Source: Phallusia mammillata
Taxonomy: Eukaryota
Reading direction: 5' to 3'
NCBI GenBank assembly: GCA_965637545.1
Contig: OZ281501.1
Coordinates: 15,314,001-15,378,000 of the forward strand
DNA length: 64,000 nt
Below the pieces are notes generated by a model. That model had not been told where the DNA came from, searched no databases, and worked only from the letters and a program-made list of their open reading frames with translations. The position numbers and the translations under genes were made by a program. Below are positions 1 through 64,000 of the stretch, one piece after another; positions within the stretch are counted from its first letter, which is position 1, and the number at the start of each line of letters is the position of its first letter.

Positions 1-124
1 CTTTTTGCACAGATATCAAACAATTCGATTGAGTTCCATTGTTGACAACAATGTGGATTATGAAGTAGTATTATGTCGTTAGATTTGTGTGATATTTAAC
101 AATAGACTTATATCTTATTTTTAG

Positions 125-235
125 CTCAAGGGTAATAAAAATATTGGGGGGACAGATGAATGGAAGTAGCCCCCCAACCACATTTTTGGGGGGACAAGTC
201 CCCCCCCGTCGTCCCCCCGTAAATGTTGCTTGGGT
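125..235. repeat. G/C-run-rich repeat fragment, probably the end of a non-autonomous element
   Basis: Clustered homopolymer G and C runs (ggggggacaagtcccccccc, gtcgtcccccc) in otherwise AT-rich DNA. No TSD or partner end identified. Confidence 0.3.
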
Positions 236-1209
236 GGTATAGCTGCCTGTTAGGAACTTCTTGGTGCTGGCATTGCCGAGTCTGAAGGTTAGTAATAGAA
301 GACAGCTTGACCAATTAAGTCGCCAATTTAGCAACTGTTTTCTTTTCGTCGTTTGATCCTTTATTCCCGGGGTCGACAACCTTTTTTGTACTTCCGGGGC
401 AGTGTTTGAAGCAAAGTGGTATTTTTAACCTAAAAGCAGGGTAATACACAGCAAACTTGCTTACCGCAGTAGGTTGTTCTTGCGATAGAATGACTCTGTT
501 TTCCCCCTTGCATACTATAGAATAATTATATCCTTTTGGTCAGTGCACTGTAACGTCGAAGTTTAGATGGCTATATTGTACAGGCGACAAGCAGCAATAA
601 TAAGGTCTTAATCAACTAAGTGAGAAAACTAGAGGGTTATGGAAACTTTAAACCAGGGTATGGATCAGACGTTTGGAATCAATGGATAAAAAAATTTCAA
701 ATATAGTTTTATTTTCAACCATCTGCCTCGCTTTGCCTGGAGATCACATAAAAACCGAATAAGAAATATTTCTTGTCGAGGCAAGTTTTAGTGACAATTA
801 CATTTTCAGAAGTTTGCTTTGAGCAAAATACACCTTCAAAAAGAGCAAAGAGACATTAATGCACATACAACTGAAACACTAACTATGGAACAAGAAAATT
901 CTAATTTCAAATTAATTTCCAGAATCATTGAGGGTGCATTAAAACTATAATTACAAAGAAGAAACATTACAAAGTCTTAACAAATTGTTTAAAAAGTTTG
1001 ATGCTACAAATCTATGTATATTTACAAACCTAATTAATATATTTGTATGACATTCATCGGATAAAATTAACACACAAATTTTGGTAAACAAGGCGATTAA
1101 CAAAACAAAAACGTTGAAAACAAGATGAGTATATTTTGAGTAAACTTTTTCGAGTTTGTTTACAAAATTGCCCCGATGTGTAAACAGCAATTATGGCTGC
1201 CACACATAT

Positions 1210-4200
1210 TTAGGGATTATCATTCATCGTGGATTCAATCCAACTTTGGAACTTGGAAACTTCTGTGTAAAATGAAGGAAACACAAATCCTTTTCTGTCA
1301 ACGTGAGCACATCTGTAGCCAAAGCTGACAATTCCAACTTGAATCCAACATGATTCGCCGGTGTTCGGGTTGTTGTACTTTAAACAATGTTTGTTATGTT
1401 TGTTTACTTGCATTGGTGCAATTAGAACAGCGCATGCTATGAAAGCAAAGCACACATTTCAGCGCATCTTATTCTGTACCCTTGCCAATCAATTTAAAAG
1501 ATAAAGGCAAATACAAAGGTATTGTGATGTTTTATGCCACAGACAATATGGAATTTACATTGGACACAGTGTCACGTTTTTTCTCAAACGAATGAGGCCT
1601 TAAAAGTAAAGTCCTGTCAATTATTTGACAGTAAAGTGGTGTCAATGAAAAAATCATTCAAAATATCCGTAAAACACATTTAAATCCTTTACACCAGTGG
1701 ATGGTTTAAAGCAGTAGTTCTCAAACTGTGCGTCGCGACGCCCTGATACGTCGTTTCAATTTTCCAAGGGCGTCGCAGAATAGTTGCGTTTCGTGGCTGA
1801 ACTCAGTTTATCTCATAAAAATTAGGTTAATACGTTCAGTGCGGTTGACGTATATGTACGTCCAAAGACGTTTTGCGTAGAATATGTATTGACGTTAAAT
1901 TACGTTCTTGATCAAAAATGCTGCTGCCCGTTAATGTACGTCGAGACCAAAAGCCCATGCAGCAAGTGCGTGATCGGCGCGTGTCTGGGGCGACGCTTGG
2001 CGGGCATTAAATTTGGTTTTAAATTCCTCATTAACTTTTATTTGCTGGTGCGTCGCAAGTCCAAAAAACTTTTCCAGAGGCGTCGCAACGAAAAATAGTT
2101 TGAGAAGTTTGAGACTGGTTTAAAGTATTAGAACTGTGTTTATTTGTTTCAATAGTTTTAATTTGACCCTCCATCGATTACAAATTCTCCTGGTTTTTGC
2201 TAGATTGTTTGCGAGTAAAGTAGAAAAACGAAAAACGATGTGAAAATCATGCAAAATTTGCGACAGTGCGTCTCGTATAGTTTACCAACCTCTCGCATAA
2301 GAGGTCCACCACTGTCTCCCTGACACGTGTCAGACAATCCGGTTAGCCAATCAGGGCTCTTCACGCAAATCATGCGATCTGTATACGTCAAATTTATTCC
2401 CGCAAGCCTGTTTATCTCGGTAATGGCATAATTGCATCTGTTGATTAAGGTATACAAATTAAAGTATTTAAAATATATTTTTAGTAACCAAATACCCTGA
2501 AGACATCCTAAAACTTATAAAATCACAAAATCTTAAAAATAAAGCTAACATAACCTCAAATAACTTACACGGCATCTGATTGAATTTGTTGGACAGCTTT
2601 TTTAAGACGGTATGGAACCGTACGGTCGTTTGACAAACTCCATCTACCGAATCCTGTAACAACGAAAGGTATTCGGCTATCTTCAACAAAGCGATCGGCA
2701 AGCCATCTTCCTGCATACAGAATTAGTTGTAAATTCTTGAATAGAAACTGTCTATACAAATTTACGACAAACCGCTCTGACAGACGGAAAACGTTAACTA
2801 CAAAACCTTTTGATGCAATCATGTTTTCTTTTTAATCCACTTGCCTTTCTTTTGACATTTCACATTCTCAGAGTCTCCATCTTCAATTATTTGGTTTCCA
2901 TTCTGGTTCACGTACTTGTCAATGGGGACACAAGTATTGCTGCATGGCAGACATATTGGTCTCACATAAGGTGAAAGGGGGATAGTTCCGTCAAACTCTG
3001 GTCTTCTGCTTGACCAAACCCAATTTAATCCATCCCTGATGGCGTGAAGTGCCACACCGACTCGAATCTAAACAACTTGTCAATAGTAATCTCAGCAACG
3101 ACCTGGGCAGACGTTGCAAGTTTTTACTTTTTACTAGGTAAGCAGTTTATGAAACAAGAGCTTAGAGAGGTAGTAAAGCTGCTCTATGAGGAAATTAGAC
3201 TTTTCTAAGGTTTCGAAAACTTTGGAGTACCAGTGCCACGTCATAATCAAAGTTGTTTCTTCCATGGCGATGTTCTCCATCAAAACCTTCATGAATAAAA
3301 ATTCGTCGCGGTTGGAACACTTTCATGGCTGGGTTAATAGCTTCTCTTGGCTTTGGCCGCACGAAAATTCCTCACAAAAATATGCAACAGTTTAAAGGTT
3401 GCCATTGGACAAAGGTGCGCGTAATAACATTGTCCAGGTTGTAATTACCTACTGCCACAGCCAGATGCCGTGTCATCTGTTGAATGTCCTCCCATTGGTC
3501 AAATAGAGACGCGGATGTAAGAACCCATTGCTGATTGATAAGGCTTCCACCACCGAAAATGCCTTTAAAAGTCTGTGAGTTTTAAAAGTCTGTGAGTGAG
3601 TTTAAATAGTTTTTTCTCAAAATTCGATTTCAGTAACACTTATATTGCATAACAGAGTCAATTCATAAAATGCGATTAGGTAAGAACTAAGCAAGCATTC
3701 AAAAATTGCTGCACAATATATCAAATGCAGTTAAATTAATATGCTAAATCGCAGGACAATTAGCTTCTTTGGAACCCGAAAATCGTGGTTGTAACAAATG
3801 CAATTTACTTGGTAAACAGTTAAACCATCTTTAGGCATTATTGCAGCTTGCCACGGCCAGGCGCTTTCCGTTTTGCTTCCTCCGATGACGCGACCAAACG
3901 ATGATCGACTAAAAATACTTTCTTTGTCGCCAGCTTGACCGCATTTCTTTAAATCTAAAAGAATTTGTTGTGTTGTTTGTGTGACTATTACATTTCAATT
4001 TTGGTAACATTTCGGCAAGTTAATTGCGCCCCGTCAAACCGTCATTTTTAAAAACAATTATTTAAAACATAGTTTATGTGTATAAATTGAAAAAATAATA
4101 ACATCTCACTGTGGCAGCATTGATCTATACATAAGGTCAAAAACGCATAAAAGCGCGTTGTATGTTTTAAATTTTACAACAATACTAAAATCTCCAGTTT

Positions 4201-7200
4201 AGTCAGGCATGTTAGATCGTGTACCTGTGGTAAAGTTTGCGACTTTGTCGAGGTAAGCATTGAGAAGGTAGTAGTTTTCTATTTTGATAAATTTGTCCCT
4301 GTCGCTTGCTAGCAGTCTCATCTCAGTCTCGGCATAGCTAGTCCCCGGGTACACAATGTTGCATGGGCTACATGCCGCGATAACGTATATCTGACGAAAA
4401 GTTAAACGTTATGTTTATTGGTTTATATTTGCCTAAGACACAATCTTTTCGTTATTGTGGACGCATTACACGTGCGATTATCACCAAGTTTAAAATTTGC
4501 TTGTAATTTGAAACCTTGTTTGTATAAACTCTCAAAGACTTTTTTCACCTTAAGAATATCACCAAATTGATTAAGCATTGTCGTTCTGGTTTCATACGGA
4601 TTTCCTCCAAAATTTGTTTTTCCTACATAAAACAAAATATCCTTTTTAAATTCTTTTAAATTATTTTAAATATGACTTGAAGGTAAACATATATCTTTGT
4701 TAAACAACGTTAAATTATAAAACAGTTTTGCCTAATTGCTAATGTGGATTTACTTTTCACACTAAACAACCTGTTATCTTGTGGGAGTTAAGAAACAGCA
4801 AACTTTAACACCCTTAATCGCTAGCTTCGTTTATTCTGCCGTCAAACAATTGTAGTTTGTCCTTTTTTAATCTCTAGTCTAGTATGGTTCCGAAACAAAA
4901 ATAAGCTATTATTTTTTAATTAATTTTATTCACGACAGCTCATTTTGTTTGCATTTGTATTTTTGTTCTATATTTTAAACAAAATTGTTTAGGATAGGCA
5001 ACATAATTGTTTTCAACATTTGAAACAGTAGGCCACATCATTTTTTTTATCATTTTTTTTTGTTGTGACAACTTCGCTGCTATTCCCGAGCAGTGATTGT
5101 AATGTGTTCTACCAATCCAAATGCTTTGATATGGGTCCTCGATTTGTTTATATGGGTCCCCGGTTTGAGTCATTTTCTGTAGGTGCCCGTTCGTGGAAAC
5201 GTTGTCGTGGAAATGGTGATGGGTTGCTATGTGTCTGAGGTGACACTTTTTGTTGCATGCTACTTTTAGGCCTCGAGCCCATAAGCTAAACCAGTGTGTG
5301 TGAATTTTGTGAGCCGCTATTGCAAGGCTCTAAGTCTTTGTAGACTTGGAGAGACAGTATTTGATGTAAGATCAAATTAACTGGGGTTTTGCAACTAATT
5401 CTGTTTAAACTGTAACAAAACAAGTCCAACACCTTACCATCCGTAAACAAAAAGACGTGACGTTCTTTTTCGTCATCAATATGAAAACCTAATATCAATT
5501 GCCTGTGAACTTCCTCAAGCGCCTTTTTAGTTGCCGTATTGTTTCCTATTGTTGTAGCCAAAACTCCTGTAAGGAAACGTTGGAGTTTTTGAGGCGCAAC
5601 ATTTGGTATCAAATTGTTTTGTATTGCAAGTAAGTTGTATTGTTTCCCACCGTTTTCAAAATCCGCTTGGCACTTGTCGAGTCGCAAAAGAACAGCGGTT
5701 GAGTTTTGTTCGTTGTTTTGCAAAGGAATCCTCACTTCGAAATCACTAGCAAACACCATTAAACCATAGTTTATGGTTCCTCGATCATAATTGGAAAGCT
5801 GTTGAAAGGTACGAATTTAAAAGATAAACGTAATTTGTGCACCTTACCATCTTACCCGTTTCACTAAGTTTTTCGCAAACGCGATTGCATACTTGAACTG
5901 TATGGAATTAATGCTTTCTGATACATCGAAAATAAAAGCTATTTCGTGGCGTTTGTTCTCTGTTGTGGAAATCCAAGGGGCGTGGCCCTGCTGAGGAAAG
6001 CTTGCAACGCTTGCAACTCGTCTCCGAGGATCTGTAAACCATGAGAAAAAAGTTTTACCAAAAGATTATAATAGACCATTTTCAAAAGATGAAGTTTTTT
6101 TAACCAGCAAACACCTAACGATGGGCGTAAAACGAACAGAGACAAACGTTTATGTAATTAAATAAATGATTTAAATCATTCTCACACAAGCTTCGGCAGG
6201 TCGTCAACAAACCACTCCATCGTCCGTTTTCCGTGCACATACGCCTCGCTGCTCCGATTAAAACATAGCCTGGCTGGCAGCGAAATTGTACGATCGAGTT
6301 AACAGGGTAAGAATCACGACTTTCTGACTCAATAACAAGGTTTCGGCCATCTAGATGTCGCGTTGGATCATCGCAGAAAATTTCTGAAATCGCAGTTTAG
6401 GGTTTAAGTTTTAAAACGTTGTAACGCTGCTTAACAGTGCTCACACAATTAAAGAGCAAATATTGCGAAATAGTCAGAATTTTAAACACACGTGTTACTT
6501 AGCAGAACCATAATAGTAAAATACTCATATTAGTTTATATGTTATAACCTAGTTATGCTTCCGTAAAGGTGCGTAAAAGTAAAGGTATATATTCACCTGC
6601 ACACTGCACTTGAGCACGTGTCCACGATCTTCGGGAAGTGCAACGAATTTGAGGACCTACTTGCCCCATCCCGGGTGGACAAGTATACTCAACAAAGTCG
6701 TCAAACTGAAAGTTTTCGGTCACCCGTATCACAGTATTGTTGACGAAACGATAAACTTTGAATCCTTTGCTTCCGTAGGCGCTAGGTGGATTTCCATCAC
6801 ACTGTGATTCTATGGCAGAAAAAGCAAGAAGTGCAGACCGGAATGTACGTTCGGTCTGGGTTTTGTAAATCATTTAAATTTATCCGATAGCGAATTAAAT
6901 CTTTTGCATATGCCTATATGTATCTCAAGTGTTTGGACAAGGTCGAGTTACTTGATGTGCTATATGTGTTAACCACCTTGTCGATCCAATATAAAGTCCT
7001 ATTGGGCAAAATATTTATGATAAAATTGTGGAGGCTTTTTGCCCGAAATAGGATAGCTTTTTTGCCTTACGAGTGCAACACAGTTACGCAACGCGGGCTA
7101 AACATTAGGCGAAAGAAAAAAAATACATTCAGCGCATATTTTAGCATGGCTTGCATTGAAGCTTTCATTTATTAACCACTTCTTTCAACTATTGTTTAGT

Positions 7201-8745
7201 GCGGCATTAAAAATATATACATAAATGGTATCATGTTCACTAAATCACTTAAAGAGAAAGAAAATACGTACTCGGATTAAAACAGGACATCCCGCAATGA
7301 CCGTCACACTCGCAACGCTTTCGTCCTTTGCAATCAGAATTGGAATTGCAAGGTTTTCTGCAGTCTTGTGCTGCAGCTTGAGCCAATTCGGAATTTCGCT
7401 GAGGACAATCACCTGAATATTGATCGTTGTTTAACAGTTTCATACATGTTTGTATTTATGATCAAAATATGGTCATTCTTATCAGGCGCTTGTGTTTGCT
7501 TATTGCGAATTTTGCGTGAAGATCTATTTCTTTTTTATGTACAGACATTGATAGAGTCAGTAACCAGTTTAACGAGTTTGGCCAGAGGTTCTCATACGGG
7601 TTCCAATTTGCTCGTTTAGGGGGACTTTTTTTTTCCTGGAAGGAAATTTGCTGCAAAAGAGGTTTAAAGAAGAAATTCTGTGGTTAAAAACTCGTTTTTA
7701 ATGTTTGTTTACTTGACACATAAAAAACCTATCACTAGGAATATCTACAATACACAAGAAATGTTGCGGGAACAGCTGTGACAAAAAAAAAACTATAAGA
7801 ACAACTGGATTTAACTTAGCTTTTAAATGTGTTGAAAGAATTTGCGCATTTCATGTGCTTACCGCATCTTGCGTATTCGTAGCCTTCATCTTCACTCGAT
7901 GAGCAGTCATTCCTTCCATCACACAACTGCTCATTGTTGAGACAAACGCCATTAAGACATTGAAACCTACCATCACTGCACAAGCGTAATCCTGGAGTTG
8001 CTGCATACAAATGTGCAATTAATTGAACTGCCAAATATTGGTTTTGTGTTGGCAACATTTACAACACATTGCACTATGATTTTAGAAACTTTTCTCCATT
8101 TAGAATTTAAACACAGATGTTACAAAATTTGTTTTGACAGCCTCGGAATTAGGCCAACCTGGTATGGGCGGCGGTAATTACCTTGAAATACTAGTTTTAA
8201 AATCTCAGGGAACCTAATCTCACAACGGGGGCTGTCTCCCGAATTCTGTAAAGGCTTAGATTACTGCAAAAACGTCTCACCAACAAAGTCAATATTCTCG
8301 CACGCTGAGGTATAGCTTATGGCTAAGAGACTTTAAACACCAGATACAAACTCGATCAACGGCCCTAGAGAAATGCCTTTAACAAACTGACGATGCCCTA
8401 CCGGCCTACAGTGTAGGGCACATTCTAAAATAGAGCAATCAACGGTTATGAAGCACCCACCCTTGAGGAGAAGCAACAAAGGCACAACAACACAAAAAAA
8501 CTAAGATATCACAAACAAACATAGGACTCATCAAAAATTGACTACTTAGATATTTTCATAAAGATCAACGACCGGTTGTGTAACTGAACACCTTGCATTG
8601 GCCTTTGGATTTGGCCAATAAGGTTTTAAACGTCGGCGGTAAAATGTCACATGTGTTGTTGTTGTACACAACTACAGATCAACAGAAAAGTAGACTTACT
8701 TGTGATGCAAATGACAAGAACTGCAAATTCTAGAATGGCACGCAT
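1210..8745 (-). CDS. Complement factor B/C2-like mosaic protein (signal peptide-LDLa-WAP-2xCCP-vWA-trypsin-fold domain), predicted catalytically inactive; about 888 aa, 16 coding exons
   Basis: Exons in transcript order, all phases compatible (total 2667 nt): 8745-8700 (MRAILEFAVLVICIT signal peptide), 8000-7863 (LDLa CSDGRFQCLNGVCLNNEQLCDGRNDC), 7412-7272 (8-Cys WAP), 6809-6597 and 6383-6186 (CCP1, CCP2), 6031-5856 (YPRRR linker, vWA MIDAS DVSES), 5798-5438 (NTAT, FTDG), 4622-4549, 4390-4225, 3954-3809 (CG...FGR/VIGG...WPWQ), 3572-3449 (FGGGSL...WVLTSASL), 3370-3231 (DYDVAL), 3067-2845 (VRPICLP), 2710-2569, 2437-2286 (DTCQGDSGGP), 1436-1210 (GIVSFG...YTEVSKFQSWI, TAA). The acceptors of exon 12 and of the last exon are the least certain. 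CCP-vWA-serine protease order is diagnostic of the Bf/C2 family. Confidence 0.9.
1712..2117. mobile_element. Non-autonomous hAT-type element (MITE), 406 bp, in the last intron of the Bf-like gene
   Basis: Left end CAGTAGTTCTCAAACT; right end reads CAGTCTCAAACT on the reverse strand. Identical 8-bp TSD GTTTAAAG at 1704-1711 and 2118-2125. Sub-terminal GCGTCGC motifs. Confidence 0.85.
3564..3597. repeat. 17-bp tandem duplication spanning a splice acceptor of the Bf-like gene
   Basis: TTTAAAAGTCTGTGAGT x2. On the minus strand this gives two CTCACAG/ACTTTTAAA acceptors 17 nt apart. Confidence 0.9.
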
Positions 8746-11299
8746 GCTTCTGGACTGAGATTTTGACAGCTTACAGAGAATTCAGATTGCAGTACAACCA
8801 AGACTTTTAAAAAAGTAAGATACTCGATCTTTATTACTACTAAAAGTCTTTAATAACAATTTTTATCAATTATTTTTGATAGCAGTTATGAACTATGTTT
8901 AGTTTTTCGATTAAACTATACTTGTAGCAGTCAGCTACAATCAGCCACAAGCAAGCACAGTTTAAGAAGTAACAGGAAACATTTCAATTGCTCCGTTTAT
9001 TGCAAAGTCTTATTCGAAGCAGTAAAGTTTCAAATACAGTTTTGCGACCTGCAAATAATTTCCGCTTTCAGGAAACTGCTTGACTTGACGAAAGCCAATT
9101 GCTTTTTGTTTATTATAACAAGTATTGGATGAAACTCAACCTCGTTTTAATCGGCAACTATTCGTTGTTAAATTGGCAACAATATATCATTCACTAGTTA
9201 TCAGTAATGCCAATACCTTTTATGCAAAGGTTTGATTTCGTGCGATTTGAACTGTCGGATTCTGAAGATTATCTGACCTTTATGCGGTTAAACTAAAATC
9301 CAGGATATGGACTTCAACATACGCATTGAAAAAAGTAACTACCAATTACTGAAGTTGGTTGGTATTATAAAAAACCTTACCCAGGTACAATATTCACGGT
9401 TTAAAAAATCTTGCAAGAAATAGGTAGGCCAATATATTGATAAAAATATGACGTTTCGAAAATAATGCGGAACTTTTGATTTATTCTCTCGCCGTTTTGC
9501 TGCGTTTACTAGTCTGATCATTGTTGGGTTTTACACTCCATTTGAGATTTAAATTAGGATTGTCGAATGTTTTTTTTACAAATATATTGGAATAACCGTT
9601 TCTTGTTTCACTTACCTTTTAAAGATTTTCGTTTCAGAAGATAAGAAGCTGCAAAATATATACGTTTTCTTGTCAAAGAGCGTCTGATTTTGCCAACTTT
9701 CTTGATACAAAACTCAGGCCATACAATACCACAATCCAGAATTAAACAAATATTAAGAATCCTATCCCCTTTTTTCTGTTCAATGTGCAGCGTTCTTGTC
9801 TATGCCCCAGGACCCACCTATCTGTAATTTGTATGTGGTTTAACACTGGTTAATTGCCTTTGTACGTTACCCTTACGTTTGTTGTGTTTTCCCTGCTGAT
9901 GACAGCATAAAATGTCAAACCGTTTTTAGGTCAAAAAAGTCCAAATTTTGCTCTTGACTCAGTGTTTAATATGAGGTCGAAAGCGTTGGCAAACCTTTAT
10001 GCTCTTCTGTTTTCCTATGCTCTGCTGTCATAACTGAAAAGAATTTGATTCTGCAGCAATGTGCTGACATGGCAATATACGTTGTAGCGTTTCTTGCTTG
10101 GCTTATGCACAAATACTTTGCTCTTTAACTGCGGCCCTAAGATATGGCCAATTAAAAAAAGCTATCAAATTCAAACTGTTACGATTTTTCTTCCCAACTG
10201 GGGTGCATTTGAAAGCTGATTTATAATGGCTTCTAGTCGGGTCAAAAATCTGATGGATTTGTACTTGAAAATATGCAAATATACCAAGGACAAATGAATA
10301 AACATAAAAGGTTTGTTTTTAAGGTTTTGCCTAAATTGATTTTTTGTGTTTCACGCTTGACTGACCAGCATACAGTTGCTTCATGACTTTTTTGGACTTT
10401 GCCGGCGCATTGCGGAAATCTTTGTTTACAGTTTGACACTGCTGTACAGAAAATGGCAAAAACTATGTAAGCTAGTGGGTAATTTTTGTCAGGACTAGCT
10501 TGCAAATACAGCTTTACAAATCAATTTGGGTTTCCTGCAAGTAATGACTGCAGTTATTTTACAAAAATAAACTTAAAAATAACTGCAGTAACTGCACTAC
10601 TAATTCCAAATGTCCAAATCTGATGCCCTGCATATTAATTGTAATTACTTGCCCATGGATTGCATTTACTATTGCTTTCACTATTTCAATAGAGAGAAAA
10701 AATATAGACAATAAATTATGAAGTACTCTGAAACGCATGTTTTGTTGTTTGTCATCACATTCTTTGACGTTTCTGTGTTATTATGATGCAAAGATATCTA
10801 ATGACACTCAGCTTTACCAAACGGGTTTTGAATTCAATATGGGTATATTAATTTATAATATTCCTCACAATAAAATATTTTTACACAAGTTTCAAGACCG
10901 GAAAACATTTTTAGTTTGTAGTACGATAATAAAATAAAATAAAGTTTACATAGTTGACTTCACAACTAATTCATGACGTCATCAAAAATGTATATTTTGA
11001 AAACGACTTTCTGGACAACTTTAAACTAATATTTACGCTTAAAACGGTATTAAGTGATATATCTTCACAAAAACACAAAAAAGCAATATTTTAGTTGCAA
11101 CTTAGAAGTCCCGTAGACAGTGTCAGGGCAAAAGAACTAACTACTTGCAGGATATTATGATATTTGGATGTACAGTTTTTCTGAAAACAGTAGGAAGTAA
11201 TGTTGATTGTTAGTTTACCATTAGCGGTTTTGCAAAGCACTTTGTGACACATTGGTGAAGTTAGGTAACTTTTAAGACCAGGAAAAACAAAAGGTTTAA

Positions 11300-12712
11300 A
11301 TGCAAAACGAAACAGAAACATGCCCTATGATCAACCCAGGCACAGCAAATGGTGGCAAAAGAGAAGGCTCAAAAGTAAATGTAGAAGTTGGACAACCTTC
11401 TCCTGAAAGATGGGTGATAGTTTTCATCACGTGTGTTGTGACGAGCATGCGATGTTTTGTATTGGCAGCATTTGGTCTCACCAACAATGTCATGGCCAAT
11501 TACTTTAACGTGGAGCCTTGGCAAATTGACTGGCTTTCGAATGTTCGCGCTTTAACCATTGTTTTGGTTTGTATACCCCTGTTGTTTATATTAAGAAAAT
11601 TCAGCGTGAAAACGTCTATTGTTGCAATGATCGTATGTTCTGCTGTAAGTTTAAGCCTGTCCAGTCTGGCAGTTTCATTTCGTCAAGGTTATTTTATCGC
11701 TATTTTTGGCGAGGTTATGTCTGCTCTCTCCACAACAATCTGGTTCCCACTGAAAAGCTCAATCGCTGCTGTGTGGTTTCCAGCCAACGAAATCGCCTAC
11801 GCCATTGGTATCATGTATATTGGACGGGCTGTTGGAGAAGCTGCTGGTGCTGTGATCGCCCCTTATTTAGTTTCAATCAGTGATAGTGCATCAAAGGTCC
11901 AAATACGTTTGTCCGCATTGTTTGGATCATTCGCAATTGTCACATGGGCTATCCTTATGTTTGTTGTGTTGTTTACGAAACCACGACCCAAGCATCCTCC
12001 AAGCATTGCTCAACTCAAAGTGTTGCAGTTACAAGAGTTACAAGAAAGCACTAGCTTCAAAGAAGAGCTAATAAAATTCAAAAATGTGCAACTAAAATTG
12101 TTGACCAACGTCCACTTTTTAACAGCGTGGTTTGCACGAATTGCTATCGACCCAGTTCCACGATCCACAACCACCTTGCTATCATCGATACTTCAAGCAA
12201 ACTTCAGAAAGAACGGGAATACCAACGTTGACGGAGGCTTTATGATTATGGGACTTTGGCTCATGTCGATTGTGGGCAGTTTTTCAGCAGGTCGTTTGCT
12301 GGTGGTAACTGGTCGTTATAAAGCATCGGTAGTGGTGTCCACTGGCATGGCAAGCGTTTCTTGCGTTGTTGGGATAGCTGGACTAGCAATTACTTCAATT
12401 TCGATGGTTTATGCCAGCCAAATATGTTTGGGATTTTTCGTGGGACTTGCATTAGTGAGTGTTACAGAACTTCTGGTCCAAGTTACTTACCCGACCCGAA
12501 TCACAGATGTATATGTTGTCAATCCAGTTGGCGTAGGAATCATGTTGGTCATTCAAACTACTATTGCTAGATTGTTACTCGAAAAGTTTGGACCTATCGC
12601 AGCATTTGCTATGGAACTGTTTTATCTACTGTTACCAACATGTTCGTTGCCCTTTACAAAGATGCCATTCTACCGCCAAGAAGCAGAGGCCAGCACCATT
12701 GAAGATCGATAA
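11300..12712 (+). CDS. Intronless MFS transporter, FLVCR/SLC49 family-like (paralog 1), 470 aa
   Basis: Single ATG-to-TAA ORF with about 12 hydrophobic segments. Family-type motifs RW.IV, VEPWQIDWLS, AAVWFPANE, P.HPPS.AQ and ELLVQVTYP resemble FLVCR/SLC49 (WFGPKE, PPS.AQ, E.TYP). Confidence 0.88.
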   Translation: MQNETETCPMINPGTANGGKREGSKVNVEVGQPSPERWVIVFITCVVTSMRCFVLAAFGLTNNVMANYFNVEPWQIDWLSNVRALTIVLVCIPLLFILRKFSVKTSIVAMIVCSAVSLSLSSLAVSFRQGYFIAIFGEVMSALSTTIWFPLKSSIAAVWFPANEIAYAIGIMYIGRAVGEAAGAVIAPYLVSISDSASKVQIRLSALFGSFAIVTWAILMFVVLFTKPRPKHPPSIAQLKVLQLQELQESTSFKEELIKFKNVQLKLLTNVHFLTAWFARIAIDPVPRSTTTLLSSILQANFRKNGNTNVDGGFMIMGLWLMSIVGSFSAGRLLVVTGRYKASVVVSTGMASVSCVVGIAGLAITSISMVYASQICLGFFVGLALVSVTELLVQVTYPTRITDVYVVNPVGVGIMLVIQTTIARLLLEKFGPIAAFAMELFYLLLPTCSLPFTKMPFYRQEAEASTIEDR

Positions 12713-12999
12713 AAACAGTTGAGAGCATATCTGATTTTCTGTGTACTTGATTTTCTGTGTATTAAGTCGACTCTTATCAGTCACTTCCGAGTCAGCAATA
12801 CTACTGCGCCATAGGACACAAGGCTCGAAATCAGTTGCTGATCATAGCAAAACATTAGAAAATACAACGCAACCATGGAAATCCTCAACACCATTTCATG
12901 CATTTGAAATTATGGCATAAAAATACAAATTACTACAAGAAAAATATCCAATGTTTCGTTGGCTATACGTAAACGTGACGGTAAAGATGACTAGTTTGC

Positions 13000-13990
13000 C
13001 CAATTATATTAAGCGTATTCGTAGACAAAATATTGAATTGAATTATGCGAAAATAAGGAGATGCGAAAAATATGCAAAGATTAGTACGCCGAATGCCTTG
13101 TCAGTTAAATATTGCAGTTGGTTCTTCATTTAGATTTGTACTGACTTGTAGCAAAAAAACGGCGTGGAATGCTGAAATGCCGCAATGTAAAACATACTGT
13201 AGCATTGCAAAACAATGCCGGAAACATCTGCTAAGTTAGCGTTAAACATGAGATGATAACGAATAGCGTAAACGGCAAGGCAGCTAAAGTCAAGTAATGC
13301 AAGTAGCTACGTGTTACGAAACACAATACATAATCCAGACCGGACACACAACCTCTGAATGAATTAAGCAAAACACGTACCAAGTAGAAGCAGTTTTAGA
13401 CATAAAAAGTGGCTACTATGTAATACAAAGAAACTGTACAAGTAGCAACAAAATAAATACCTGGTATAGATTTTTTAACCAGTGTCTGGCTCTAAACAGA
13501 GGTTGTAACATACTGTCCTTAAGCTTCTCCCAAAAACCAACAACTCATCATCAAACTAGTAGCAAGGGGAACTTGGTTGACTGGAAACCAAACAGCCGCA
13601 CTCGAACATCTCAATGGAAAACACCCAACCGTTGCCAAAACTAACGTTGTCTGACCAAGTATTGCCACTTGGTATCCGTTTGGAATATACAGCGCCCGAC
13701 AAATCAAGGAAAACCCGATGGCAATGCAAAAGGTTGCGGCGGCGATTGCAGGTTTGAGTCCGAACATTTTAAGTCCAAGAAGCAAAGGTGCACTGCACAA
13801 CGTCATGATTAGTGCGTGGACAATTGACAAACCAATCAATTTGCCAAATCAATTTGTTCTATGTTGATTGTGCCAAACGCCGTCAAGTTATACCCTTGAA
13901 AAAAAGATATAAAGAAGTTAAGAGATGTTAAGAACCACTTTTTGGCGACGACTTGATAATGTATTCACATCGTTCCAGGTTTTCGCCGTA
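13000..13990 (-). pseudogene. Inverted, degenerate SLC49/FLVCR-like copy
   Basis: Minus-strand translation gives IKSSPK(R)WFL...FFQGYNLTAFGTIN, WQIDWF (frameshift) SIVHALIMTLCSAPLL...ILGQT...AAVWFPVNQVPLATS...FLGEA*GQYV...*. This is collinear with both intact neighbours but has at least two frameshifts and several in-frame stops. Ends are approximate. Confidence 0.8.
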
Positions 13991-14153
13991 TCCGATTTCT
14001 GATTATTTATTTATTAACGGGTTGGTTTCAGCTTGAACAACCATTTAGTCGTTTTCAACAACTTAAAATAGTTTTAAAGTTAAAGTTTTTACGGTCAGTT
14101 TAGGAATTGCATTAACCTAGCCCCTAGGTAGCAGTAACGTCATGCAACAAATT

Positions 14154-14477
14154 GGTAGAGCTACTAACACGATATGTTTCAGGAGATCCAAAAGTGCTTA
14201 ATTTTCGACAGGTGGCGCAAACAGCACTTTTTTTATTTAAAACGGTATATCTCAAAAAATGCTAGCGGTTAGGGCTATTAGGGTCGGGGTCAGGTATTAG
14301 CATTTAAAGTTCAATAAAACTAGCAAAAAAATAGTTACTAATGCAACATTTTCAAAAACTTGCATCCCAAACCAACCCCTCTTTAGCCGCTAAATAAATA
14401 ATTCAGCTCTTTACGCCACCTATCGAAAATTAAGCACTTTTGAATCTCCTGGAACATATCGTGTCAGTAGCTCTACC
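14154..14477. mobile_element. Mutator/MULE-like MITE, 324 bp, long TIRs
   Basis: About 70-bp imperfect inverted repeats beginning GGTAGAGCTACT(A/G)ACACGATATGTT. Identical 9-bp TSD CAACAAATT at 14145-14153 and 14478-14486. Confidence 0.85.
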
Positions 14478-14984
14478 CAACAAATTTTCCAACCAATCGA
14501 CACAAGGATAATTAACAAGACAAACGCGTAACAATTTGTTCTTTATATACCAACATAACGGTCCTCTTCTAATTCTTAAATAATTTTCTACAGGTCTGTA
14601 CATGCTCCTATGTCTAAGTTATTGATATAGAAGCAAATATGCTTTTGTGTGGGTTCATGAATGCATCCTGTGTTGCACATTTTTACCAGGAAAATTCACC
14701 AAAGATGAATGAAAGGTTAGTAAATGGCAAATTCTAAACATTTTCTCTCCAAGGTGATTTGATTTTTTGTGACTTTTCAACAATCAAAGAAGATAAGGTT
14801 GATTTCCAGTTGTGGAATTGATTAATTGAATCAAGTCAAAGTTCCCCTAATAATGACATCTAAGTTTCTTCGTTTCGGTTTGGTAGCAATTGGTAATTTA
14901 CAAGTTAAACGGTTGTGATTCTCTTTGCTCAGTAACAACAAAGCACCAAGAGTCATACAAAGGCCTGACCTTCAGGTTCTAAAC

Positions 14985-15743
14985 CAGTGGTTCCCAACCT
15001 TTTTGACCTTGCGGAACCCTATCAAAGAGATAAATAGTTTGCGGCACCCTGGCAAAATTGGATCAATTTTATGAGGTTTCTGTATTTCAAATAACTGTAT
15101 GAAATAACACAGAATGAGTTGTACAGTATAGCGCGTGTAAATAAATGTATCTATTTAAAAGTCAGTGTAAAATTTGGGCTTGGCTTCTTGCACAAAGTCC
15201 CTTAATAGCCCATTTGGTGGCGCATTCGATAAAGACACCCGCATTTCTTTCCTCGAAGTTGCTGTTCTCGTTTTTTAATTTTTTTTATATTCGTTAATAC
15301 GAAAAATGCCGTCACCCACAGAAGCCATTTGTACATATGCTTTCAAACGCACCTTAGTTGGCAAACAAAATTCGTACCAGTTTGTATTCTATCGCAATTT
15401 ACAATTGACCATGTCTTCGAGCCCATTTGTGGGCCCGCCGCGGTTAAAGGGTTTGTAACTTAGACTTAACTCGATGAGCTGTGTATCGATGGATTAGCTA
15501 TATATCGTATCCCCATGCAAAGGTTTCCAACAATGTTATCATGATGAACCAGGCGAAACGCCGTCTAGTGTTAAATGAAATAAATGAGTGCTTAACATTT
15601 ATAACTGAAACTCGGCAAAAAATAAATAAATTCCGCACGGGTTAAAGTTAAAATAAAGAATGGGCCGCAGTAATGCAATGTTAATATCTCGCGGTACCCT
15701 TGAGCATTGCAATTGGCCGCGGCACCCCGGTTGGGAACCACTG
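14985..15743. mobile_element. Non-autonomous hAT element, 759 bp
   Basis: Perfect 15-bp TIR CAGTGGTTCCCAACC ... GGTTGGGAACCACTG. Identical 8-bp TSD TTCTAAAC at 14977-14984 and 15744-15751. No transposase ORF. Confidence 0.92.
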
Positions 15744-17105
15744 TTCTAAACGAAGAAAAATTTACATTTTTTTTGCTGCTAAACTTAAGAAATCATAATG
15801 TTTGAAAGATACTGTTTACAAGATTAGACTTTTGTTATTGTAGGATTATTTTGTTAGTAAAATCATGGAGTAAGTTTTATCTTCAAATACGGTCAAGATT
15901 CAAACAAACCTCAACGAATGTGCTTTTTTACTGGAAACTGCAACTTTATTAAAACGAAAGAAGCATACGACGGGTGAATATGCAAAGATAACAAGACAAA
16001 TTTCTTTCAGCAGTCTGCTTTTCGCTGTGACACGATTCGACAAAATACGGGAAACCAATGTGTCAACATACGACGTTTAGACAGTTTCATTAAACAAGAA
16101 ATCTCCCTTCAACAATTTCCGGAGACAAGAAAATCTCTAACTAAATACATTTGCAAATGCATGAGTATGCATACATATGCATGAACATGAGATCATTTTT
16201 TTCTTTTAAATTTGAAATAGCAACACCGCCTTTGTAAGAATTGTTGTGCAATTTAACTTGGTAAAAAAATGATTTTATTATTTATGGATGTCATGTTCAC
16301 TGCAAGATTGTTCAAACTATGCTGCGATTGTTTTATGCGACTTTATTTAAAATGAAGTGAAATAATAAGATATAAATGAAATCAAGTCAAGAGAATTCCA
16401 ATTTTGAAGGTGATTTGTAAAGATTAGGCAAATAGTTTCATTGCGCTAACCTAACTGAAACAACTATAATCTGTTGCCAGATTCACAGTTGCCGTTTGAC
16501 TGACAGCATGTCTGCGTATTATTCCTTATGCAGAAAGAACCGGGAAGTAGTTTCATTTCCTTGTCAGATTTCCAAAGATAAATAATTACTTTGGTAAAAA
16601 AGGAAAGCTACCAGAAATGCGACTTTAACTAACTCAAAGTCGCTTTTTTGCTTTAAAGTTTTTCAAACCGTCTTGCTTCGTGGTACGTCCTTTCAAAAAA
16701 GCAATGCGATTTTAGCAAACAAATGCGTATTTAGATTTTTTGATAGTTTAAAAATTAGACCGATTCGTATGATTCGCTTATATTACTTGGCAAAGAAACA
16801 GATTTAGTGGCAAGATGCGTCTACAATAAACAAGGATATAGCTAAAAACATAATGTTTCAAATAGCTAAAAACAGCGCAAATACGCATTTAGTTCAAAAT
16901 AGATCAGAGTTCAGGGTTTGAAATATCTCTTTTTCACTCCAGGTAGAGAGTAATATTTTTTTTTTCATTTAAGGGTTGAGTGTTAAATAGGTTTAGTGGA
17001 AGAGTCCTAACATCAAAGTTAATGTGTATATTTTTAAAAGGCGTTGTTTTTTTTACACAGCTTCACAGTGTCACATCAAAGTTTTGCTGTATGTTAGTTG
17101 GAGCA

Positions 17106-18533
17106 ATGGATACAGGAAAACCCACGTTAAAGGAAACTGTCTGCAAAGTTGGCACGACCAAACCCCAAGAAGCAATCGGCGAAATAAAATCGTACAAACT
17201 ACGTTTCTTGATCGTGGTTCTTACCTTTATGACGATATTTTTTCGTGGATTTAACCAGGGCTGCTTCGGGTCCATCAACAACGTTCTGACGGGTTTTTTT
17301 CATGTTGAACCATGGCAAATAGACTGGTTTACCATTATTCAATCGGTTGTATTCATGCTTGCTACCTTGCCGTTGTCGTTCCTGGTGACCAGATGCGGGT
17401 ATAAGTCCACGTGTCTACTTATGATTGGTGTACTGATGGTGGGTGTCATGACAATCACAGTGGCATTTTTCCTGCCTCACGGCTACCCTTTGGTACTTTT
17501 TGGACAAGCAATTGCAGGTTGCAACAATTTGCTGTCTTTGTCGATTGAAACAACAACCGCTGCCGTTTGGTTTCCAACTAACGAAATTCCTACTGCTATC
17601 GCCTTCATGACAGCAGCACGGGCTCTTGGCGATGCAGCAGGTTCGGTGACGACCCCTCACTTAGTTAGTGTTGCGGACACAAGAAGTCAAGTGCAATTCA
17701 AGCTTGGGCTCCTGTTTGCCACGATATCCGTCATTTTAACCACAGTTTTCGCAATGGCTGTATATTTTTTTGAAGACAGACCACCACTGCCGCCCAGCCT
17801 CGCACAAGCTAAAGCCCAAAAAAGTCAAGAAGCCGAACGAATAAAGAACGTTTCTCTTAGCGACGGACTTAAAAGTTTCAAAGTACTTCTTGTGAAACTG
17901 TTCTGCGATCGCTATTTTTTGGTGGTTTGGGCTGTTTTTGGAATCGTCAACCCTGTTTTAAGGAACAACACAATTCTCCTGGCTTCTGTATTACACAGTG
18001 AGTTTGCCGCCAAAAATGGTTTGAATTCTTCAGCCGGACTGGTGCTTATGGTATCATGGCTTTGTTATGCCATTGGGTGCTTTAGTTCAGCGCCGATCTT
18101 AACAAGAATCAAGCGAGCTAAAGCCTTGGTGATTGTAACGGTATCTTTGGAGAGCCTCTCCTGCATGCTGTGCCTTATTGGGGTCAAAATGTCATCTATA
18201 GTCATAGTATATGTCGGGGTTGTGTTTATCGGTTTATTTCTCGGTGCTACTTCAGTTGGACTATACGAGCTGCTGGTTGAGGTTACCTATCCGGAACCAA
18301 CATTGCAAGTTACAATGCTAAACATGATTGGCCTTGGATTCATGCGAATGACCTACCCGATCATCGGTCGGGTTTTGTTGACCACTTCTGGCGCTGTGGC
18401 GTCTGTGGCATTCCCATTTGCAATGACCTCTTTGGCTGTGATATTGCTGGCCTTCAATAAGTTACCTTTTCACAGATCAGAGGCAGAAAAAATGGAGAAC
18501 CAGAAACTGCTACCTACGAAGAGAGGGGCATGA
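17106..18533 (+). CDS. Intronless MFS transporter, FLVCR/SLC49 family-like (paralog 2), about 475 aa
   Basis: Within ORF 16980-18533. The first ATG at 17106 aligns with the start of paralog 1; the upstream TTG start is not credible. Motifs VEPWQIDWF, FGQ, AAVWFPTNE, PPLPPSLAQ, YELLVEVTYPEP; about 12 TM segments. Confidence 0.88.
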   Translation: MDTGKPTLKETVCKVGTTKPQEAIGEIKSYKLRFLIVVLTFMTIFFRGFNQGCFGSINNVLTGFFHVEPWQIDWFTIIQSVVFMLATLPLSFLVTRCGYKSTCLLMIGVLMVGVMTITVAFFLPHGYPLVLFGQAIAGCNNLLSLSIETTTAAVWFPTNEIPTAIAFMTAARALGDAAGSVTTPHLVSVADTRSQVQFKLGLLFATISVILTTVFAMAVYFFEDRPPLPPSLAQAKAQKSQEAERIKNVSLSDGLKSFKVLLVKLFCDRYFLVVWAVFGIVNPVLRNNTILLASVLHSEFAAKNGLNSSAGLVLMVSWLCYAIGCFSSAPILTRIKRAKALVIVTVSLESLSCMLCLIGVKMSSIVIVYVGVVFIGLFLGATSVGLYELLVEVTYPEPTLQVTMLNMIGLGFMRMTYPIIGRVLLTTSGAVASVAFPFAMTSLAVILLAFNKLPFHRSEAEKMENQKLLPTKRGA

Positions 18534-19575
18534 CAACCCTGTTGCAGCTCTGTAACTGTAGTTTATGCTCGATTATTACGCCAGGAATTTTGTTAAAGAG
18601 TTTTTACGTTGTGTCATAGTCAGTTACGAACTGTTCATTTATGTACTTTATGTTAAAATGTAGATTACAATATGCTGTATACTGTTTTGTTTTTTGTAAC
18701 AAGGTTTTTTAGTGCCAAGTAAATTCGTTGCAATAGTAAAGATGCTTTTTACTTTTACACAGAACTGTCAAATGTTTACAAATGTTTTTTAGCGACTTGT
18801 CAATTTTGTAAGTGTGTTTTTGTACAATTTTGTGCGTGCTTTTCTCATCCAGAACAACTTGTGGTCGTTTATGTAATAACATTCTACTACTTTGTTATTC
18901 CGTGGTGTAGCCTACTCCTATGTGACGACAACAACTTTGGCCTGACTTGGGATCAACACAATCCAAGTTCAAATTAATAAACGTCTATTCGAAGTAAAAG
19001 ATTCATTTTTTTTAAGTTAGGCCCGCGGTCTAACAGAACACATGCACATAGGTATATGTCATCAACTAGTAGCCTAAATATTCAGATAGTGTATGCTTTG
19101 TCAATCAAATATGCAATCTACCCGACTCTAAACTATGAAAATGCATCTATGCAATGTTTATAAAATCTAGGCCTTACAAGAAACACTTCTTTGACAAAGT
19201 GCCTAACAAACAATTTCACACACGTGAATACAAGTTATAACGTTTGTTAGGCGAAGACTTAAGATTGAAAACAAAAGTTTTTATCCACACTAGCTCACAT
19301 AAAAGTGGAGAGTATAAATCATAGCTTTATTTCCATTCATAAGTGTATGTTGCATAGGATCCGGCTTGCTGAACCCTACTGTTAAGAGACAAGAAGGAAA
19401 AATTAAACCATCAATCATGCTGAAATCCTTGCGCCGGCTGTTAGAACGACAGCTGTTAGATTAGTGAAAATCTAAAAGAATGCAAATATACCGTAACTGT
19501 CTGACACAGTTAGCCAAGTTTAGCACTTGTCATTGACTTTCTTTCCAAAGCGTTCATTTGCGTCCGCGGACCGGC

Positions 19576-19590
19576 GGTTGGGAACCACTG
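19576..19590. mobile_element. Solo right-end TIR of the same hAT MITE family as 14985-15743
   Basis: GGTTGGGAACCACTG is identical to the right TIR at 15729-15743. No matching left end found. Confidence 0.55.
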
Positions 19591-19736
19591 GTCTAACCTA
19601 CAGAAACAATTGCGCGCAAAAAATATGCCGCAAATATATGTTTTGTTTTCTATACTTCAAACACTAAATATTCAGATTAAAGGGCCTGGATCTACTCTTA
19701 AAAAGTATTTAATGAAAAACAAAGCTATGATGAAAA

Positions 19737-19920
19737 NNNNNNNNNNNNNNNNNNNNNNNNNNNNNNNNNNNNNNNNNNNNNNNNNNNNNNNNNNNNNNNN
19801 NNNNNNNNNNNNNNNNNNNNNNNNNNNNNNNNNNNNNNNNNNNNNNNNNNNNNNNNNNNNNNNNNNNNNNNNNNNNNNNNNNNNNNNNNNNNNNNNNNNN
19901 NNNNNNNNNNNNNNNNNNNN
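19737..19920. other. Assembly gap (184 N)
   Basis: Run of N bases. ORFs 19610-19954 and 19672-19944 are artefacts of reading through it. Confidence 1.
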
Positions 19921-22900
19921 GACAGAAAAGTGGTTATCTTTCACAAGCCCTTAACCGTTCGCTTGTTATGATTGGAAGTTTGTGTTAATGTCGAGTTTAG
20001 GCTTGATTATCTTGATGTCCTTTGATATACATGCATGTAAAATGAATCAATCAAAATTATGCCATGGACTAATTAATTGACAAAGATGCATTGTATCGTA
20101 ATCATCAGATATCACACAAAAAACTTAAGCATTCAATTGAGAAGTTACTTTTTTTGATTTGCCACAAAACCGAAACGCATTTTGAAAAAGCATCCCCAAA
20201 ACTGAGGACAGTAAGCTATTGGATGACAGTTTTGCTCACTGAAAATCATTATGTATGTTGTGCAGTTGTCTTAAGCACGTGTGTGGCAACCCGCGGGCCA
20301 AATGCGACCCTTTGTAGCCTATAAAGGTTGTACGGCCCGCGGAAACGTTTAAGGTGTAAATGAAGTGTAGTGGTAGCGAGCGATTCAGTTGTTATTTGTT
20401 CCTGAACAAATCAACGCACTCTTTTTTAAAGACTTTGCGAACTTACCTGACTGTTGCTAAACTATAGATACAAACGTGTTTAATACGCCACAATATAGGC
20501 AACTTTTGTTGCATTAAGGTCTGACCCGCAATCTGAACATGTTAACTTGTATTTAGCCCATCGCAGTTTATGGTTACACGGCTCTGCTCGAGGACGTAGT
20601 TGGACTATTCGCCTTAGTCCACAACTACGAGAAATTTGCATGTGCTATATGCACAAGTTTAAAATGAGCTTGAAAACGAAATATCTTACTTAATGGGGCT
20701 AATCTGTGTTGCCAAACATTGCTAGCGAATTTGTTGCTACAATTATTAATTTAACACTTAACATGGCATTGTTTTTTGAAACCTGTGAAAACACTTGGCA
20801 ATGAAATAAAAAGAAAGGCTGTGTTTAGGATTAAAGGGCTTAATGTATCACTATTGTTCAAACATAAATGACAATATTGTTCCATAAATATGTTTATTTT
20901 AGTTTGTGCACGACACGGTGTAAAAACTTTCTGATACAGACCAACTTTTACGCCCCATGCAATGCTGCCTTATTATATTGAAGTCTTGCTTTAATGCCAT
21001 GGCAGTGTGTGCACACACTGACTACATTGTAGCAGCCTTGCACATTGCTGTTTAGGAAACCGTTGAAAGAGGATTAAGTTACATTGCGACAGCGTCGTCT
21101 ATTAAAGCGACACGACCAACGCTACAGTCCCTTAATATTGGCGTGTACCCAACTATAGTTAAAGGTAGAGCGTAGCAGAAGCAGCTGTGTTGCTCAAAGG
21201 CTATGTGATGGGGCCGCGTTAAGAATGACGTTGTACGTGTTGGCATCGATTTTACCCGATGGTGACTGTCAAGCGGTTTCTCTAATCTATGTTTGTTTGA
21301 CAGCAGTGAATGCGTCCAAGATTGATGTAAAAACGCGGGAACCCTAAATGAGGGGCGCGGAATAACAAATTGAAAAGGGTAAGAAACGCACTTCGGGGAA
21401 AAAGCCTTTGGGACTTGTATGTCTTACTAAAGGTCAAAGCGAAACGAAAAACATGTGTAATACGTACACAACAAGCTGATTTCATCGGGATGATTTTTCA
21501 CTTGAGGAAAAAGATCTAAATCTCGACAAACGTCTAGAGTAGTCTGTTTGACGGTATTTGGACCAGTATTTCAGCCAATTCCAGCACCGAATTGTTTAGT
21601 GAAGTGGTACATTTTGTCCGTCTTATTATTAGTGATTATATTCTGTACAAACAGCTAATTTTTAGTCAAGGACAGTTTTAACAGGATGTGATATACAAGA
21701 AAACGTTTTAGATACACAAGAATACACAAGAAAACATTTTACGTTTTAGACTAAGTTACTGTAGAATGTTTTAGTTGTTTCATAACAACTGCAGTAGCAT
21801 ACGTATAAAACACGGAAACTCAGATGTAATATTTCAGGAGCTTGCCGTAAAACATATTTTTGCTTTGCTAATGTATAACGCATGACATCTTTGACATCTA
21901 ATGTCATGTATTTACCAATAATTAGGTTTGTAATAGGCGGTCAGATATACGTTATGTTTTTGACAGATGACATAAATTTTCTAAAGTCAGTTTTGGTAAA
22001 ACTCAAACTTCATGCCTTATAACAGGACCACAAACGAACCGCAAAATCGGTCAAGCCCGAGACAGTTCAATCGATTTGTCGTTAATTTGGACGAGGCTGC
22101 AACATTATCCGGTTAATGAATTTTAGTTTTTGGGCCTTTTGCTGATTATGAGATAGCTTTACCCTTCGTCGGGCGTTCTATAAGAAGGTTATGGTGCCGC
22201 TAACTTAAGGCTCTGCATCAAATACGTCAAGAGCAGCTTAACTTTGTTTAGACGGCGATGAAAATACTCTACATCGAAATATTGTCACGTATGTTTCTGC
22301 TGTTTTTTTTGCGTTAATGATTCGATTTTTGATAAATCTTCTAGTTTGTTTAACCTCTACCGCTTAAACATTGGCCGTGTTTAGAGTTATGGTCTTAGAT
22401 AAAGATCTTGTCAGAATCGTTGGTCCAGTCCGTAAAATATTTCTCGGTTCTTAGCGCAAAAAACCTTGACCGAATACTGACTTCAATAATAGTAATGAAA
22501 TAACTTTAACATACGATGTTTGAGCTAACAGTATTATCAAGAACTAAAAAATCTGCCTTTTTGAATATAGGCATCATTTAGCCCCGGGTTAAGGTTTCTG
22601 CCCTACCAGAATTACAATCTGCCATCATCGTATTAGTTGAACTATAGTTGAACGATGTCTATTAAGTTTGATTTAATTTCGACTCCATCTGTTCGGTGTC
22701 GAAAGAGTCAATTGTATTTGATATTGTAATGAAATTTGTTATAATTCGCTGTCACATATAAGTGTGACATGTGGAAAAGAGATACACAACTGTATCGCAA
22801 AAAAGGTTTGAAGTACTTCCAGAAATTGAACATTAAAAAGTTAGGTTTGTTACTGGCAAAACGGGTTTTGCTTTAAGGGAAAGAGATTTAGATGAAAAGA

Positions 22901-24098
22901 TACTTAACAAATGGAGAACCTGTGGTGGGTTTTGAGATGTTTTCAATGTATTGTGTTCGTAACAATATGCGCACCAAGGCGGTGCGTGTTGTTACAAAGC
23001 AATTAGTGCAAAAATAAAACATATTAGGTTTTGCAGCGTAAAGTTGGGTTGTATTGGTAAACAAAAACGCCCACAAAAAATCATTCAAAATTCCAGTTCC
23101 TGATGAGATAATTAAAGGACTAAATAACACACCTTATAGAAAAGATGAGCTTAAATTTGACGGCAAATCCTAAGTTTGCCAAAATGCACTAAATGACGTA
23201 ATTCTTAGAATCAATAAGCTGACAAGTTTGCATCTTTTGTTGCGGCCACATGCAATTATCTATAGCATATGTTTTTATGTGTAATGAAAGGTGAAACTTC
23301 TTGTTAGTCGACACAACATCTGTCCATATTGATGGTTGCACAAAAGCAAACCGTATAGCTGATGTTTTCTTGCCTGTAAAAACTTTATTAACGGTTAAAT
23401 TTTAATGACTGGCGGTTGTCCAATTGGTTATGGCATTCGTTTTGCTGTGGCAGATACCGTAAAAACGATTAATCGGACGTGTACTCAAGCAAAAGACACT
23501 CAATATATCCCCTAATCAGTTAATTATTAATGTCAATCAACAGGCGTAGTGACACATTAAATTACGGGATATTATGGGTCGATTTAAGCACAGTTTACTT
23601 TCAAACGGTAACTAAAATGTCAAGTTTTCCTACATGCCTTTAATGCAATATTGCGGTCTATGGGTTGTCGTTAAATAAACCATAGTATCATAAAATGGTC
23701 ACATGTGCTTCCAAACCCAACAGGTGTAGAACTTTTGTTGAAAGAGCAACAGGTGTAAGGAAAACCGCAAACAAGGGAACTTAACCTGAAAATAGTTGCA
23801 GTTCTAATGCCGGAATTCGATGCGTAACATTTAGCCACTTCTGTCAGAGTTGTAAGTCGACCCGGACTTTTGGCGTCGGGAATCGAGCTTAATTCAGAAT
23901 ATAAAACAAGCTTCATTCGGGCCTGAGTTGACACAATTCCACCAACTTTGAGGCTTAAATTAGCTTTTATTTTAGAATCGGGTTCGGTCATGTTTTAGGA
24001 TACTTTCGGGTTTGGGCTTTCCTTTAAAGTTTAAAGCATACTTCCAATCCAGCTTGTGTCAAATTAATGAAAACGTATAGTACACGTCTGCTATAAAC

Positions 24099-24580
24099 TA
24101 GAGATGTACCGAATATTCGGTTTGCCGAATTTATTCGGCCGAATCGGCCACTTTTGCAAAGACTCGGTTTCGGCCGAATAATTTGTTGCGATTCGGCCGA
24201 AACCGAATCTTTTATGAACACACATTTGAAGCGTTAAGCGTGTCTTTCCTGCTTAGTACCAACGAAAATCCTGTCAGTTATTATATTTTTTACCACATTA
24301 TCGTTTTCCCCACTGCAGACAACTAAATAGTAATTCATTGCCGGGTTGGAAATTATGCTTAAGGCAATGTTAAACCGCACAGAACTGAAATAAGGACGAA
24401 ACACAACCATTCTGCACTAATTGCCTGGTAGATAAACTTATGTTTTCATGTCAAACGCGTGCCGTACGACTTCGCGTGACATCATAAATGATTCGGTTGA
24501 TTCGGCCGAATTTATTCGGCAAAACCGCCGAATATTCGGTTTCGGCCGAATCGAAATTTCGCCGATTCGGTACATCACTA
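24099..24580. mobile_element. hAT-type MITE with CCGAA/TTCGG sub-terminal repeats, 482 bp
   Basis: 16-bp TIR TAG(A/T)GATGTACCGAAT with one mismatch. Identical 8-bp TSD CTATAAAC at 24091-24098 and 24581-24588. Arrays of TTCGGCCGAA near both ends. Confidence 0.92.
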
Positions 24581-25092
24581 CTATAAACCGTTGGGATCCG
24601 TTTTTTAGCCTAATCGCCCTGTGACTGTGAAAAAACATAAAGTTTACCAAAATATAAACACATTTCGTTTACAGTCTCCAAATGTCGAATCAAGAAAGTT
24701 TGTTTTTTTGCACACTGCTTGAAGCGATTAGGTAAGCGTTTATACACGTGTTTGGTATTTGGTAGTGCTACATTCCATGCACTATGGCGGCAACGCAAAC
24801 GCCCTTTTTTCTGCCTGTCTGAGAATTTAGGATGCACGTCAACTGATCGATGGCGCTTAGAGAAAAACAAAGTGCCATGTTGCCGTTAAAGGCCCAGAAG
24901 CAGACTTTGCTAAGCGTGTTTCGCGATCAACCATCTTAATTTAAATCATTTTTTGCAGCTTATGGTGGATAGATACGAGGGCAAATGCATTTGTTGTGCG
25001 ATTTTCTGGTTGCCTAAACATGTTTGTTCACTACAAATAGAGAAAGGTTATAACTGAACAGCAGTGTTTTAACATTTTGACATACCCTAACT

Positions 25093-25130
25093 TATCCAAG
25101 TTAGTGACTTGTATCCAAGTTAGTGACTTG
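25093..25130. repeat. 19-bp tandem duplication
   Basis: TATCCAAGTTAGTGACTTG x2. Confidence 0.9.
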
Positions 25131-25719
25131 TATATCTTGTCAATATACACGATACTCGGACAGGTTTAGAATTGAAAATGACTGCAGTGTGTATAGTGAA
25201 TATTCTACTGGGTTGTGTGATTGTTTTTCAAGCAGTAAACGCTGGACAGCCACTATTGACATAAAAGGCGGACCAACTACCTGCTAAACGAGAACCGCGG
25301 AAAATATTGACTAAAGTCGCCGCACCGATATTCAGTCTTAAGGCCTGTGAGAGTAAATGTCAGGGCAGGTAGCATATCGGGGGATATAGAGTTGATACGT
25401 ATAGTGGCTAAAATTGTAGTACAGTATTGTTTAAACATCTTTGCGTTGATGGTCACAACAACGAGTGTTGGAGCATCTACATTGTGTTTACTTCATAAAA
25501 GCTCTCTGACGGTTTTGTTTTAGATCCGGTTTACTTTAGCGTTCTAAAATTCTGAATAAGATGACTTGAAAGTCAGTGTTTGTTTGTCAAAAAAATATGT
25601 AAAATTTAAATAGGAAAAGCAACTTTTTTTCGATTTGTTGTTTTGGATGGGCAGTTAGGTAATCAACATGATAATCAAACAATTCATAGTTCTTGAAACT
25701 TTAACTAACATACAAGGGT

Positions 25720-26410
25720 AGTAGGTTATATTTACATGCGAGTTTTTTTAGCGGACCCGAAAGCCCGAAACACGTTCCCATTGCCCGATTTGTTTTTAAC
25801 AAGACCTAAATTAGACCCGAAATATGGTGAAATTGCGGTACAAATTTTGTTCAGTGAGAAATCAGGCAAAAATAAAGCCCATTTTATTCAAGCCTATTCC
25901 TCAACCCGACTCAAAAAGCCCGGTCCGATTCTCATTTTAACATTGGGGTTTGTCTTTTAGGCTATTCTTTCCTAATTTCGAACAAAAATTTAAGCAACAC
26001 ATTACGCACGGTCATTAACGTTACAGTGCACTTTACCACAGTGCGTGTGAAGAGGACGAATTGTAGTCGTTTTCAGCATCGTGAAATGTAGCATACAACA
26101 GTTTAACATTTCTAAATTTATTACAGTTTTTGGTAAACACTTTTAGGTCGTGCGTTTGGTCTTGATGTCAGAAATTTATAACCTTGAAGTGGCTGCATTT
26201 ACAGTAGGTGGGTTTGAAATGGAATCCGAAAATACAAGCCCTAAACCGATTTAAAACAAAGCCCGAAGTAGGCCTGAAACTTTCAGGCTGAAAGTCAGGT
26301 TGCGACACAAATGGGGCCTATAGTGTGAAGTCAGATTTGAATCAAGACCGTTTTAGTGAAACTTAGGCCCAAACCCGACCTAAAAAGTGCGACCTCGCTT
26401 ACAACTATGG
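25720..26410. repeat. Fragments of a dispersed CCCGA/CGGGT-rich repeat family (related patches near 23980-24020, 32420-32600 and 36880-37190)
   Basis: Repeated CCCGA / AGCCCG / CGGGTT motifs at similar density in several locations. Termini not resolved; boundaries approximate. Confidence 0.5.
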
Positions 26411-27263
26411 CCAGTTCAGCGTAACAAATGTGTACCACTACTGGGCCTTTATTTTTGAAATCTTATATCGTTTCACGTCGAAATGCCCCTTTAGAGCAGT
26501 TTCAGAAGAATATGCAACATTCTATTTTAATGAGTTAAGTCGAATTAATTTGCCTCGGTGAAAGAAATTGTAGCAGTACAAATTTATAACAGGCATATAT
26601 GTGACTGTTCGTAGAGCTTTACGTGGTATATAACGGGTTAATCGATGGAAATAAACGTATTTCCAATGATACGTGGCACCTCCCTGTGGACAACTAACCT
26701 TCTGGTGGTCCCAATGCAATCATCTGGCAGTCGCATGCAATCTTCATGTGTAGCATTCAACGTTTTAACTCAATTAATGTGTATGTCAAAGCTAACGTCT
26801 TTTCCCACTGGGTAATCAGTCAACCGGCGTTTACGAACAAGATTGAGCAACTGACAAACTCGTCAGCAGGTTGCAGATTAATTTTGTTTTACATTTCGAT
26901 GGCTGAATGACAGGTGTCGAAAACATAGTGCATTACTTCTGCTGGGGTAACGCAATGCGATTACTGATACTATTTTTTTATCTGTAACGCCGTTATTACG
27001 GACTTGCATTTTCAATCAGTGCGTATACTGTCATTGGTTTATATATCAAAACTTCTTTATTAGCATAGAGCTATCGTTGCAAAAGATGATAAAAATATCA
27101 CATTCAAATCAGATTTACTACAGTCTCTCCGACAAAAACTTCGTGAAAATAATTGATTTAGCCAAGTAAGAAAACGTTTTAATTCTAGGTTTTGTTTCAG
27201 CTGTTTAAAGTGTTACTGGATAATATTAACTAAACCTGACTGTTAATTCCTATGATTTCAAGC

Positions 27264-30200
27264 ATGCGTTCTACCTGGATGATTGGATGGATGTTATTAC
27301 CGATTATTACTGTTATCGGAAAGAACACAAGCATTAGTACATCGTCGAACCCTGGTAAGTAAAAGATTACATTTTTCTATTTTCACATTTTTAGCGCAAT
27401 ATAATACTTTTAGGATTTTTTTCGATAAAACTAATGAGGCAGATTATAAAACGTAGTTTTAAGGCCACAAGTCAGATTCTAACTTGACGTGTGTAGTGTG
27501 CGTTCGATTTAAATTGTAACCATGGAAACTTTTATCAAGGTTTTGATTTTGTGATACAACATTTCGAAAAGGCAACTGTGTTGTTTGTTTCGCTGGAAAT
27601 AAACGAGCCATTGAACTAGAAAAACGTGGTGTTGTAACCAAAAAAAACAGGCCTTGAAATCAAACACATTCACGCAATTACTTCAACATTTTGGCTAAGC
27701 TGTTGTCACTACTTGTCATTACGTGTAATATATTGATGACAAGCCAACGCTGCGTATTTGAGTGGAAAACGTCGATGGATCTAGTGATTAAATCTCGTTG
27801 AAAGGCAAAAGCAAATTTATGAAATGATATACTGACCACAAAAGGTCAACCAGTCCGACTTTTTAAAGCCTAAACCAGAAACCAGAAGGGCACTTTACCA
27901 GGTCCAACTGGTGTGGTTTCCAATGGTAGCCCTTCCCTTTTCCTGTTGATAAAAAACAAAGACTTTTTCCAGTTTAGTGTCCCACCGCAATACCGCAATG
28001 TGTGCTGTTGTTTGATAATCGACAAGCACGTAAATCAATTGCCGAACATTTTTATCAGTTTGTTGAATAAGCAAATACCAATGAGCTATTATAAGCTGTT
28101 GACAAACAAATATAATTCTTTCGATCTCCTACAAGGAGGCTGGCGTTTCTACACACAATAAGATAGCTTGGATTAACAGAAGACAAATGGACAATATCGA
28201 TTCATTGATTCCGTCGTACGTATTGGAACGATGTTATCTTATTATTAATCGCAGTTACTTTTGCGCTGCGTTAGGCCCTTGATGAGTTAAACACGCTCCA
28301 GTGCTAATGAAATATGTGATTTTAAGAGTCTTAACATAATGCTCATAAAACCCATCTTTGACATGCTTGATTATGGGCTCAATATGGTCATCGCTAAATC
28401 GTGCAAAAATAGTTTTTACCGATCTTTTGTTGGTTATATTTTCACATCGACTGGACAACAGTCTCCTGTTAACGTCCAAAGAAACGAACAACGAAATGTA
28501 TTTTATATCTGAGAAGGTTAATTTTGCCCGTCGTCAAAAGCTTAACGGATTTATGTGCTGATAGAGTGATGAGTGAAGCTTATGTTTTTCGAGCATAGAA
28601 ATAAAGTGACAGAATCCAACATACAAAGACCGAAAGAGAAATTAGATTGTGGTGGAAAACCTAACACTTGATATTACTATGAAATGTTCAAAAACATCAA
28701 TGTTTCACTAAGTAGTGGCCAAACGCGTTTTTTTGTACACAATTATTCAATATTTAAGCCTATGGGAATAAGCATGCAGTGGTAACCAGTTCATTCCCGC
28801 CATCTATATCACGTGGTGGGTTTACGTGACCGAGGCAGGCAGAAGAGGAAGGTGTTGTTACGGGAAACAAGAACAAGTTCCTCCCGTTTACTGGGAATAC
28901 TGCAGGCGAGCGTTCAGCACAATTAACGATAAATTTGGGTTCTTCTTTTCCTAAACCGGTTAACAAGTGGAAGAATTCAAATGCATGTAACAGTTTTGTC
29001 TGCCAGGGCGTTCGATTGTAAACGTTGCTTTTTTATTTGAATCTGTTAACATTGTTAGTGTGACGCGAAATCGTTTATGTGGATAAAAATCAATTGTTTT
29101 GTAACCCTATGGTTTGGGGGAAACGATATAATGCCTTGCACTAAACAACAAAACACCTATAATACTACTCACTTTGCAAACTAATTCTGTTTTTGAACTT
29201 GTTTAAACCCAACCAACAAACGATATTCATTTAATCGGACCGGTGGTCCATGACCCAAAACAAGTTGAGAGCCAATGACATGCAAGCAAAAATTATGCTT
29301 TTTGCTACTATAATAACGGCTTGTTTAATTCTATGTCAGGTGTTTCAAAGGTGGCGTTTGGAAACAGTAAATGACTATAGGTGGCAAGATATAGCAAGAT
29401 ATCGAGATATATCGGTGTTTAAATAAGTGGCCTGCAATTTGCGGCATCAAAGGTCATAAATCTTTAACAGAAAAAGGTCAATTTCGAGATTGATAAAATA
29501 AAACAGGCATTTAACTAAACAATTCGCCATTTGTTGGCTATTTAATTCCAACATACTTTCGTAGGGGAATTGTTAAGACGCGTGACACTTCAAAAACCAA
29601 TTGTGACGTCATAGACCTCCCTGGCACTTTATTCACGTTTTTTATACATTCTTGAGTCACCCCTCTTTTTAATTGATATGCTTAAGACTGGGACTGATTG
29701 AAATCTCACAAGGGTATTGAATTGCCGCAACAGGAAAAGCCTTTTATGGTGAGCATGAGGCGTATCGTAAGGGCGTTCAGTGCACAACGAGGGTTTACAT
29801 TTTGCCCACTTAGGAATACTGTATGCGACCATGGGTAAATTTTTGAGCAAACAAATTGCGTAATTAGGCAAATCATAACCACGCCAACTTCAATCTGAAC
29901 AAAGACTTTGCTTTTTGAAACGCGACGACGTGCGTTGTTGTGGTAAGCTCAAGAAAAAAACACATCATTTTTTATTCAGTAAACTGTTTGGTTAATCAGA
30001 AACATAAAACATAGGATCCTGCACAGATGGCGACAAAAGTGATTGCTGAAATGTCTAGCAGTTATGTTGCTGATTAAATTGATATTCAAGTCCGTGTCTA
30101 GTGTTTCTAAACTGTTTGTTGTTTGTTAAAACAATAACGTAAATTTACGCATTGTTAACAATATAGGCATAACATCTAAAACCTCTATAACAAACTAGTT

Positions 30201-33200
30201 TTAAATAAAGAGTCCTGCCAGACTGTTGGGGCAAAAAAACTGTGTTTCACAACTTCCATATGGTAAACTTATTGCCAAAGTAACAAACGGTTGGGCAAAA
30301 ACAAAATGAAATACATTTTTAAATATTTCGTTTACACCCCGTTATTATTACCTTACACGCGGTCGATCACCTTTGAAACTGATTGTTCAAATATTTTTTT
30401 TTCTGTTTAAATATTCTCAAGGGAAATATTTACCCTCCATCGATAAATCTATTACCAAATAACATCCTAAAGATCCATACTCATATAGGCTTCTTAGTTT
30501 AATTTATTTGGAATCAATATGGCTTAATTAGGAAGAGCGAGTCAAATAATGACGACATAATCGGGATGATGGTGACGTCATTGCCACGTATACGTCACGC
30601 ATTGTGACAAAACACATTTTAGCTCACAACATTTTGTAGATAAAACATGTAATCTGCGTGCTACGTAGTAAGTGTATAGCTTTTCTATATAGACCAACAA
30701 GGTCCCTAAAAACAGCTATTGAAACACGAATAAGATAAATTTAAATGACTTGCTTCTTGCTTATATTTTATTTCGTATATCTACCGTGAAAACTATTAAA
30801 TAACAAAAATTTTAATTTCAGCTGGCAGCAGAAGGAATTAAGAAAATCCCACTGCTTAAAAGAATTCATACAAATTCCCCTTGCATAATTCATGCTTACA
30901 GTAAACAAAAAAGAAGAAATTAAAATTACAGACAGGCATCATAGAATACAGAACTAGTAAAAAAAACAATATTTATGCCAACATATATTATTTTAATGGT
31001 TGCTTGTTGTGTTGTTGCTAACGTAAGACACTGATAATACGACATGGGTTGTTACCGAGAAGTCAAAAAACAATATGTCGACTTTCTAGTCCTTTTATTG
31101 TAATGAGCAAAATGTGTGTTTGTGCTCCGGCCAAAATGTGTTTCTCAAGTTTAAGCGTTCAATAACCGTTAAAGTGACGTCGCTTGTTGCTTGTCAGTTA
31201 TTATTAGGCATGAAAAATTTACAAGCGACAACCTTGCTGTGCTGTCACATGTCAAGTCAAAGCAACAACAAAATTTAAACTATGTGTTTTTGTTCTAACT
31301 CACTTTTCTCAATATTTCTAGACACAGATTTTTCTCACTTGGCATAAATTTCGCGGAATCGACTAAATTTTTAGTAATGATAATGAGGTAAAAAATGGGG
31401 TGGACTCGAAACCTTGTACGAACTCTATTGAATACGTGGACTCGGTGTTCAATAACTATGCACAAAGAATATGAAATTTTTCTTTTACTAGATTGTTTCA
31501 TAAAAGCTTACATTTAAAGATACACAACCGTCGCCGACACCTTCCTCAATGCCTTTATTCACTACTTCTAATGTTACAATCTGTGGTTCGGATTACTTTC
31601 AATGTTGGGATACAACTTGTCTTCCACGTGAGAAGTTCTGTGATGGATTCAATGATTGCCCTGATGGTTCCGATGAAGTTGAGTTTATCAGCTTGGAGAA
31701 CGTTGTGACTGTGCCTTGTATGCCTCTCTGGCAAACTGGCCCACCCAGGTATAATGTGTTTTGGAAAGTTTCACTTTTAAGTGAGGTTAATAAAGGGTAA
31801 CCGAAGTGCTATGGTTACATAACAGGAAAAAAATCTTCATATTAAAATACAATAAATAAAAACTTTGACAACTTAAACCATTAGATCCCATCAGGGGGGT
31901 TCCTACTTTTATTTTATTTTTCTTGGATTAAAACAGCTAAAATTAAGATTTTTGCTCTTGACACTTCTACTGTACCCACGACATAAATATCCAATTAAAA
32001 AAGGCTTCTAATAATTTTATGCAGATCAATACACTGAAAAGGGTTAAAAGACACTTAGCTGAAAAGAGGATGAAAATCAAACCATTTTAAAATTTGTGCA
32101 CACAAATTATCACGCAACCATTTTTTCCAACATTAGGTTTAATAAAAACGGCTAAATCGACTATGTTGAGATTTTTTCGCCTTTTTATCAGCAATTGCAT
32201 TTACTACCAAGAGACTTTTACTTTAGGTTTTGCTTGCTGTGGAACAACAACTGGGTGTGTGATGGTCAGAGCCACTGCATCGAAGACAGGGACGAAGTTT
32301 GTGCAAACCAATGCCCCGGTTTACCTGAAACTTATGTTTGTAACGGATACCCCAATTGCCCAGGTAGTATTTTTGCACCACTACACTAAAACCAATTGTT
32401 CACAAGTGCGTACATGTTGGTTAAACATCCCTGGACACAAATGATGCTGAGCGTAAATTCAGGCCCAAATCAAACCCGGTTTATTGAAACTCAAGTCCGA
32501 ATTCGACCCGAGTTACAACTCTACAAATCCGACCCGACTAGAAACTCATTCTCATTCAAAAGTCATTGCAGGGATATGATAAGTTTGCATGCTGTTCCGG
32601 GTTGGGTGACACTAAAACACTGAATATTGCGGAACGTCGCAGAAACCGCTAAATATCGGGTAAATTGCTGACGGTTAGTGCTATTGGGGTTGGGTTGAGG
32701 TTTTATAATAGTATATGATTCAAAAAATGTCCCTGTCTAAAACTTATTCAGCTATTTCCTGACATTAGGCAAAAATGCTATTGCGGGATATTGCGGGACG
32801 TCGCGGGTTATGGCGGGACGTCGCGGGAGATGGCGGGACGTCTCAGGCGCGGAATGTATTCAGCGGAATTTTTTTCATGATTTTCTATAATAAAACCTTA
32901 TCGCAACCTTAGTAGCTCTAACCGTCAGCAATTTAACCCGATATTCAGCGGTTTTCACGACGTCCCGCCATCTCCCGCGACGTCCCGCAATGTCCCGCAA
33001 CATTCAGTGTTTTACTGTCACCCTACGGGTTCGGTTTGAAAAATTGTTTTAATTGGGTCAACATTAGCATTCAATACGACAGTTTTGATCAACAGAGATG
33101 TTTTTGTTGGCAAGCTAGTACTTTTTGTTTCATGTAATTCAAACCCATTACGCTTCGAGTAAAAAACCAATTGTCTCGAAATGTTTTTATATAAGTCATG

Positions 33201-36200
33201 CAGCTGAAACTTTTTGTTACTATCGGCAGAGAAAAAAAACACAAAAACGTAGGCAGACGAGCATTTGAAAAGAATAGCACTTATCAGGCAGCGATCGGTT
33301 AATTTAAGAGCTGTCCATTTTGCTTCATGCGTCGGGAGTGTCTCATTATTAAAAGTCAAAATATTTTGTGAGCTCTTTACTGAATTCACTGTGTCATGAA
33401 AAAAGAAAAGTTTAGTCGGCGTTTTCACTTATACTTCTCAAAATGTAACAGTATAACCACCGACATGTTGAGACACCTAGCGGTAATAACCAAGTACTAC
33501 AAATTAATTACTAGATGGCAGTGATGAGCTGAATTGCACGGCGTTTTCCTGTGGGTCCGACACGAACATTACTGTGTATGAGGGTCAGTTGTGTGACGGA
33601 ATAATGACCTGCCCAGATGGAAGGGATGAATGCATGTCCAGTTGTAACGATTGTTTTTGCGATGGGGTAAGTTACAAACACTTCTGAGGTTAGGTAATTG
33701 CACTTTTGTTTAAAATTTCATTTTACTGGTGTGAACATATTGGCTTAGAGATATGGGATAATGTTGATTACGTAAATTGGGCAGTTGGTACAGAAAAGTT
33801 TAACTTAAAGAGTGTACTTGGTCGTAAAATGCGGATAAAACAACTGTTGGTCCATAAAGAGCAAGAACATTGTTACATACATACTGTTTGCTTCCAAAGC
33901 ATTTTTGCTGCAATTAGTTTTTATTACACAAATCTGCAACAAAAATACAGTCTACAGATTTTTAGACCTTCAAATTTTTAGTTACAAATACCACTAGCAG
34001 TACAAAAGGGTAAAAAATATTTACACTCTAGTAATTTACAATTGCTTGAATTGTATTCAGATTTACGACATATGCGCAAACGGTGAGATTTGCCAGGTTG
34101 CAGACATTTTCTGCAGATTTTGCGCTGACAAGTCCTCCATTTTCCCGTACGACAAGGTATTGTGACAATTTTTCTAAAGTGATGCACAAAAGAATTCCAG
34201 TTCCCAAATCAGTGGTTTTTAATCGGTGTGAAATTGTGTACTTTCGAAAGGAAATTGTATACGAATACAATAATTGTTCTTTTAAGTTTTGGTTGAAAAC
34301 GTTAGTCATAAATCTGCTCGAAATTCGAACATGGTGATTGCCTTTAGTGGGAAACTATACTAAAAAGATTAATAACCACTGACCTTGGGAATGTTTAGGT
34401 TTATTTACTACAAGTTTAAGATAAACTTTTCTTTGACTGAGAAAAAACAATAAGGCAATATTCCCAAAATACCGTAAAGGTACGAGGCCAAGCATTTCAA
34501 AATTTAGAATCAAGACACATATTCGATACCATTTGCCAGTTTGCGTCACTATAAGAATGAAACTTGGGGCATCAAAAAATGAAACAGCAACACAAAAAAT
34601 TTCTACATGAGGTCTTTTCTAACAGATTTGTGATGGAGAAATAGATTGTCCAGACGCAAGTGACGAACTTTTTTGCAACCAGACTTTCGTGTGTGACAGC
34701 GGAGAGGTGGTAAGAAAAGTACACTTCTGTAAATAACATTTAAATCTACTACAACTTGATATTTTTCGCAACTGCTTTATCATCATTTTTTTCTATTTGC
34801 AACGTGTCTTTCTTCGCCCTTGTTGTGGTGTTGGTTCTTCGATACTTTGACTTGCCCAAGTAAACAACTTTATGCTACAATATATACTCGTAGCTGTTGA
34901 TGGTCTATTTATCAAAATGTTTGTTTGACCAGCAATAGACGTGTAAAAAGTTCACAACTCTGCTTTCGTGTTCAGATTTATCGCATTTCTATTTGCGATG
35001 GAATCAGAGACTGCTCGGATGGAAGTGACGAAGCAATTTGTTCAGTCTGTCCCAACAACAATAAGTAAACATGCTTGCGTTTTAAAACATCTGCATAAAG
35101 AATCAACGCTTTCATTCAAGATAGAGTTTTGATTTTTTTTTCCTTTCTAAAAATAATGTGGCAAAATAAAAAAGAACTTTGTTAACTTGTTAATTAAAAA
35201 AACTAAAGCAACATACAACAAGAGTTAAACGACGCACTGATATACCTCATGTCCTTCTGTATACAAATATACATATTGAATGACAGGCAGCAAAGTTTAA
35301 AAACTTGCCAGCTATACCAAGTTTTGTGTACTTAATCGTAGTTTAAGTTATGTCAAGGTTTTGTACGCCAAGTAAACGTTTAAATGCAATTGGACCGCTA
35401 CAATGGATTGCACATAGCGCATTAACCCAACTCAACTCAATTCGAAAACATTTGATAATCAACACGTTTTTTGGTGCAGATTGATTCCGAGATTCCAGTT
35501 CTGCGATGGCATTAACGATTGTGGCGATCATTCAGACGAATGTGGCGGTCATTGCCAATCTACATGCAAGTAGGTATTACAATGAGCTTATCTATAGCGG
35601 GTAAGTTGCCCTGCAGAGGAAAACAACCACTTGGGGCCGCTTTGTGCTCAGATTTATTTGCGGATCAGGGGAGTGCATTTCCAGCGCTTGTTTCTGCGAC
35701 GGTATCATCGATTGCGCTGATGGCAGCGATGAGATCATCGGTAACTTTCCGGGTGAAGTTCATATCATGTGCAACAACACCAGAAATCATTACGGTGGTT
35801 CATGTTTGCTTCAGCAGGTATGAAGTTATGGATTCGTTTTCTAGTTGTTGTGAGACAAGAATTTGGAATGAAATGAAAGTGTATAGATAGTTGAAAAAAG
35901 GTTGCATTATTATTTTCGCAAAAAAGTACTTGGAACTGTTGGATTGTTTTTGTATCTTAAATTACTGTGATGATATTTGGTGCATCTATTTAAGGCAATT
36001 GATTTACTTACTTTCAAACGAATTTTAGGTCAGAAGATTTATAACATTAGTAATGTTATAGCGAGTCTAAGTTAAAAACATAAGAAAAAAACACTGACTT
36101 TTTCAATCCAAACTTGATCGTTAAACTAGTTGTAGAAAAGTCTGTAAACTTCCCTGAAAACGCACTTTTGTGCTGAGATCAGTACAACTTTTCCTATTTT

Positions 36201-39200
36201 GAAAATGAAGAAAAGTTTTGACAATTCTTTGACGCCTAAACAATAGTGGTGTGTATGTGATGCTGGGCTACCAATAACGGTTTTGGGTTTAGTTGTAAGG
36301 TGGTATACTCCTGTTGGTAACAAAACCAACACAACATTTTACTACAGGATTCATGGTTGTGTGATCTGGTTGACCACTGCGAGGGAAGAGTGGACGAATG
36401 CCAACAGGATTGCCACAAAGCCTCGTTTTGGTGTGATACTGGAAAGTGTATAAGAGTTGAATCGTTTTGCGACAACGTGCAAGGTACATAGACGTTAAAG
36501 TTTTGATCTTTTGTTGAAAACAAAGTTAAAATCCCTTAAATTGTTGGCTAAAATGGTACTTTAATTTCTCGTCGGTTGGTAAACCAGTTACAAGAATTGA
36601 AACAAAATCACAACCAATATTGAATAAAAGTTTCCAAATTTGACATTTTCATCATATTTGTTGTTTACTGTCTTAGTTCGTGCTGTTATTACAAATATGG
36701 TTTGGTCCACTGATCTATTTCAGTGCAGTTCTGGCGAGTTTTATTTCAGTGCAGTTCTGGCAAGTTTCGTTCTCATAGTGTTTGGCCAATCAGTAACAAA
36801 GGTTGCACACCCCACCTTTAGACACATACTGAAACCATTATGCTTTTGAACTCAAAATAGTAGAAGAAGCAGAGTTGTAAGTCAGGCCGGATTCAGGGTT
36901 GGGTTCCTTCATAAAAGCGGGCTTGATTCGGGCCCGACTTTACACTCTGTGTCAGTACTTTTTTAACTAGCTAAGTAGCCAGTTGTTGGACCTGACCTAA
37001 TGTCAAACAGTCCTAAAACGACTTGTTCAGACCAATTGTCTATCATTGTCTATTGCGTTTATCGTCTTGGTCTTTCCTGATTATATGCTTCAATATATGG
37101 GCCTGTCAATCAAACGTGCGGGTCTAAACGGGCTTCTCAAAACGATTCGGGTTCGGGTCGAGTTTGGGGCTCCAATTCCAGTCCCCTTTACAACTCTGAG
37201 ACGACGATATTTATGTGATACAGATTGCGAAGACGGGACAGACGAAGTGCCTTATGCTGGGCAGTCTGGGCAATTTCCATGTAAGAACGTGTTTCACAAC
37301 GATCGGGAATGCTCACTTAGTTTGCAGCATCCTTGGACATGCGATGGACTGCAGCAGTGCACCAATCGAAGCGACGAATGTTTACCTTATTGTGAATCAT
37401 CGTTTATTTGCGGCTCCGGCGAATGTATTAAAAGAGATTGGGTAGGTGTTTTGTTCGGCTAACATGATTCATGATGTTTATGAGCGACATCATAGAAGCT
37501 AACTATTGTAACCTCTTTGTTTTTCATCTTTGGGCACATTGTATCCTCAATGAGGCAAGATGGTATTAACATAAAAAATTCAAGTTGACCTTTAACTACA
37601 AACATGAGCATAAAAAATGCATCTATCTATTAAAACGCATTTTTTGAACTTTAAACTGGATATATAGCCATAAAATGCTAAAATTGTGTTAAAAGAGGAC
37701 TGCAAGAAATTACCCATGTTAAAAGGTAATGTATCATAACTTATTTCTTGCAACAAATTCAACTGTATCATATTTCTTTGTTTTTAAACCTTGCTCCAAA
37801 CGTCATTTGAATAATCAACTACAGATATTCACTAAATGCAAGTTCAATTCAAAGTTTTTATTGTTTCAATTTGCTCAGGTGTGCGACGGAGATATAGACT
37901 GTGGTGACGGAAGCGATGAACACACAACAGACAGCGAAGCCTTCACCTGTGCAAAAACCCGGCATCCAATCACCAGAACATGTCTTTTGCCTATCTCAAT
38001 AACCCAAGACAATATAAGCGACTGTGACCGAGATATGGATATCTTAAGCCGCGTGATGCCAGTAGAGAGCGACGCAAAAGGGGTAAGCACCTGTTACATG
38101 TTGATTAATTAATTTGGGTTGAAATATTCTTTTTAATAATCACAATAATAATTTTTATTGAAGTTTTAATTTCTCCATGTTTACCTACTAAAGATTATAA
38201 TTTTTAAATTGATATCCATACTACTTTTTTAAATGTTAATAAATTTCTGCTATTACATTACTAACATGCAATATGTGCAAAAATCTTATTTTGTAATCAT
38301 GTATTTTTTTATTAGAATAAAAATCAGAGTTTTTATATCTATGGCTTGGATGCAACCAAATTTTGTGAACAAAAAGTTACCAGTATTTTCTTAAACATTT
38401 CAATGAATTTCTGTGATGCACCTTTTTGGTTCAACATCCTCGATCCGACAAAAATGCGAATTTCATAAACACGTGATTTCTCAAAAACTTTTTTTTCACG
38501 GGGTTCGAACCCAGGACTATCCCGGGGACGAATCCCGATCAGGTTTTTTATGTCTGTATATGGGTCAGGCGCGTCAGACCGTTCGGCCAAGTTCCTTTCC
38601 TTACAACGGAAAACTACTGGTAAAAAACACCGGTTGTGGCCGAACACGTGTTCTGGTGTGACAAGCATCAAAAACGGCAAAAAACGTCGGTAAACACTGC
38701 AAATCGAGATTTTAATTCATTCCAACATAGCAGATTGAAACCACAAGAGAGCTCAACCTTCTCGAAAAGTGGTAAACCAAAAGCAAAATGGCGCACAAGC
38801 CATACCAGCTTGGTGAGTCAGCAAGAGGTCAAATCGCGGGGGTGCAGCATTGGCCCTCTTATCTTCAGTTAGATGACTCACACAGCCAACAAACAGCCGT
38901 TAATTGGCATATGGCATTCAAAACGTTGTAGCGGTGGTAGGAAAGCGTCAGAGATTAGAAAAGCTAAAATGCAAATACGTGGGTAGGAAAAAAATGCCGT
39001 TGGTCTGCATTGGAAATCTAGAATGCTATTTTCCCTGATTTCACATCGACCCGCTAAAGCCGTATGTAGAGAAACTGAATCTGACTGCAGCAAGCATGAA
39101 GCGAAGTGAAACAAAACGCAGTGGGTTGACGTTCACAAGTTACGAACAACACATTGACATGACCTAACTTGACATAATTGTACCGACGTGGTAAAATTGA

Positions 39201-42200
39201 AAAGTATATTACCTCGTCAAGATTACAGTAAAGTCGATTTGGCTTGAATTGTGTGCTTATAACTCCAGTATAATTGAACATAAAACGACACACCAGGCAA
39301 TGCCACTGCAAAATATATTTAATTGCAAACTCATTTTTAAGCGTTTGTTCAACAAATTTTCCACAAAATGTTTTTTGTTAAGTAAATTTTTATGTGACGG
39401 AATACAAACCTATAAACATTCCCTTTTGACAAATGTAGCTATCAAAGCAGTTGTTCCGGAAAAATAAAGAAATTAAATTTTCTCATCAAAGTTTGCAAAA
39501 AAACTAAAGAAGGTCTTTGATTGCTTCATTTACATACAAGGCATTATTTGCTAAAATTTCCTTAACGACGCCAGCGCTGTGTTTTGCGCAGTAAAACTCA
39601 ATTTAATATGTTTTTAGTAGAATTTTTTTTTTTTTGCGAGGAAAGCTATAGCGCAAAAATAAATCCTTAAAACGCGTAACTAAAAGAGTACTAAAAGATA
39701 ACTACAACGTCATACGATCTGGATTCAAATTTTGCGTAAGGCCCATATCGGAATTTTATACCCGGGTAAAGACTTATGATTGCGGAAGGTAGTTCAACAA
39801 AGATCGGCCGATAAGTGAACTAAGCGACGCATGGAGGATCGTACTCAAAGCGGAAAAGGCGTAAACTCGAAAGCGGATCCTGAATTGAGCCTCCGGCGGT
39901 CTTTGCGGTTCGCTTTCGCCACGATAAGATCAAGATGAGTCGGTCTAGCTCAAAGACGAAAGGATAGGAAGATGGCATGACCCTTGAGTTTAGACTGAGC
40001 TGACGCAAAGTATAATTGGCTGTGTGTGAAAAACCGGTGGCGTAGCTTTTTATGCAAACGTAACGCTTCACTTTATCGGTTGGCGTACATATGTCAATAG
40101 TGACAACTTACCACAACGCAAATCTGTGTTTGCTTGATTGTACCAAATAATTGTAATCAACAATGGTATTCAAAGCCATATAATTTCAACACCAGTGCAT
40201 AACAACGTTTTTCGAACCCATCTAAATAATTTTAAAATATAATTTTTCACAATAATAACCATTATGCCATAAATATTGTTAGTTGCATTTTTTCACCAAA
40301 CTGGACTGGTTGTTAAAAACATTTTGTATTAAGCTGCGACAAGAATTAATTACAGACAACTGTGAAAACACTGTTTTAAAGCAGAGTGTTTTTCTTTAAC
40401 GTAAAATTCACCAACCCATCTTGGTATGTTATATTTTTGCAGTTAACTGTTTTCCTAAAACAAATGAAATACATGCACTTTGAAATGTTGACAGAAATAG
40501 TAAATTATTTTGGTTATTTTCCAGACGGGCGGTTTCATGTCAAACGTCGAGACACTGGCTGGGAATTCATACTTTCGATGCAAAGGTGAAAAGCGCATCA
40601 TTCCAGGTTGGTGAATAATACATCTTTGTATCTCAAGTTATTTTTTGCCAAAACCCGTTAAGTATGATTTGGTCACAGGTGAAAGTGTCAAAATATGTGA
40701 TTGCAGATGTCTTCGGTTAGTTACATATCCATATGCGTACAAATTATAGTTAATTCTGTTTGAGTTGATGCACATTGTGTTTTGAATTTTTCAAATTTCT
40801 AAAATTGTTTGTAACAAAATTATTAGAATTAAAAATCAATATTTTTTAATTTTTTACCCCACAGCCCACATTTGCACTATTTCAAAAGATATTGAAATCT
40901 TTAAAAATAATGTTTGCAAACGTGTAAATAATTTCCTACCTACATCGCAATTTTAGAAAACGGAATATTTTTTGCAAACGTTTACAAAAAACAAAGATGC
41001 GCTGTACTACTAAAGGTTAGAGGTCCTATAATCATACGCGATGTGTTGACGACCTATATATGCCATTTTCAAAATGCATCCTCCAAGCTTTTCTATAATG
41101 AGGAACATTTTTAGTGGAGAAACAATGTGATGGAAATTTCGACTGCCTGTTGCTTTCCGACGAGTGTTTGTGCGAAAAAACCCCGACAATCTGCGGTCTA
41201 CTGTGTTACGGCACATACTGGCCACTACGAGGCGATAAAGATCCATGTCTGAGTTGTGACGTCGGCGAGGTCAGATGCGAGGAAACTTGCATACAAAGAC
41301 ACCAGGTCAATTAAATAACCAACTCTGTGTCGTAAATGCAAAGTATTGTTTTGTTGATAAATCTGGGGAATACTCTTTGAAATTTCCCATGATTATGCAC
41401 TTTATGAATGAACGCTTGTTGCAGATTTGCGACGGCAAAAGAGATTGTAGCGACGGCATAGACGAGCAATCTTGCACTCCGGACGTACAATGTGCCAAAG
41501 AAGAGTCCGAACATTGCAAACCTAACTTTACCTGTCACTCAGTAGGTAAGCAAGCTTACGGAAAAGTAAGCAGCAAATCAAAATCAACGCATTCAAAACT
41601 ATATAAGGATAGGAAAGATCAATAATCAGCAAAATCACTTGCCACGTAAAATAAACTTTCAGACACGCATTTTTTCAAAAGCCCAATTAAGAAATTTTGT
41701 ACGTAGTAACCGCAATACAAAGGTAACAACACCAGAATCTTTGCAAATACTTGTAATGTCATTAATGTGTTTTGGACAACTTTCATTCCCATATAAAACC
41801 TTAAACTCTTTAAGGCTGTGTTGTTTTCTATCAAATATAGCCTATAGGTGACAAATTTTAGAACATAAATTCTTATCGTGTAAAGAATCAACAACTGTTG
41901 TATGTGTTTTGGTGAAGACAAGGACAAAAATCAAAACCACACAGCTTTAAAGTGCGATGGCCGACCAGAATGCACACATTATGAAGATGAATGCGATTCC
42001 TGCCCAGAACCGCTTCCAGCATTTTGTCAGCGGGTCAATGGACCAGCAATTTTCAACATGTAAGTTAGAATATAATCCAGTACAGGTTATGTAGAAATAG
42101 GTTTGTCAATTACACATAGAAAAGACAAGTAAAAACCAGCAAACAGCATCTACTGCATTTTGAATCTGTAGCAAACTATACCCACTGGCCACAGACCCCA

Positions 42201-45200
42201 ATATTATTTTCAAAAGTGACAAACCCTTATTATTTTCACAACTGATAAACCCCATAGGATAATCGGTGGGTACGAAACATATGAAAAAGCAGTTTTTATC
42301 GAAAAGGACAAAATTAAGTTAAACATTTAGTGTGGATTTATTGACTGGGATTTTATTCATGCAGCCTTTCAAACACATTAACGGCCCCCACAGAGGTTTA
42401 TGGACTTTTTGAGAACCTGGTCTACTTCAACCATTGTAGAAGCTTGTTAAATCGCCCACGCCCAAAAAGACTTTTAATACAATCCCCCGACAAAAAAATA
42501 ATTATTTGGAGCCTTTCCGTCGAAAAAGGGGTTGTTTTTCCGTGGAAAATGTGTTGTTCTGATTAGACAAAACTGTTATAATTGAAAACACTATTAAAAA
42601 AAATCACGACAGTTTGCTTTGTTACAAACGCGTCCTATTTACTTGTTTTCTGTGAGTCCAGGTCAAATTTTCTCCGTAACTCATTTTCCACTAAACTTTC
42701 AACTATTCCAAATCGCCAAACGTGAAATTTCGAGTCAAAAGGTCACAGCAGAATTTGGATTTCTAGGAAGTTATATTCGTGCAACACCGGAGGAGTTCTG
42801 CTACCGGCTTCCGAGGTATGTGATGGATTGTCCATGGACTGTCCGGACGGAGCGGATGAAAAAGACTGCCCTCATCGGATTTACTGCAACAGCAGCGCTT
42901 GGTTGGAGCACGGAAAAGAATTTGGCGGACCCATTCACATTTCCAAATCACAGGTGAAATAGTTTATGCAAAAAAGTACAAGTTCTTGTTCAATTCAAAA
43001 TCCACAAATTAAAAGTAAGAAATTGTCGACCATTACTGTTCCAGCTTGCCTGAAAGTGCTTAACATTGTATGGCCAACAAAAAAGCCTTTTGGGTACCAA
43101 TAGCGGCCATTTATTTACATCAAGGTTTGGTTTAAATGATTGTTTACAACCTTGAAACTATTACTTTGAACCAACTTAAAATGTCTATTGCACTTATTTT
43201 AACAACGTTCACTTCTAGATTTGCGATGGGAAAATCGACTGCAGAAACCAAATGGACGAATCAGATTGTCCCGACCACTTTTACTGCGAAACAGGTAGAT
43301 TGGTACACTATATACAGATCTGTTTGTAAGTTTAATGATGAAAATTACGGCCCAAATACACGTAAAAAGCGACAGGACCACATCACTTACACCCATTTAC
43401 ATCCACTTAAGTCACATAAAAGAAAGGTAGGTTTCCATTTTATCATCAGGAAATCCACTTTTTGTTCCCATTCGCGCAAAAACTGATGGCAAGGCAGACT
43501 GCATCGACGGAAGTGACGAATGTCCGTCGACGAGCTTCAGCGATGACGTATTTGCGTCACGTGAGCACATGATTCGTGACGCGGCCTTACGTTACTTGAT
43601 CTGGGTGATGGGCGGCCTGTCAATCATCGGTGAGGAGGTTTTTGTTTGTGTTGTGTTTTTGCATCCGGAAAACGTTGAGTGGTAACAGAATGATAATTTG
43701 GAGTTTTAGTTGAAAATTAAGTCCGCAGAGAGATACGAAAAGGTTTTCCTTGATCGTGTGGCTCACTCAAGCCAAAACTCAAAACCACAATACTCCCCCA
43801 AGAAGAAACACGAGACATAAATAAAGTTTATCGTTTACCACCTTCTGTCTTTTTTGTCGACGCATTTACTTTTTGTGGTTTATGTCAAAGGTTATTTAAA
43901 AGAGTAAAAGTTTGATTTAGTAAAGAAACAAAGTTTATGTCCTTGCACTGCAGGTCATATCGTATCGTCTTTAGGGAACAACTTGGACCATATGTAGAAA
44001 ACACTGAACTATTATTACCCCTTATTAAAGCTTAAATTTAGAACAATAGGAAACTGTGCAGGCAAAATGGAGTCATGACTGATAGGCACATTGCAATCCC
44101 AAAATCAATGAATGGCAACAATTTCTCTATTCAACGTGGCATTGGAAGTCAAAAACACATGAAATTGAATAAAAAAGTTTTTCGCCCTCCAACAACACCT
44201 TAGTACTTTTCTAAAGATTTTTTCTATTTTTTAGGAAACTTGGCAGTTCTGGGTGAGACCTTATACGATCTTCTGCTCTCCAAAGATCGCTTCAAGAACA
44301 AACGACCGTTCGCGAAGGTCAACCACGTATTAGTGATAAACCTGGCGACGGCAGATCTTCTCATGGGCGTCTATCTCATCCTCCTCGGCTCTATGGCCGC
44401 ATCCACCTCCGGAAGTTACTGCCTGGAAGACAAATCTTGGAGAAGCTCTCACACATGCGCTTTACTGGGCTCCATCACTATTATCTCTTGTGTGACGTCA
44501 GTGTTGATGCTTGTCATCTTGACGTCATACCGGCTGTACGGGGTGCTACGACCCTTCAAGTGCCAACACGTCAGCTACGTCACAGCCCTGATGTTTGCCT
44601 TCTTGGCGTGGTGCACGGCGTTCATGTTAGGTAAGTTTACGAAAAGCAAAGTTCATTAATACCGTCAGCTGTTTGCTAATAAACCATTTCTCGCTACTAT
44701 CCTTTGTAAATCACTCCCAGTTTCGAATGAAAACTATTGAAAGGAGAATGTACCTAAAAAGATAAATGTTTTCGCCCGAAACTGTTGGGATGTAATTCTG
44801 TGTCAAGATTTGTTTTTGGTGTAAAAGAGCTGAATATGATTTTGATCTGTTAATTTCTAACTATCACCTTATGACTGTTTAAAAAACCAGGTGTTTTCTC
44901 CTTGTACTGGCAGTTGTTTTCGAAATTTTTAGTTTATTAAATTGCTGTGTGGCCCAATAAAACTGTCTCTATGTCCGACAGTTTGGTTGCAAAAATGATA
45001 AAAATTTATTGGGCAGAGGTAAAAATCGAATCCAAAACCTTGGTCAGGCCTAGACAACTTTGTTTGTTCTTTTAGAAGTCGCAAGTTAATCTGATAGTAC
45101 GTATAATAACCGAATATTTTGATGGGACTTAAGCTCTGCTTCCAATTGCAAATCCCTTGTCGTCACGGTTCATTTCACACGCGTGGGTACGTCACAATCC

Positions 45201-48200
45201 ATATTTCGTCAGTGACTTGGTGGATCGTCGAACCCTAGAGGAGTTTATCAGAAGGGTCAACCTTTTTTACGTCCATGATGTCACCGCGCTAGCAAATGAT
45301 TCCAAACCTCTCTCAGTAAGTGCAATAAATTTAACAATTTCAGAAATGTATTTTTACCGAACTAATTGGACAACACCTAAAAAAACATTAAGAGTTTAAT
45401 TGCAATTATAACGCTGGTTAAAACACACACTAATGAGTAAAACACAGACTAATGAGTAGGTGTTGCATTGAGTGCATGAAAAGTTTGTTTTGTGCTCTTA
45501 ATAAACACGTCTCTTTAGACATAATGGTATTGCAAACAAACAATCTACTTGTATTGACTAAAGTCATATCATCGACTGTTGGAATCAGCTCCATGCCCCT
45601 ATTGCCAAAGTTTAAAACTGACGACAAAGCACAGTTTTTTAGGAAATTTATTTAAACAGATCAAGGCACTAAACCTAATTCAATAGGATTCGTATGAAGT
45701 TATTTAAGGACTTGACATATACATGTTAAGTTGTAACGTTCACTATTGACGTAAATGGTATTGAAATCCGTACAATAAGCTGATAGTGATTACAAAGGCA
45801 AACAAGTTTGTGTATAATTCCACGGAAACCGTTTAACCGAACGTCTAACTGAATGAAGGAAATGCATATCCGGCGTAGGCGTTTTGACATTTTATTCCAT
45901 ACGTTTAATCAGGTGTTATAACTCGAAATGGCGTTTGCTCCCGCACATTTTGAGGCGGCCGTCTGGCATTTAGTTAACGGCAGATTACGTTATTTCGAGT
46001 CAACCTGGATTTACGTTGCGGTTGGTACGCAAAGGCTTTTCTCCAAGACACATAAGCGCCTACGCAAAGTTGACATTTAGAATATACGCTTTTGGAGGAG
46101 GTTAAAGGTTAAAGAGAACAGGTAACATTTTATTTCTAACCACAAAATGCGTCAAAAATGCATTTCGGTGTGGGAAACATGCAATATGTGGCGAATTGCA
46201 TTTTTGCGTTGCGTGGGTGTTGTAATGGCATTGCGGTTGCGGGTAGTTTTGTGGCCAATTTTGTTTACCAGCATGCAATACAAAATGTTACTGCGGCAAC
46301 GAATTAAAACAACAGCAACGGTGATTCATAGCATTTTATATGCAAAGCAGGGCAGGCTTTCTATTATTTTTTCTATTAGTCACAGAACCTTTGACATGAA
46401 GAAAGAAATGCATTTCGAACAGTAAAAAAGCTCCTACTTAGATTCGTATTAATATTGAAACGTTTTATTTTTATCTTAATTTTTACTACGCCCCTTTTTA
46501 ATCACCTAAAACATGAGAAAGTTATAATATCGACAAAAAATGCCATCTTTTCAATAAACGTAAACGTCAAAAACATTTCAACAATTTCTTTGTCAGGTGA
46601 CCACTGGAGGGATCACGTGGTCAGAAATTCAATCAACCATGACGTCAACGTTTGGTGCGGAGTCCATACGAGGCGTGTTCGGCTACTACAGTGCGCATAG
46701 TGTTTGCATGCCGAAGTTATACGTCACCAGTGATGACGTGGGATGGGTGCAATCAATGGTAAGCCCAAAATCAAAATAACACCACTTTTCTATTTGAATA
46801 AGGCATCCAAAATGTTTTTCAACAAAGCGAAAAATACACTTCATGTATTTAACTGTGGATAAGTTTGAAATATTTTAAATTCAGCGAAATTGAAACTTTC
46901 GGAAAATATTCATAATTTTGGAGTGATTGACAGCAAACCAGATTTACAGTGAAACAAATTGTAAGTGGTGCAATGTGAATGGAACCAAACAAAGCCTTGT
47001 AGTTACATCAACAAGACACAATTTTTAAGCAAATGAAAAAAGGGATGATTTCCATGTGTCACTGGGTGAACAGTAAAGCGAAGCATCCGGTTTTTCGGTC
47101 GCGAAGGGGGGTAGAACACACGCCCTGTCGTCAATCGTCAAACCCTGGCTCTTTGCCACACGCCAGCCTTCGCAAATAGATTCCAGGAAAGCAAACTGAA
47201 CGCAACTACATGTTTAACCCGCGCGCGCGTTTGCAACGAATTCGGTGATTAAGGGGAACCAGGGAGTCGGTTTTGCAAAGGACAAATGACGACGGTGACA
47301 CGAAACAAAATCGTGATTGCTCGAAACCGATTTACAGGAACGAAAAACTGAGCAGTCATTCGGTTCACGACCGGGACGGAGTAATTCTTGAATTAATCAT
47401 TTCGAACATTGCCAAAATTTGTTGGCTAGTGGACTATGGACTGATGAACCCCTATAAGGGTTGAAAAGCCTCCAAATTGGCACAAGCACGATCACATTAG
47501 CCGCTTTATAAGCCCCAAATGGAGTTAAACATGAACGAATCGGGATATTTCGTGCCCACTATCAATGTTATTACTTTGTGTACACGTTTTGCGTGTTTAG
47601 TTGGGGAAAAACCTATTTTAAACATTGCAAATCAATCAAATCGCGTGCAAAGCCTTATGATAATTATTTTTCTCTGTAATCTTTATTTGAAAACTACAAA
47701 TTTAACAAACATTTTTCGTGGAAAATGTAAAGACCAATTATATTATAAAAACAAGAATACTGTAGCGCTGTTTATTGGCAGCTGCCGCCACAATACAAGG
47801 AATATGCTTTATCTTGTTTCAACAGGTGATCATCATATTTAACTTTGCCGCGTTCATCTATATTGTTGCATCATACGTGTTTATCTTTTACAAGACGAAC
47901 GCGACAAAAACGAGGCGCAGCAGGTGAGCCATTGTGACTGGAACACTACTTGCAACATATCTAAAATAAAATATGTTTCTAAACTGATTTTCACAAAGTG
48001 AACAAAAATTACGTTCTGTTAAAGATTTGCAGTTGAACTTTTGTATTGATTTTTAGGATTTTTAGTTTTTTTTTTTTTTTAATTTAGTAAATCCAGAATG
48101 GAATAAAAAACTATTAAAATGTTATATATGGTCGACAACTAAAACTATTTTGAAACAATTGAAACCGTTAACTCTTTATTTGAATATTTTTATTGAAGTA

Positions 48201-49596
48201 CAAAATGTAACCAACGCAATATATTAGTTAAAGAAATCAAAGAAAACCGCTGTGCGTCAAAAAGGAAACTTTAAATAATAATTTAATGTTGATTTTTTCA
48301 GGCAAAACTCGATGCTTCGACGCATTTCCTATCTGGTTGCCACAGACCTTGCGTGCTGGATCCCGATTTGCGTCATGTCGTTTATGAACTTAGCAGGGGC
48401 TCCGGTCCCCGAAAACGTAAGTTCAATCTAGCGGGGACAATTTCTGCGTAACTCCAAAAATACCATTTGCGTCAAACGTCGCATAACGCGAGTCCTTGGA
48501 AAAAACAAAATCCGCACGCTTTCAGTCAAAGTACTCATGGTGAAAAAACAACAACAAATATCCGGTTTTGATTCGTTGACGTAATCCGCTTAGCCCGCTT
48601 CACAACTGGCCGAAAATAGATCGCCAGTCGTATGGGAGTCGAACGTAAACAGTCTGATCGCCGGTTACGCCAAGCAAGCACGAACCTACGGAGCCTCCAT
48701 TCGCCATAAACCACACTTGGCTAACTCGAGTCTATTTCAGTACCGTGGTGACGTTGTGGTGCGTCAAGTAGCGCTTGCTGACCTTTACTTGGCCGTGGCC
48801 GTTCGCCGTCGGTACCAGTTAGCGAAACTGAACTTGTCCAATAATTAGCGAAGCAACAACCGACCGACGGCGTATAGTTTTTTCGGCCCAATAATTTTCC
48901 GACAAAGCTGTCAACTTTTGTCGAAGTATTAAGCCACGGATTACTAGTTCGTGATGTTTTTTTGCCCGGCGCGCGCCATATTGAACTAATACCTAGGTTA
49001 ATGCGTCAATTGATCTACCAGTATAGCTAATGCTTGTCTTTTCGGTGTTTTTTGCAGGCTTACGCCATTTCGGCTGTAATTTTGCTTCCGATCAACAGCG
49101 CGCTAAATCCTTTGCTCTACTCCAACGTCATTCAGCGGATCGCTTTCAAAATTGTTACATGTGGAAAAGGGTAAGACTGAGATTTTTTAAATTTGCATGA
49201 GAACATGAGTAAAATGAGAAAAGAAAAAGGCTTTGTAAATTGAACCAAAATAACACGTCACTCTATTTAAGAAAATGCAATCTCTCGTTTTGAAAAAAAT
49301 ATTACAAACAAGATGCTCTTTTGTTCTTCTTAAATTTAAAGACTGTTTGCATTTGTGACGTCAACAGAAAACTGACGTCAGAAGTGACGAGACCGCACGA
49401 AACACGTGACAACCGGAGCTCTGACAAGGCGTCAACAGCTTCCAGGGAGCCTTCCCTCCGACGAAAAAAGGCCCAAAGCGAGAAGCTTCACGTTGCCATG
49501 AGCACCTTAAACAATGAGAAAACTGGAGAAACTGTTCTATCATCCGTTAAAACACCTGGAATCGATGATCAAGAAGTTACATCTCCGATGTTGTAG
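27264..49596 (+). CDS. Multi-LDLa G protein-coupled receptor (RXFP/LGR/GRL101-related 7TM; about 18-19 LDLa repeats, no LRRs), 1289 aa, 25 coding exons
   Basis: Exons, all GT-AG with compatible phases (total 3870 nt): 27264-27354 (signal peptide MRSTWMIGWMLLPIITVIG), 31520-31748, 32227-32363, 33515-33666, 34626-34709, 34976-35064, 35480-35569, 35652-35817, 36348-36483, 37224-37441, 37879-38082, 40525-40606, 41115-41305, 41425-41545, 41918-42059, 42767-42953, 43219-43294, 43450-43629 (last LDLa, hinge, TM1 RYLIWVMGGLSIIG), 44235-44630 (TM2 INLATADLLMGVYL to TM4), 45134-45315, 46597-46758 (YYSAHSVCMP), 47826-47923 (TM5), 48302-48416 (TM6 ATDLACWIPI), 49058-49170 (TM7 LPINSALNPLLY), 49368-49596 (Ser/Thr-rich tail, TAG). 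Repeated CDG...DC.DGSDE motifs. Confidence 0.9.
32604..33023. mobile_element. Long-TIR non-autonomous DNA transposon (GG...CC termini; Merlin- or MULE-like), 420 bp, nested in a CGGGT repeat in GPCR intron 3
   Basis: About 100-bp imperfect inverted repeats starting GGGTGACA(C/G)TAAAACACTGAAT. Internal GCGGGACGTC tandem units. Flanking 8-mers TCCGGGTT (32596-32603) and TACGGGTT (33024-33031) differ by one base. Confidence 0.75.
36716..36767. repeat. 26-bp tandem duplication in GPCR intron 9
   Basis: TATTTCAGTGCAGTTCTGGC(G/A)AGTTT x2. Confidence 0.85.
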
Positions 49597-50060
49597 CTGA
49601 ATATACATGTTTTACCACCTATAGTGTTGGGTTAAGGTCAATTGCCTTCGGACACAGAATAGTGGTAAATAAAGTGTGTTAGTTGTTCAGGAATACTGTA
49701 TTTTGTTACTGACTCAACGTGGGGGTTTAAATGGAGTTCAACATTCGTATTGCAAGTAAACTATTGGTCGACTGCCGGCATTCAATTGTTTAAAAGCATT
49801 GAATGTGTAAAATGAAAGTCGACCCTTCTACCAAATTTGTCAACAAAATGTAGTGAACGCTACAACTGCCACGTGTTCTGCTATGCCATACAAGGCATTG
49901 TTGCATTGCTCTTCATGCCAATCTTGCCAGTAATGTGGTCTTTAGTAAGTGGTTTTTAACCTCTTTGTTACGGAATTTTTTTATAAGTTTTTAGGTCTTT
50001 ATGGAACCTTACGTACAACTTAAAGGTGCCGCGGCTTAACAGTGGTTAGCCCTTCTTTAA

Positions 50061-50095
50061 CAGTGGTTCTCAACCTTTGATATTCGTGGCCCATT
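50061..50095. mobile_element. Solo left end of a hAT MITE
   Basis: CAGTGGTTCTCAACCTTT, one mismatch to the TIR at 14985. No right end seen. Confidence 0.5.
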
Positions 50096-53000
50096 TACAA
50101 ACTAACCCTTGTCACTAGTCATTTCGTTCATTCGTGACCTCCTTAGGGGACATATAGGGAAATTTGAAAACGCTGTCCTAGAACCACCCTTTGATTCCCC
50201 GGGTCGAAAAAACCCAATTTTCGAACCAAGATACTTGAGCCGAAGTCCCCATTTCCCTTGGATAGATCTTGTCCAAGTACACAATGACCGCTTGTGACCA
50301 CGTAAATTACATTGCCTCTGGACCATACCAGTGTACCTTCTCTACTTGGTCTCCTGCACGCTTGTTATTGTGTTATTCAATGTGTCTGAGTGGGTTATTG
50401 TTTTCGTTGTTTTCAAAAGTTTCAAAACATTTCGTGTTGTGTGTGCCACGCAGAATAGACATTCGTATAGTTGCAATCTTGACTGCATTTGTCGGTAGAT
50501 AATAAAAAGTTCAATTCAAAGTAAAGTCACAACTAATTTAGAAGAATAATCAGCTTGCAGTTCCCGATATTAAAAAAATATAAGAGTGTAAAATCGAGTT
50601 TGAAACGGTATAGGGTGTGTTTTGATCATTTATTGTATAGTATTCGTTCTAAGTTGTTTATACTTTTTTTAATCTGTCATTATTAGGCGTATTATGTATT
50701 GTAGAGGTTAAGCATATCTTTGACTTCAATGAAAGTATTTCCTATTCCAACGATCAGTTGCGCCTCAAAACAAACCACAATTCAGCAGAACACGATTTAC
50801 GCTTATATCCAATTTTGTCTTTCTCCAATCCATACAACAACAACCCATGCGTCCTGTTAAAGTTATCAATTTTAGAAAATGAGACACTTCTGTTTGTTTT
50901 TGAGTAAAACGCACATTTTCAGACGTAAACATAGAAGACGTAGGTCTACGTATATCTAAACCTCAAGGTGACGTCAAGCAAGGTGCGATGTCAAATAATT
51001 GCTGGCCGTGCATCCTTAATAAACAAACCGTTGCTGTCAGACTCTATATTCATTAAACGGTTACTTCCTCGGAATTAAATTTGCTTTTCTTCCATGGTTT
51101 TGACGTGTAACACTTAATACGATTTTAAAATAGTTAAGTTACGGAAATTGGAACATTTAGTAAAAGCTATCAATGTTATGTAAACCCATCAGATACAGCG
51201 ACACGTACTGATATGGAAGCTTAACAAAGAATGAAGCTAACATATAACTTTAGTATTTTATCATTCAAATGTATCAACAAAAAACAAAAGATTATTTTAG
51301 TAATAAAGACAAAAAGTTTTATCATCAGGTCAAAATAATAAAATGATTGCGGTTTTCTTGTTTCCATGGTAGTTTTATTGTTATTACAGCTTCCATATTT
51401 TAGTGCTAAATATATATTCGATGCACATATCTATTTAATTGCGTCCAAAATCTGAAACCGGTTTCCGGCGTGGATTATCGTGCAAATCGTGTAATTAGGC
51501 TCTGGGGCTATAAAATTTCCCCGCTAGAAAAATGAATCCAGCAACACGCCTGTACAGTTAGGTGGCAATGCATATCATTCTGGCATTGAGCGCAGAGTTC
51601 CCAATGTACAAGTTCACGCGATAGACATCTTAACTCCCAAACTATGTTTATCAGGGTGTTGTAAAAACAAACGCTGCAAAGATTTTCAATCAGTTCGCCC
51701 CCTAAGGCCCATTTTCTTCCGGAAATAGAATCTTATTGCAACTTATACACAACATGCTTTTCAGCTCTGAGGTGTTAAATCACACTTAGGTAAGATATTT
51801 TTTGATATTCGAGTACGCTGTGTTTTTTCAAGATTACAAGTAGTTGTTTTGTACAAAAAATGGCAGGCTTTTGTTTCGCTAAACGTTTTGCCATATCCTC
51901 AATAAGTTAATAGCGTTATGTGCCGAAGATGAATACATGGGAATGCTTCGGAGACCGGCTGATTGGGTACAACGTCTTTAATGGCTTGGTGTACTATGAT
52001 TTGTGTGTTATGTGCCGACACGTGTAATACAAAAATATATGTTGATTTTCAATTGAATACAAGCAAGCCGTATCCGTCATTCGATCGATGGTTGTTATGA
52101 CACATATGATTTTTGTCAAAAAAAATTGCCATTTTATGTCCTCTAATAAAACACATATTAAATAAATTTGCACTTTCTAAAAAACAAAATAAAAATATCC
52201 CTATTACTAATTCGCAGTTTAAACCGTCCGAAATCGGGATCGCCCACAACAAATATTCAGTTTTGGAAATACTTTCGTAATGGATTGTTTGATTGTAGTT
52301 TCTAATATGATAAAAGCCAAGAAACTGTAATTATTGTCTAACTATATTAAAATTTTTGCAATAGTATGACATTTTACAAGAAAGCAAAACCTCATTTTTC
52401 GAGACTATTATAATTAACTAACCAAACGCACCGCGAAAGATTTAATACAGCGGCTAAATGACATAATTATAGGTTTCCGAAAAAAATTTGTGGTTCAAGA
52501 GTCTAACCGAGAAGTTGGCTAAACCCACATGCAGCAAACCGTAGAAAAGTCCACGTAGCCGTCGTAGCCTAGGGCAGTAAAGACAGCTGTTCATCTCGTC
52601 GTTCGAATTTGTTTATTGGCAACCAAGCAAAGGATTTTGCAACCTTCTATCAAAATCAGACTATCTATGCGTTCGCGCGTCTGATAGAGTCGTGATTTTT
52701 TAATGCATTATATACTTACGTAAACCAACTAAGCACTGAAGCATAATAGTCAGCATTTTATGGAGACCAAAATGACAAGCAAAGTAACAGAAAAAAACAC
52801 GTAAAAATATTTTAAGTTATGGGTGATGAATACATTGGTCGATATGATAGGCCAATCCGACAAGTTTTCTCCACCAAATGTTTAGCTAAAAATCTATCGC
52901 ATCGCTAGTGATATAATGAGGTGTACTCCACTGTTTATTTGAAAATTTACCAGATCCATATTCGGTCTTCAAAAATACTTTCCAGTTGTGAAAAATGAAA

Positions 53001-56000
53001 GCCGGTTTGGAATGTGGCGAAAAGTTACATGTCAATTTTGCGATGAAAAGATTACCAAAAAGTGGTAGAACGCAACTATCTAACACTATAGCGTGTAAAA
53101 CGAAGTAATTATGACCACCTTGTCAATGTTAACAAGAATCTGTATTTCACATCGAAAGCTGGAACCCAATTTTTAAAGGAGGATGTTACAGCGTTGGTAA
53201 GATTGTGCACAGACCATCTACAAATATTGTATTGTTTCGAATCTACAGTCTATGTCGCAGAAAACCATCGGCCATCACCTTACGGGAAACAACCATAACC
53301 AGCCATTCGCGTTTCGTACAACAAAGCACACTCCGCAAAAGGCAAACTTTCGGAAACCCACTACATTGAACCGAAAAACAATACCCAGAAAAAAGCACTG
53401 TTTACCAAAACAACCCAAATGCAATCTGGCAGTCGACGACCACCTGACGTAGCAATGACGCACCTCGAGTTATTTCGGTACCAAGCCTGTGTTGCATGGC
53501 AGCAATCTCCACTGATGCTTACACACAAATTTACGGCTGGAACGAAACCGCGAAGAACTACGGGCCAAGTTCCCCTGACGTCAGCAACGCATCACCGTGT
53601 CCAGCCAAGCGAGACGTTGTCTGGCCGTATCTGTGTTTTCTAACGTTGAAAAGCCCAATACGGCAAATCTGGCATCGTTACGACGGGACTGTGGTTTGTT
53701 GAGAAAGGCGGAAGGAAATGTTTACCAGGGTTGGAAATATTCGAAACCTTTCCAGGAACGAAAAACGCATTTTTGCGACAAAAGGCGGTTGTTTAAAATG
53801 ATGATTATACCCTGCTTGAGCATTATCATACGCATGCCACTTTAATAGCACTTGCCTAAACGTAGTTATGTTTTATACCCAAATACTGGCTTTGATTTGT
53901 TTGCTTATGTCACTTTAAATTAAAGCTTTTGAATTAGTAACAAAGATGCTTTAACTTAGATTTTTAACGGTCTTGCGAATAATACACAGAAACCTGTAAT
54001 AAACTTGTATCCGAAAATGGAAAAGTATTGTTTTATCAAAGATATTGTCACGAAAATAATACAAATCACCCCCCAAAAAACTATTTTAATATTTGTTCAA
54101 CATGCGACATCTTTAAAATGCGTAAAGGTACATTGCAGCCAAGCTAGCCTTGCGGCATTCACTCTAACCATGGTTAATTCGATTTTCCCGTCGCTGTCAG
54201 CAAAACATCACCGAAAAAAGATATGCGCTTACTGCGAGATCAAGTTAAAAATAGACTTGCGGCGGGGAAACATGGCCTGTTGCGCCGCCGGTAATGTCTC
54301 GCTTGACGCAGATCGGTCGAGTCCGGGTCCTCTGTCCGTTTACCAGTGCCTCTATCATCACCCGCAATCGGCGAAAGAGAAACAAGCCTCCTTTCGAAGA
54401 GAGTCACCCGAAAAAGAAACTTTGAAATGGTGAGAGAGTGTTGGAGCACTAGAGCATCTGCCCCCATTTTCATCTCTAGCTGTTGTGATGACTTTACCAT
54501 ATACCACAACATAACAACAAACTTATGTTGCAAGTTTAGTTGGAGCTAATCACCAACTTCAAAATTAAGCGTAGCGTCTGTATCCGCACCACACAACATC
54601 CACATGGTGTCGCCAATGCTTCGCTGCTGGCGTATTGATGCGCCTGCGCCAGGCATGTAAGGGCAAAGTCTCGTAACCTTCTTTTACTGTCGCTACAATT
54701 GCTCGGAAAACGGCGGCACATTTAACACTAAAATACGGGTAACAATAAATAAAACAGAAAAACAACTTGCGATGTAAAATATACTTTATGAAGGATTTGT
54801 GTTAGTTTTACAGCAGTTCGCATGCGAGCACAGTCGCTGTAATTTTCCATGTGTTATAACAGTAAAAAACTCCCGTTAAATATTAATGAAAGTAAATTAA
54901 GTTGTACCGGTAGTTACAATTTGGTTCACTCTGATCTGTCTCGCAGCGGTCCAGCGTTTTAGGTACTCGTTTAACTTGGTATTACTTTTCATGCAATTTC
55001 TGAAGTGGGTTGTTTGTGTTATTTATTTTCATCCACGTCATTCGGGGAACGACAAAACGGTCTATGCTTACATTGACTGCCTGCCGAAATAGCTTGTCTG
55101 TTGGATAATTTATTGTTTTGGTGATTGCAATTTAGTTTAACCATCAATGAGATTCCAATGAGAAACAGTGAAGCGCAACTAAGTTATCTATGAAATCTAC
55201 AATGGTTTAACTGCAAAAAATAAACCAAATTTATGATGCGGAACAAATCGTGAACTTTTGCGGTTTTGTGGTCCGTCTTATATTTTTCCAAATTTTGTTA
55301 GCACATGTTTGTTGTTAGCAAGTTTGATCAAGCATGCGTAGTATATTTTTCGTTCTACGCCAGACCGTGCTAATGTTATAAATACTGCATTTAATGAGCA
55401 TTATTATCGAATCCAAGGTGAAGGACTCAAGCAAATCAAAGTCAAAATTCCACATCAACACGCCGCAAGATGCAGGTTAGATTAAAAAAACCTGCGGTAC
55501 GAACTGAACCTAAAAGAGCTGCTGAAAATCAAATCACATTACTAATCGTTGCGCAAGCGTTTTTCATTAAATTACCGTTAACCTAATTGGCACCTCAGGA
55601 TATATATTTGCAACATACTCTATTAATTTGTTTTACATCTCCGTTTAAACTGTGTTAAGGTGCACAAAATAATTGTTTTTGTTTTTTGTTAAAGAACTTG
55701 ACATTTCGATGATTTTTAATACGATTAGATTATTCAGATCAACTTTTTTCATATACAAACCGGTTGACAAAACGCTTGTGTAGTATTCCCCTAACATCAT
55801 TACGTCAGCATTTCTAATTTTGCCGCAAAACGTATCAACAAATGTCAGAAATTCCAGGGTATGGAGAGAACGACACCGTCGCGGTGTTTAAAACCGGTAA
55901 CAGCAAATACGCCCGGCAACAAGTTACGACAAACTTGAAAATAAACCCCTATGTTTGCAGACGAATGTCTACAAAGCTGGGCAACTACATTGCCTAGCCC

Positions 56001-59000
56001 AGCAAAGGGAGAAAATATCCCATAGGTATCCCTTCGTCACACAAATCGTTAACCAGCCTCAGTGACGTAAAACATCGTCGCCATGATATGAAGCGAGGTA
56101 CGCCAGGAATTCAATTCACGCCGAAGCTACTGTCTATTTCAGTACACACGACGGTTCAGGTAAACATACCAGGCTTTATTGACATCGGCAACGCCAAACA
56201 GACCCAACGTGCGTCCTTCTCCGCTTTAGCGAGGTTTTCATAGTGCGTGAACCCGCCAGCCTCTTCCCACTCCTGTATAAACATGCACTGGCGGTGAAAA
56301 GTGAGAAGTCAACACTCCTTGATGTGAGACGCAAGGTCAAACATTGTAAGGTTCCGGTATAGCAGACAGTTTTGCAAAGGAGGAAATCTGAAAAGCCACA
56401 GGTTTTCAGCAACCATTTTGTGGTGCTCGAGAGAAACCATCTTCTAGCGCTCAGCTTTTTTTTATGAAAAGACAACCAATTATCATCAACGATTAGTCAA
56501 ATCCGTAATACTATCTTCAGACTAAACTTTTTGTCACTACATTCATATTCGAGTTAAAAAGAAATTCAAATACAACATGAGTACTATTAGGGCGAGTTTT
56601 TAACTTTACGTATTATGTCATGTAAAAACTCAGTATAACCCTCAGTAATAACCTAAGGTAACCCTAGATAAGCAGACAAAATTGTCGGCACGACCTTCGA
56701 TCTACAAACAAGGGATTTCATCACGCCAACGACTCACGAAGCCATAGTTCTCAATTGGCTGATTCTCTTGACAAATCGCACTGTAAATAGAAATCGCTAC
56801 TGTGACATAAGCACGAAAATCCATGCGATAAAATAGTGAAATGCCAAGCCGGCGTTGGCCTTCAAACCTGCCAGGAAAAGCCGGTATCAAAAGCCGAAGT
56901 CCAAAAGTGCAAAGGGAGAAATGTTCGAATGCGTAAGATGGTGAGGTAATCCACAAACAAAAGCAATTTGACGTTTTCTCTAAAGTTAGAAGATCGCCCA
57001 CTATCGAAATCAGATGAATCGAACTAATCGCGTCGTTTGCGGCAAAAGCGTGATTTACGCCAAAGAGCGCGGTTGGATTTTTGACGCACTTGATTTATTT
57101 TCACTGCCAGATACAGCGCGAAATTGCCGCCACTCGTTTATGAGAAAGCGAGTGCTCTGGGCGTTTTGCGTCAATTCGCGCAATTCGTCAACATATGGAT
57201 CCTAAAATACTCTGCCGCGATTTTTTTCCGGTTTTTGCGCCGTGCGTAAGGGGTGCGCCAGTAAACGTCGCATGCAGCCCCACTAGCGCGTGAAAATGCC
57301 TTATACCATGTATCCAGGGCGCGGTCGGTGGCCAGCATCACTGTACGTCAAAAACGTAAAGCGACAAATGACTTAAGTTTAGTCAGACTGGGGGCAAAAC
57401 TCATATAATTCGCTTAAAAATAGAAATGCCGGCATTTCATGTTGCAGTAGCGAAGGAGCATGTTCGTTGAGACGAGTCGTGCCAGATCAAATGTCGCCTT
57501 TAGGTCCAACTATGCATATTGCGTGCTTCAAAGAAATGGCATTTAGAGTTTTAATCTAACCGCCACGTATATTGTAATGAATACACGCTGCCTTTGCTGT
57601 TTCTACTAGTTGGCATGCGAATCGAGAAATATCATAACCTCCCTGTGACTTCCAACGACGATAGCGGCATTTCAAATCACAAGTATTATTCCTTAGCAGT
57701 TACAAAGCAGCTTCTATTGCATGTTTAAACTGGGTACCTGATGATTTCGTGTGCACCGGTAACATTTAACAAATAACATATGTGTTGTTGTAACAAAAGA
57801 TGCAAATCGGGTTACCTGGGGTCGAATTGTATTTGTTTTCTATCACTACTTCAAAATCAACCAATCGTGACATATTATTTACATTGGTTGCACTGTATAA
57901 AGCACCTTATGCGACAGTAAGCAAAAAAAGTAAAAGTAAATCTGGCCAGATTCTTATTGAAAATATATATTTACCCGAGAAATATTGTGATGAAATCGAA
58001 CGATTAAATTGAAATTGAAAATTTGGTTTTGCACAAAACGACAGGTTAAAATGTAGCTCACCAACTCACGGCTAAAAATTTGCTAACAATCAGATTTTCG
58101 GTTAACTTGATACTGCAATGTAATTTCTAGAAATAGACTTGAAGGATATTTTAAAATGCGTGTATTTGTGGCATCTTTCAGAAAGGGTACGTTTCCGCAT
58201 GTAACATATCAAAAGATAGAAACACAGTGCACTATACCACTGCCAGTCAAACGATACCACATTAGGAATCAAAACCCAAAGCATCCGAGTGGCCGCTGAC
58301 ATTAAACTGTCAAAAAGGAACGTATAGCGTAAAAATACAACCCAGAATGCTATACAACCGCAAATATGCCACGCATTCAACGTGATGGTTGCCCAGGCGT
58401 GGATCCAGCAACACCCAACAATGGCAGTGTATAAATACCTGGGTCACGTTTGGGGATGCGCTCTATTCATTGCGGTTAGGAGGATAAACAGAGCATAGGA
58501 AATCGCGTCTATATTAAGCGCGCGTGGCATTACCTGTGACGCACGACGCAAATTACGTAGCGCGACGTTCAAACGCACGCAGAGGCGCAAATATAGACGC
58601 GGCGGTTGTGGGCGGCGCGCTACTGATGGAAGAGAGGCCAATGATTAGAGAAAAGAGAGGGTACACAGGTTAACGTCATGACGTACGACGCAAAAACGAG
58701 GAAGGCCGCGACGCAGATTAACAAGAAAGGTCGGGCGACGTACGACGTGTAAATTGATTAGACGTTTTCTGCCCCACTGAAGTTGCCGACATGCCGACAT
58801 TCGTGTAGCTTGTAAATCGATATTTGACGTAAAACGCTTCGAAATGCTTAGGGCAAGTCCTTAACACGTCGACACTACATGCAAAAATGAGTTTGCGGCT
58901 AAATCGGGACTAAAGTCTGCGTGTGCAACAAATTTTCCCTCATTTGCTGATGTACTGCAATTTGGTATACATAAATATGTTGTCTCATTTCAATTGCATG

Positions 59001-60910
59001 TCAACTTTCAATTGCAAATGTAACTTTTTGTGAATAATCTTACATATTGCGTACTACAAATTCTGTATTGCACTATGTTTCACCAAATTCAAATTTGCAA
59101 AACAAAGCAAAATAAGCAGCACTGCGTTGCGTTGTGGTGATTTTTCGCATGATTCACTTTAGTTGCAAAGGTTTTTAGCTATGATTAACCATAATTTTCG
59201 ACATAATCACATTGTGTGTAAAAATGTGAACGCAACACTTAGACCGTTGTTTGCACTTAAGGCGTTCGTAACACTTATCAAACTTTATCTATAGACAATC
59301 CATTTAAAGAAATTCCGGAAATTGAAAGTTTGGGCTTCAAAGTTGTGATAGTCAAAGATTAGGTTTCGGAAGAATTGTAAAAATCGCAACAAACCGAATG
59401 TTCTGCCGAATAAATTCGTCAAACCGAGGCTACGATAAATCACTGGTAAAAAAGGTTTCAAAACCAATATTATGCGGTTACTATATACGTCACAGTAAAA
59501 TTCACTTAGATACTGCGGAAAACGGGAACTGATATCGCGAAACCGGCGGTTTCGGCAAAATACTAATTATCTCAAGTAAAGGGATTGTTGCGGTGAGCTG
59601 TTTCACAAGACTCTTCCTGCTACCTGTGTTGAACGGTGCCCACCTAAACCCAGTGATCGAACCGCTAGATACTGTCGTGGTCAGCATATTCTGCTGGCGC
59701 CTGTTTCACAGATACAAAGGTATATAAACGGTGTGGTTATCGGGTTTCCTAATTCAGGAATTAACACGAACGCATCGGGAAGCCATGGAAAAATGACAGT
59801 CGTTTATTCGTGGAAACCTATTAATGAGGCGCGGCTACCCTATTAGGCGTCAACTTCCTCTTTCGAGCAACGACTGGTTGACATGTGATTCCTTGTTGAA
59901 TATAGAATAGTGATCAAAATCTTGTTGCGCAGTGCGTTACGCGACGCAAAGTCGTGGGAAACTGCGTGGCCCGGGCGTTCGCTCTGCGTTCTACACGTTG
60001 CCTATTTCGAGCCACGGCGGAAACGAATCACCGGTTGTGCTTTGAACTTCGATGCGAAGAGACGATTAGGCCCCCACAAGCCAATACGCAAGCCAACTAC
60101 TACCGGTTGTGCGACGACCGACAAGCGATTTGGGTTGTTTACGTATGCGTCCAAGTAGCGTGTGAAACTTCGACAACGACGCAATTGTACGTCGAGTACG
60201 GACTCGCATTACACGTGATGCTGTATTTGCCCAATCAATGTCGCTCGCTATTTGCGACTACAATTCTGACGAGGTATATTTAGCGGTGGCAGGGGCCGCT
60301 TCGAAAGAGGAAGCCTTCGGTTTGGATTATTTCTGGCATTTCGGCCGAACACTGACGCAAAAACCGCCAGAACACGGCGGCGTGAGAAACAGTGAATATG
60401 TGATTGGCGAAATGTGGCGGCAAGAACGGAAAGTGATGTATTTTGGGTGAGGTTAAAACCTCTCTGTTTCCCGAGGACAATTGTTTTATTTTATTTCAGC
60501 AAGGGCCGCGGCAGGATGGGATGAGTAAATGGGAAGAATATCGGGTTAAAATTTAAATATGGTTCCATGTTTTAAATATATTGCGACTGTTGCTAGTCCT
60601 TTGTATGAACTGTGCGTGTTTTAGACACATGTATATCGGGAATGGTGTCATTTGCTGCAATTCTTACAAGCACAAATCTATTAGGAATATGTCGCGGCTT
60701 TGGCGAAAGCAAAAAGCAAGTAACTTCACACATATCATAGAGTTTCATTCGATTTGCAGCTTGAGCCTAAACTTCAGTAACTCCATTTAAATAAAAACAA
60801 TCTTTGGTTGAAAAAATTCTGGTTGGAAATAATTAAAGATGGAAACACAGTGCATTTAAAGCTTTGAAACTAAGTTATTTAAACTTTATATCGCTGGTAG
60901 CAGTTTACAA

Positions 60911-61037
60911 AACTTTGATATTGGAAAACCAGTATAAACTTTGATAGTGGAAAACCAGTATAAACTTGATAGTGGAAAACCAGTATAAACTTGATAGTGG
61001 AAAACCAGTATAAACTTGATAGTGGAAAACCAGCATA
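60911..61037. repeat. Minisatellite, 5 copies of a 25-26-bp unit
   Basis: AACTT(T)GATA(G/T)TGGAAAACCAG(T/C)ATA head-to-tail with no spacers. Confidence 0.95.
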
Positions 61038-64000
61038 AATCAACTTTTAAATTGTGATAAAACCACGGTATCGTTTATTGCAGCGATTGCACAATCAAAA
61101 CTGCTATGACCTAAGAAACAACTGCCATGACCCAGACATGCCACGTGCCGCTACAAAAACAAATACGCACTTAACGCCTGAGCACCAGAAGCCGCAAGTG
61201 TCCTCAACGGCGTGATCAACCAGGCGCGACGAGATATCGACCACGTGGTTTTGAAGCGTTCAAGCCCACCGCCCAAAGTCAACAATTAGCGCCGCGCAAA
61301 TCCAGCCCGCAACGAGACAATGGTGAATGGTTGAAATCCGCCGGACCGAAATAGACGCGTTTGACGTCATTTGCCCGTCGACGTACGTCACCTTTGCCGC
61401 CTGGGTCCTCTCGTTTTTCCCACAGCGGCGGCCTCTCTCAGCCGGCGAAGCACGCTGTTTCTTCCTTCCGTCAAACCTGTGTTAAGCGAGGCGCATTTGG
61501 GAGGGCCCGACTCGATTCCCGACGACAACGACGACACGCATTCCAGAACTCATTGCACCGAAGTTTCTCTTATAGCAGCACGGGGCGTCACGCTTACAAC
61601 GGGAACAAATATTGTAAATTGGCAGACGCCGTCGTCGTTTGAACGTTGTTTACTCAAGCTAGTTATTTTGATCCCACATTCCGGCGTTCCACGCGCCATT
61701 GCAAACAAGCGTGGCATGTTCCAGACGTTCCTGAACTGAAAACTTATTAACGATTTGCTGACTAAACTTTCACCTCGCCGTAAATTGTCGGCAATGCATA
61801 TTAAAACTTTTATACCATTGCTACTGTTTTTTTAGTAACTTACAGGTATGACGAAATAAGTTAACCCAGATAAAAGAAAGGTAGTTTGTGAACTGTTGGT
61901 ACATTATGCAATAAAGGTGCAATCCAAACAGCTAAAAATTTAAATATCTTGTTTGCAATGGACTTAAAACACTTTCGTCAAGGGTCGTAACTTTAACAAC
62001 ATTTCAGTATGTTCAGTAATAGCCTAAATTAAAAAACATCGACACCAGAACTTAAACGCATGATCACTGTTTGCCAGTTACAACTTATGTAGGAGGTGGT
62101 GTAAGTATTGTTTTTTCACGTGATTTGTATAAAACAACACTTAAGATATAAAACAACAAAATTTTCAGACCTCTATCCGCAAGTGCTTACTGGTGCGTGA
62201 CGAACAAGCCTTGTCTAATCGCATAATAATCGTGTTCATTCATCCGCGACGCTTAATCTCAGCTAAGCGGAGATAACGTAATGCTTCAGTAAGAGCATCT
62301 ATTAGCTCATGTGTTTTTGCCGCGGACACAAAACACAGCGCCCAGGGTCTGCGTCAGCAGACTCAAACGTCATAAAGCTATTGTATTCCGCACCTAGGGA
62401 GACTCACAGGTTCCACAATCGTAAACTCGACGAACCCATTGGAGATTACGGAGTTCAAATCTCAGATCAACCCACTGGTTATTGCGTTTCTCCCTTTCTA
62501 AGCGCGTCTGTCCCTTTGGTTAATGATTCACTACATACCGCTCTTGTGTTTGGAAAGCGCAAAGACGTATACGCCTAATAACATGGCATTACGTTGCCTA
62601 AGAGAGAATATGTCTGTTGCTAAAGCAAAAACACAACGGCAAAGATAGAAAGATACTCGGCATCAGGCTATACACCTCAGGGTACAAGTTGTTATTTCAA
62701 AGCGGAGATAAGGCACATTAGTTTCAGCTAATGCGCCTTGCGTGGTTGCACCAAACAGCTTTTCCAAGTGCAAAAGTCAAGCTTAAAATAGCATCTAACC
62801 TAACTGTGTAGAACTCAACCAAAAACATGGCAGTTTTATAAGTCACAACAAAAAATGGGTTGCACCCTTTGATGCACGAGTGCAAAAATGATTTTAAATC
62901 ACAATCAATCAAGGCTGGCAACTTTTGGTATTAACCTAATGTATTTGTGCTGATTATTATAGTTACGTTAACGTCGACAATTGCAAAACTGAATTGCACG
63001 TACCGGTTTGTCCCGCTTGGCAGTTACGGATACAAATAAGGAAAAGACCGTAGCAAAAGATATGACAGAAATTTGTTCACACATATCTTGCAAGACATAT
63101 TTCTTATAAAGCGACAATTATGCCATTATCCTGATGAAGGCGTCTTGAATGGTACGTCAAAACGTCGATTATTTGTAATAAAAACTGCTGGAAGAGCAAT
63201 ACTCGTACATTATGTCCAGCAGCAATAGCTTATTTACAAACAAATATATTGGATTGTTTTCTTACGTTACACATTCCTTAAGTACTGACAATTAACCGCA
63301 GTCCTAAACCAAACAACCGGTTACATCAGCGATAACATTGCCCTAGCCTTGCCTGCCTCGCATAACTCTAACCAAAGATATTTTTAGTGCGTCCGCCTCT
63401 AAAACTAACCTTGGGTAAAAGTGCGTACAGTCGAGCGCATGGTCTCGAAATAGCGCCGTTTGACGTCAATTGCTCCTGCGCGCAAGATAAAAAGAGAGAA
63501 TTTTATTTGGAGTGGGAGCAATAGGAGGGGAGTGAGAAAAAATGCGTGCCTTCGTTACACGCTCTCTCGCTGGCTGGGTGGCTAATTTAGAAATGGTCGC
63601 AACTTACAGATTGGGTCAGTTAGCTTCTGTAGGCAGTGGAGAAGCAGGGATAGATAGAGCAACGTCGTGCGTAAACTGATGGATACGTAATTTTGATTTG
63701 ACCTTTTGTCAAGTAATTACGACACGGAGCTTGAGGCGGTATGTTTTTATCTTCGTGCAGAATGAGATGCGTGCAAAAGGGAAATATAAGGGAATTACTT
63801 TCTCCGGCTTTACACGCTGGAAACTGGTATTGGATGAAAATGCAATTCATAAGCGAAAGGTCGTGATAAAATTTATTAACCAATTTCTGTAAGCTGTTAT
63901 ATTTTTTCGCTTGTATTTAATGTGAAGAATTGAATTTAGCATGCCGAAGGGCGAAGACCAAATATAAGAGGACAAATGCTGAAATAACGGGTAAAACATT

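What the first reader, a model, noticed from the sequence alone, without database searches (positions are those of the whole stretch)
3231..3572. Factor B-like gene encodes a pseudoprotease: catalytic His lost together with both Cys of the 42-58 disulfide
Seen: the His57 motif reads WVLTSASLF instead of TAAHC, and the upstream strand reads IFGGGSL instead of FCGGSL. Asp102 (DYDVAL), Ser195 (GDSGGP), the S1 Asp189 (DTCQG), the R/VIGG activation site and the vWA MIDAS (DVSES, T, TDG) are all retained. Established: trypsin-fold catalysis needs His57, and factor B is the catalytic subunit of the alternative-pathway C3 convertase. Inference: loss of both paired cysteines in an otherwise intact domain suggests a long-maintained enzyme-dead Bf. 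It could still dock on C3b through the MIDAS and act as a decoy or regulator of complement, or as a scaffold.
Basis: partly seen in the sequence, partly recalled or inferred. Interest (0 to 1): 0.8.

Follow-up and report, generated by a model that had tools for sequence, protein, structure and literature searches.

The report
His-less factor B paralog, sea squirt
A sea-squirt gene of the complement factor B family is intact but has lost the catalytic histidine of its protease domain, so it is probably an enzyme-dead paralog; the missing cysteine pair that made this look ancient is normal for all sea-squirt factor B genes.

Summary
On the minus strand lies an intact 17-exon, 839-residue secreted gene (signal peptide, LDLa, WAP, 2 CCP, vWA with MIDAS, trypsin-like domain). 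Its His57 motif reads WVLTSASLF. Asp102, Asp189, Gly193, Asp194, Ser195 and the R|VIGG site are kept. Contigs of two DNA runs match the exon without a difference, and the window holds no alternative His-bearing exon.

All 40-odd ascidian factor B-lineage protease domains I aligned (Ciona Bf-1, Halocynthia Bf, Styela, Clavelina, Phallusia) have Gly/Ala at 42 and Val/Leu/Ile/Met at 58, and most keep His57. The Cys42-Cys58 loss is ancestral and says nothing about the age of the His loss.

Other evidence still favours a maintained pseudoprotease. The closest relative, a Phallusia mammillata paralog (P0003, 77% identical in the protease domain, His intact, expressed), has an equally long branch (0.16 vs 0.16; 14 vs 17 unique changes). 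Of 52 family-conserved columns only three are broken, all in the active-site cleft (A55S, H57S, G226S).

I found no transcript and no ortholog, and could not compute dN/dS. Triad-less factor B homologues are already described in spiders and a clam. This is a new member of a known kind, of moderate interest.

The parts
8700..8745 (-). Exon 1: start codon and signal peptide MRAILEFAVLVICIT, donor ACAA|GTAAGT
   Evidence: It aligns with the N-terminus of P0003.
7863..8000 (-). Exon 2: LDL-receptor class A module
   Evidence: Pfam Ldl_recept_a, E=1.7e-7; model.
7272..7412 (-). Exon 3: WAP four-disulfide-core module (C-x-C variant)
   Evidence: Pfam WAP, E=1.9e-5, above the gathering score.
6597..6809 (-). 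Exon 4: CCP/sushi module 1
   Evidence: Pfam Sushi; 69% identical to P0003.
6186..6383 (-). Exon 5: CCP/sushi module 2. It is followed directly by the linker; the third CCP seen in P0003 has no exon here.
   Evidence: Pfam Sushi, E=5e-12; alignment. The intron 6032-6185 is only 154 nt.
5856..6031 (-). Exon 6: linker (YPRRRVASVASFPQQG...) and start of the vWA with MIDAS DVSES
5438..5798 (-). Exons 7-8 of the vWA (5651-5798 and 5438-5566), separated by an 84-nt in-frame intron (5567-5650). They carry the MIDAS Thr (NTAT) and Asp (FTDG).
   Evidence: Intron inferred because P0003 lacks those 28 residues; MIDAS columns.
4225..4622 (-). Exons 9-10 of the vWA (4549-4622 and 4225-4390)
3809..3954 (-). 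Protease exon 1: CGQAG interchain Cys and the GR|VIGG zymogen activation site
   Evidence: A spliced RNA contig of the paralog P0003 joins the equivalents of 3809 and 3572.
3449..3572 (-). Protease exon 2, the core of the finding: FGGGSL (Gly at position 42, codon 3552-3554) and WVLTSASLF (A55S 3513-3515, H57S 3507-3509 TCT, Leu at position 58 3504-3506)
3231..3370 (-). Protease exon 3: enlarged 99-loop (GEHRHGRNNF, with two lineage-specific His) and Asp102 (DYDVAL, 3240-3242)
2845..3067 (-). Protease exon 4: family-specific insertion IRVGVALHAIRDG...RPICLPC. It ends at a GC-AG intron (AAAG|GCAAGT).
2569..2710 (-). Protease exon 5
2290..2437 (-). Protease exon 6: Asp189 (2329-2331), Cys191, Gly193, Asp194, Ser195 (2311-2313) in DTCQGDSGGP
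1210..1377 (-). Protease exon 7: Ser214-Phe-Gly216, Cys220, G226S (codon 1273-1275), stop codon TAA 1210-1212
   Evidence: Boundary corrected from the family alignment; G226S.
1700..2100 (.). High-copy interspersed repeat inside the last intron. It is not part of the coding sequence.
   Evidence: Summed contig depth of 10^5-10^6 and many joints and loose ends.

Best explanation
This is a real, intact, secreted paralog of the ascidian complement factor B lineage, most likely in Phallusia mammillata. It sits at the end of a tandem family. Its architecture is signal peptide-LDLa-WAP-CCP-CCP-vWA(MIDAS)-trypsin-like domain. The protease domain has lost the general base His57 (H57S) and carries two further changes in the active-site cleft (A55S, G226S). 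The rest of the fold is kept: the zymogen activation site R|VIGG with Asp194, the oxyanion-hole Gly193, Ser195, Asp102 and the S1 Asp189. Shown: the sequence state, gene integrity, the family-wide absence of Cys42/Cys58, and no acceleration relative to the catalytically intact, expressed sister gene. Inferred: the protein is a pseudoprotease kept by selection. It probably still undergoes activation cleavage and still offers a P1-Arg-binding pocket and a Mg-dependent vWA site, so it would bind a partner without cleaving it. The partner would most plausibly be a C3b-like thioester protein or a substrate or inhibitor of its active paralogs. It would then act as a competitor or regulator of the active family members, or as a cleavage-dependent binding module like HGF or insect serine protease homologues.
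For: The 17-exon ORF of 839 aa has no stop or frameshift. It has a start codon, a signal peptide and GT-AG sites throughout, apart from one GC-AG. Two DNA runs match the exon exactly. H57S is unique among 47 ascidian Bf-lineage domains, while positions 42 and 58 are non-Cys in all of them. The relative-rate test gives 14 model-unique vs 17 P0003-unique changes in the protease domain (p=0.72) and 8 vs 8 in the vWA. On the ML tree the gene is sister to P0003 (SH-aLRT 97) with end branches of 0.16 and 0.16, whereas other dead domains sit on long branches. Only 3 of 52 columns conserved at >=90% are broken, all at the active site; active members break 0-6. The 85 differences from P0003 avoid conserved columns (3/52, hypergeometric P=2e-4). 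The MIDAS residues are kept. His to Ser (TCT) needs two nucleotide steps, and the neighbouring A55S and G226S also changed, which suggests the loss is not brand new.
Against: No transcript of this gene was seen. The only RNA contigs touching it differ by 2/53 to 11/91 letters, and the listed differences change residues to those of P0003. No protein of this gene is in the 5.8-billion-protein collection. No ortholog is known, so the age of H57S is unknown. dN/dS could not be computed because no CDS of P0003 is on record. Model-unique substitutions are somewhat more radical than those of P0003 (mean BLOSUM62 -0.07 vs +0.94, one-sided p=0.046). The gene lacks the CCP adjacent to the linker. The two DNA runs may come from one specimen, so a private null allele is not excluded.
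Confidence: 0.58

Rival explanations
1. A recently disabled gene or null allele: H57S knocked out a working protease not long ago, and the gene is drifting towards a pseudogene but has not yet acquired a stop or frameshift.
For: No RNA evidence for this gene. No annotated protein or transcript fragment in the databases. Three hits in the active-site cleft and slightly more radical substitutions. Modules are missing relative to P0003. H57S is found in no other sequence.
Against: The terminal branch is no longer than that of the active, expressed sister in either the protease domain or the vWA. Outside the active site, 0 of 49 conserved columns are broken. All 17 exons, the splice sites and the signal peptide are intact. 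The active-site motif needed at least three nucleotide changes in two codons (55 and 57), which is hard to fit into a neutral period short enough to leave a 2.5-kb ORF untouched (inference).
Confidence: 0.27
2. Still a working protease with a non-canonical base. Candidates are substrate-assisted catalysis (a substrate His at P2 or P1', as shown for engineered H57A trypsin; from my own knowledge, not checked here) or one of the two new His residues in the enlarged 99-loop (GEHRHG, where P0003 has REDRDG) taking over.
For: Ser195, Asp102, Gly193, Asp194, Asp189 and the activation site are all retained, whereas most other dead domains of the family lost Ser195. D600H is a model-specific change and residue 602 is also His; both lie in the loop that flanks position 57.
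Against: No natural S1 protease is known to work this way (my own knowledge). G226S also alters the S1 pocket, and non-Gly at 226 is seen mostly in dead domains. No structural model of this protein could be made here, so no geometry supports it.
Confidence: 0.08
3. Artefact: a sequencing or assembly error at the His codon, or transcripts that use another exon carrying His.
For: The DNA runs that agree may derive from the assembled specimen.
Against: Contigs of two runs have 0 differences over the exon. His to Ser(TCT) needs two base changes, and there are further neighbouring changes. No other exon-like W[VI][LVI][TS] or AHC motif lies within the gene. The exon is 124 nt, so skipping it would shift the frame.
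Confidence: 0.03

Closest known systems
Phallusia mammillata 'C3/C5 convertase' A0A6F9D9Y8 (P0003; also named as a CiBf-3-type factor B by its nr record)
   Same: Colinear from signal peptide to C-terminus. Identity is 70-77% in LDLa, WAP and the CCPs, 61% in the vWA and 77% in the protease domain. It shares the family insertion after Asp102, the same R|VIGG site and the same lack of Cys42/Cys58.
   Different: P0003 keeps TAAHVF (His57), Ala55 and Gly226. It has an extra WAP-CCP pair and an extra CCP before the linker, and it is expressed.
Ascidian factor B proteins (Ciona intestinalis Bf-1, Halocynthia roretzi Bf; Yoshizaki et al. 2005 and Ji et al. 2000 as cited in PMC5465252)
   Same: LDLa/CCP-vWA-protease architecture, MIDAS, R-V/I-x-GG activation motif, no His-loop disulfide.
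   Different: About 28-35% identity. They carry an intact triad and have no WAP module.
[quoted passage not shown]
   Same: CCP-vWA-protease proteins with conserved MIDAS, only two CCPs and a non-catalytic protease domain. The authors likewise propose loss of activity or another mechanism.
   Different: Those proteins replace all three triad residues (S/N/P in Lox-FB). Here only His57 is replaced. The lineages are independent.
Vertebrate factor B / C2 (PDB 2ok5, 9qj4 and others)
   Same: The CCP-linker-vWA segment of the sister P0003 has C2 and factor B as its best solved relatives (E=3e-8). The MIDAS motif is shared.
   Different: The vertebrate protease domain has the Cys42-Cys58 bridge, lacks a classical Ile16 activation site and is a working C3/C5 convertase subunit. 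By sequence the ascidian protease domain is closer to plasma kallikrein, thrombin and tryptase.
Non-catalytic S1 homologues (haptoglobin, HGF/MSP, protein Z, azurocidin, insect clip-domain serine protease homologues); from my own knowledge
   Same: Trypsin fold retained, one or more triad residues replaced, and binding or cofactor roles. In HGF the function depends on the activation cleavage.
   Different: None has a vWA/MIDAS module. Most have lost Ser195 as well.

Membership tests
Complement factor B / C2 family (CCP-vWA-serine protease) | One or more N-terminal CCP (sushi) modules | tested here: met
   Pfam Sushi on exons 6597-6809 (E=3e-4) and 6186-6383 (E=5e-12). There are only two CCPs; the linker-adjacent CCP is absent.
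Complement factor B / C2 family (CCP-vWA-serine protease) | vWA domain with a complete MIDAS (DxSxS, Thr, Asp) | tested here: met
   DVSES, NTAT and FTDG align with the family MIDAS columns. The Pfam VWA hits on single exons are weak, but the 61%-identical P0003 vWA scores E=2e-17, and its best solved relatives are C2 and factor B.
Complement factor B / C2 family (CCP-vWA-serine protease) | C-terminal S1 (trypsin-fold) domain | tested here: met
   Pfam Trypsin on three exons. The full domain aligns with 46 family domains.
Complement factor B / C2 family (CCP-vWA-serine protease) | Phylogenetic placement with recognised ascidian Bf genes | tested here: met
   The protease-domain tree puts it with P0003 and P0007 (100*) inside a starred clade (96*) that also holds Halocynthia Bf, Styela 'complement factor B-like' proteins and Ciona Bf-1. 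No vertebrate Bf was in the tree.
Complement factor B / C2 family (CCP-vWA-serine protease) | Catalytic triad His57-Asp102-Ser195, giving C3/C5 convertase activity | tested here: not met
   Ser replaces His57; Asp102 and Ser195 are present. Activity itself cannot be tested here.
Complement factor B / C2 family (CCP-vWA-serine protease) | Mg-dependent binding to C3b and cleavage by a factor D-like enzyme | not testable with these tools
   Needs protein biochemistry.
Pseudoprotease / serine protease homologue (non-catalytic S1 fold kept by selection) | S1 fold with at least one triad residue replaced | tested here: met
   H57S.
Pseudoprotease / serine protease homologue (non-catalytic S1 fold kept by selection) | Evidence of purifying selection after loss of catalysis | tested here: inconclusive
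   Branch lengths equal to the active sister and conserved columns spared. However there is no dN/dS and no ortholog, and the timing of H57S on the branch is unknown.
Pseudoprotease / serine protease homologue (non-catalytic S1 fold kept by selection) | Expressed protein | tested here: inconclusive
   Two small RNA-type runs show only the paralog's transcripts. No adult-tissue data were available.

The most novel reading that the evidence does not exclude
Sea squirts, which have expanded factor B into a tandem family on shuffled module chains, keep a dedicated enzyme-dead member. It still undergoes zymogen-type activation and still docks through its MIDAS and S1 pocket. It would then act as an endogenous dominant-negative brake or adaptor on the C3 convertase, a way of regulating complement not described in any animal. 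A rarer variant of this reading: the retained Ser195, Asp102 and oxyanion hole, together with new His residues in the enlarged 99-loop, mark a rewired catalytic centre.
Probability: 0.2. Interest if true: 0.65.

Novelty: new member of a known kind. Interest (0 to 1): 0.36.

Why it matters
If the protein is expressed and binds C3b without cleaving C3, it would be a natural dominant-negative factor B in the sister group of vertebrates. That would be a handle on how the alternative pathway was regulated before the vertebrate regulators were in place. It would also be a natural counterpart of the engineered catalytically dead factor B used in structural work. More immediately, the check corrects a trap. 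In tunicates the absence of the Cys42-Cys58 'histidine-loop' disulfide is the family norm and must not be read as a sign of decay. Dead protease domains have also arisen repeatedly in this lineage (Clavelina, Styela, Ciona, Phallusia), which makes the family a good system for studying how pseudoproteases are born.

Tried and rejected
1. First gene model: the last exon was started too far upstream, adding 21 residues (VACAVLIAPMQVNKHNKHCLK) that no relative has. I corrected it to 1377 using the family alignment. An 84-nt in-frame segment of the vWA was reclassified as an intron because P0003 lacks it. The representative search was therefore run with a query whose first 19 residues are intronic. 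It still found the family.

2. RNA support: the single look-up of sequencing runs and read-laying runs gave no holder on record as RNA. The 1-2% of words shared with the RNA-type runs come from the intron repeat at 1700-2100. The few exon hits belong to the paralog P0003.

3. dN/dS: the look-up of encoding contigs has no DNA for P0003. The handful of nucleotide differences listed by read laying (about 8 non-synonymous and 4 synonymous, from variable loops) is too small and too biased to use.

4. Orthologs or transcript fragments: two searches of the 5.8-billion-protein collection (length ranges 560-1780 and 208-663 aa) found nothing closer than P0003 and P0007.

5. Structure prediction of this protein was left out.

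6. Reading considered and rejected: 'Cys loss is coupled to His loss'.

7. Reading considered and rejected: 'an alternative AAHC exon exists'.
Full report
**What is in the sequence**

The finding lies on the minus strand. Translating 3449-3572 gives TFKGIFGGGSLINQQWVLTSASLFDQWEDIQQMTRHLAVAV. phmmer against all PDB chains aligns GGSLINQQWVLTSASLF with GGSLIGHQWVLTAAHCF of plasma kallikrein and with trypsins. In chymotrypsin numbering this gives:
- Ser at position 57 (codon TCT, 3507-3509)
- Leu at position 58
- Ser at position 55
- Gly at position 42

The interval 3231-3572 corresponds exactly to two exons.

**Gene model**

I derived the exons by hand from splice sites and reading frame, then corrected them against relatives.
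- The gene has 17 exons between 8745 and 1210 and encodes 839 residues with no stop or frameshift.
- The domain order is signal peptide, LDLa (Pfam E=1.7e-7), WAP (1.9e-5), two CCPs (3e-4 and 5e-12), a vWA, and a seven-exon trypsin-like cassette.
- All introns are GT-AG except one GC-AG after 2845.
- The boundaries 3809|3572 are supported by homology. A spliced RNA contig of a paralog joins the same two points.
- A six-frame scan finds no other His-loop-like motif in the gene. Skipping the 124-nt exon would shift the frame.

**Is it an error?**

Contigs of two DNA runs (two samples of one study) cover 3054-3545 and about 3520-6000 with no difference. These runs may derive from the specimen that was assembled, so this rules out an assembly slip but not a private allele.

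**Relatives and organism**

An exhaustive phmmer search with the last exon and two searches of the 90%-clustered collection gave two close relatives, both from Phallusia mammillata.
- P0003 (UniProt A0A6F9D9Y8, 'C3/C5 convertase', 1018 aa) is colinear with this gene. Identity is 77% in the protease domain, 61% in the vWA and about 70-77% in LDLa, WAP and the CCPs.
- P0007 (745 aa) is 50% identical in the protease domain.
- No protein of this gene itself is in the collection.

RNA-type contigs from runs with the same species label as the DNA holders differ from the window by 2/53 to 11/91 letters. Every listed amino-acid-changing difference converts the residue to that of P0003 (N667D, G670E, Q672G, N681D, E506K, S507K). 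The genome is therefore very probably P. mammillata, and P0003 is an expressed paralog. Earlier notes of this scan place a tandem family of such genes just before the window and a two-WAP factor B about 290 kb away. The latter fits the architecture of P0003.

**The cysteine argument fails**

I extracted 47 protease domains from ascidian relatives with a family HMM and read off the key columns. The set covered Ciona Bf-1, Halocynthia Bf, many Styela and Clavelina 'complement factor B-like' proteins, and Phallusia.
- Position 42 is Gly or Ala in every complete domain (Asn or Asp only in three truncated, triad-dead fragments). Position 58 is Val, Leu, Ile, Met or Ala in the complete domains. None has Cys at either position.
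- This includes the 37 domains that have His57.
- Echinoderm, spider and fish relatives recovered in the same searches keep FCGGS...AAHC.

The histidine-loop disulfide was therefore lost in the ancestor of the ascidian factor B lineage. Its absence here is unrelated to the His loss and carries no information about how long the enzyme has been dead. H57S itself is unique to this gene. The sister P0003 reads TAAHVF.

**Is the gene decaying?**

Four tests say no, within their limits.
1. The ORF, splice sites and signal peptide are intact.
2. Relative rate: with P0007 as outgroup, the protease domain has 14 changes unique to this gene and 17 unique to P0003 (p=0.72). In the vWA, polarised with ten other ascidian Bf proteins, the count is 8 vs 8.
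3. In a maximum-likelihood tree of 43 domains, the gene and P0003 are sisters (SH-aLRT 97) with end branches of 0.16 and 0.16. Other triad-dead domains sit on long branches (1.93 for Styela P0115; 0.61 for Clavelina P0012 unit 2 against 0.15-0.19 for its sisters).
4. Of 52 columns conserved at >=90% among 34 triad-intact domains, this gene breaks three: A55S, H57S and G226S, all in the active-site cleft. It breaks none of the other 49. Active members break 0-6. The 85 differences from P0003 avoid conserved columns (3 of 52; P=2e-4).

Weak counter-signals exist. The changes unique to this gene are somewhat more radical (mean BLOSUM62 -0.07 vs +0.94, p=0.046). Non-Gly at 226 is found mostly in dead domains.

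His to Ser(TCT) needs two nucleotide steps and Ala55 also changed. That is at least three changes in two codons. A neutral period short enough to leave a 2.5-kb ORF untouched would hardly allow that, so I infer the cleft was remodelled while the rest of the gene stayed under constraint. This is inference, not measurement.

**What could not be shown**

- Expression: only two small RNA-type runs could be laid, and they show the paralog only.
- dN/dS: no DNA for P0003 is on record.
- Orthologs: none are in the databases.
- 3D geometry: the spliced protein has no reference, so it could not be folded.

**Family membership**

The CCP-linker-vWA segment of P0003 has human C2 (E=3e-8) and factor B as its best solved relatives. 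The protease domain by sequence is nearer plasma kallikrein, thrombin and tryptase, and unlike vertebrate Bf it has a classical R|VIGG activation site. The architecture, the MIDAS and the tree position with recognised ascidian Bf genes put it in the factor B/C2 family. The catalytic-triad criterion is not met.

The gene lacks the CCP next to the linker, which in P0003 aligns to CCP3 of C2, and it lacks a WAP-CCP pair. The short introns (154 and 213 nt) leave no room for hidden exons.

**Mechanism**

My best reading (about 0.58) is a maintained pseudoprotease.
- It would be secreted and cleavable at R|VIGG, so that Val16 can pair with the retained Asp194 and order the S1 pocket (Asp189) and the oxyanion hole.
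- It could then hold a P1-Arg ligand and bind through its MIDAS, but it could not turn over substrate.
- It would act as a competitor or regulator of the active paralogs, or as a cleavage-dependent binding module.

The steps from 'kept under constraint' onward are inferred. The rivals are:
- a recent knock-out or null allele (about 0.27);
- a protease with a non-canonical base, either substrate-assisted or using the two new His residues in the enlarged 99-loop, GEHRHG vs REDRDG in P0003 (about 0.08);
- an artefact (about 0.03).

**Novelty**

Triad-less factor B-like proteins with conserved MIDAS and two CCPs are already described in the spiders Loxosceles laeta and Hasarius adansoni and in the clam Ruditapes decussatus, with the same open question about function (PMC4714745). 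Factor B is known to be expanded in ascidians, with 17 genes in Styela clava (PMC7540406). Non-catalytic S1 homologues are common in general.

I found no paper on Phallusia factor B and none on dead ascidian Bf paralogs. My alignment shows other undescribed dead domains in Clavelina, Styela and Ciona. This case is thus a new member of a known kind. It is unusual only in that His57 alone is lost.

Noticed in passing
window 3449-3572 and P0003, P0007, P0089, P0145 and others: All ascidian factor B-lineage protease domains lack the Cys42-Cys58 histidine-loop disulfide (Gly/Ala at 42, an aliphatic residue at 58) but keep a classical R-V/I-x-GG activation site. Echinoderm, spider and fish relatives keep the disulfide. 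This looks like a shared derived trait of the tunicate lineage.
   Followed up: yes
P0012 residues 1350-1703 (Clavelina); P0026 1052-1427, P0115 972-1319, P0006/P0112 (Styela); P0097 (Ciona intestinalis XP_078495167.1): Catalytically dead protease domains recur independently in the ascidian Bf lineage. Examples: H57Q/D189S/S195G in a second complete WAP-CCP-vWA-protease unit of Clavelina; S195N or S195G in Styela; tandem Tyr57/Gly195 domains in Styela; an S195G CCP-protease protein that is sister to Ciona Bf-1. Most sit on long branches, unlike the gene studied here.
   Followed up: partly
window 6032-6185 and 6384-6596, compared with P0003 residues about 180-300 and 345-415: Relative to its sister, the gene lacks a WAP-CCP pair and the CCP next to the vWA linker. 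The introns at those places are only 154 and 213 nt, so the modules are truly absent rather than missed.
   Followed up: partly
window 3255-3275 (residues 598-602): The enlarged 99-loop reads GEHRHG where P0003 reads REDRDG: two Asp-to-His differences and one Arg-to-Gly, next to the disabled catalytic centre. A contig of DNA run X2 carries the P0003-type residues.
   Followed up: no
window 1700-2100: An interspersed repeat in the last intron has very high copy number (summed contig depth of 10^5-10^6 in the DNA runs) and is also present in RNA-type contigs. It explains the 1-2% of words shared with the RNA runs.
   Followed up: no
window 2839-2845: A GC-AG intron (AAAG|GCAAGT) is the only reading-frame-compatible donor after protease exon 4.
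   Followed up: partly
window 5567-5650: An 84-nt intron is in frame and free of stops. Its retention would insert 28 residues into the vWA just before the MIDAS Thr.
   Followed up: partly
window 11300-12712 (+): A single-exon 470-residue ORF with a Major Facilitator Superfamily match (Pfam MFS_1, E=1.6e-16). A related-looking hydrophobic ORF fragment lies on the opposite strand at 13519-13839.
   Followed up: partly
window 19737-19920: A run of 184 N (assembly gap or masked). I left it untouched.
   Followed up: no

What the first reader, a model, noticed from the sequence alone, without database searches (positions are those of the whole stretch)
6186..8000. Unusual Bf ectodomain: LDLa + WAP (C-x-C variant) + only two CCPs ahead of the vWA
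Seen: four symmetric phase-1 exons each encode one module: LDLa, an 8-Cys WAP-like domain (CPQ...CRKPCNSNSDCKGRKRCECDGHCGMSC, with CEC replacing the usual CC), CCP and CCP. Established: vertebrate Bf/C2 has three CCPs only; LDLa-bearing Bf is described in Ciona; WAP followed by CCPs is the layout of the nematode LEV-9 and fly Hasp synaptic scaffolds. Inference: exon shuffling put a WAP-CCP unit onto a Bf core. A protease-inhibitor-type WAP fused to a dead protease fits a regulatory or scaffolding role, possibly outside immunity.
Basis: partly seen in the sequence, partly recalled or inferred. Interest (0 to 1): 0.7.

Follow-up and report, generated by a model that had tools for sequence, protein, structure and literature searches.

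The report
Shortened sea-squirt factor B paralog
The four small exons are real, but the WAP module is a normal part of every sea-squirt complement factor B examined; this copy is a trimmed, probably enzyme-dead paralog that has lost three of the family's usual seven N-terminal modules.

Summary
On the minus strand, four phase-1/phase-1 exons encode LDLa (8000..7863), an 8-Cys WAP with C-x-C (7412..7272), and two CCPs (6809..6597, 6383..6186). All four pass the Pfam cut-offs. A signal-peptide exon (8745..8700) precedes them, and vWA and trypsin-like exons follow.

The closest protein is the Phallusia mammillata "CiBf-3" (1018 aa), which reads SP-LDLa-WAP-CCP-WAP-CCP-CCP-CCP-vWA-protease. Ciona and Clavelina factor B proteins carry the same chain without the LDLa. 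The WAP-CCP unit is therefore old and family-wide, not a new graft onto this gene.

What is special here is loss. WAP2, CCP2 and CCP4 are deleted in frame. That leaves only the middle CCP of the vertebrate-type triad.

The conserved Gly-Arg before the vWA domain and the catalytic His are also gone, while the MIDAS motif is kept. The best reading is a secreted, non-catalytic factor B paralog, either a decoy/regulator or a decaying copy.

The scan had already seen WAP-bearing factor B genes and this gene's missing His elsewhere in this genome.

The parts
8700..8745 (-). Exon 1: start codon and signal peptide (15 codons plus 1 nt), GTAAGT donor, phase 1
   Evidence: It aligns without gaps from the Met to the signal peptide of P0001: score 35 against shuffles of 16.4+-3.5, reached by 0 of 2000. 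The alternative in-frame ATG at 8058 is not significant. The Ciona Bf-1 locus also has a separate signal-peptide exon.
7863..8000 (-). LDLa exon (138 nt, phase 1-1), 6 Cys, acidic CDGxNDC...EDE cluster
   Evidence: Pfam Ldl_recept_a 36 bits, E 8e-9. 71% identical to P0001 residues 17-61. Splice sites.
7272..7412 (-). WAP exon (141 nt, phase 1-1), 8 Cys with the C-E-C variant; orthologous to WAP1 of ascidian Bf
   Evidence: Pfam WAP 25.3 bits against a cut-off of 20.8. 76% identical to P0001 residues 63-108. All 8 Cys plus Asp and Gly are invariant in 24 modules. The PDB profile search hits elafin and SLPI. AF2 pLDDT is 90.4 and the Foldseek top 10 are all WAP proteins.
6597..6809 (-). CCP exon (213 nt, phase 1-1); orthologous to CCP1, the ascidian-specific CCP that follows WAP1
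   Evidence: Pfam Sushi 22.8 bits. 71% identical to P0001 residues 111-179. The best matches in Ciona and Clavelina Bf are also their first CCP. It aligns with the first CCP of LEV-9.
6186..6383 (-). CCP exon (198 nt, phase 1-1); orthologous to CCP3 of the ascidian chain, which matches the middle CCP of the vertebrate Bf/C2 triad
   Evidence: Pfam Sushi 46.4 bits. 72% identical to P0001 residues 286-350. The best matches are Ciona 232-291 and 253-312, the third CCP. P0001 residues 250-727 align collinearly with human C2 residues 46-511.
6384..6596 (-). 213-nt intron where the WAP2 and CCP2 exons of the family would lie (deleted)
   Evidence: tblastn with P0001 finds no match to its residues 180-284 here. 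Intron length.
6032..6185 (-). 154-nt intron where the CCP4 exon would lie (deleted)
   Evidence: tblastn with P0001 finds no match to its residues 351-423. Intron length.
5856..6031 (-). Linker plus first vWA exon. The MIDAS motif DVSES lies at 5913-5927. Ala-Pro at 5976-5981 stands where relatives have the conserved Gly-Arg.
   Evidence: 65% identical to P0001 residues 424-480. Linker comparison. Coordinates checked.
1210..5796 (-). Remaining vWA and trypsin-like exons up to the stop codon. Ser stands in place of the catalytic His at 3507-3509. Asp (DYDVAL) and GDSGGP are kept.
   Evidence: tblastn with P0001 covers its residues 424-1014 at 57-84% identity, with no stop or frameshift inside the aligned exons. 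TSASL against TAAHV.

Best explanation
This is the 5' half of an intact-looking, lineage-specific paralog of the ascidian complement factor B (Bf) family.

Shown: the ascidian Bf N-terminal chain is signal peptide, LDLa in the Phallusia type, then WAP1-CCP1-WAP2-CCP2-CCP3-CCP4 ahead of vWA and protease. In the Ciona Bf-1 locus the five module exons that could be mapped are each a separate exon with phase-1 splice boundaries, so any of them can be lost or duplicated without breaking the frame. The window gene keeps LDLa, WAP1, CCP1 and CCP3. It has lost WAP2+CCP2 and CCP4 by two in-frame genomic deletions. The C-x-C WAP is the normal form of this module and is shared with nematode LEV-9.

Inferred: the gene keeps only one CCP of the C3b-binding triad and has a shortened linker. 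It has no Arg at the conserved Gly-Arg|Ser position, which is the presumed activation site, and no catalytic His. It does keep an intact MIDAS. The secreted product therefore cannot be a C3 convertase. Most likely it is a non-catalytic ligand binder, a decoy or regulator that docks through its vWA domain and the WAP-CCP arm. The WAP is more likely a rigid binding or spacer module than a protease inhibitor, because its Cys1-Cys3 segment does not match the inhibitory loop region of elafin or SLPI.
For: - Module calls and splice phases.
- The closest relative, P0001 (Phallusia mammillata CiBf-3, 1018 aa), has the full 7-module chain.
- Exon-wise orthology to WAP1, CCP1 and CCP3, at 65-86% identity to P0001 against 55% or less to Ciona and Clavelina.
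- WAP modules in Ciona, Clavelina and Phallusia Bf.
- One module per phase-1 exon and a separate signal-peptide exon in the Ciona locus L001.
- Signal-peptide exon of the window gene.
- P0001 CCP2-4 are collinear with human C2/Bf CCP1-3.
- LEV-9 homology.
- WAP fold, with only the Cys3-Cys8 half aligning to elafin and SLPI.
- Gly-Arg lost, MIDAS kept, His replaced by Ser.
- All 22 module Cys are conserved while overall identity is about 72%. This argues for past constraint on the folds.
Against: - There is no RNA evidence. Because every module exon is symmetric, skipping would also stay in frame.
- The product was not found among public proteins in the searches that recovered P0001 and P0012.
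- The activation site of ascidian Bf has not, to my knowledge, been mapped experimentally. 'Non-activatable' therefore rests on positional conservation only.
- The combined loss of His, Arg and three modules is also what early decay of a redundant duplicate would look like.
- The decoy function is pure inference.
Confidence: 0.72

Rival explanations
1. It is a young unprocessed pseudogene or unexpressed relic: a redundant tandem duplicate of Bf that has begun to decay (modules, activation Arg and catalytic His lost) but has not yet picked up a stop codon.
For: Several functional elements are lost together. No matching protein appears in the public collections searched. The gene sits at the edge of a large tandem cluster of Bf-lineage genes, where redundancy is expected (earlier scan notes).
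Against: Every exon from the signal peptide to the stop codon is open, with canonical splice sites. All 22 Cys of the four modules, the MIDAS motif, the catalytic Asp and the GDSGGP motif are kept despite about 28% amino-acid divergence. Both deletions remove whole exons cleanly.
Confidence: 0.2
2. One reading: a recent exon-shuffling event put a LEV-9/Hasp-type WAP-CCP unit onto a Bf core. This created a new regulatory or scaffolding protein in which the inhibitor-type WAP goes with the dead protease, perhaps acting at synapses rather than in immunity.
For: The WAP-CCP unit is truly of the LEV-9 type: it has the same C-x-C, 56% identity in the WAP core, and a collinear CCP. LEV-9 and Hasp have a WAP together with a chain of CCPs (in Hasp the WAP comes first) and act at synapses (PMC9083331).
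Against: The same unit is present in His-intact Bf of Phallusia, Ciona and Clavelina. The fusion therefore predates the split of these lineages (two ascidian orders, from memory of ascidian taxonomy) and is unrelated to the loss of His. This gene has fewer WAP-CCP units than its relatives, not more. Only the Cys3-Cys8 half aligns to inhibitor WAPs.
Confidence: 0.05
3. It is an assembly or model artefact: the missing WAP2, CCP2 and CCP4 exons exist in the real gene but were collapsed or lie elsewhere.
For: Tandem families are prone to collapse, and the window holds one N-run (19737-19920).
Against: The N-run is 11 kb away. The sequence across 6032-6596 is continuous, with clean splice sites on both sides. 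There is no trace of the missing modules anywhere in the window. The linker also carries an independent 10-residue shortening.
Confidence: 0.03

Closest known systems
Phallusia mammillata 'CiBf-3 complement factor B-3 precursor' / C3/C5 convertase (UniProt A0A6F9D9Y8, CAB3230286.1; P0001)
   Same: Same order of signal peptide, LDLa, C-x-C WAP1, CCP1 ... CCP3 ... vWA and Bf-type protease. Per-exon identity is 65-86%. The MIDAS motif, the catalytic Asp and the catalytic Ser are shared.
   Different: P0001 also has WAP2, CCP2 and CCP4, a linker 10 residues longer, the Gly-Arg|Ser site and the catalytic His (TAAHV). The window gene lacks all of these.
Ciona intestinalis complement factor B-1/-2/-3 (e.g. 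Q5H875; Yoshizaki et al. 2005, cited in PMC4714745)
   Same: WAP1-CCP1-WAP2-CCP2-CCP3-CCP4-vWA-protease, with the same C-x-C WAPs. The Ciona Bf-1 locus has a separate signal-peptide exon, and the five module exons that could be mapped (the CCP3 exon was not recovered) are each separate with phase-1 splice boundaries.
   Different: There is no LDLa in the Ciona sequences seen here. They have the full module chain, an intact Gly-Arg and an intact His. Identity to the window exons is only 24-46%. Their WAPs score just under the Pfam cut-off (20.0 against 20.8), which probably explains why they are not labelled WAP.
Vertebrate complement factor B / C2
   Same: CCP - vWA (MIDAS) - chymotrypsin-fold protease order. 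P0001 aligns collinearly with human C2 and Bf from the first CCP of the triad into the protease.
   Different: Vertebrates have exactly three CCPs and no LDLa or WAP. The window gene keeps only the counterpart of the middle CCP and lacks the catalytic His.
LEV-9 (C. elegans) and Hasp (Drosophila): secreted WAP + CCP-chain synaptic scaffolds
   Same: N-terminal WAP of the same C-x-C-D-G-x-C-G-x-S-C subtype, followed directly by a CCP. LEV-9 against Phallusia Bf WAP1-CCP1 gives 36% identity over 107 residues, E 1e-21. The window WAP core is 56% identical to LEV-9.
   Different: LEV-9 and Hasp consist of a WAP and CCPs only and cluster acetylcholine receptors. The LEV-9 WAP is dispensable for that role (PMC9083331). 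The window gene continues into vWA and a protease-like domain.
Inhibitory WAP domains (elafin, SLPI)
   Same: Four-disulfide core. The Cys3-Cys8 half aligns, with E about 0.01 from the profile search. These proteins are the top structural matches.
   Different: There is one extra residue between Cys5 and Cys6. The Cys1-Cys3 segment does not align, and the model puts a short helix there. That segment carries the protease-binding loop in elafin and SLPI (from memory of those structures).

Membership tests
WAP four-disulfide core (Pfam PF00095) | Score at or above the Pfam gathering cut-off | tested here: met
   25.3 bits against 20.8, E 1.9e-5, for the exon alone.
WAP four-disulfide core (Pfam PF00095) | Eight Cys with the spacing C3-x5-C4-x5-C5C6-x3-C7-x3/4-C8 | tested here: met
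   Eight Cys with the right spacing, except for one inserted residue between C5 and C6. HMMER places a one-residue gap there against elafin and SLPI.
WAP four-disulfide core (Pfam PF00095) | WAP fold | tested here: inconclusive
   The AF2 model has pLDDT 90.4. The ten best Foldseek PDB matches are all WAP proteins (elafin, SLPI, nawaprin, omwaprin, anosmin-1), but E is 0.15-1.7 and TM is about 0.5. Disulfide pairing was not checked.
WAP four-disulfide core (Pfam PF00095) | Canonical protease-binding loop (needed for inhibitor function, not for fold membership) | tested here: not met
   Only profile positions 20-47 align to elafin and SLPI. The N-terminal segment does not align and is modelled with a helix.
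Complement factor B / C2 family | CCP(s) - vWA - chymotrypsin-fold protease in this order, with Bf/C2 as the closest relatives | tested here: met
   tblastn with Phallusia Bf covers all parts. That relative aligns with human C2 and Bf across CCPs, vWA and protease.
Complement factor B / C2 family | Triad of three CCPs next to the vWA domain | tested here: not met
   Only the counterpart of the middle CCP is present. The CCP2 and CCP4 exons are absent.
Complement factor B / C2 family | MIDAS motif DxSxS in vWA | tested here: met
   DVSES at 5913-5927. The GNNTA and TDG motifs are also present.
Complement factor B / C2 family | Arg at the activation (scissile) site in the CCP-vWA linker | tested here: not met
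   The Gly-Arg conserved in Phallusia, Ciona and two Clavelina Bf, 12 residues before the first vWA strand, is Ala-Pro here. That this Arg is the cleavage site in ascidians is inferred by position only.
Complement factor B / C2 family | Catalytic triad His-Asp-Ser | tested here: not met
   The His position reads Ser (TSASL against TAAHV). Asp and GDSGGP are kept.
LEV-9 / Hasp WAP-CCP scaffold proteins | N-terminal C-x-C WAP followed directly by a CCP | tested here: met
   LEV-9 identity is taken from cluster names.
LEV-9 / Hasp WAP-CCP scaffold proteins | Protein made of a WAP and CCPs only; synaptic function | tested here: not met
   The window gene continues into vWA and a protease-like domain. 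Function and expression are not testable with these tools.

The most novel reading that the evidence does not exclude
The gene encodes a natural dominant-negative factor B. This would be a secreted protein that still docks on C3b-like ligands through its MIDAS vWA domain and one WAP-CCP arm, but can be neither activated (no scissile Arg) nor catalytic (no His). It would therefore damp convertase assembly. That would be a regulator type made by exon deletion from the enzyme itself, in an animal lineage whose complement regulators are poorly known.
Probability: 0.2. Interest if true: 0.55.

Novelty: new variant of a known kind. Interest (0 to 1): 0.3.

Why it matters
The main value is to correct the record. 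The 'unusual' WAP is a standard but poorly labelled part of ascidian factor B. It scores just under the Pfam cut-off in Ciona and Phallusia and above it in Clavelina. It is homologous to the WAP-CCP head of the synaptic scaffold LEV-9. This ties a complement protease arm and a synaptic CCP scaffold to one ancient two-module cassette.

The gene itself is a clean example of how symmetric phase-1 module exons let a mosaic protein be trimmed in frame. If it is expressed, it is a candidate non-catalytic regulator of the ascidian C3 convertase. If it is not expressed, it is an ordinary decaying duplicate in a tandem cluster.

Tried and rejected
No splice-junction or expression evidence was obtained.
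All searches were exon by exon by reference, or used stored public proteins.
- HMMER search of representatives with the 176-aa vWA reading frame gave only two hits, one real.
- Word search with the whole of P0001 was swamped by sushi-repeat proteins.
- Word search with P0001 residues 20-230 returned only the query, so stolidobranch Bf (Halocynthia, Styela, Botryllus) could not be examined directly.
- P0001 is not on any contig on record, so no paralog DNA was available for dN/dS.
- Literature: Yoshizaki et al. 2005 and the review sought under the id PMC2480602 (recalled from memory) are not held. Searches for WAP + factor B + Ciona, for CiBf and for LDL terms gave no paper describing WAP modules in ascidian Bf. 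My memory that the 2005 paper called the extra Cys-rich modules 'LDL receptor domains' could not be checked.
- Start codon at 8058, in frame with the LDLa reading frame: rejected in favour of the separate exon at 8745..8700.
- Hidden module exons in introns: none found by tblastn. The Cys-containing ORF at 8336-8500 has no Pfam match.
Full report
**What is there.** The finding lies on the minus strand of a sea-squirt window with about 37% G+C.

Four exons have canonical AG/GT sites: 8000..7863 (138 nt), 7412..7272 (141 nt), 6809..6597 (213 nt) and 6383..6186 (198 nt). Each is entered and left in phase 1.

I searched them one by one by reference against Pfam, and all four pass the curated cut-offs:
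- Ldl_recept_a, 36.0 bits
- WAP, 25.3 bits against a cut-off of 20.8
- Sushi, 22.8 bits
- Sushi, 46.4 bits

**The rest of the gene.**
- A signal-peptide exon lies at 8745..8700. It has 15 codons plus 1 nt and a GTAAGT donor.
- It aligns without gaps from the Met to the signal peptide of the closest relative. The score is 35 against 16.4+-3.5 for shuffles, reached by 0 of 2000.
- The in-frame ATG at 8058 does not align significantly.
- Downstream, the linker and first vWA exon start at 6031, after a 154-nt intron.
- The remaining vWA and trypsin-like exons run to a stop codon at about 1210. There is no stop or frameshift inside the aligned exons.

**Closest relative.** An HMMER search of 1.8 billion representatives with one vWA reading frame found P0001.
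- P0001 is a 1018-aa Phallusia mammillata protein. It is named 'CiBf-3 complement factor B-3 precursor' or 'C3/C5 convertase' (A0A6F9D9Y8).
- Its layout is signal peptide, LDLa, WAP1, CCP1, WAP2, CCP2, CCP3, CCP4, vWA, protease with an intact TAAHV.
- tblastn of P0001 on the window and exon-wise blastp assign the window exons to LDLa (71%), WAP1 (76%), CCP1 (71%) and CCP3 (72%).
- P0001 residues 180-284 (WAP2, CCP2) and 351-423 (CCP4) have no counterpart in the window. The introns at those places are only 213 and 154 nt.
- The protease exons are 81-86% identical to P0001 and 54% or less (one exon 72%) to any other protein. The window gene and P0001 are therefore close relatives nested inside the family.

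**How general the WAP is.** I scanned ascidian Bf-like proteins from the second word search with Pfam at a lenient threshold. I also applied a Cys-pattern scan.
- Ciona Bf (Q5H875 and Bf-1), several Clavelina Bf-like proteins and both Phallusia proteins carry the same C-x-C modules.
- In the vWA-bearing forms the order is WAP1-CCP1-WAP2-CCP2-CCP3-CCP4.
- The WAP score is above the Pfam cut-off in Clavelina (37 and 33 bits; WAP is already in their precomputed Pfam lists).
- It is just below the cut-off in Ciona (20.0 bits) and Phallusia (18.8-19.8 bits). This probably explains why the modules are not labelled WAP there.
- In an alignment of 24 such modules, all eight Cys, the Asp after Cys6 and the Gly after Cys7 are invariant.
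- The 'CEC instead of CC' is therefore the family signature, not a peculiarity of this gene.
- This agrees with earlier follow-ups of the scan on other Bf genes of this genome. I re-tested their claim here rather than relying on it.

**LDLa.** The Ciona and Clavelina Bf sequences seen here pass from the signal peptide straight into WAP1, with no Pfam LDLa. LDLa is present in P0001 and in the window gene. A published table lists LDL_A for Halocynthia Bf and none for Ciona (PMC4714745).

**Exon design.** In the Ciona Bf-1 genomic locus (L001) the signal peptide is on its own exon. WAP1, CCP1, WAP2, CCP2 and CCP4 are each one exon. Their splice boundaries, where they could be read, are in phase 1. 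The CCP3 exon was not recovered at the identity threshold I used. With this design, whole modules can be deleted without breaking the frame. That is the simplest mechanism for the two losses seen here.

**The LEV-9 link.** One word-search hit, P0008, belongs to a 90% cluster that contains C. elegans 'Protein lev-9' (NP_001335574.1) and CBR/CRE-LEV-9.
- LEV-9 starts with a WAP of the same C-x-C-D-G-x-C-G-x-S-C type, followed directly by a CCP.
- Phallusia Bf WAP1-CCP1 against P0008 (the C. remanei member of the LEV-9 cluster) gives 36% identity over 107 residues, E 1e-21.
- The window WAP core is 56% identical to C. elegans LEV-9. The window CCP1 exon aligns with the first CCP of LEV-9.
It is not a recent transfer.
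- LEV-9 and Hasp are WAP-plus-CCP synaptic scaffolds, and the LEV-9 WAP is dispensable for receptor clustering (PMC9083331).

**Is the WAP an inhibitor?**
- A profile of the 24 modules hits elafin and SLPI in the PDB (E about 0.01). Only the Cys3-Cys8 half aligns, with a one-residue gap at C-x-C.
- An AlphaFold model of the window exon is confident (pLDDT 90.4) and has a short helix in the Cys1-Cys2 segment.
- Its ten best Foldseek matches are all WAP proteins, but the statistics are weak for so small a domain.
- From memory of the elafin and SLPI structures, the protease-binding loop lies in the part that does not align. I therefore infer a structural or binding module rather than a canonical inhibitor.

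**What is special about this gene.**
- P0001 aligns collinearly with human C2 (residues 250-727 against 46-511) and with factor B. Ascidian CCP2-4 therefore correspond to the vertebrate CCP1-3 triad.
- The window gene keeps only the middle CCP of that triad, plus the ascidian-specific WAP1-CCP1.
- Its linker is about 10 residues shorter than that of P0001.
- A Gly-Arg followed by Ser/Gly lies 12 residues before the first vWA strand in Phallusia, Ciona and two Clavelina Bf. Its position is like that of the factor D site of human Bf. In the window gene it reads Ala-Pro-Trp.
- The catalytic His reads Ser. Asp, GDSGGP and the MIDAS motif DVSES are kept.
- The missing His had already been reported by another follow-up on this window. 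I confirm it.

**Interpretation.**
- Shown: this is a module-deleted Bf paralog whose WAP is the ordinary WAP1.
- Inferred: the product cannot act as a C3 convertase. It is either a non-catalytic binder (a decoy or regulator using vWA plus one WAP-CCP arm) or a duplicate in early decay.
- For function: all exons are open, the splice sites are clean, and all 22 module Cys are conserved at about 72% overall identity.
- For decay: several functional elements are lost together, the gene sits beside a large tandem cluster, and no matching public protein was found.

**Limits.**
Everything for the window was done exon by exon.
- Stolidobranch Bf sequences were not reached.
- The 2005 Ciona Bf paper could not be read.

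**Verdict.** The WAP-in-Bf layout is family-wide and had already been met by this scan on other DNA of the same genome. The short chain is a derived variant of modest interest.

Noticed in passing
window 11300-12712 (+) and about 17109-18533 (+): Two intronless genes of the major facilitator superfamily (Pfam MFS_1, 60.6 and 88.9 bits), similar to each other. They lie upstream of the 5' end of the Bf-like gene and are transcribed divergently from it.
   Followed up: partly
window 5976-5981 (-): The Gly-Arg conserved before the vWA domain in Phallusia, Ciona and two Clavelina Bf reads Ala-Pro in this gene. The linker is also about 10 residues shorter, which creates a Pro-Arg-Arg-Arg-Val stretch of unknown meaning at 6015-6029.
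   Followed up: partly
proteins P0012 (Phallusia), P0036 (Ciona), P0013/P0018 (Styela), P0015 (Clavelina): The same C-x-C WAP-CCP head also sits in front of Bf-type protease domains that have no vWA domain, or at internal positions of long gene models. The Clavelina models P0010 and P0011 (about 1700 aa) look like two adjacent genes fused.
   Followed up: partly
window 5567-5650 (-): An 84-nt stretch inside the vWA region is open in frame but has GT..AG ends. It aligns as a gap against P0001, so it is most likely a very short intron rather than coding sequence.
   Followed up: partly
window 31555-31677, 35650-35733, 37046-38112, 41275-41625 (+) and 44240-44659 (+): Many LDLa repeats are followed by a rhodopsin-type 7TM segment (Pfam 7tm_1, 36.5 bits). 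This is the LDLa-rich receptor gene noted separately by the scan.
   Followed up: no
window 19737-19920: The only N-run of the window (184 N). It is far from the gene studied and was left untouched.
   Followed up: no

Follow-up and report, generated by a model that had tools for sequence, protein, structure and literature searches.

A probable Phallusia mammillata member of the tunicate LDLRR-GPCR family, with about 19 LDLa modules ahead of a relaxin-receptor-like 7TM core

The 64,000-nucleotide stretch of Phallusia mammillata DNA that was analyzed (the window) contains one intact, expressed gene on the forward strand at 27252-49596, of which exons 1 to 17 are predicted. The gene probably belongs to the tunicate LDLRR-GPCR family, combining about 19 LDLa modules, a hinge and a relaxin-receptor-like 7TM without leucine-rich repeats (LRRs), and would work by the ECL2-switch mechanism proposed below.

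Gene model and transcript evidence

A splice and codon dynamic programme yielded a gene model of 26 exons with a predicted protein of 1317 residues, and the reading frame was open along the whole model. A signal peptide opens the protein; behind it come about 19 LDLa-type modules, of which 17 have a clear core and the others are degenerate, then a hinge of about 20 residues and a rhodopsin-type 7TM. The sequence-only reading had delimited the region as 27264-43629. Its start is the second Met of exon 1 (the exon 1 ORF opens at 27252) and its end is the last base of exon 19. The region stops at TM1; TM2 to TM7 and the tail were located at 44235-49596, about 6 kb past 43629.

Expression was followed in RNA-type contigs from four runs of two studies. 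Spliced contigs covered every exon from 43219 to 49170 with GT..AG joints; every one of the seven joints had support from at least three of the four runs, and the intron depth was zero. The exon at 43450-43629, which encodes the C-half of the last LDLa together with the hinge and TM1, was spliced to 43219-43294 upstream and to 44235-44630 downstream. The claim that the last repeat runs into the hinge and TM1 within one exon was thus borne out by RNA, and the two peptides quoted for it, TDGKADCIDGSDECP and FSDDVFASREHMIRDAALRYLIW, were found in a single frame free of stops (43431-43682). One spliced RNA carries the exon chain from the last two LDLa modules to TM7. A single contig of 4864 nt spans all of the joints and includes 2426 nt upstream of exon 18. 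Since the predicted coding sequence upstream of exon 18 amounts to 2403 nt, which leaves 23 nt spare, the transcript has no room for an LRR block. Exons 1 to 17 are predictions, with RNA backing for the 3′ end of exon 17 and for the total upstream length only, and the splice sites at exons 2, 5, and 7 are weak.

The LDLa array

All exons are on the forward strand. Exon 1 (27252-27354; start codon at 27252 or 27264), predicted by the dynamic programme, encodes a signal-peptide-like hydrophobic N-terminus and ends in the strongest donor in the area (CTG/gtaagt). The first complete LDLa module, CGSDYFQC...CDGFNDCPDGSDE, lies in exon 2 (31520-31748; PF00057, E=4.5e-10), which has predicted boundaries and a weak acceptor. 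LDLa halves follow in exon 3 of the predicted model (32227-32363; PF00057, E=0.0032; VCDGQSHCIEDRDE and CNGYPNCP) and in exon 4 (33515-33666; PF00057, E=0.033; DGSDELNC and LCDGIMTCPDGRDEC), the donor of which (GGG/gtaagt) scored 6.0. The least certain exon of all is the degenerate, Cys-rich exon 5 (34061-34156), a prediction only, which PF00057 did not match. ICDGEIDCPDASDE in exon 6 (34626-34709; PF00057, E=1.8e-4) and ICDGIRDCSDGSDE in exon 7 (34976-35064; PF00057, E=2.9e-4) are each followed by the N-half of the next module; the former exon has the best junction in the splice-site scoring, and the latter has a weak donor. Exon 8 (35480-35569; predicted model; PF00057, E=7.8e-4) carries FCDGINDCGDHSDEC, and exon 9 (35652-35817; PF00057, E=1.4e-8) carries the near-complete module FICGSGECISSACFCDGIIDCADGSDE plus the next N-half. 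A degenerate core, LCDLVDHCEGRVDE, and the N-half FWCDTGKCIRVESFCDNVQ make up exon 10 (36348-36483; predicted junction; PF00057, E=0.0078), while DCEDGTDE, TCDGLQQCTNRSDEC, and the N-half FICGSGECIKRDW were assigned to exon 11 (37224-37441; PF00057, E=2.8e-7; donor-acceptor pair 37442/37879).

The membrane-proximal part of the array begins in exon 12 (37879-38082; PF00057, E=0.0015), where VCDGDIDCGDGSDE is followed by the start of a family-conserved cassette, FTCAK...CLLPISITQDNISDCDRDMD, that fits the family consensus GFKC..C..PQ....D....C. The short cassette exon 13 (40525-40606; ..YFRCKGEKRIIP) was obtained by the dynamic programme only, gave no Pfam match and is similar to the paralog segment NGTFRCHRCLYSDMIISPKQ. 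Exon 14 (41103-41269; QCDGNFDCLLLSDECLC and a Cys-rich spacer) is collinear with a paralog LDLa ORF (E=1e-10) and shows 58% identity in an ortholog locus (L009), in which exon 15 (41425-41545; ICDGKRDCSDGIDE plus the next N-half; PF00057, E=7.1e-4) and exon 16 (41918-42059; the KCDGRPECTHYEDEC module; PF00057, E=0.046; 64% identity to paralog L007) are also conserved. Exon 17 (42767-42953; PF00057, E=6.5e-5) holds VCDGLSMDCPDGADE and the long N-half of the next module; its acceptor is predicted, and its 3′ end was verified by RNA, since the loose ends of the X1, X2, and X4 contigs correspond to 42922-42951 plus AG. Contigs of the same three runs supplied the GT..AG joints of exon 18 (43219-43294; ICDGKIDCRNQMDE and the N-half of the last module). 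Exon 19 (43450-43629; GT..AG joints on both sides; PF00057, E=0.0032) encodes the last LDLa C-half, a 4-Cys variant (KTDGKADCIDGSDEC), then the hinge FSDDVFASREHMI and TM1, and the best PDB match of this last repeat was to the VLDLR LA modules.

The sequence-only assignment of exons 2 to 18 to a Cys-rich array was also obtained in the gene model described above. Scanned whole, 15 of 17 stop-free array pieces matched Pfam PF00057 (Ldl_recept_a); the matches were mostly half-repeats because introns interrupt the modules before the CDG core. When the trimmed exons were rescanned, exon 16 gave a weak match and exons 5 and 14 gave none. The model contains 17 strict C-half cores of the C-D/N-G-x-x-D-C-x-D-x-S-D-E type, and an LDLa profile built from relatives found 19 stretches (15 with E<0.001, one with 0.017, and three with 0.24-0.54). 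The earlier count of 18 to 19 repeats is therefore fair, with several 4- or 5-Cys variants among them. The strict LDLa motif occurred six times on the forward strand and not at all on the reverse strand. An acidic D-x-x-x-D-x-x-D-x-x-D-E cage is typical of ligand-binding LDLa repeats, and the full cage is kept in most modules. Several modules lack two cysteines, and in these, judged from their residues, LDLR-style ligand binding may be absent. The 4-Cys form of the last module is conserved in the family, as is the membrane-proximal cassette of about eight modules, while the distal modules vary.

No sign of LRRs was found. Pfam LRR models matched none of the exons, and the pattern LxxLxLxxNxL had no match in the model; between 24 and 52 kb, neither strand showed a cluster of it. 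Among the 53 closest full-length relatives, an LRR family was found in none, Ldl_recept_a in 52, and 7tm_1 in all 53. An LRR ectodomain of LGR type C was rejected for this gene, given its absence from exons, introns, and relatives. The proposed architecture, in which the LDLa array adjoins an RXFP-type 7TM with no LRRs in between, thus holds, on the strength of the shared RNA-verified exon and the lack of any LRR signal.

The 7TM core and its relatives

Seven hydrophobic helices are present in the gene product. The end of TM1 (GN), TM2, TM3 (with YRL replacing ERY), and TM4 are encoded by exon 20 (44235-44630; joints in four runs; PF00001, E=7.7e-9). Exon 21 (45134-45315) contains the first part of a long ECL2 insert and is similar to paralog and ortholog ECL2, and exon 22 (46597-46758) contains the remaining ECL2 with the C-hydrophobic-P motif in GVFGYYSAHSVCMPKLY. 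TM5 is in exon 23 (47826-47923), TM6 (CWIP) is in exon 24 (48302-48416), and TM7 (NPLLY) with the helix 8 region is in exon 25 (49058-49170); exons 21 to 25 are all confirmed by joints. Exon 26 (49368-49596) encodes a Ser/Thr/Lys-rich C-terminal tail and a TAG stop followed by the 3′ UTR; a loose contig end supports it, since after 49170 the X1-X3 contigs continue with AAAACTGACGTCAGAAGTGACG, the sequence from 49369 on. The 7TM retains N1.50, D2.50, R3.50, the C3.25-ECL2 cysteine pair, CWxP, and NPxxY.

Among solved receptors, RXFP1 is the closest. It was the best PDB match for exon 20 (7tmw; E=2.7e-12, compared to 4.3e-7 for LHCGR) and for the nearest paralog (E=4.4e-27; next match, 2.9e-18), the hinge and ECL2 of which align. 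Through a paralog 47% identical to the gene, the hinge F-A-S-R-E-H-M-I was transitively aligned with RXFP1 I396-S397...L402-L403, and the ECL2 segment C-M-P-K-L-Y was aligned in the same way with C-F564-P-L566; the roles of these RXFP1 hinge and ECL2 residues have been described by Erlandson et al. (bioRxiv 10.1101/2022.01.22.477343). The ECL2 motif of the paralog aligns to RXFP1 YYGTNGVCFPL. C-M-P-K fits the LGR pattern C-hyd-P-hyd at three of four positions, with the alignment to RXFP1 running through the paralog only, and the ECL2 exon of the gene itself gave no match as a PDB query. In this proposed correspondence, the final cysteine of the LDLa array stands where RXFP1 has the cysteine ahead of its hinge. 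Across 53 family members, conservation reaches at least 90% for the hinge Ile and for the ECL2 G-Y...C-x-P. The second hydrophobic residue of the LGR pattern is L566 in RXFP1, where it is essential (Erlandson et al., bioRxiv 10.1101/2022.01.22.477343); in the tunicate LDLRR-GPCR family this position is Lys or Arg. Because of this replacement and of an ECL2 insert of about 75 residues, the ECL2 switch may work differently here. RXFP1 and RXFP2 (type C LGRs), with 7tmw as the best solved 7TM relative, resemble this gene in the LDLa-bearing ectodomain and, by the alignment through the paralog, in a hyd-[S/A]-S-x-E-x-hyd-hyd hinge before TM1 and in YYG...C-hyd-P in ECL2. The gene differs from them in lacking the LRR domain, in having about 19 LDLa modules instead of one, with the last abutting the hinge, and in the ECL2 insert, the Lys for L566, and the YRL for E/DRY.

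The architecture is already published: the gene adds another member to an orphan tunicate family described in 2008, and as a genome finding it is ordinary, with relatives annotated in NCBI. The expanded orphan group of LDLa-repeat GPCRs that the sequence-only reading mentioned for Ciona matches the LDLRR-GPCRs described by Kamesh, Aradhyam and Manoj (2008, BMC Evol Biol 8:129; PMC2396169). This gene and the Ciona receptors have in common N-terminal tandem LDL-A repeats, no LRRs, a 7TM nearest to INSL3/relaxin receptors, a tunicate-specific expansion, and orphan status; the 14 Ciona members have 1 or 2-10 repeats (Kamesh 2008), whereas about 19 are present here. The named closest database proteins come from Styela, Ciona, and Clavelina and have the same architecture, and the named proteins among the top library matches are tunicate LDLa+7tm_1 proteins. 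Some relatives carry the NCBI names "LRP2-like" or "LRP1B-like". Tandem class A repeats with an acidic Ca-binding core are indeed shared with the LDL receptor/LRP family, but the gene has no EGF domain, YWTD propeller, or NPxY endocytic tail, it has seven helices instead of one, its introns interrupt modules before the CDG core and not between modules, and several of its modules have four or five cysteines. Membership was rejected, as only PF00057 and PF00001 were found in the exons and relatives and seven hydrophobic helices are present. GRL101-type receptors (Lymnaea GR101_LYMST and cnidarian/placozoan relatives), compared by description, also have many LDLa repeats on an LGR-type 7TM, but with LRRs between array and 7TM; lipoproteins or large complexes have been hypothesized as their ligands.

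Paralogous 7TM matches in the genome number at least 150 (277 candidates at first look), and many of them stand in tandem clusters or are near-identical copies. The gene is at most 47% identical to these matches; over the 7TM, its identity to the full-length relatives examined does not exceed 40%. It is intron-rich (26 exons); by contrast, many paralogs consist of one uninterrupted frame of 950-1376 codons. In an unrooted tree without LGR outgroups it fell among tunicate family members on its own long branch; by sequence, it lies outside the recent species-specific expansions. The ortholog locus of another organism is collinear, with exons 14 to 25 at 42-69% identity and 66% in the largest exon. 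On the ortholog contig, the 7.5 kb preceding the equivalent of exon 14 showed no LDLa exons, and comparative confirmation consequently does not extend to the distal array.

Proposed mechanism and its alternatives

In the preferred reading, the LDLa stack would occupy the place of the autoinhibitory LRR domain of RXFP1. The acidic, Ca-binding modules would bind an extracellular protein or lipoprotein ligand, and binding would alter how the membrane-proximal cassette and hinge hold ECL2. As happens in RXFP1 and other LGRs, ECL2 would then act on the bundle of helices and bring about G-protein signaling; coupling to Gs is a guess by analogy. Because the gene retains the hinge motif of RXFP1 and some of its ECL2 activation motif, the ectodomain may regulate the ECL2 switch rather than simply capture.

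It is possible, if rather unlikely, that the stack is instead an autoinhibitory or tethered regulator replacing the LRRs, in a receptor that its own ECL2 activates and that Ca2+, pH, shedding, or a co-receptor, in place of a lipoprotein-like ligand, would tune. RXFP1 without LRRs has high, ECL2-driven basal activity, and its LDLa module is required for activation and not for high-affinity binding (Erlandson et al., bioRxiv 10.1101/2022.01.22.477343); the retained hinge and C-hyd-P motifs, the conserved eight-module cassette beside variable distal modules, and the conserved 4-Cys last module would all suit such a regulator. However, the full acidic cage in most modules is of the ligand-binding type, and a 19-module stack with a variable distal array resembles a binding surface more than a plug.

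Membership in a fast-diversifying repertoire for non-self, pathogen, or environmental recognition, comparable to other expanded families of chemoreceptors or immune receptors, in place of an endogenous-ligand receptor, is very unlikely. The 150 or more paralogous matches, many tandem or near-identical, would fit it, as would Ciona family ESTs, which come mostly from blood cells/hemocytes (Kamesh et al. 2008, PMC2396169), but the gene stands on an isolated branch outside the recent expansions, and its collinear ortholog displays the conserved single-copy pattern of a receptor with a stable partner. That the model is wrong, through LRR exons hidden in introns or upstream, two merged genes, or a pseudogene or decoy, is improbable in the extreme: exons 1 to 17 are predicted and the ortholog contig lacks upstream LDLa exons, but the last LDLa and TM1 share an RNA-verified exon joined to two further LDLa exons, the transcript length agrees with the LDLa model, LRR motifs are absent from exons, introns, and all 53 relatives, and the frame is open throughout.

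The sequence-only proposal of an LDL-receptor-like capture arm for lipoproteins, protease-inhibitor complexes, or pathogens is not new: lipoproteins or large protein complexes have been proposed as ligands of the Ciona family (Kamesh et al. 2008, PMC2396169), which has been orphan since 2008. As inputs to a GPCR, such ligands would be of a new kind. The gene is a good candidate for deorphanization because it is expressed, lies outside the recent expansions, and has a conserved ortholog, which in sequence terms suggests a stable endogenous partner. We regard it as unlikely that this intron-rich, single-copy, orthologously conserved gene represents the ancestral LDLRR-GPCR form, with the LDLa stack in the exact place of the LRRs on an RXFP-type hinge/ECL2 switch. 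The receptor keeps the hinge and some of the ECL2 switch but has LDLa modules in place of the LRRs, which makes it a natural experiment for examining the activation model of RXFP1. Should lipoproteins or protease-inhibitor complexes prove to bind the distal repeats, the receptor would be the first GPCR shown to sense particles of such size.

Transcript and exon structure of the receptor gene

Between 5 and 22% of the words sampled from 41000-49700 were present in five 'organism A' runs, which is approximately the exonic share of this interval. RNA contigs of four runs (X1-X4) were then compared with the 6 kb at 43180-49179, a stretch outside which exons 1 to 17 lie. Here the contigs covered the predicted exons only, and every intron was skipped with GT..AG ends. 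The exons supported by spliced contigs, all on the + strand, are 43219-43294, 43450-43629, 44235-44630, 45134-45315, 46597-46758, 47826-47923, 48302-48416 and 49058-49170; beyond 49170, contigs run on into sequence from 49369 onward. The loose contig end before 43219 corresponds to 42922-42951 plus AG, which places the end of exon 17 at 42953. The run label 'RNA?' is a guess, but the spliced joints themselves prove an RNA origin of the contigs. A single X1 contig of 4864 nt contains all of the RNA-supported exons and extends 2426 nt further upstream from exon 18 and 1116 nt beyond 49170. LDL-receptor class A (LDLa) exons and all seven helices therefore share one RNA, and the alternative of two separate genes, one for the LDLa exons and one for the 7TM, was rejected; a pseudogene reading was rejected as well. 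The receptor architecture is real and expressed. At position 42930 in exon 17, the window and an X4 contig carry C (GGA CCC, Pro) and the X1 contig carries G (GGA GCC, Ala), likely a Pro/Ala polymorphism.

Strict splice thresholds gave almost no junctions for the upstream exons; the thresholds were relaxed, and a dynamic programme was then used that combined splice-site scores with codon usage trained on paralog open reading frames (ORFs). It predicted 17 exons from an ATG at 27252 to 42953, with a total of 2403 nt compared to 2426 nt in the X1 contig, so that 23 nt remain for the 5′ UTR. This match, which is independent of the model building, is the main support for the predicted exons 1 to 17, compensating errors being possible. 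Weak splice sites were seen for exons 2, 5 and 7. The full model comprises 26 exons and 1,317 residues. It begins with a signal-peptide-like stretch, its seven hydrophobic helices lie at residues 875-1224, and its ECL2 is about 110 residues long. Pfam and protein searches were done exon by exon, and the joined model was used for the motif count, the LDLa profile, hydropathy and the tree. The sequence-only reading had placed the receptor at 27264-43629, with exons 2 to 18 as a continuous Cys-rich array. In our own exon model the array likewise spans exons 2 to 18, and the reading through TM1 holds; the extent does not, since the rest of the 7TM lies at 44235-49170 and the tail reaches 49596.

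The surrounding window has a G+C content of about 37%. Nine kilobases upstream of the receptor gene, an uninterrupted frame of 517 codons (16980-18533, + strand) encodes a Major Facilitator Superfamily transporter (PF07690, E=4.3e-25), and a 470-codon ORF was found at 11300-12712 (+ strand). A run of 184 N at 19737-19920, an assembly gap or mask, lies outside the receptor gene.

The LDLa array and the lack of leucine-rich repeats

LDL-receptor class A motifs occur in stop-free pieces of the + strand from 31.5 to 43.7 kb. Scanned whole, 15 of the 17 array pieces matched Pfam PF00057. Most matches covered half a module, with profile positions 18-37 where an exon starts and 2-24 where it ends, because introns interrupt the modules immediately ahead of the CDG core. 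The two pieces lacking a match were exons 16 and 14; in the Pfam scan of trimmed exons, exon 16 showed a weak PF00057 match, and exons 14 and 5 showed none. The motif count on the joined model yielded 17 strict C-half cores. An LDLa profile, script-built from 34 canonical repeats of relatives, detected 19 stretches, with 15 at E < 0.001, one at 0.017 and three weak; the roughly 18 to 19 repeats proposed from the sequence alone are thus a fair count. By this family-derived profile, the number is among the highest in the family but not unique.

C3, alone or together with C4, is missing from several modules. The end of the array was read in a stop-free frame (43431-43682) in which the C-half of the last module (KTDGKADCIDGSDEC) is followed by a short hinge (PSTSFSDDVFASREHMIRDAA) and then by TM1 (LRYLIWVMGGLSII); together with the RNA-supported exon at 43450-43629, this frame bears out the earlier claim that the last repeat runs into the hinge and TM1 within one exon. 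Alignment to VLDLR modules identified this membrane-proximal module (43452-43523) as a 4-Cys variant in which Phe and Thr occupy the third and fourth cysteine positions, so that C1 and C6 lack the partners they usually have. The variant is conserved in the consensus of the LDLRR-GPCR family alignment (A1).

The receptor had also been said to lack leucine-rich repeats (LRRs), and this was upheld by three lines of evidence. Pfam LRR families gave no match in any exon of the gene when exons were scanned individually. The motif LxxLxLxxNxL was absent from the joined model and formed no cluster across 24-52 kb on either strand, introns included. Finally, the closeness of predicted and transcribed length upstream of exon 18 leaves no room for LRR exons. 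Hidden LRR exons were therefore rejected.

Relatives and orthology

The same architecture was described in Ciona under the name 'LDLRR-GPCR', with 14 members that have one or 2-10 LDL-A repeats and no LRRs; their TM regions resemble INSL3/relaxin receptors, they were set against LGR7/8 and snail GRL101, and their ESTs came mainly from haemocytes (Kamesh et al. 2008, PMC2396169). The Phallusia receptor belongs to this known, still orphan family; membership in the LDLR/LRP family was rejected. Exon 20, which encodes TM2-TM4, was used in an exhaustive HMMER search that retrieved 237 representative proteins at E ≤ 1e-10. The closest named full-length relatives are Styela, Ciona and Clavelina proteins annotated as 'uncharacterized' or 'LRP-like', which supports the window being of tunicate origin. 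Among the 53 relatives of at least 600 residues, Ldl_recept_a was found in 52, 7tm_1 in all 53 and an LRR family in none.

The two best relatives, with 66% and 61% identity, were called as ORFs on eukaryotic metagenome contigs and start and stop at the same borders as exon 20. The locus of the best relative (L009) is collinear with exons 14 to 25 at 42-69% identity, with nothing LRR-like between them, and on these sequence grounds is the ortholog of the receptor gene in another organism. On the ortholog contigs (L013:1-7500, L014:1-6900), the roughly 7.5 kb between the upstream contig end and the exon-14 equivalent contained no LDLa-coding frames; the window counterpart of this stretch holds exons 12 and 13 within 3 kb. 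Either a long intron or a shorter LDLa array in the ortholog may account for the difference.

Of 277 candidates for exon 20 in the Phallusia genome itself (G000), at least 150 were matches, the best at 46-47% identity. These matches lie mainly on C1 (2.1-5.7 and 9.6-9.75 Mb), C3 (0.3-11 Mb) and C5, and about 70 sit in uninterrupted frames of 950-1,376 codons, many of them clustered in tandem. Such an expansion far exceeds the 14+14 published for Ciona in 2008. In an unrooted 7TM tree of family members, the receptor gene stood alone on a long branch, apart from the two Phallusia expansions that were sampled. Its nearest paralogs, L001, L002 and L003 (G000:C1:9.63-9.75 Mb, C6:5.87 Mb), are almost the same in sequence, with tree branches of 0.018. 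In each, one large ORF of 455 codons encodes an LDLa array, and a second of 490 codons encodes the final LDLa modules together with the 7TM. The intron between the two ORFs interrupts a module and matches in position the exon 17/18 junction of the receptor gene; none of the receptor gene's 7TM introns is present in these copies.

Proposed correspondence with RXFP1

The 7TM of the receptor retains the usual activation residues, and exon 20 matched RXFP1 (7tmw, E=2.7e-12) more strongly than LHCGR (E=4.3e-7) in the PDB. The ECL2 exon gave no PDB match even at E=10, and the comparison was made through the nearest paralog, which is 47% identical in exon 20 and whose alignment with RXFP1 extends across the hinge and ECL2. 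Carried over via this alignment, the hinge F-A-S-R-E-H-M-I would correspond to I396-S397-S-L-E-N-L402-L403 of RXFP1 and the ECL2 C-M-P-K to C-F564-P565-L566. Activation of RXFP1 needs F564, L566 and L402/L403, I396/S397 and the LRRs hold its ECL2 inhibited, and the C-hyd-P-hyd motif is common to all LGRs (Erlandson et al., bioRxiv 10.1101/2022.01.22.477343). Among 53 family members, conservation reaches at least 90% for the hinge Ile and for the ECL2 G-Y...C-x-P. However, the receptor gene has a Lys at the L566 position and a 75-residue ECL2 insert, a warning that details of the switch would differ from RXFP1.

As judged from these comparisons, what is particular to this receptor gene is its intron-rich structure, its conserved ortholog and the putative hinge/ECL2 correspondence with RXFP1. 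The proposal that the array captures a ligand restates the hypothesis of Kamesh et al. 2008 (PMC2396169), who named lipoprotein or large protein complex ligands as explicit speculation. By analogy with RXFP1, we infer that the LDLa stack would occupy the place of the LRR domain and govern the same hinge/ECL2 switch, with ligand binding to acidic LDLa modules as the likely input.
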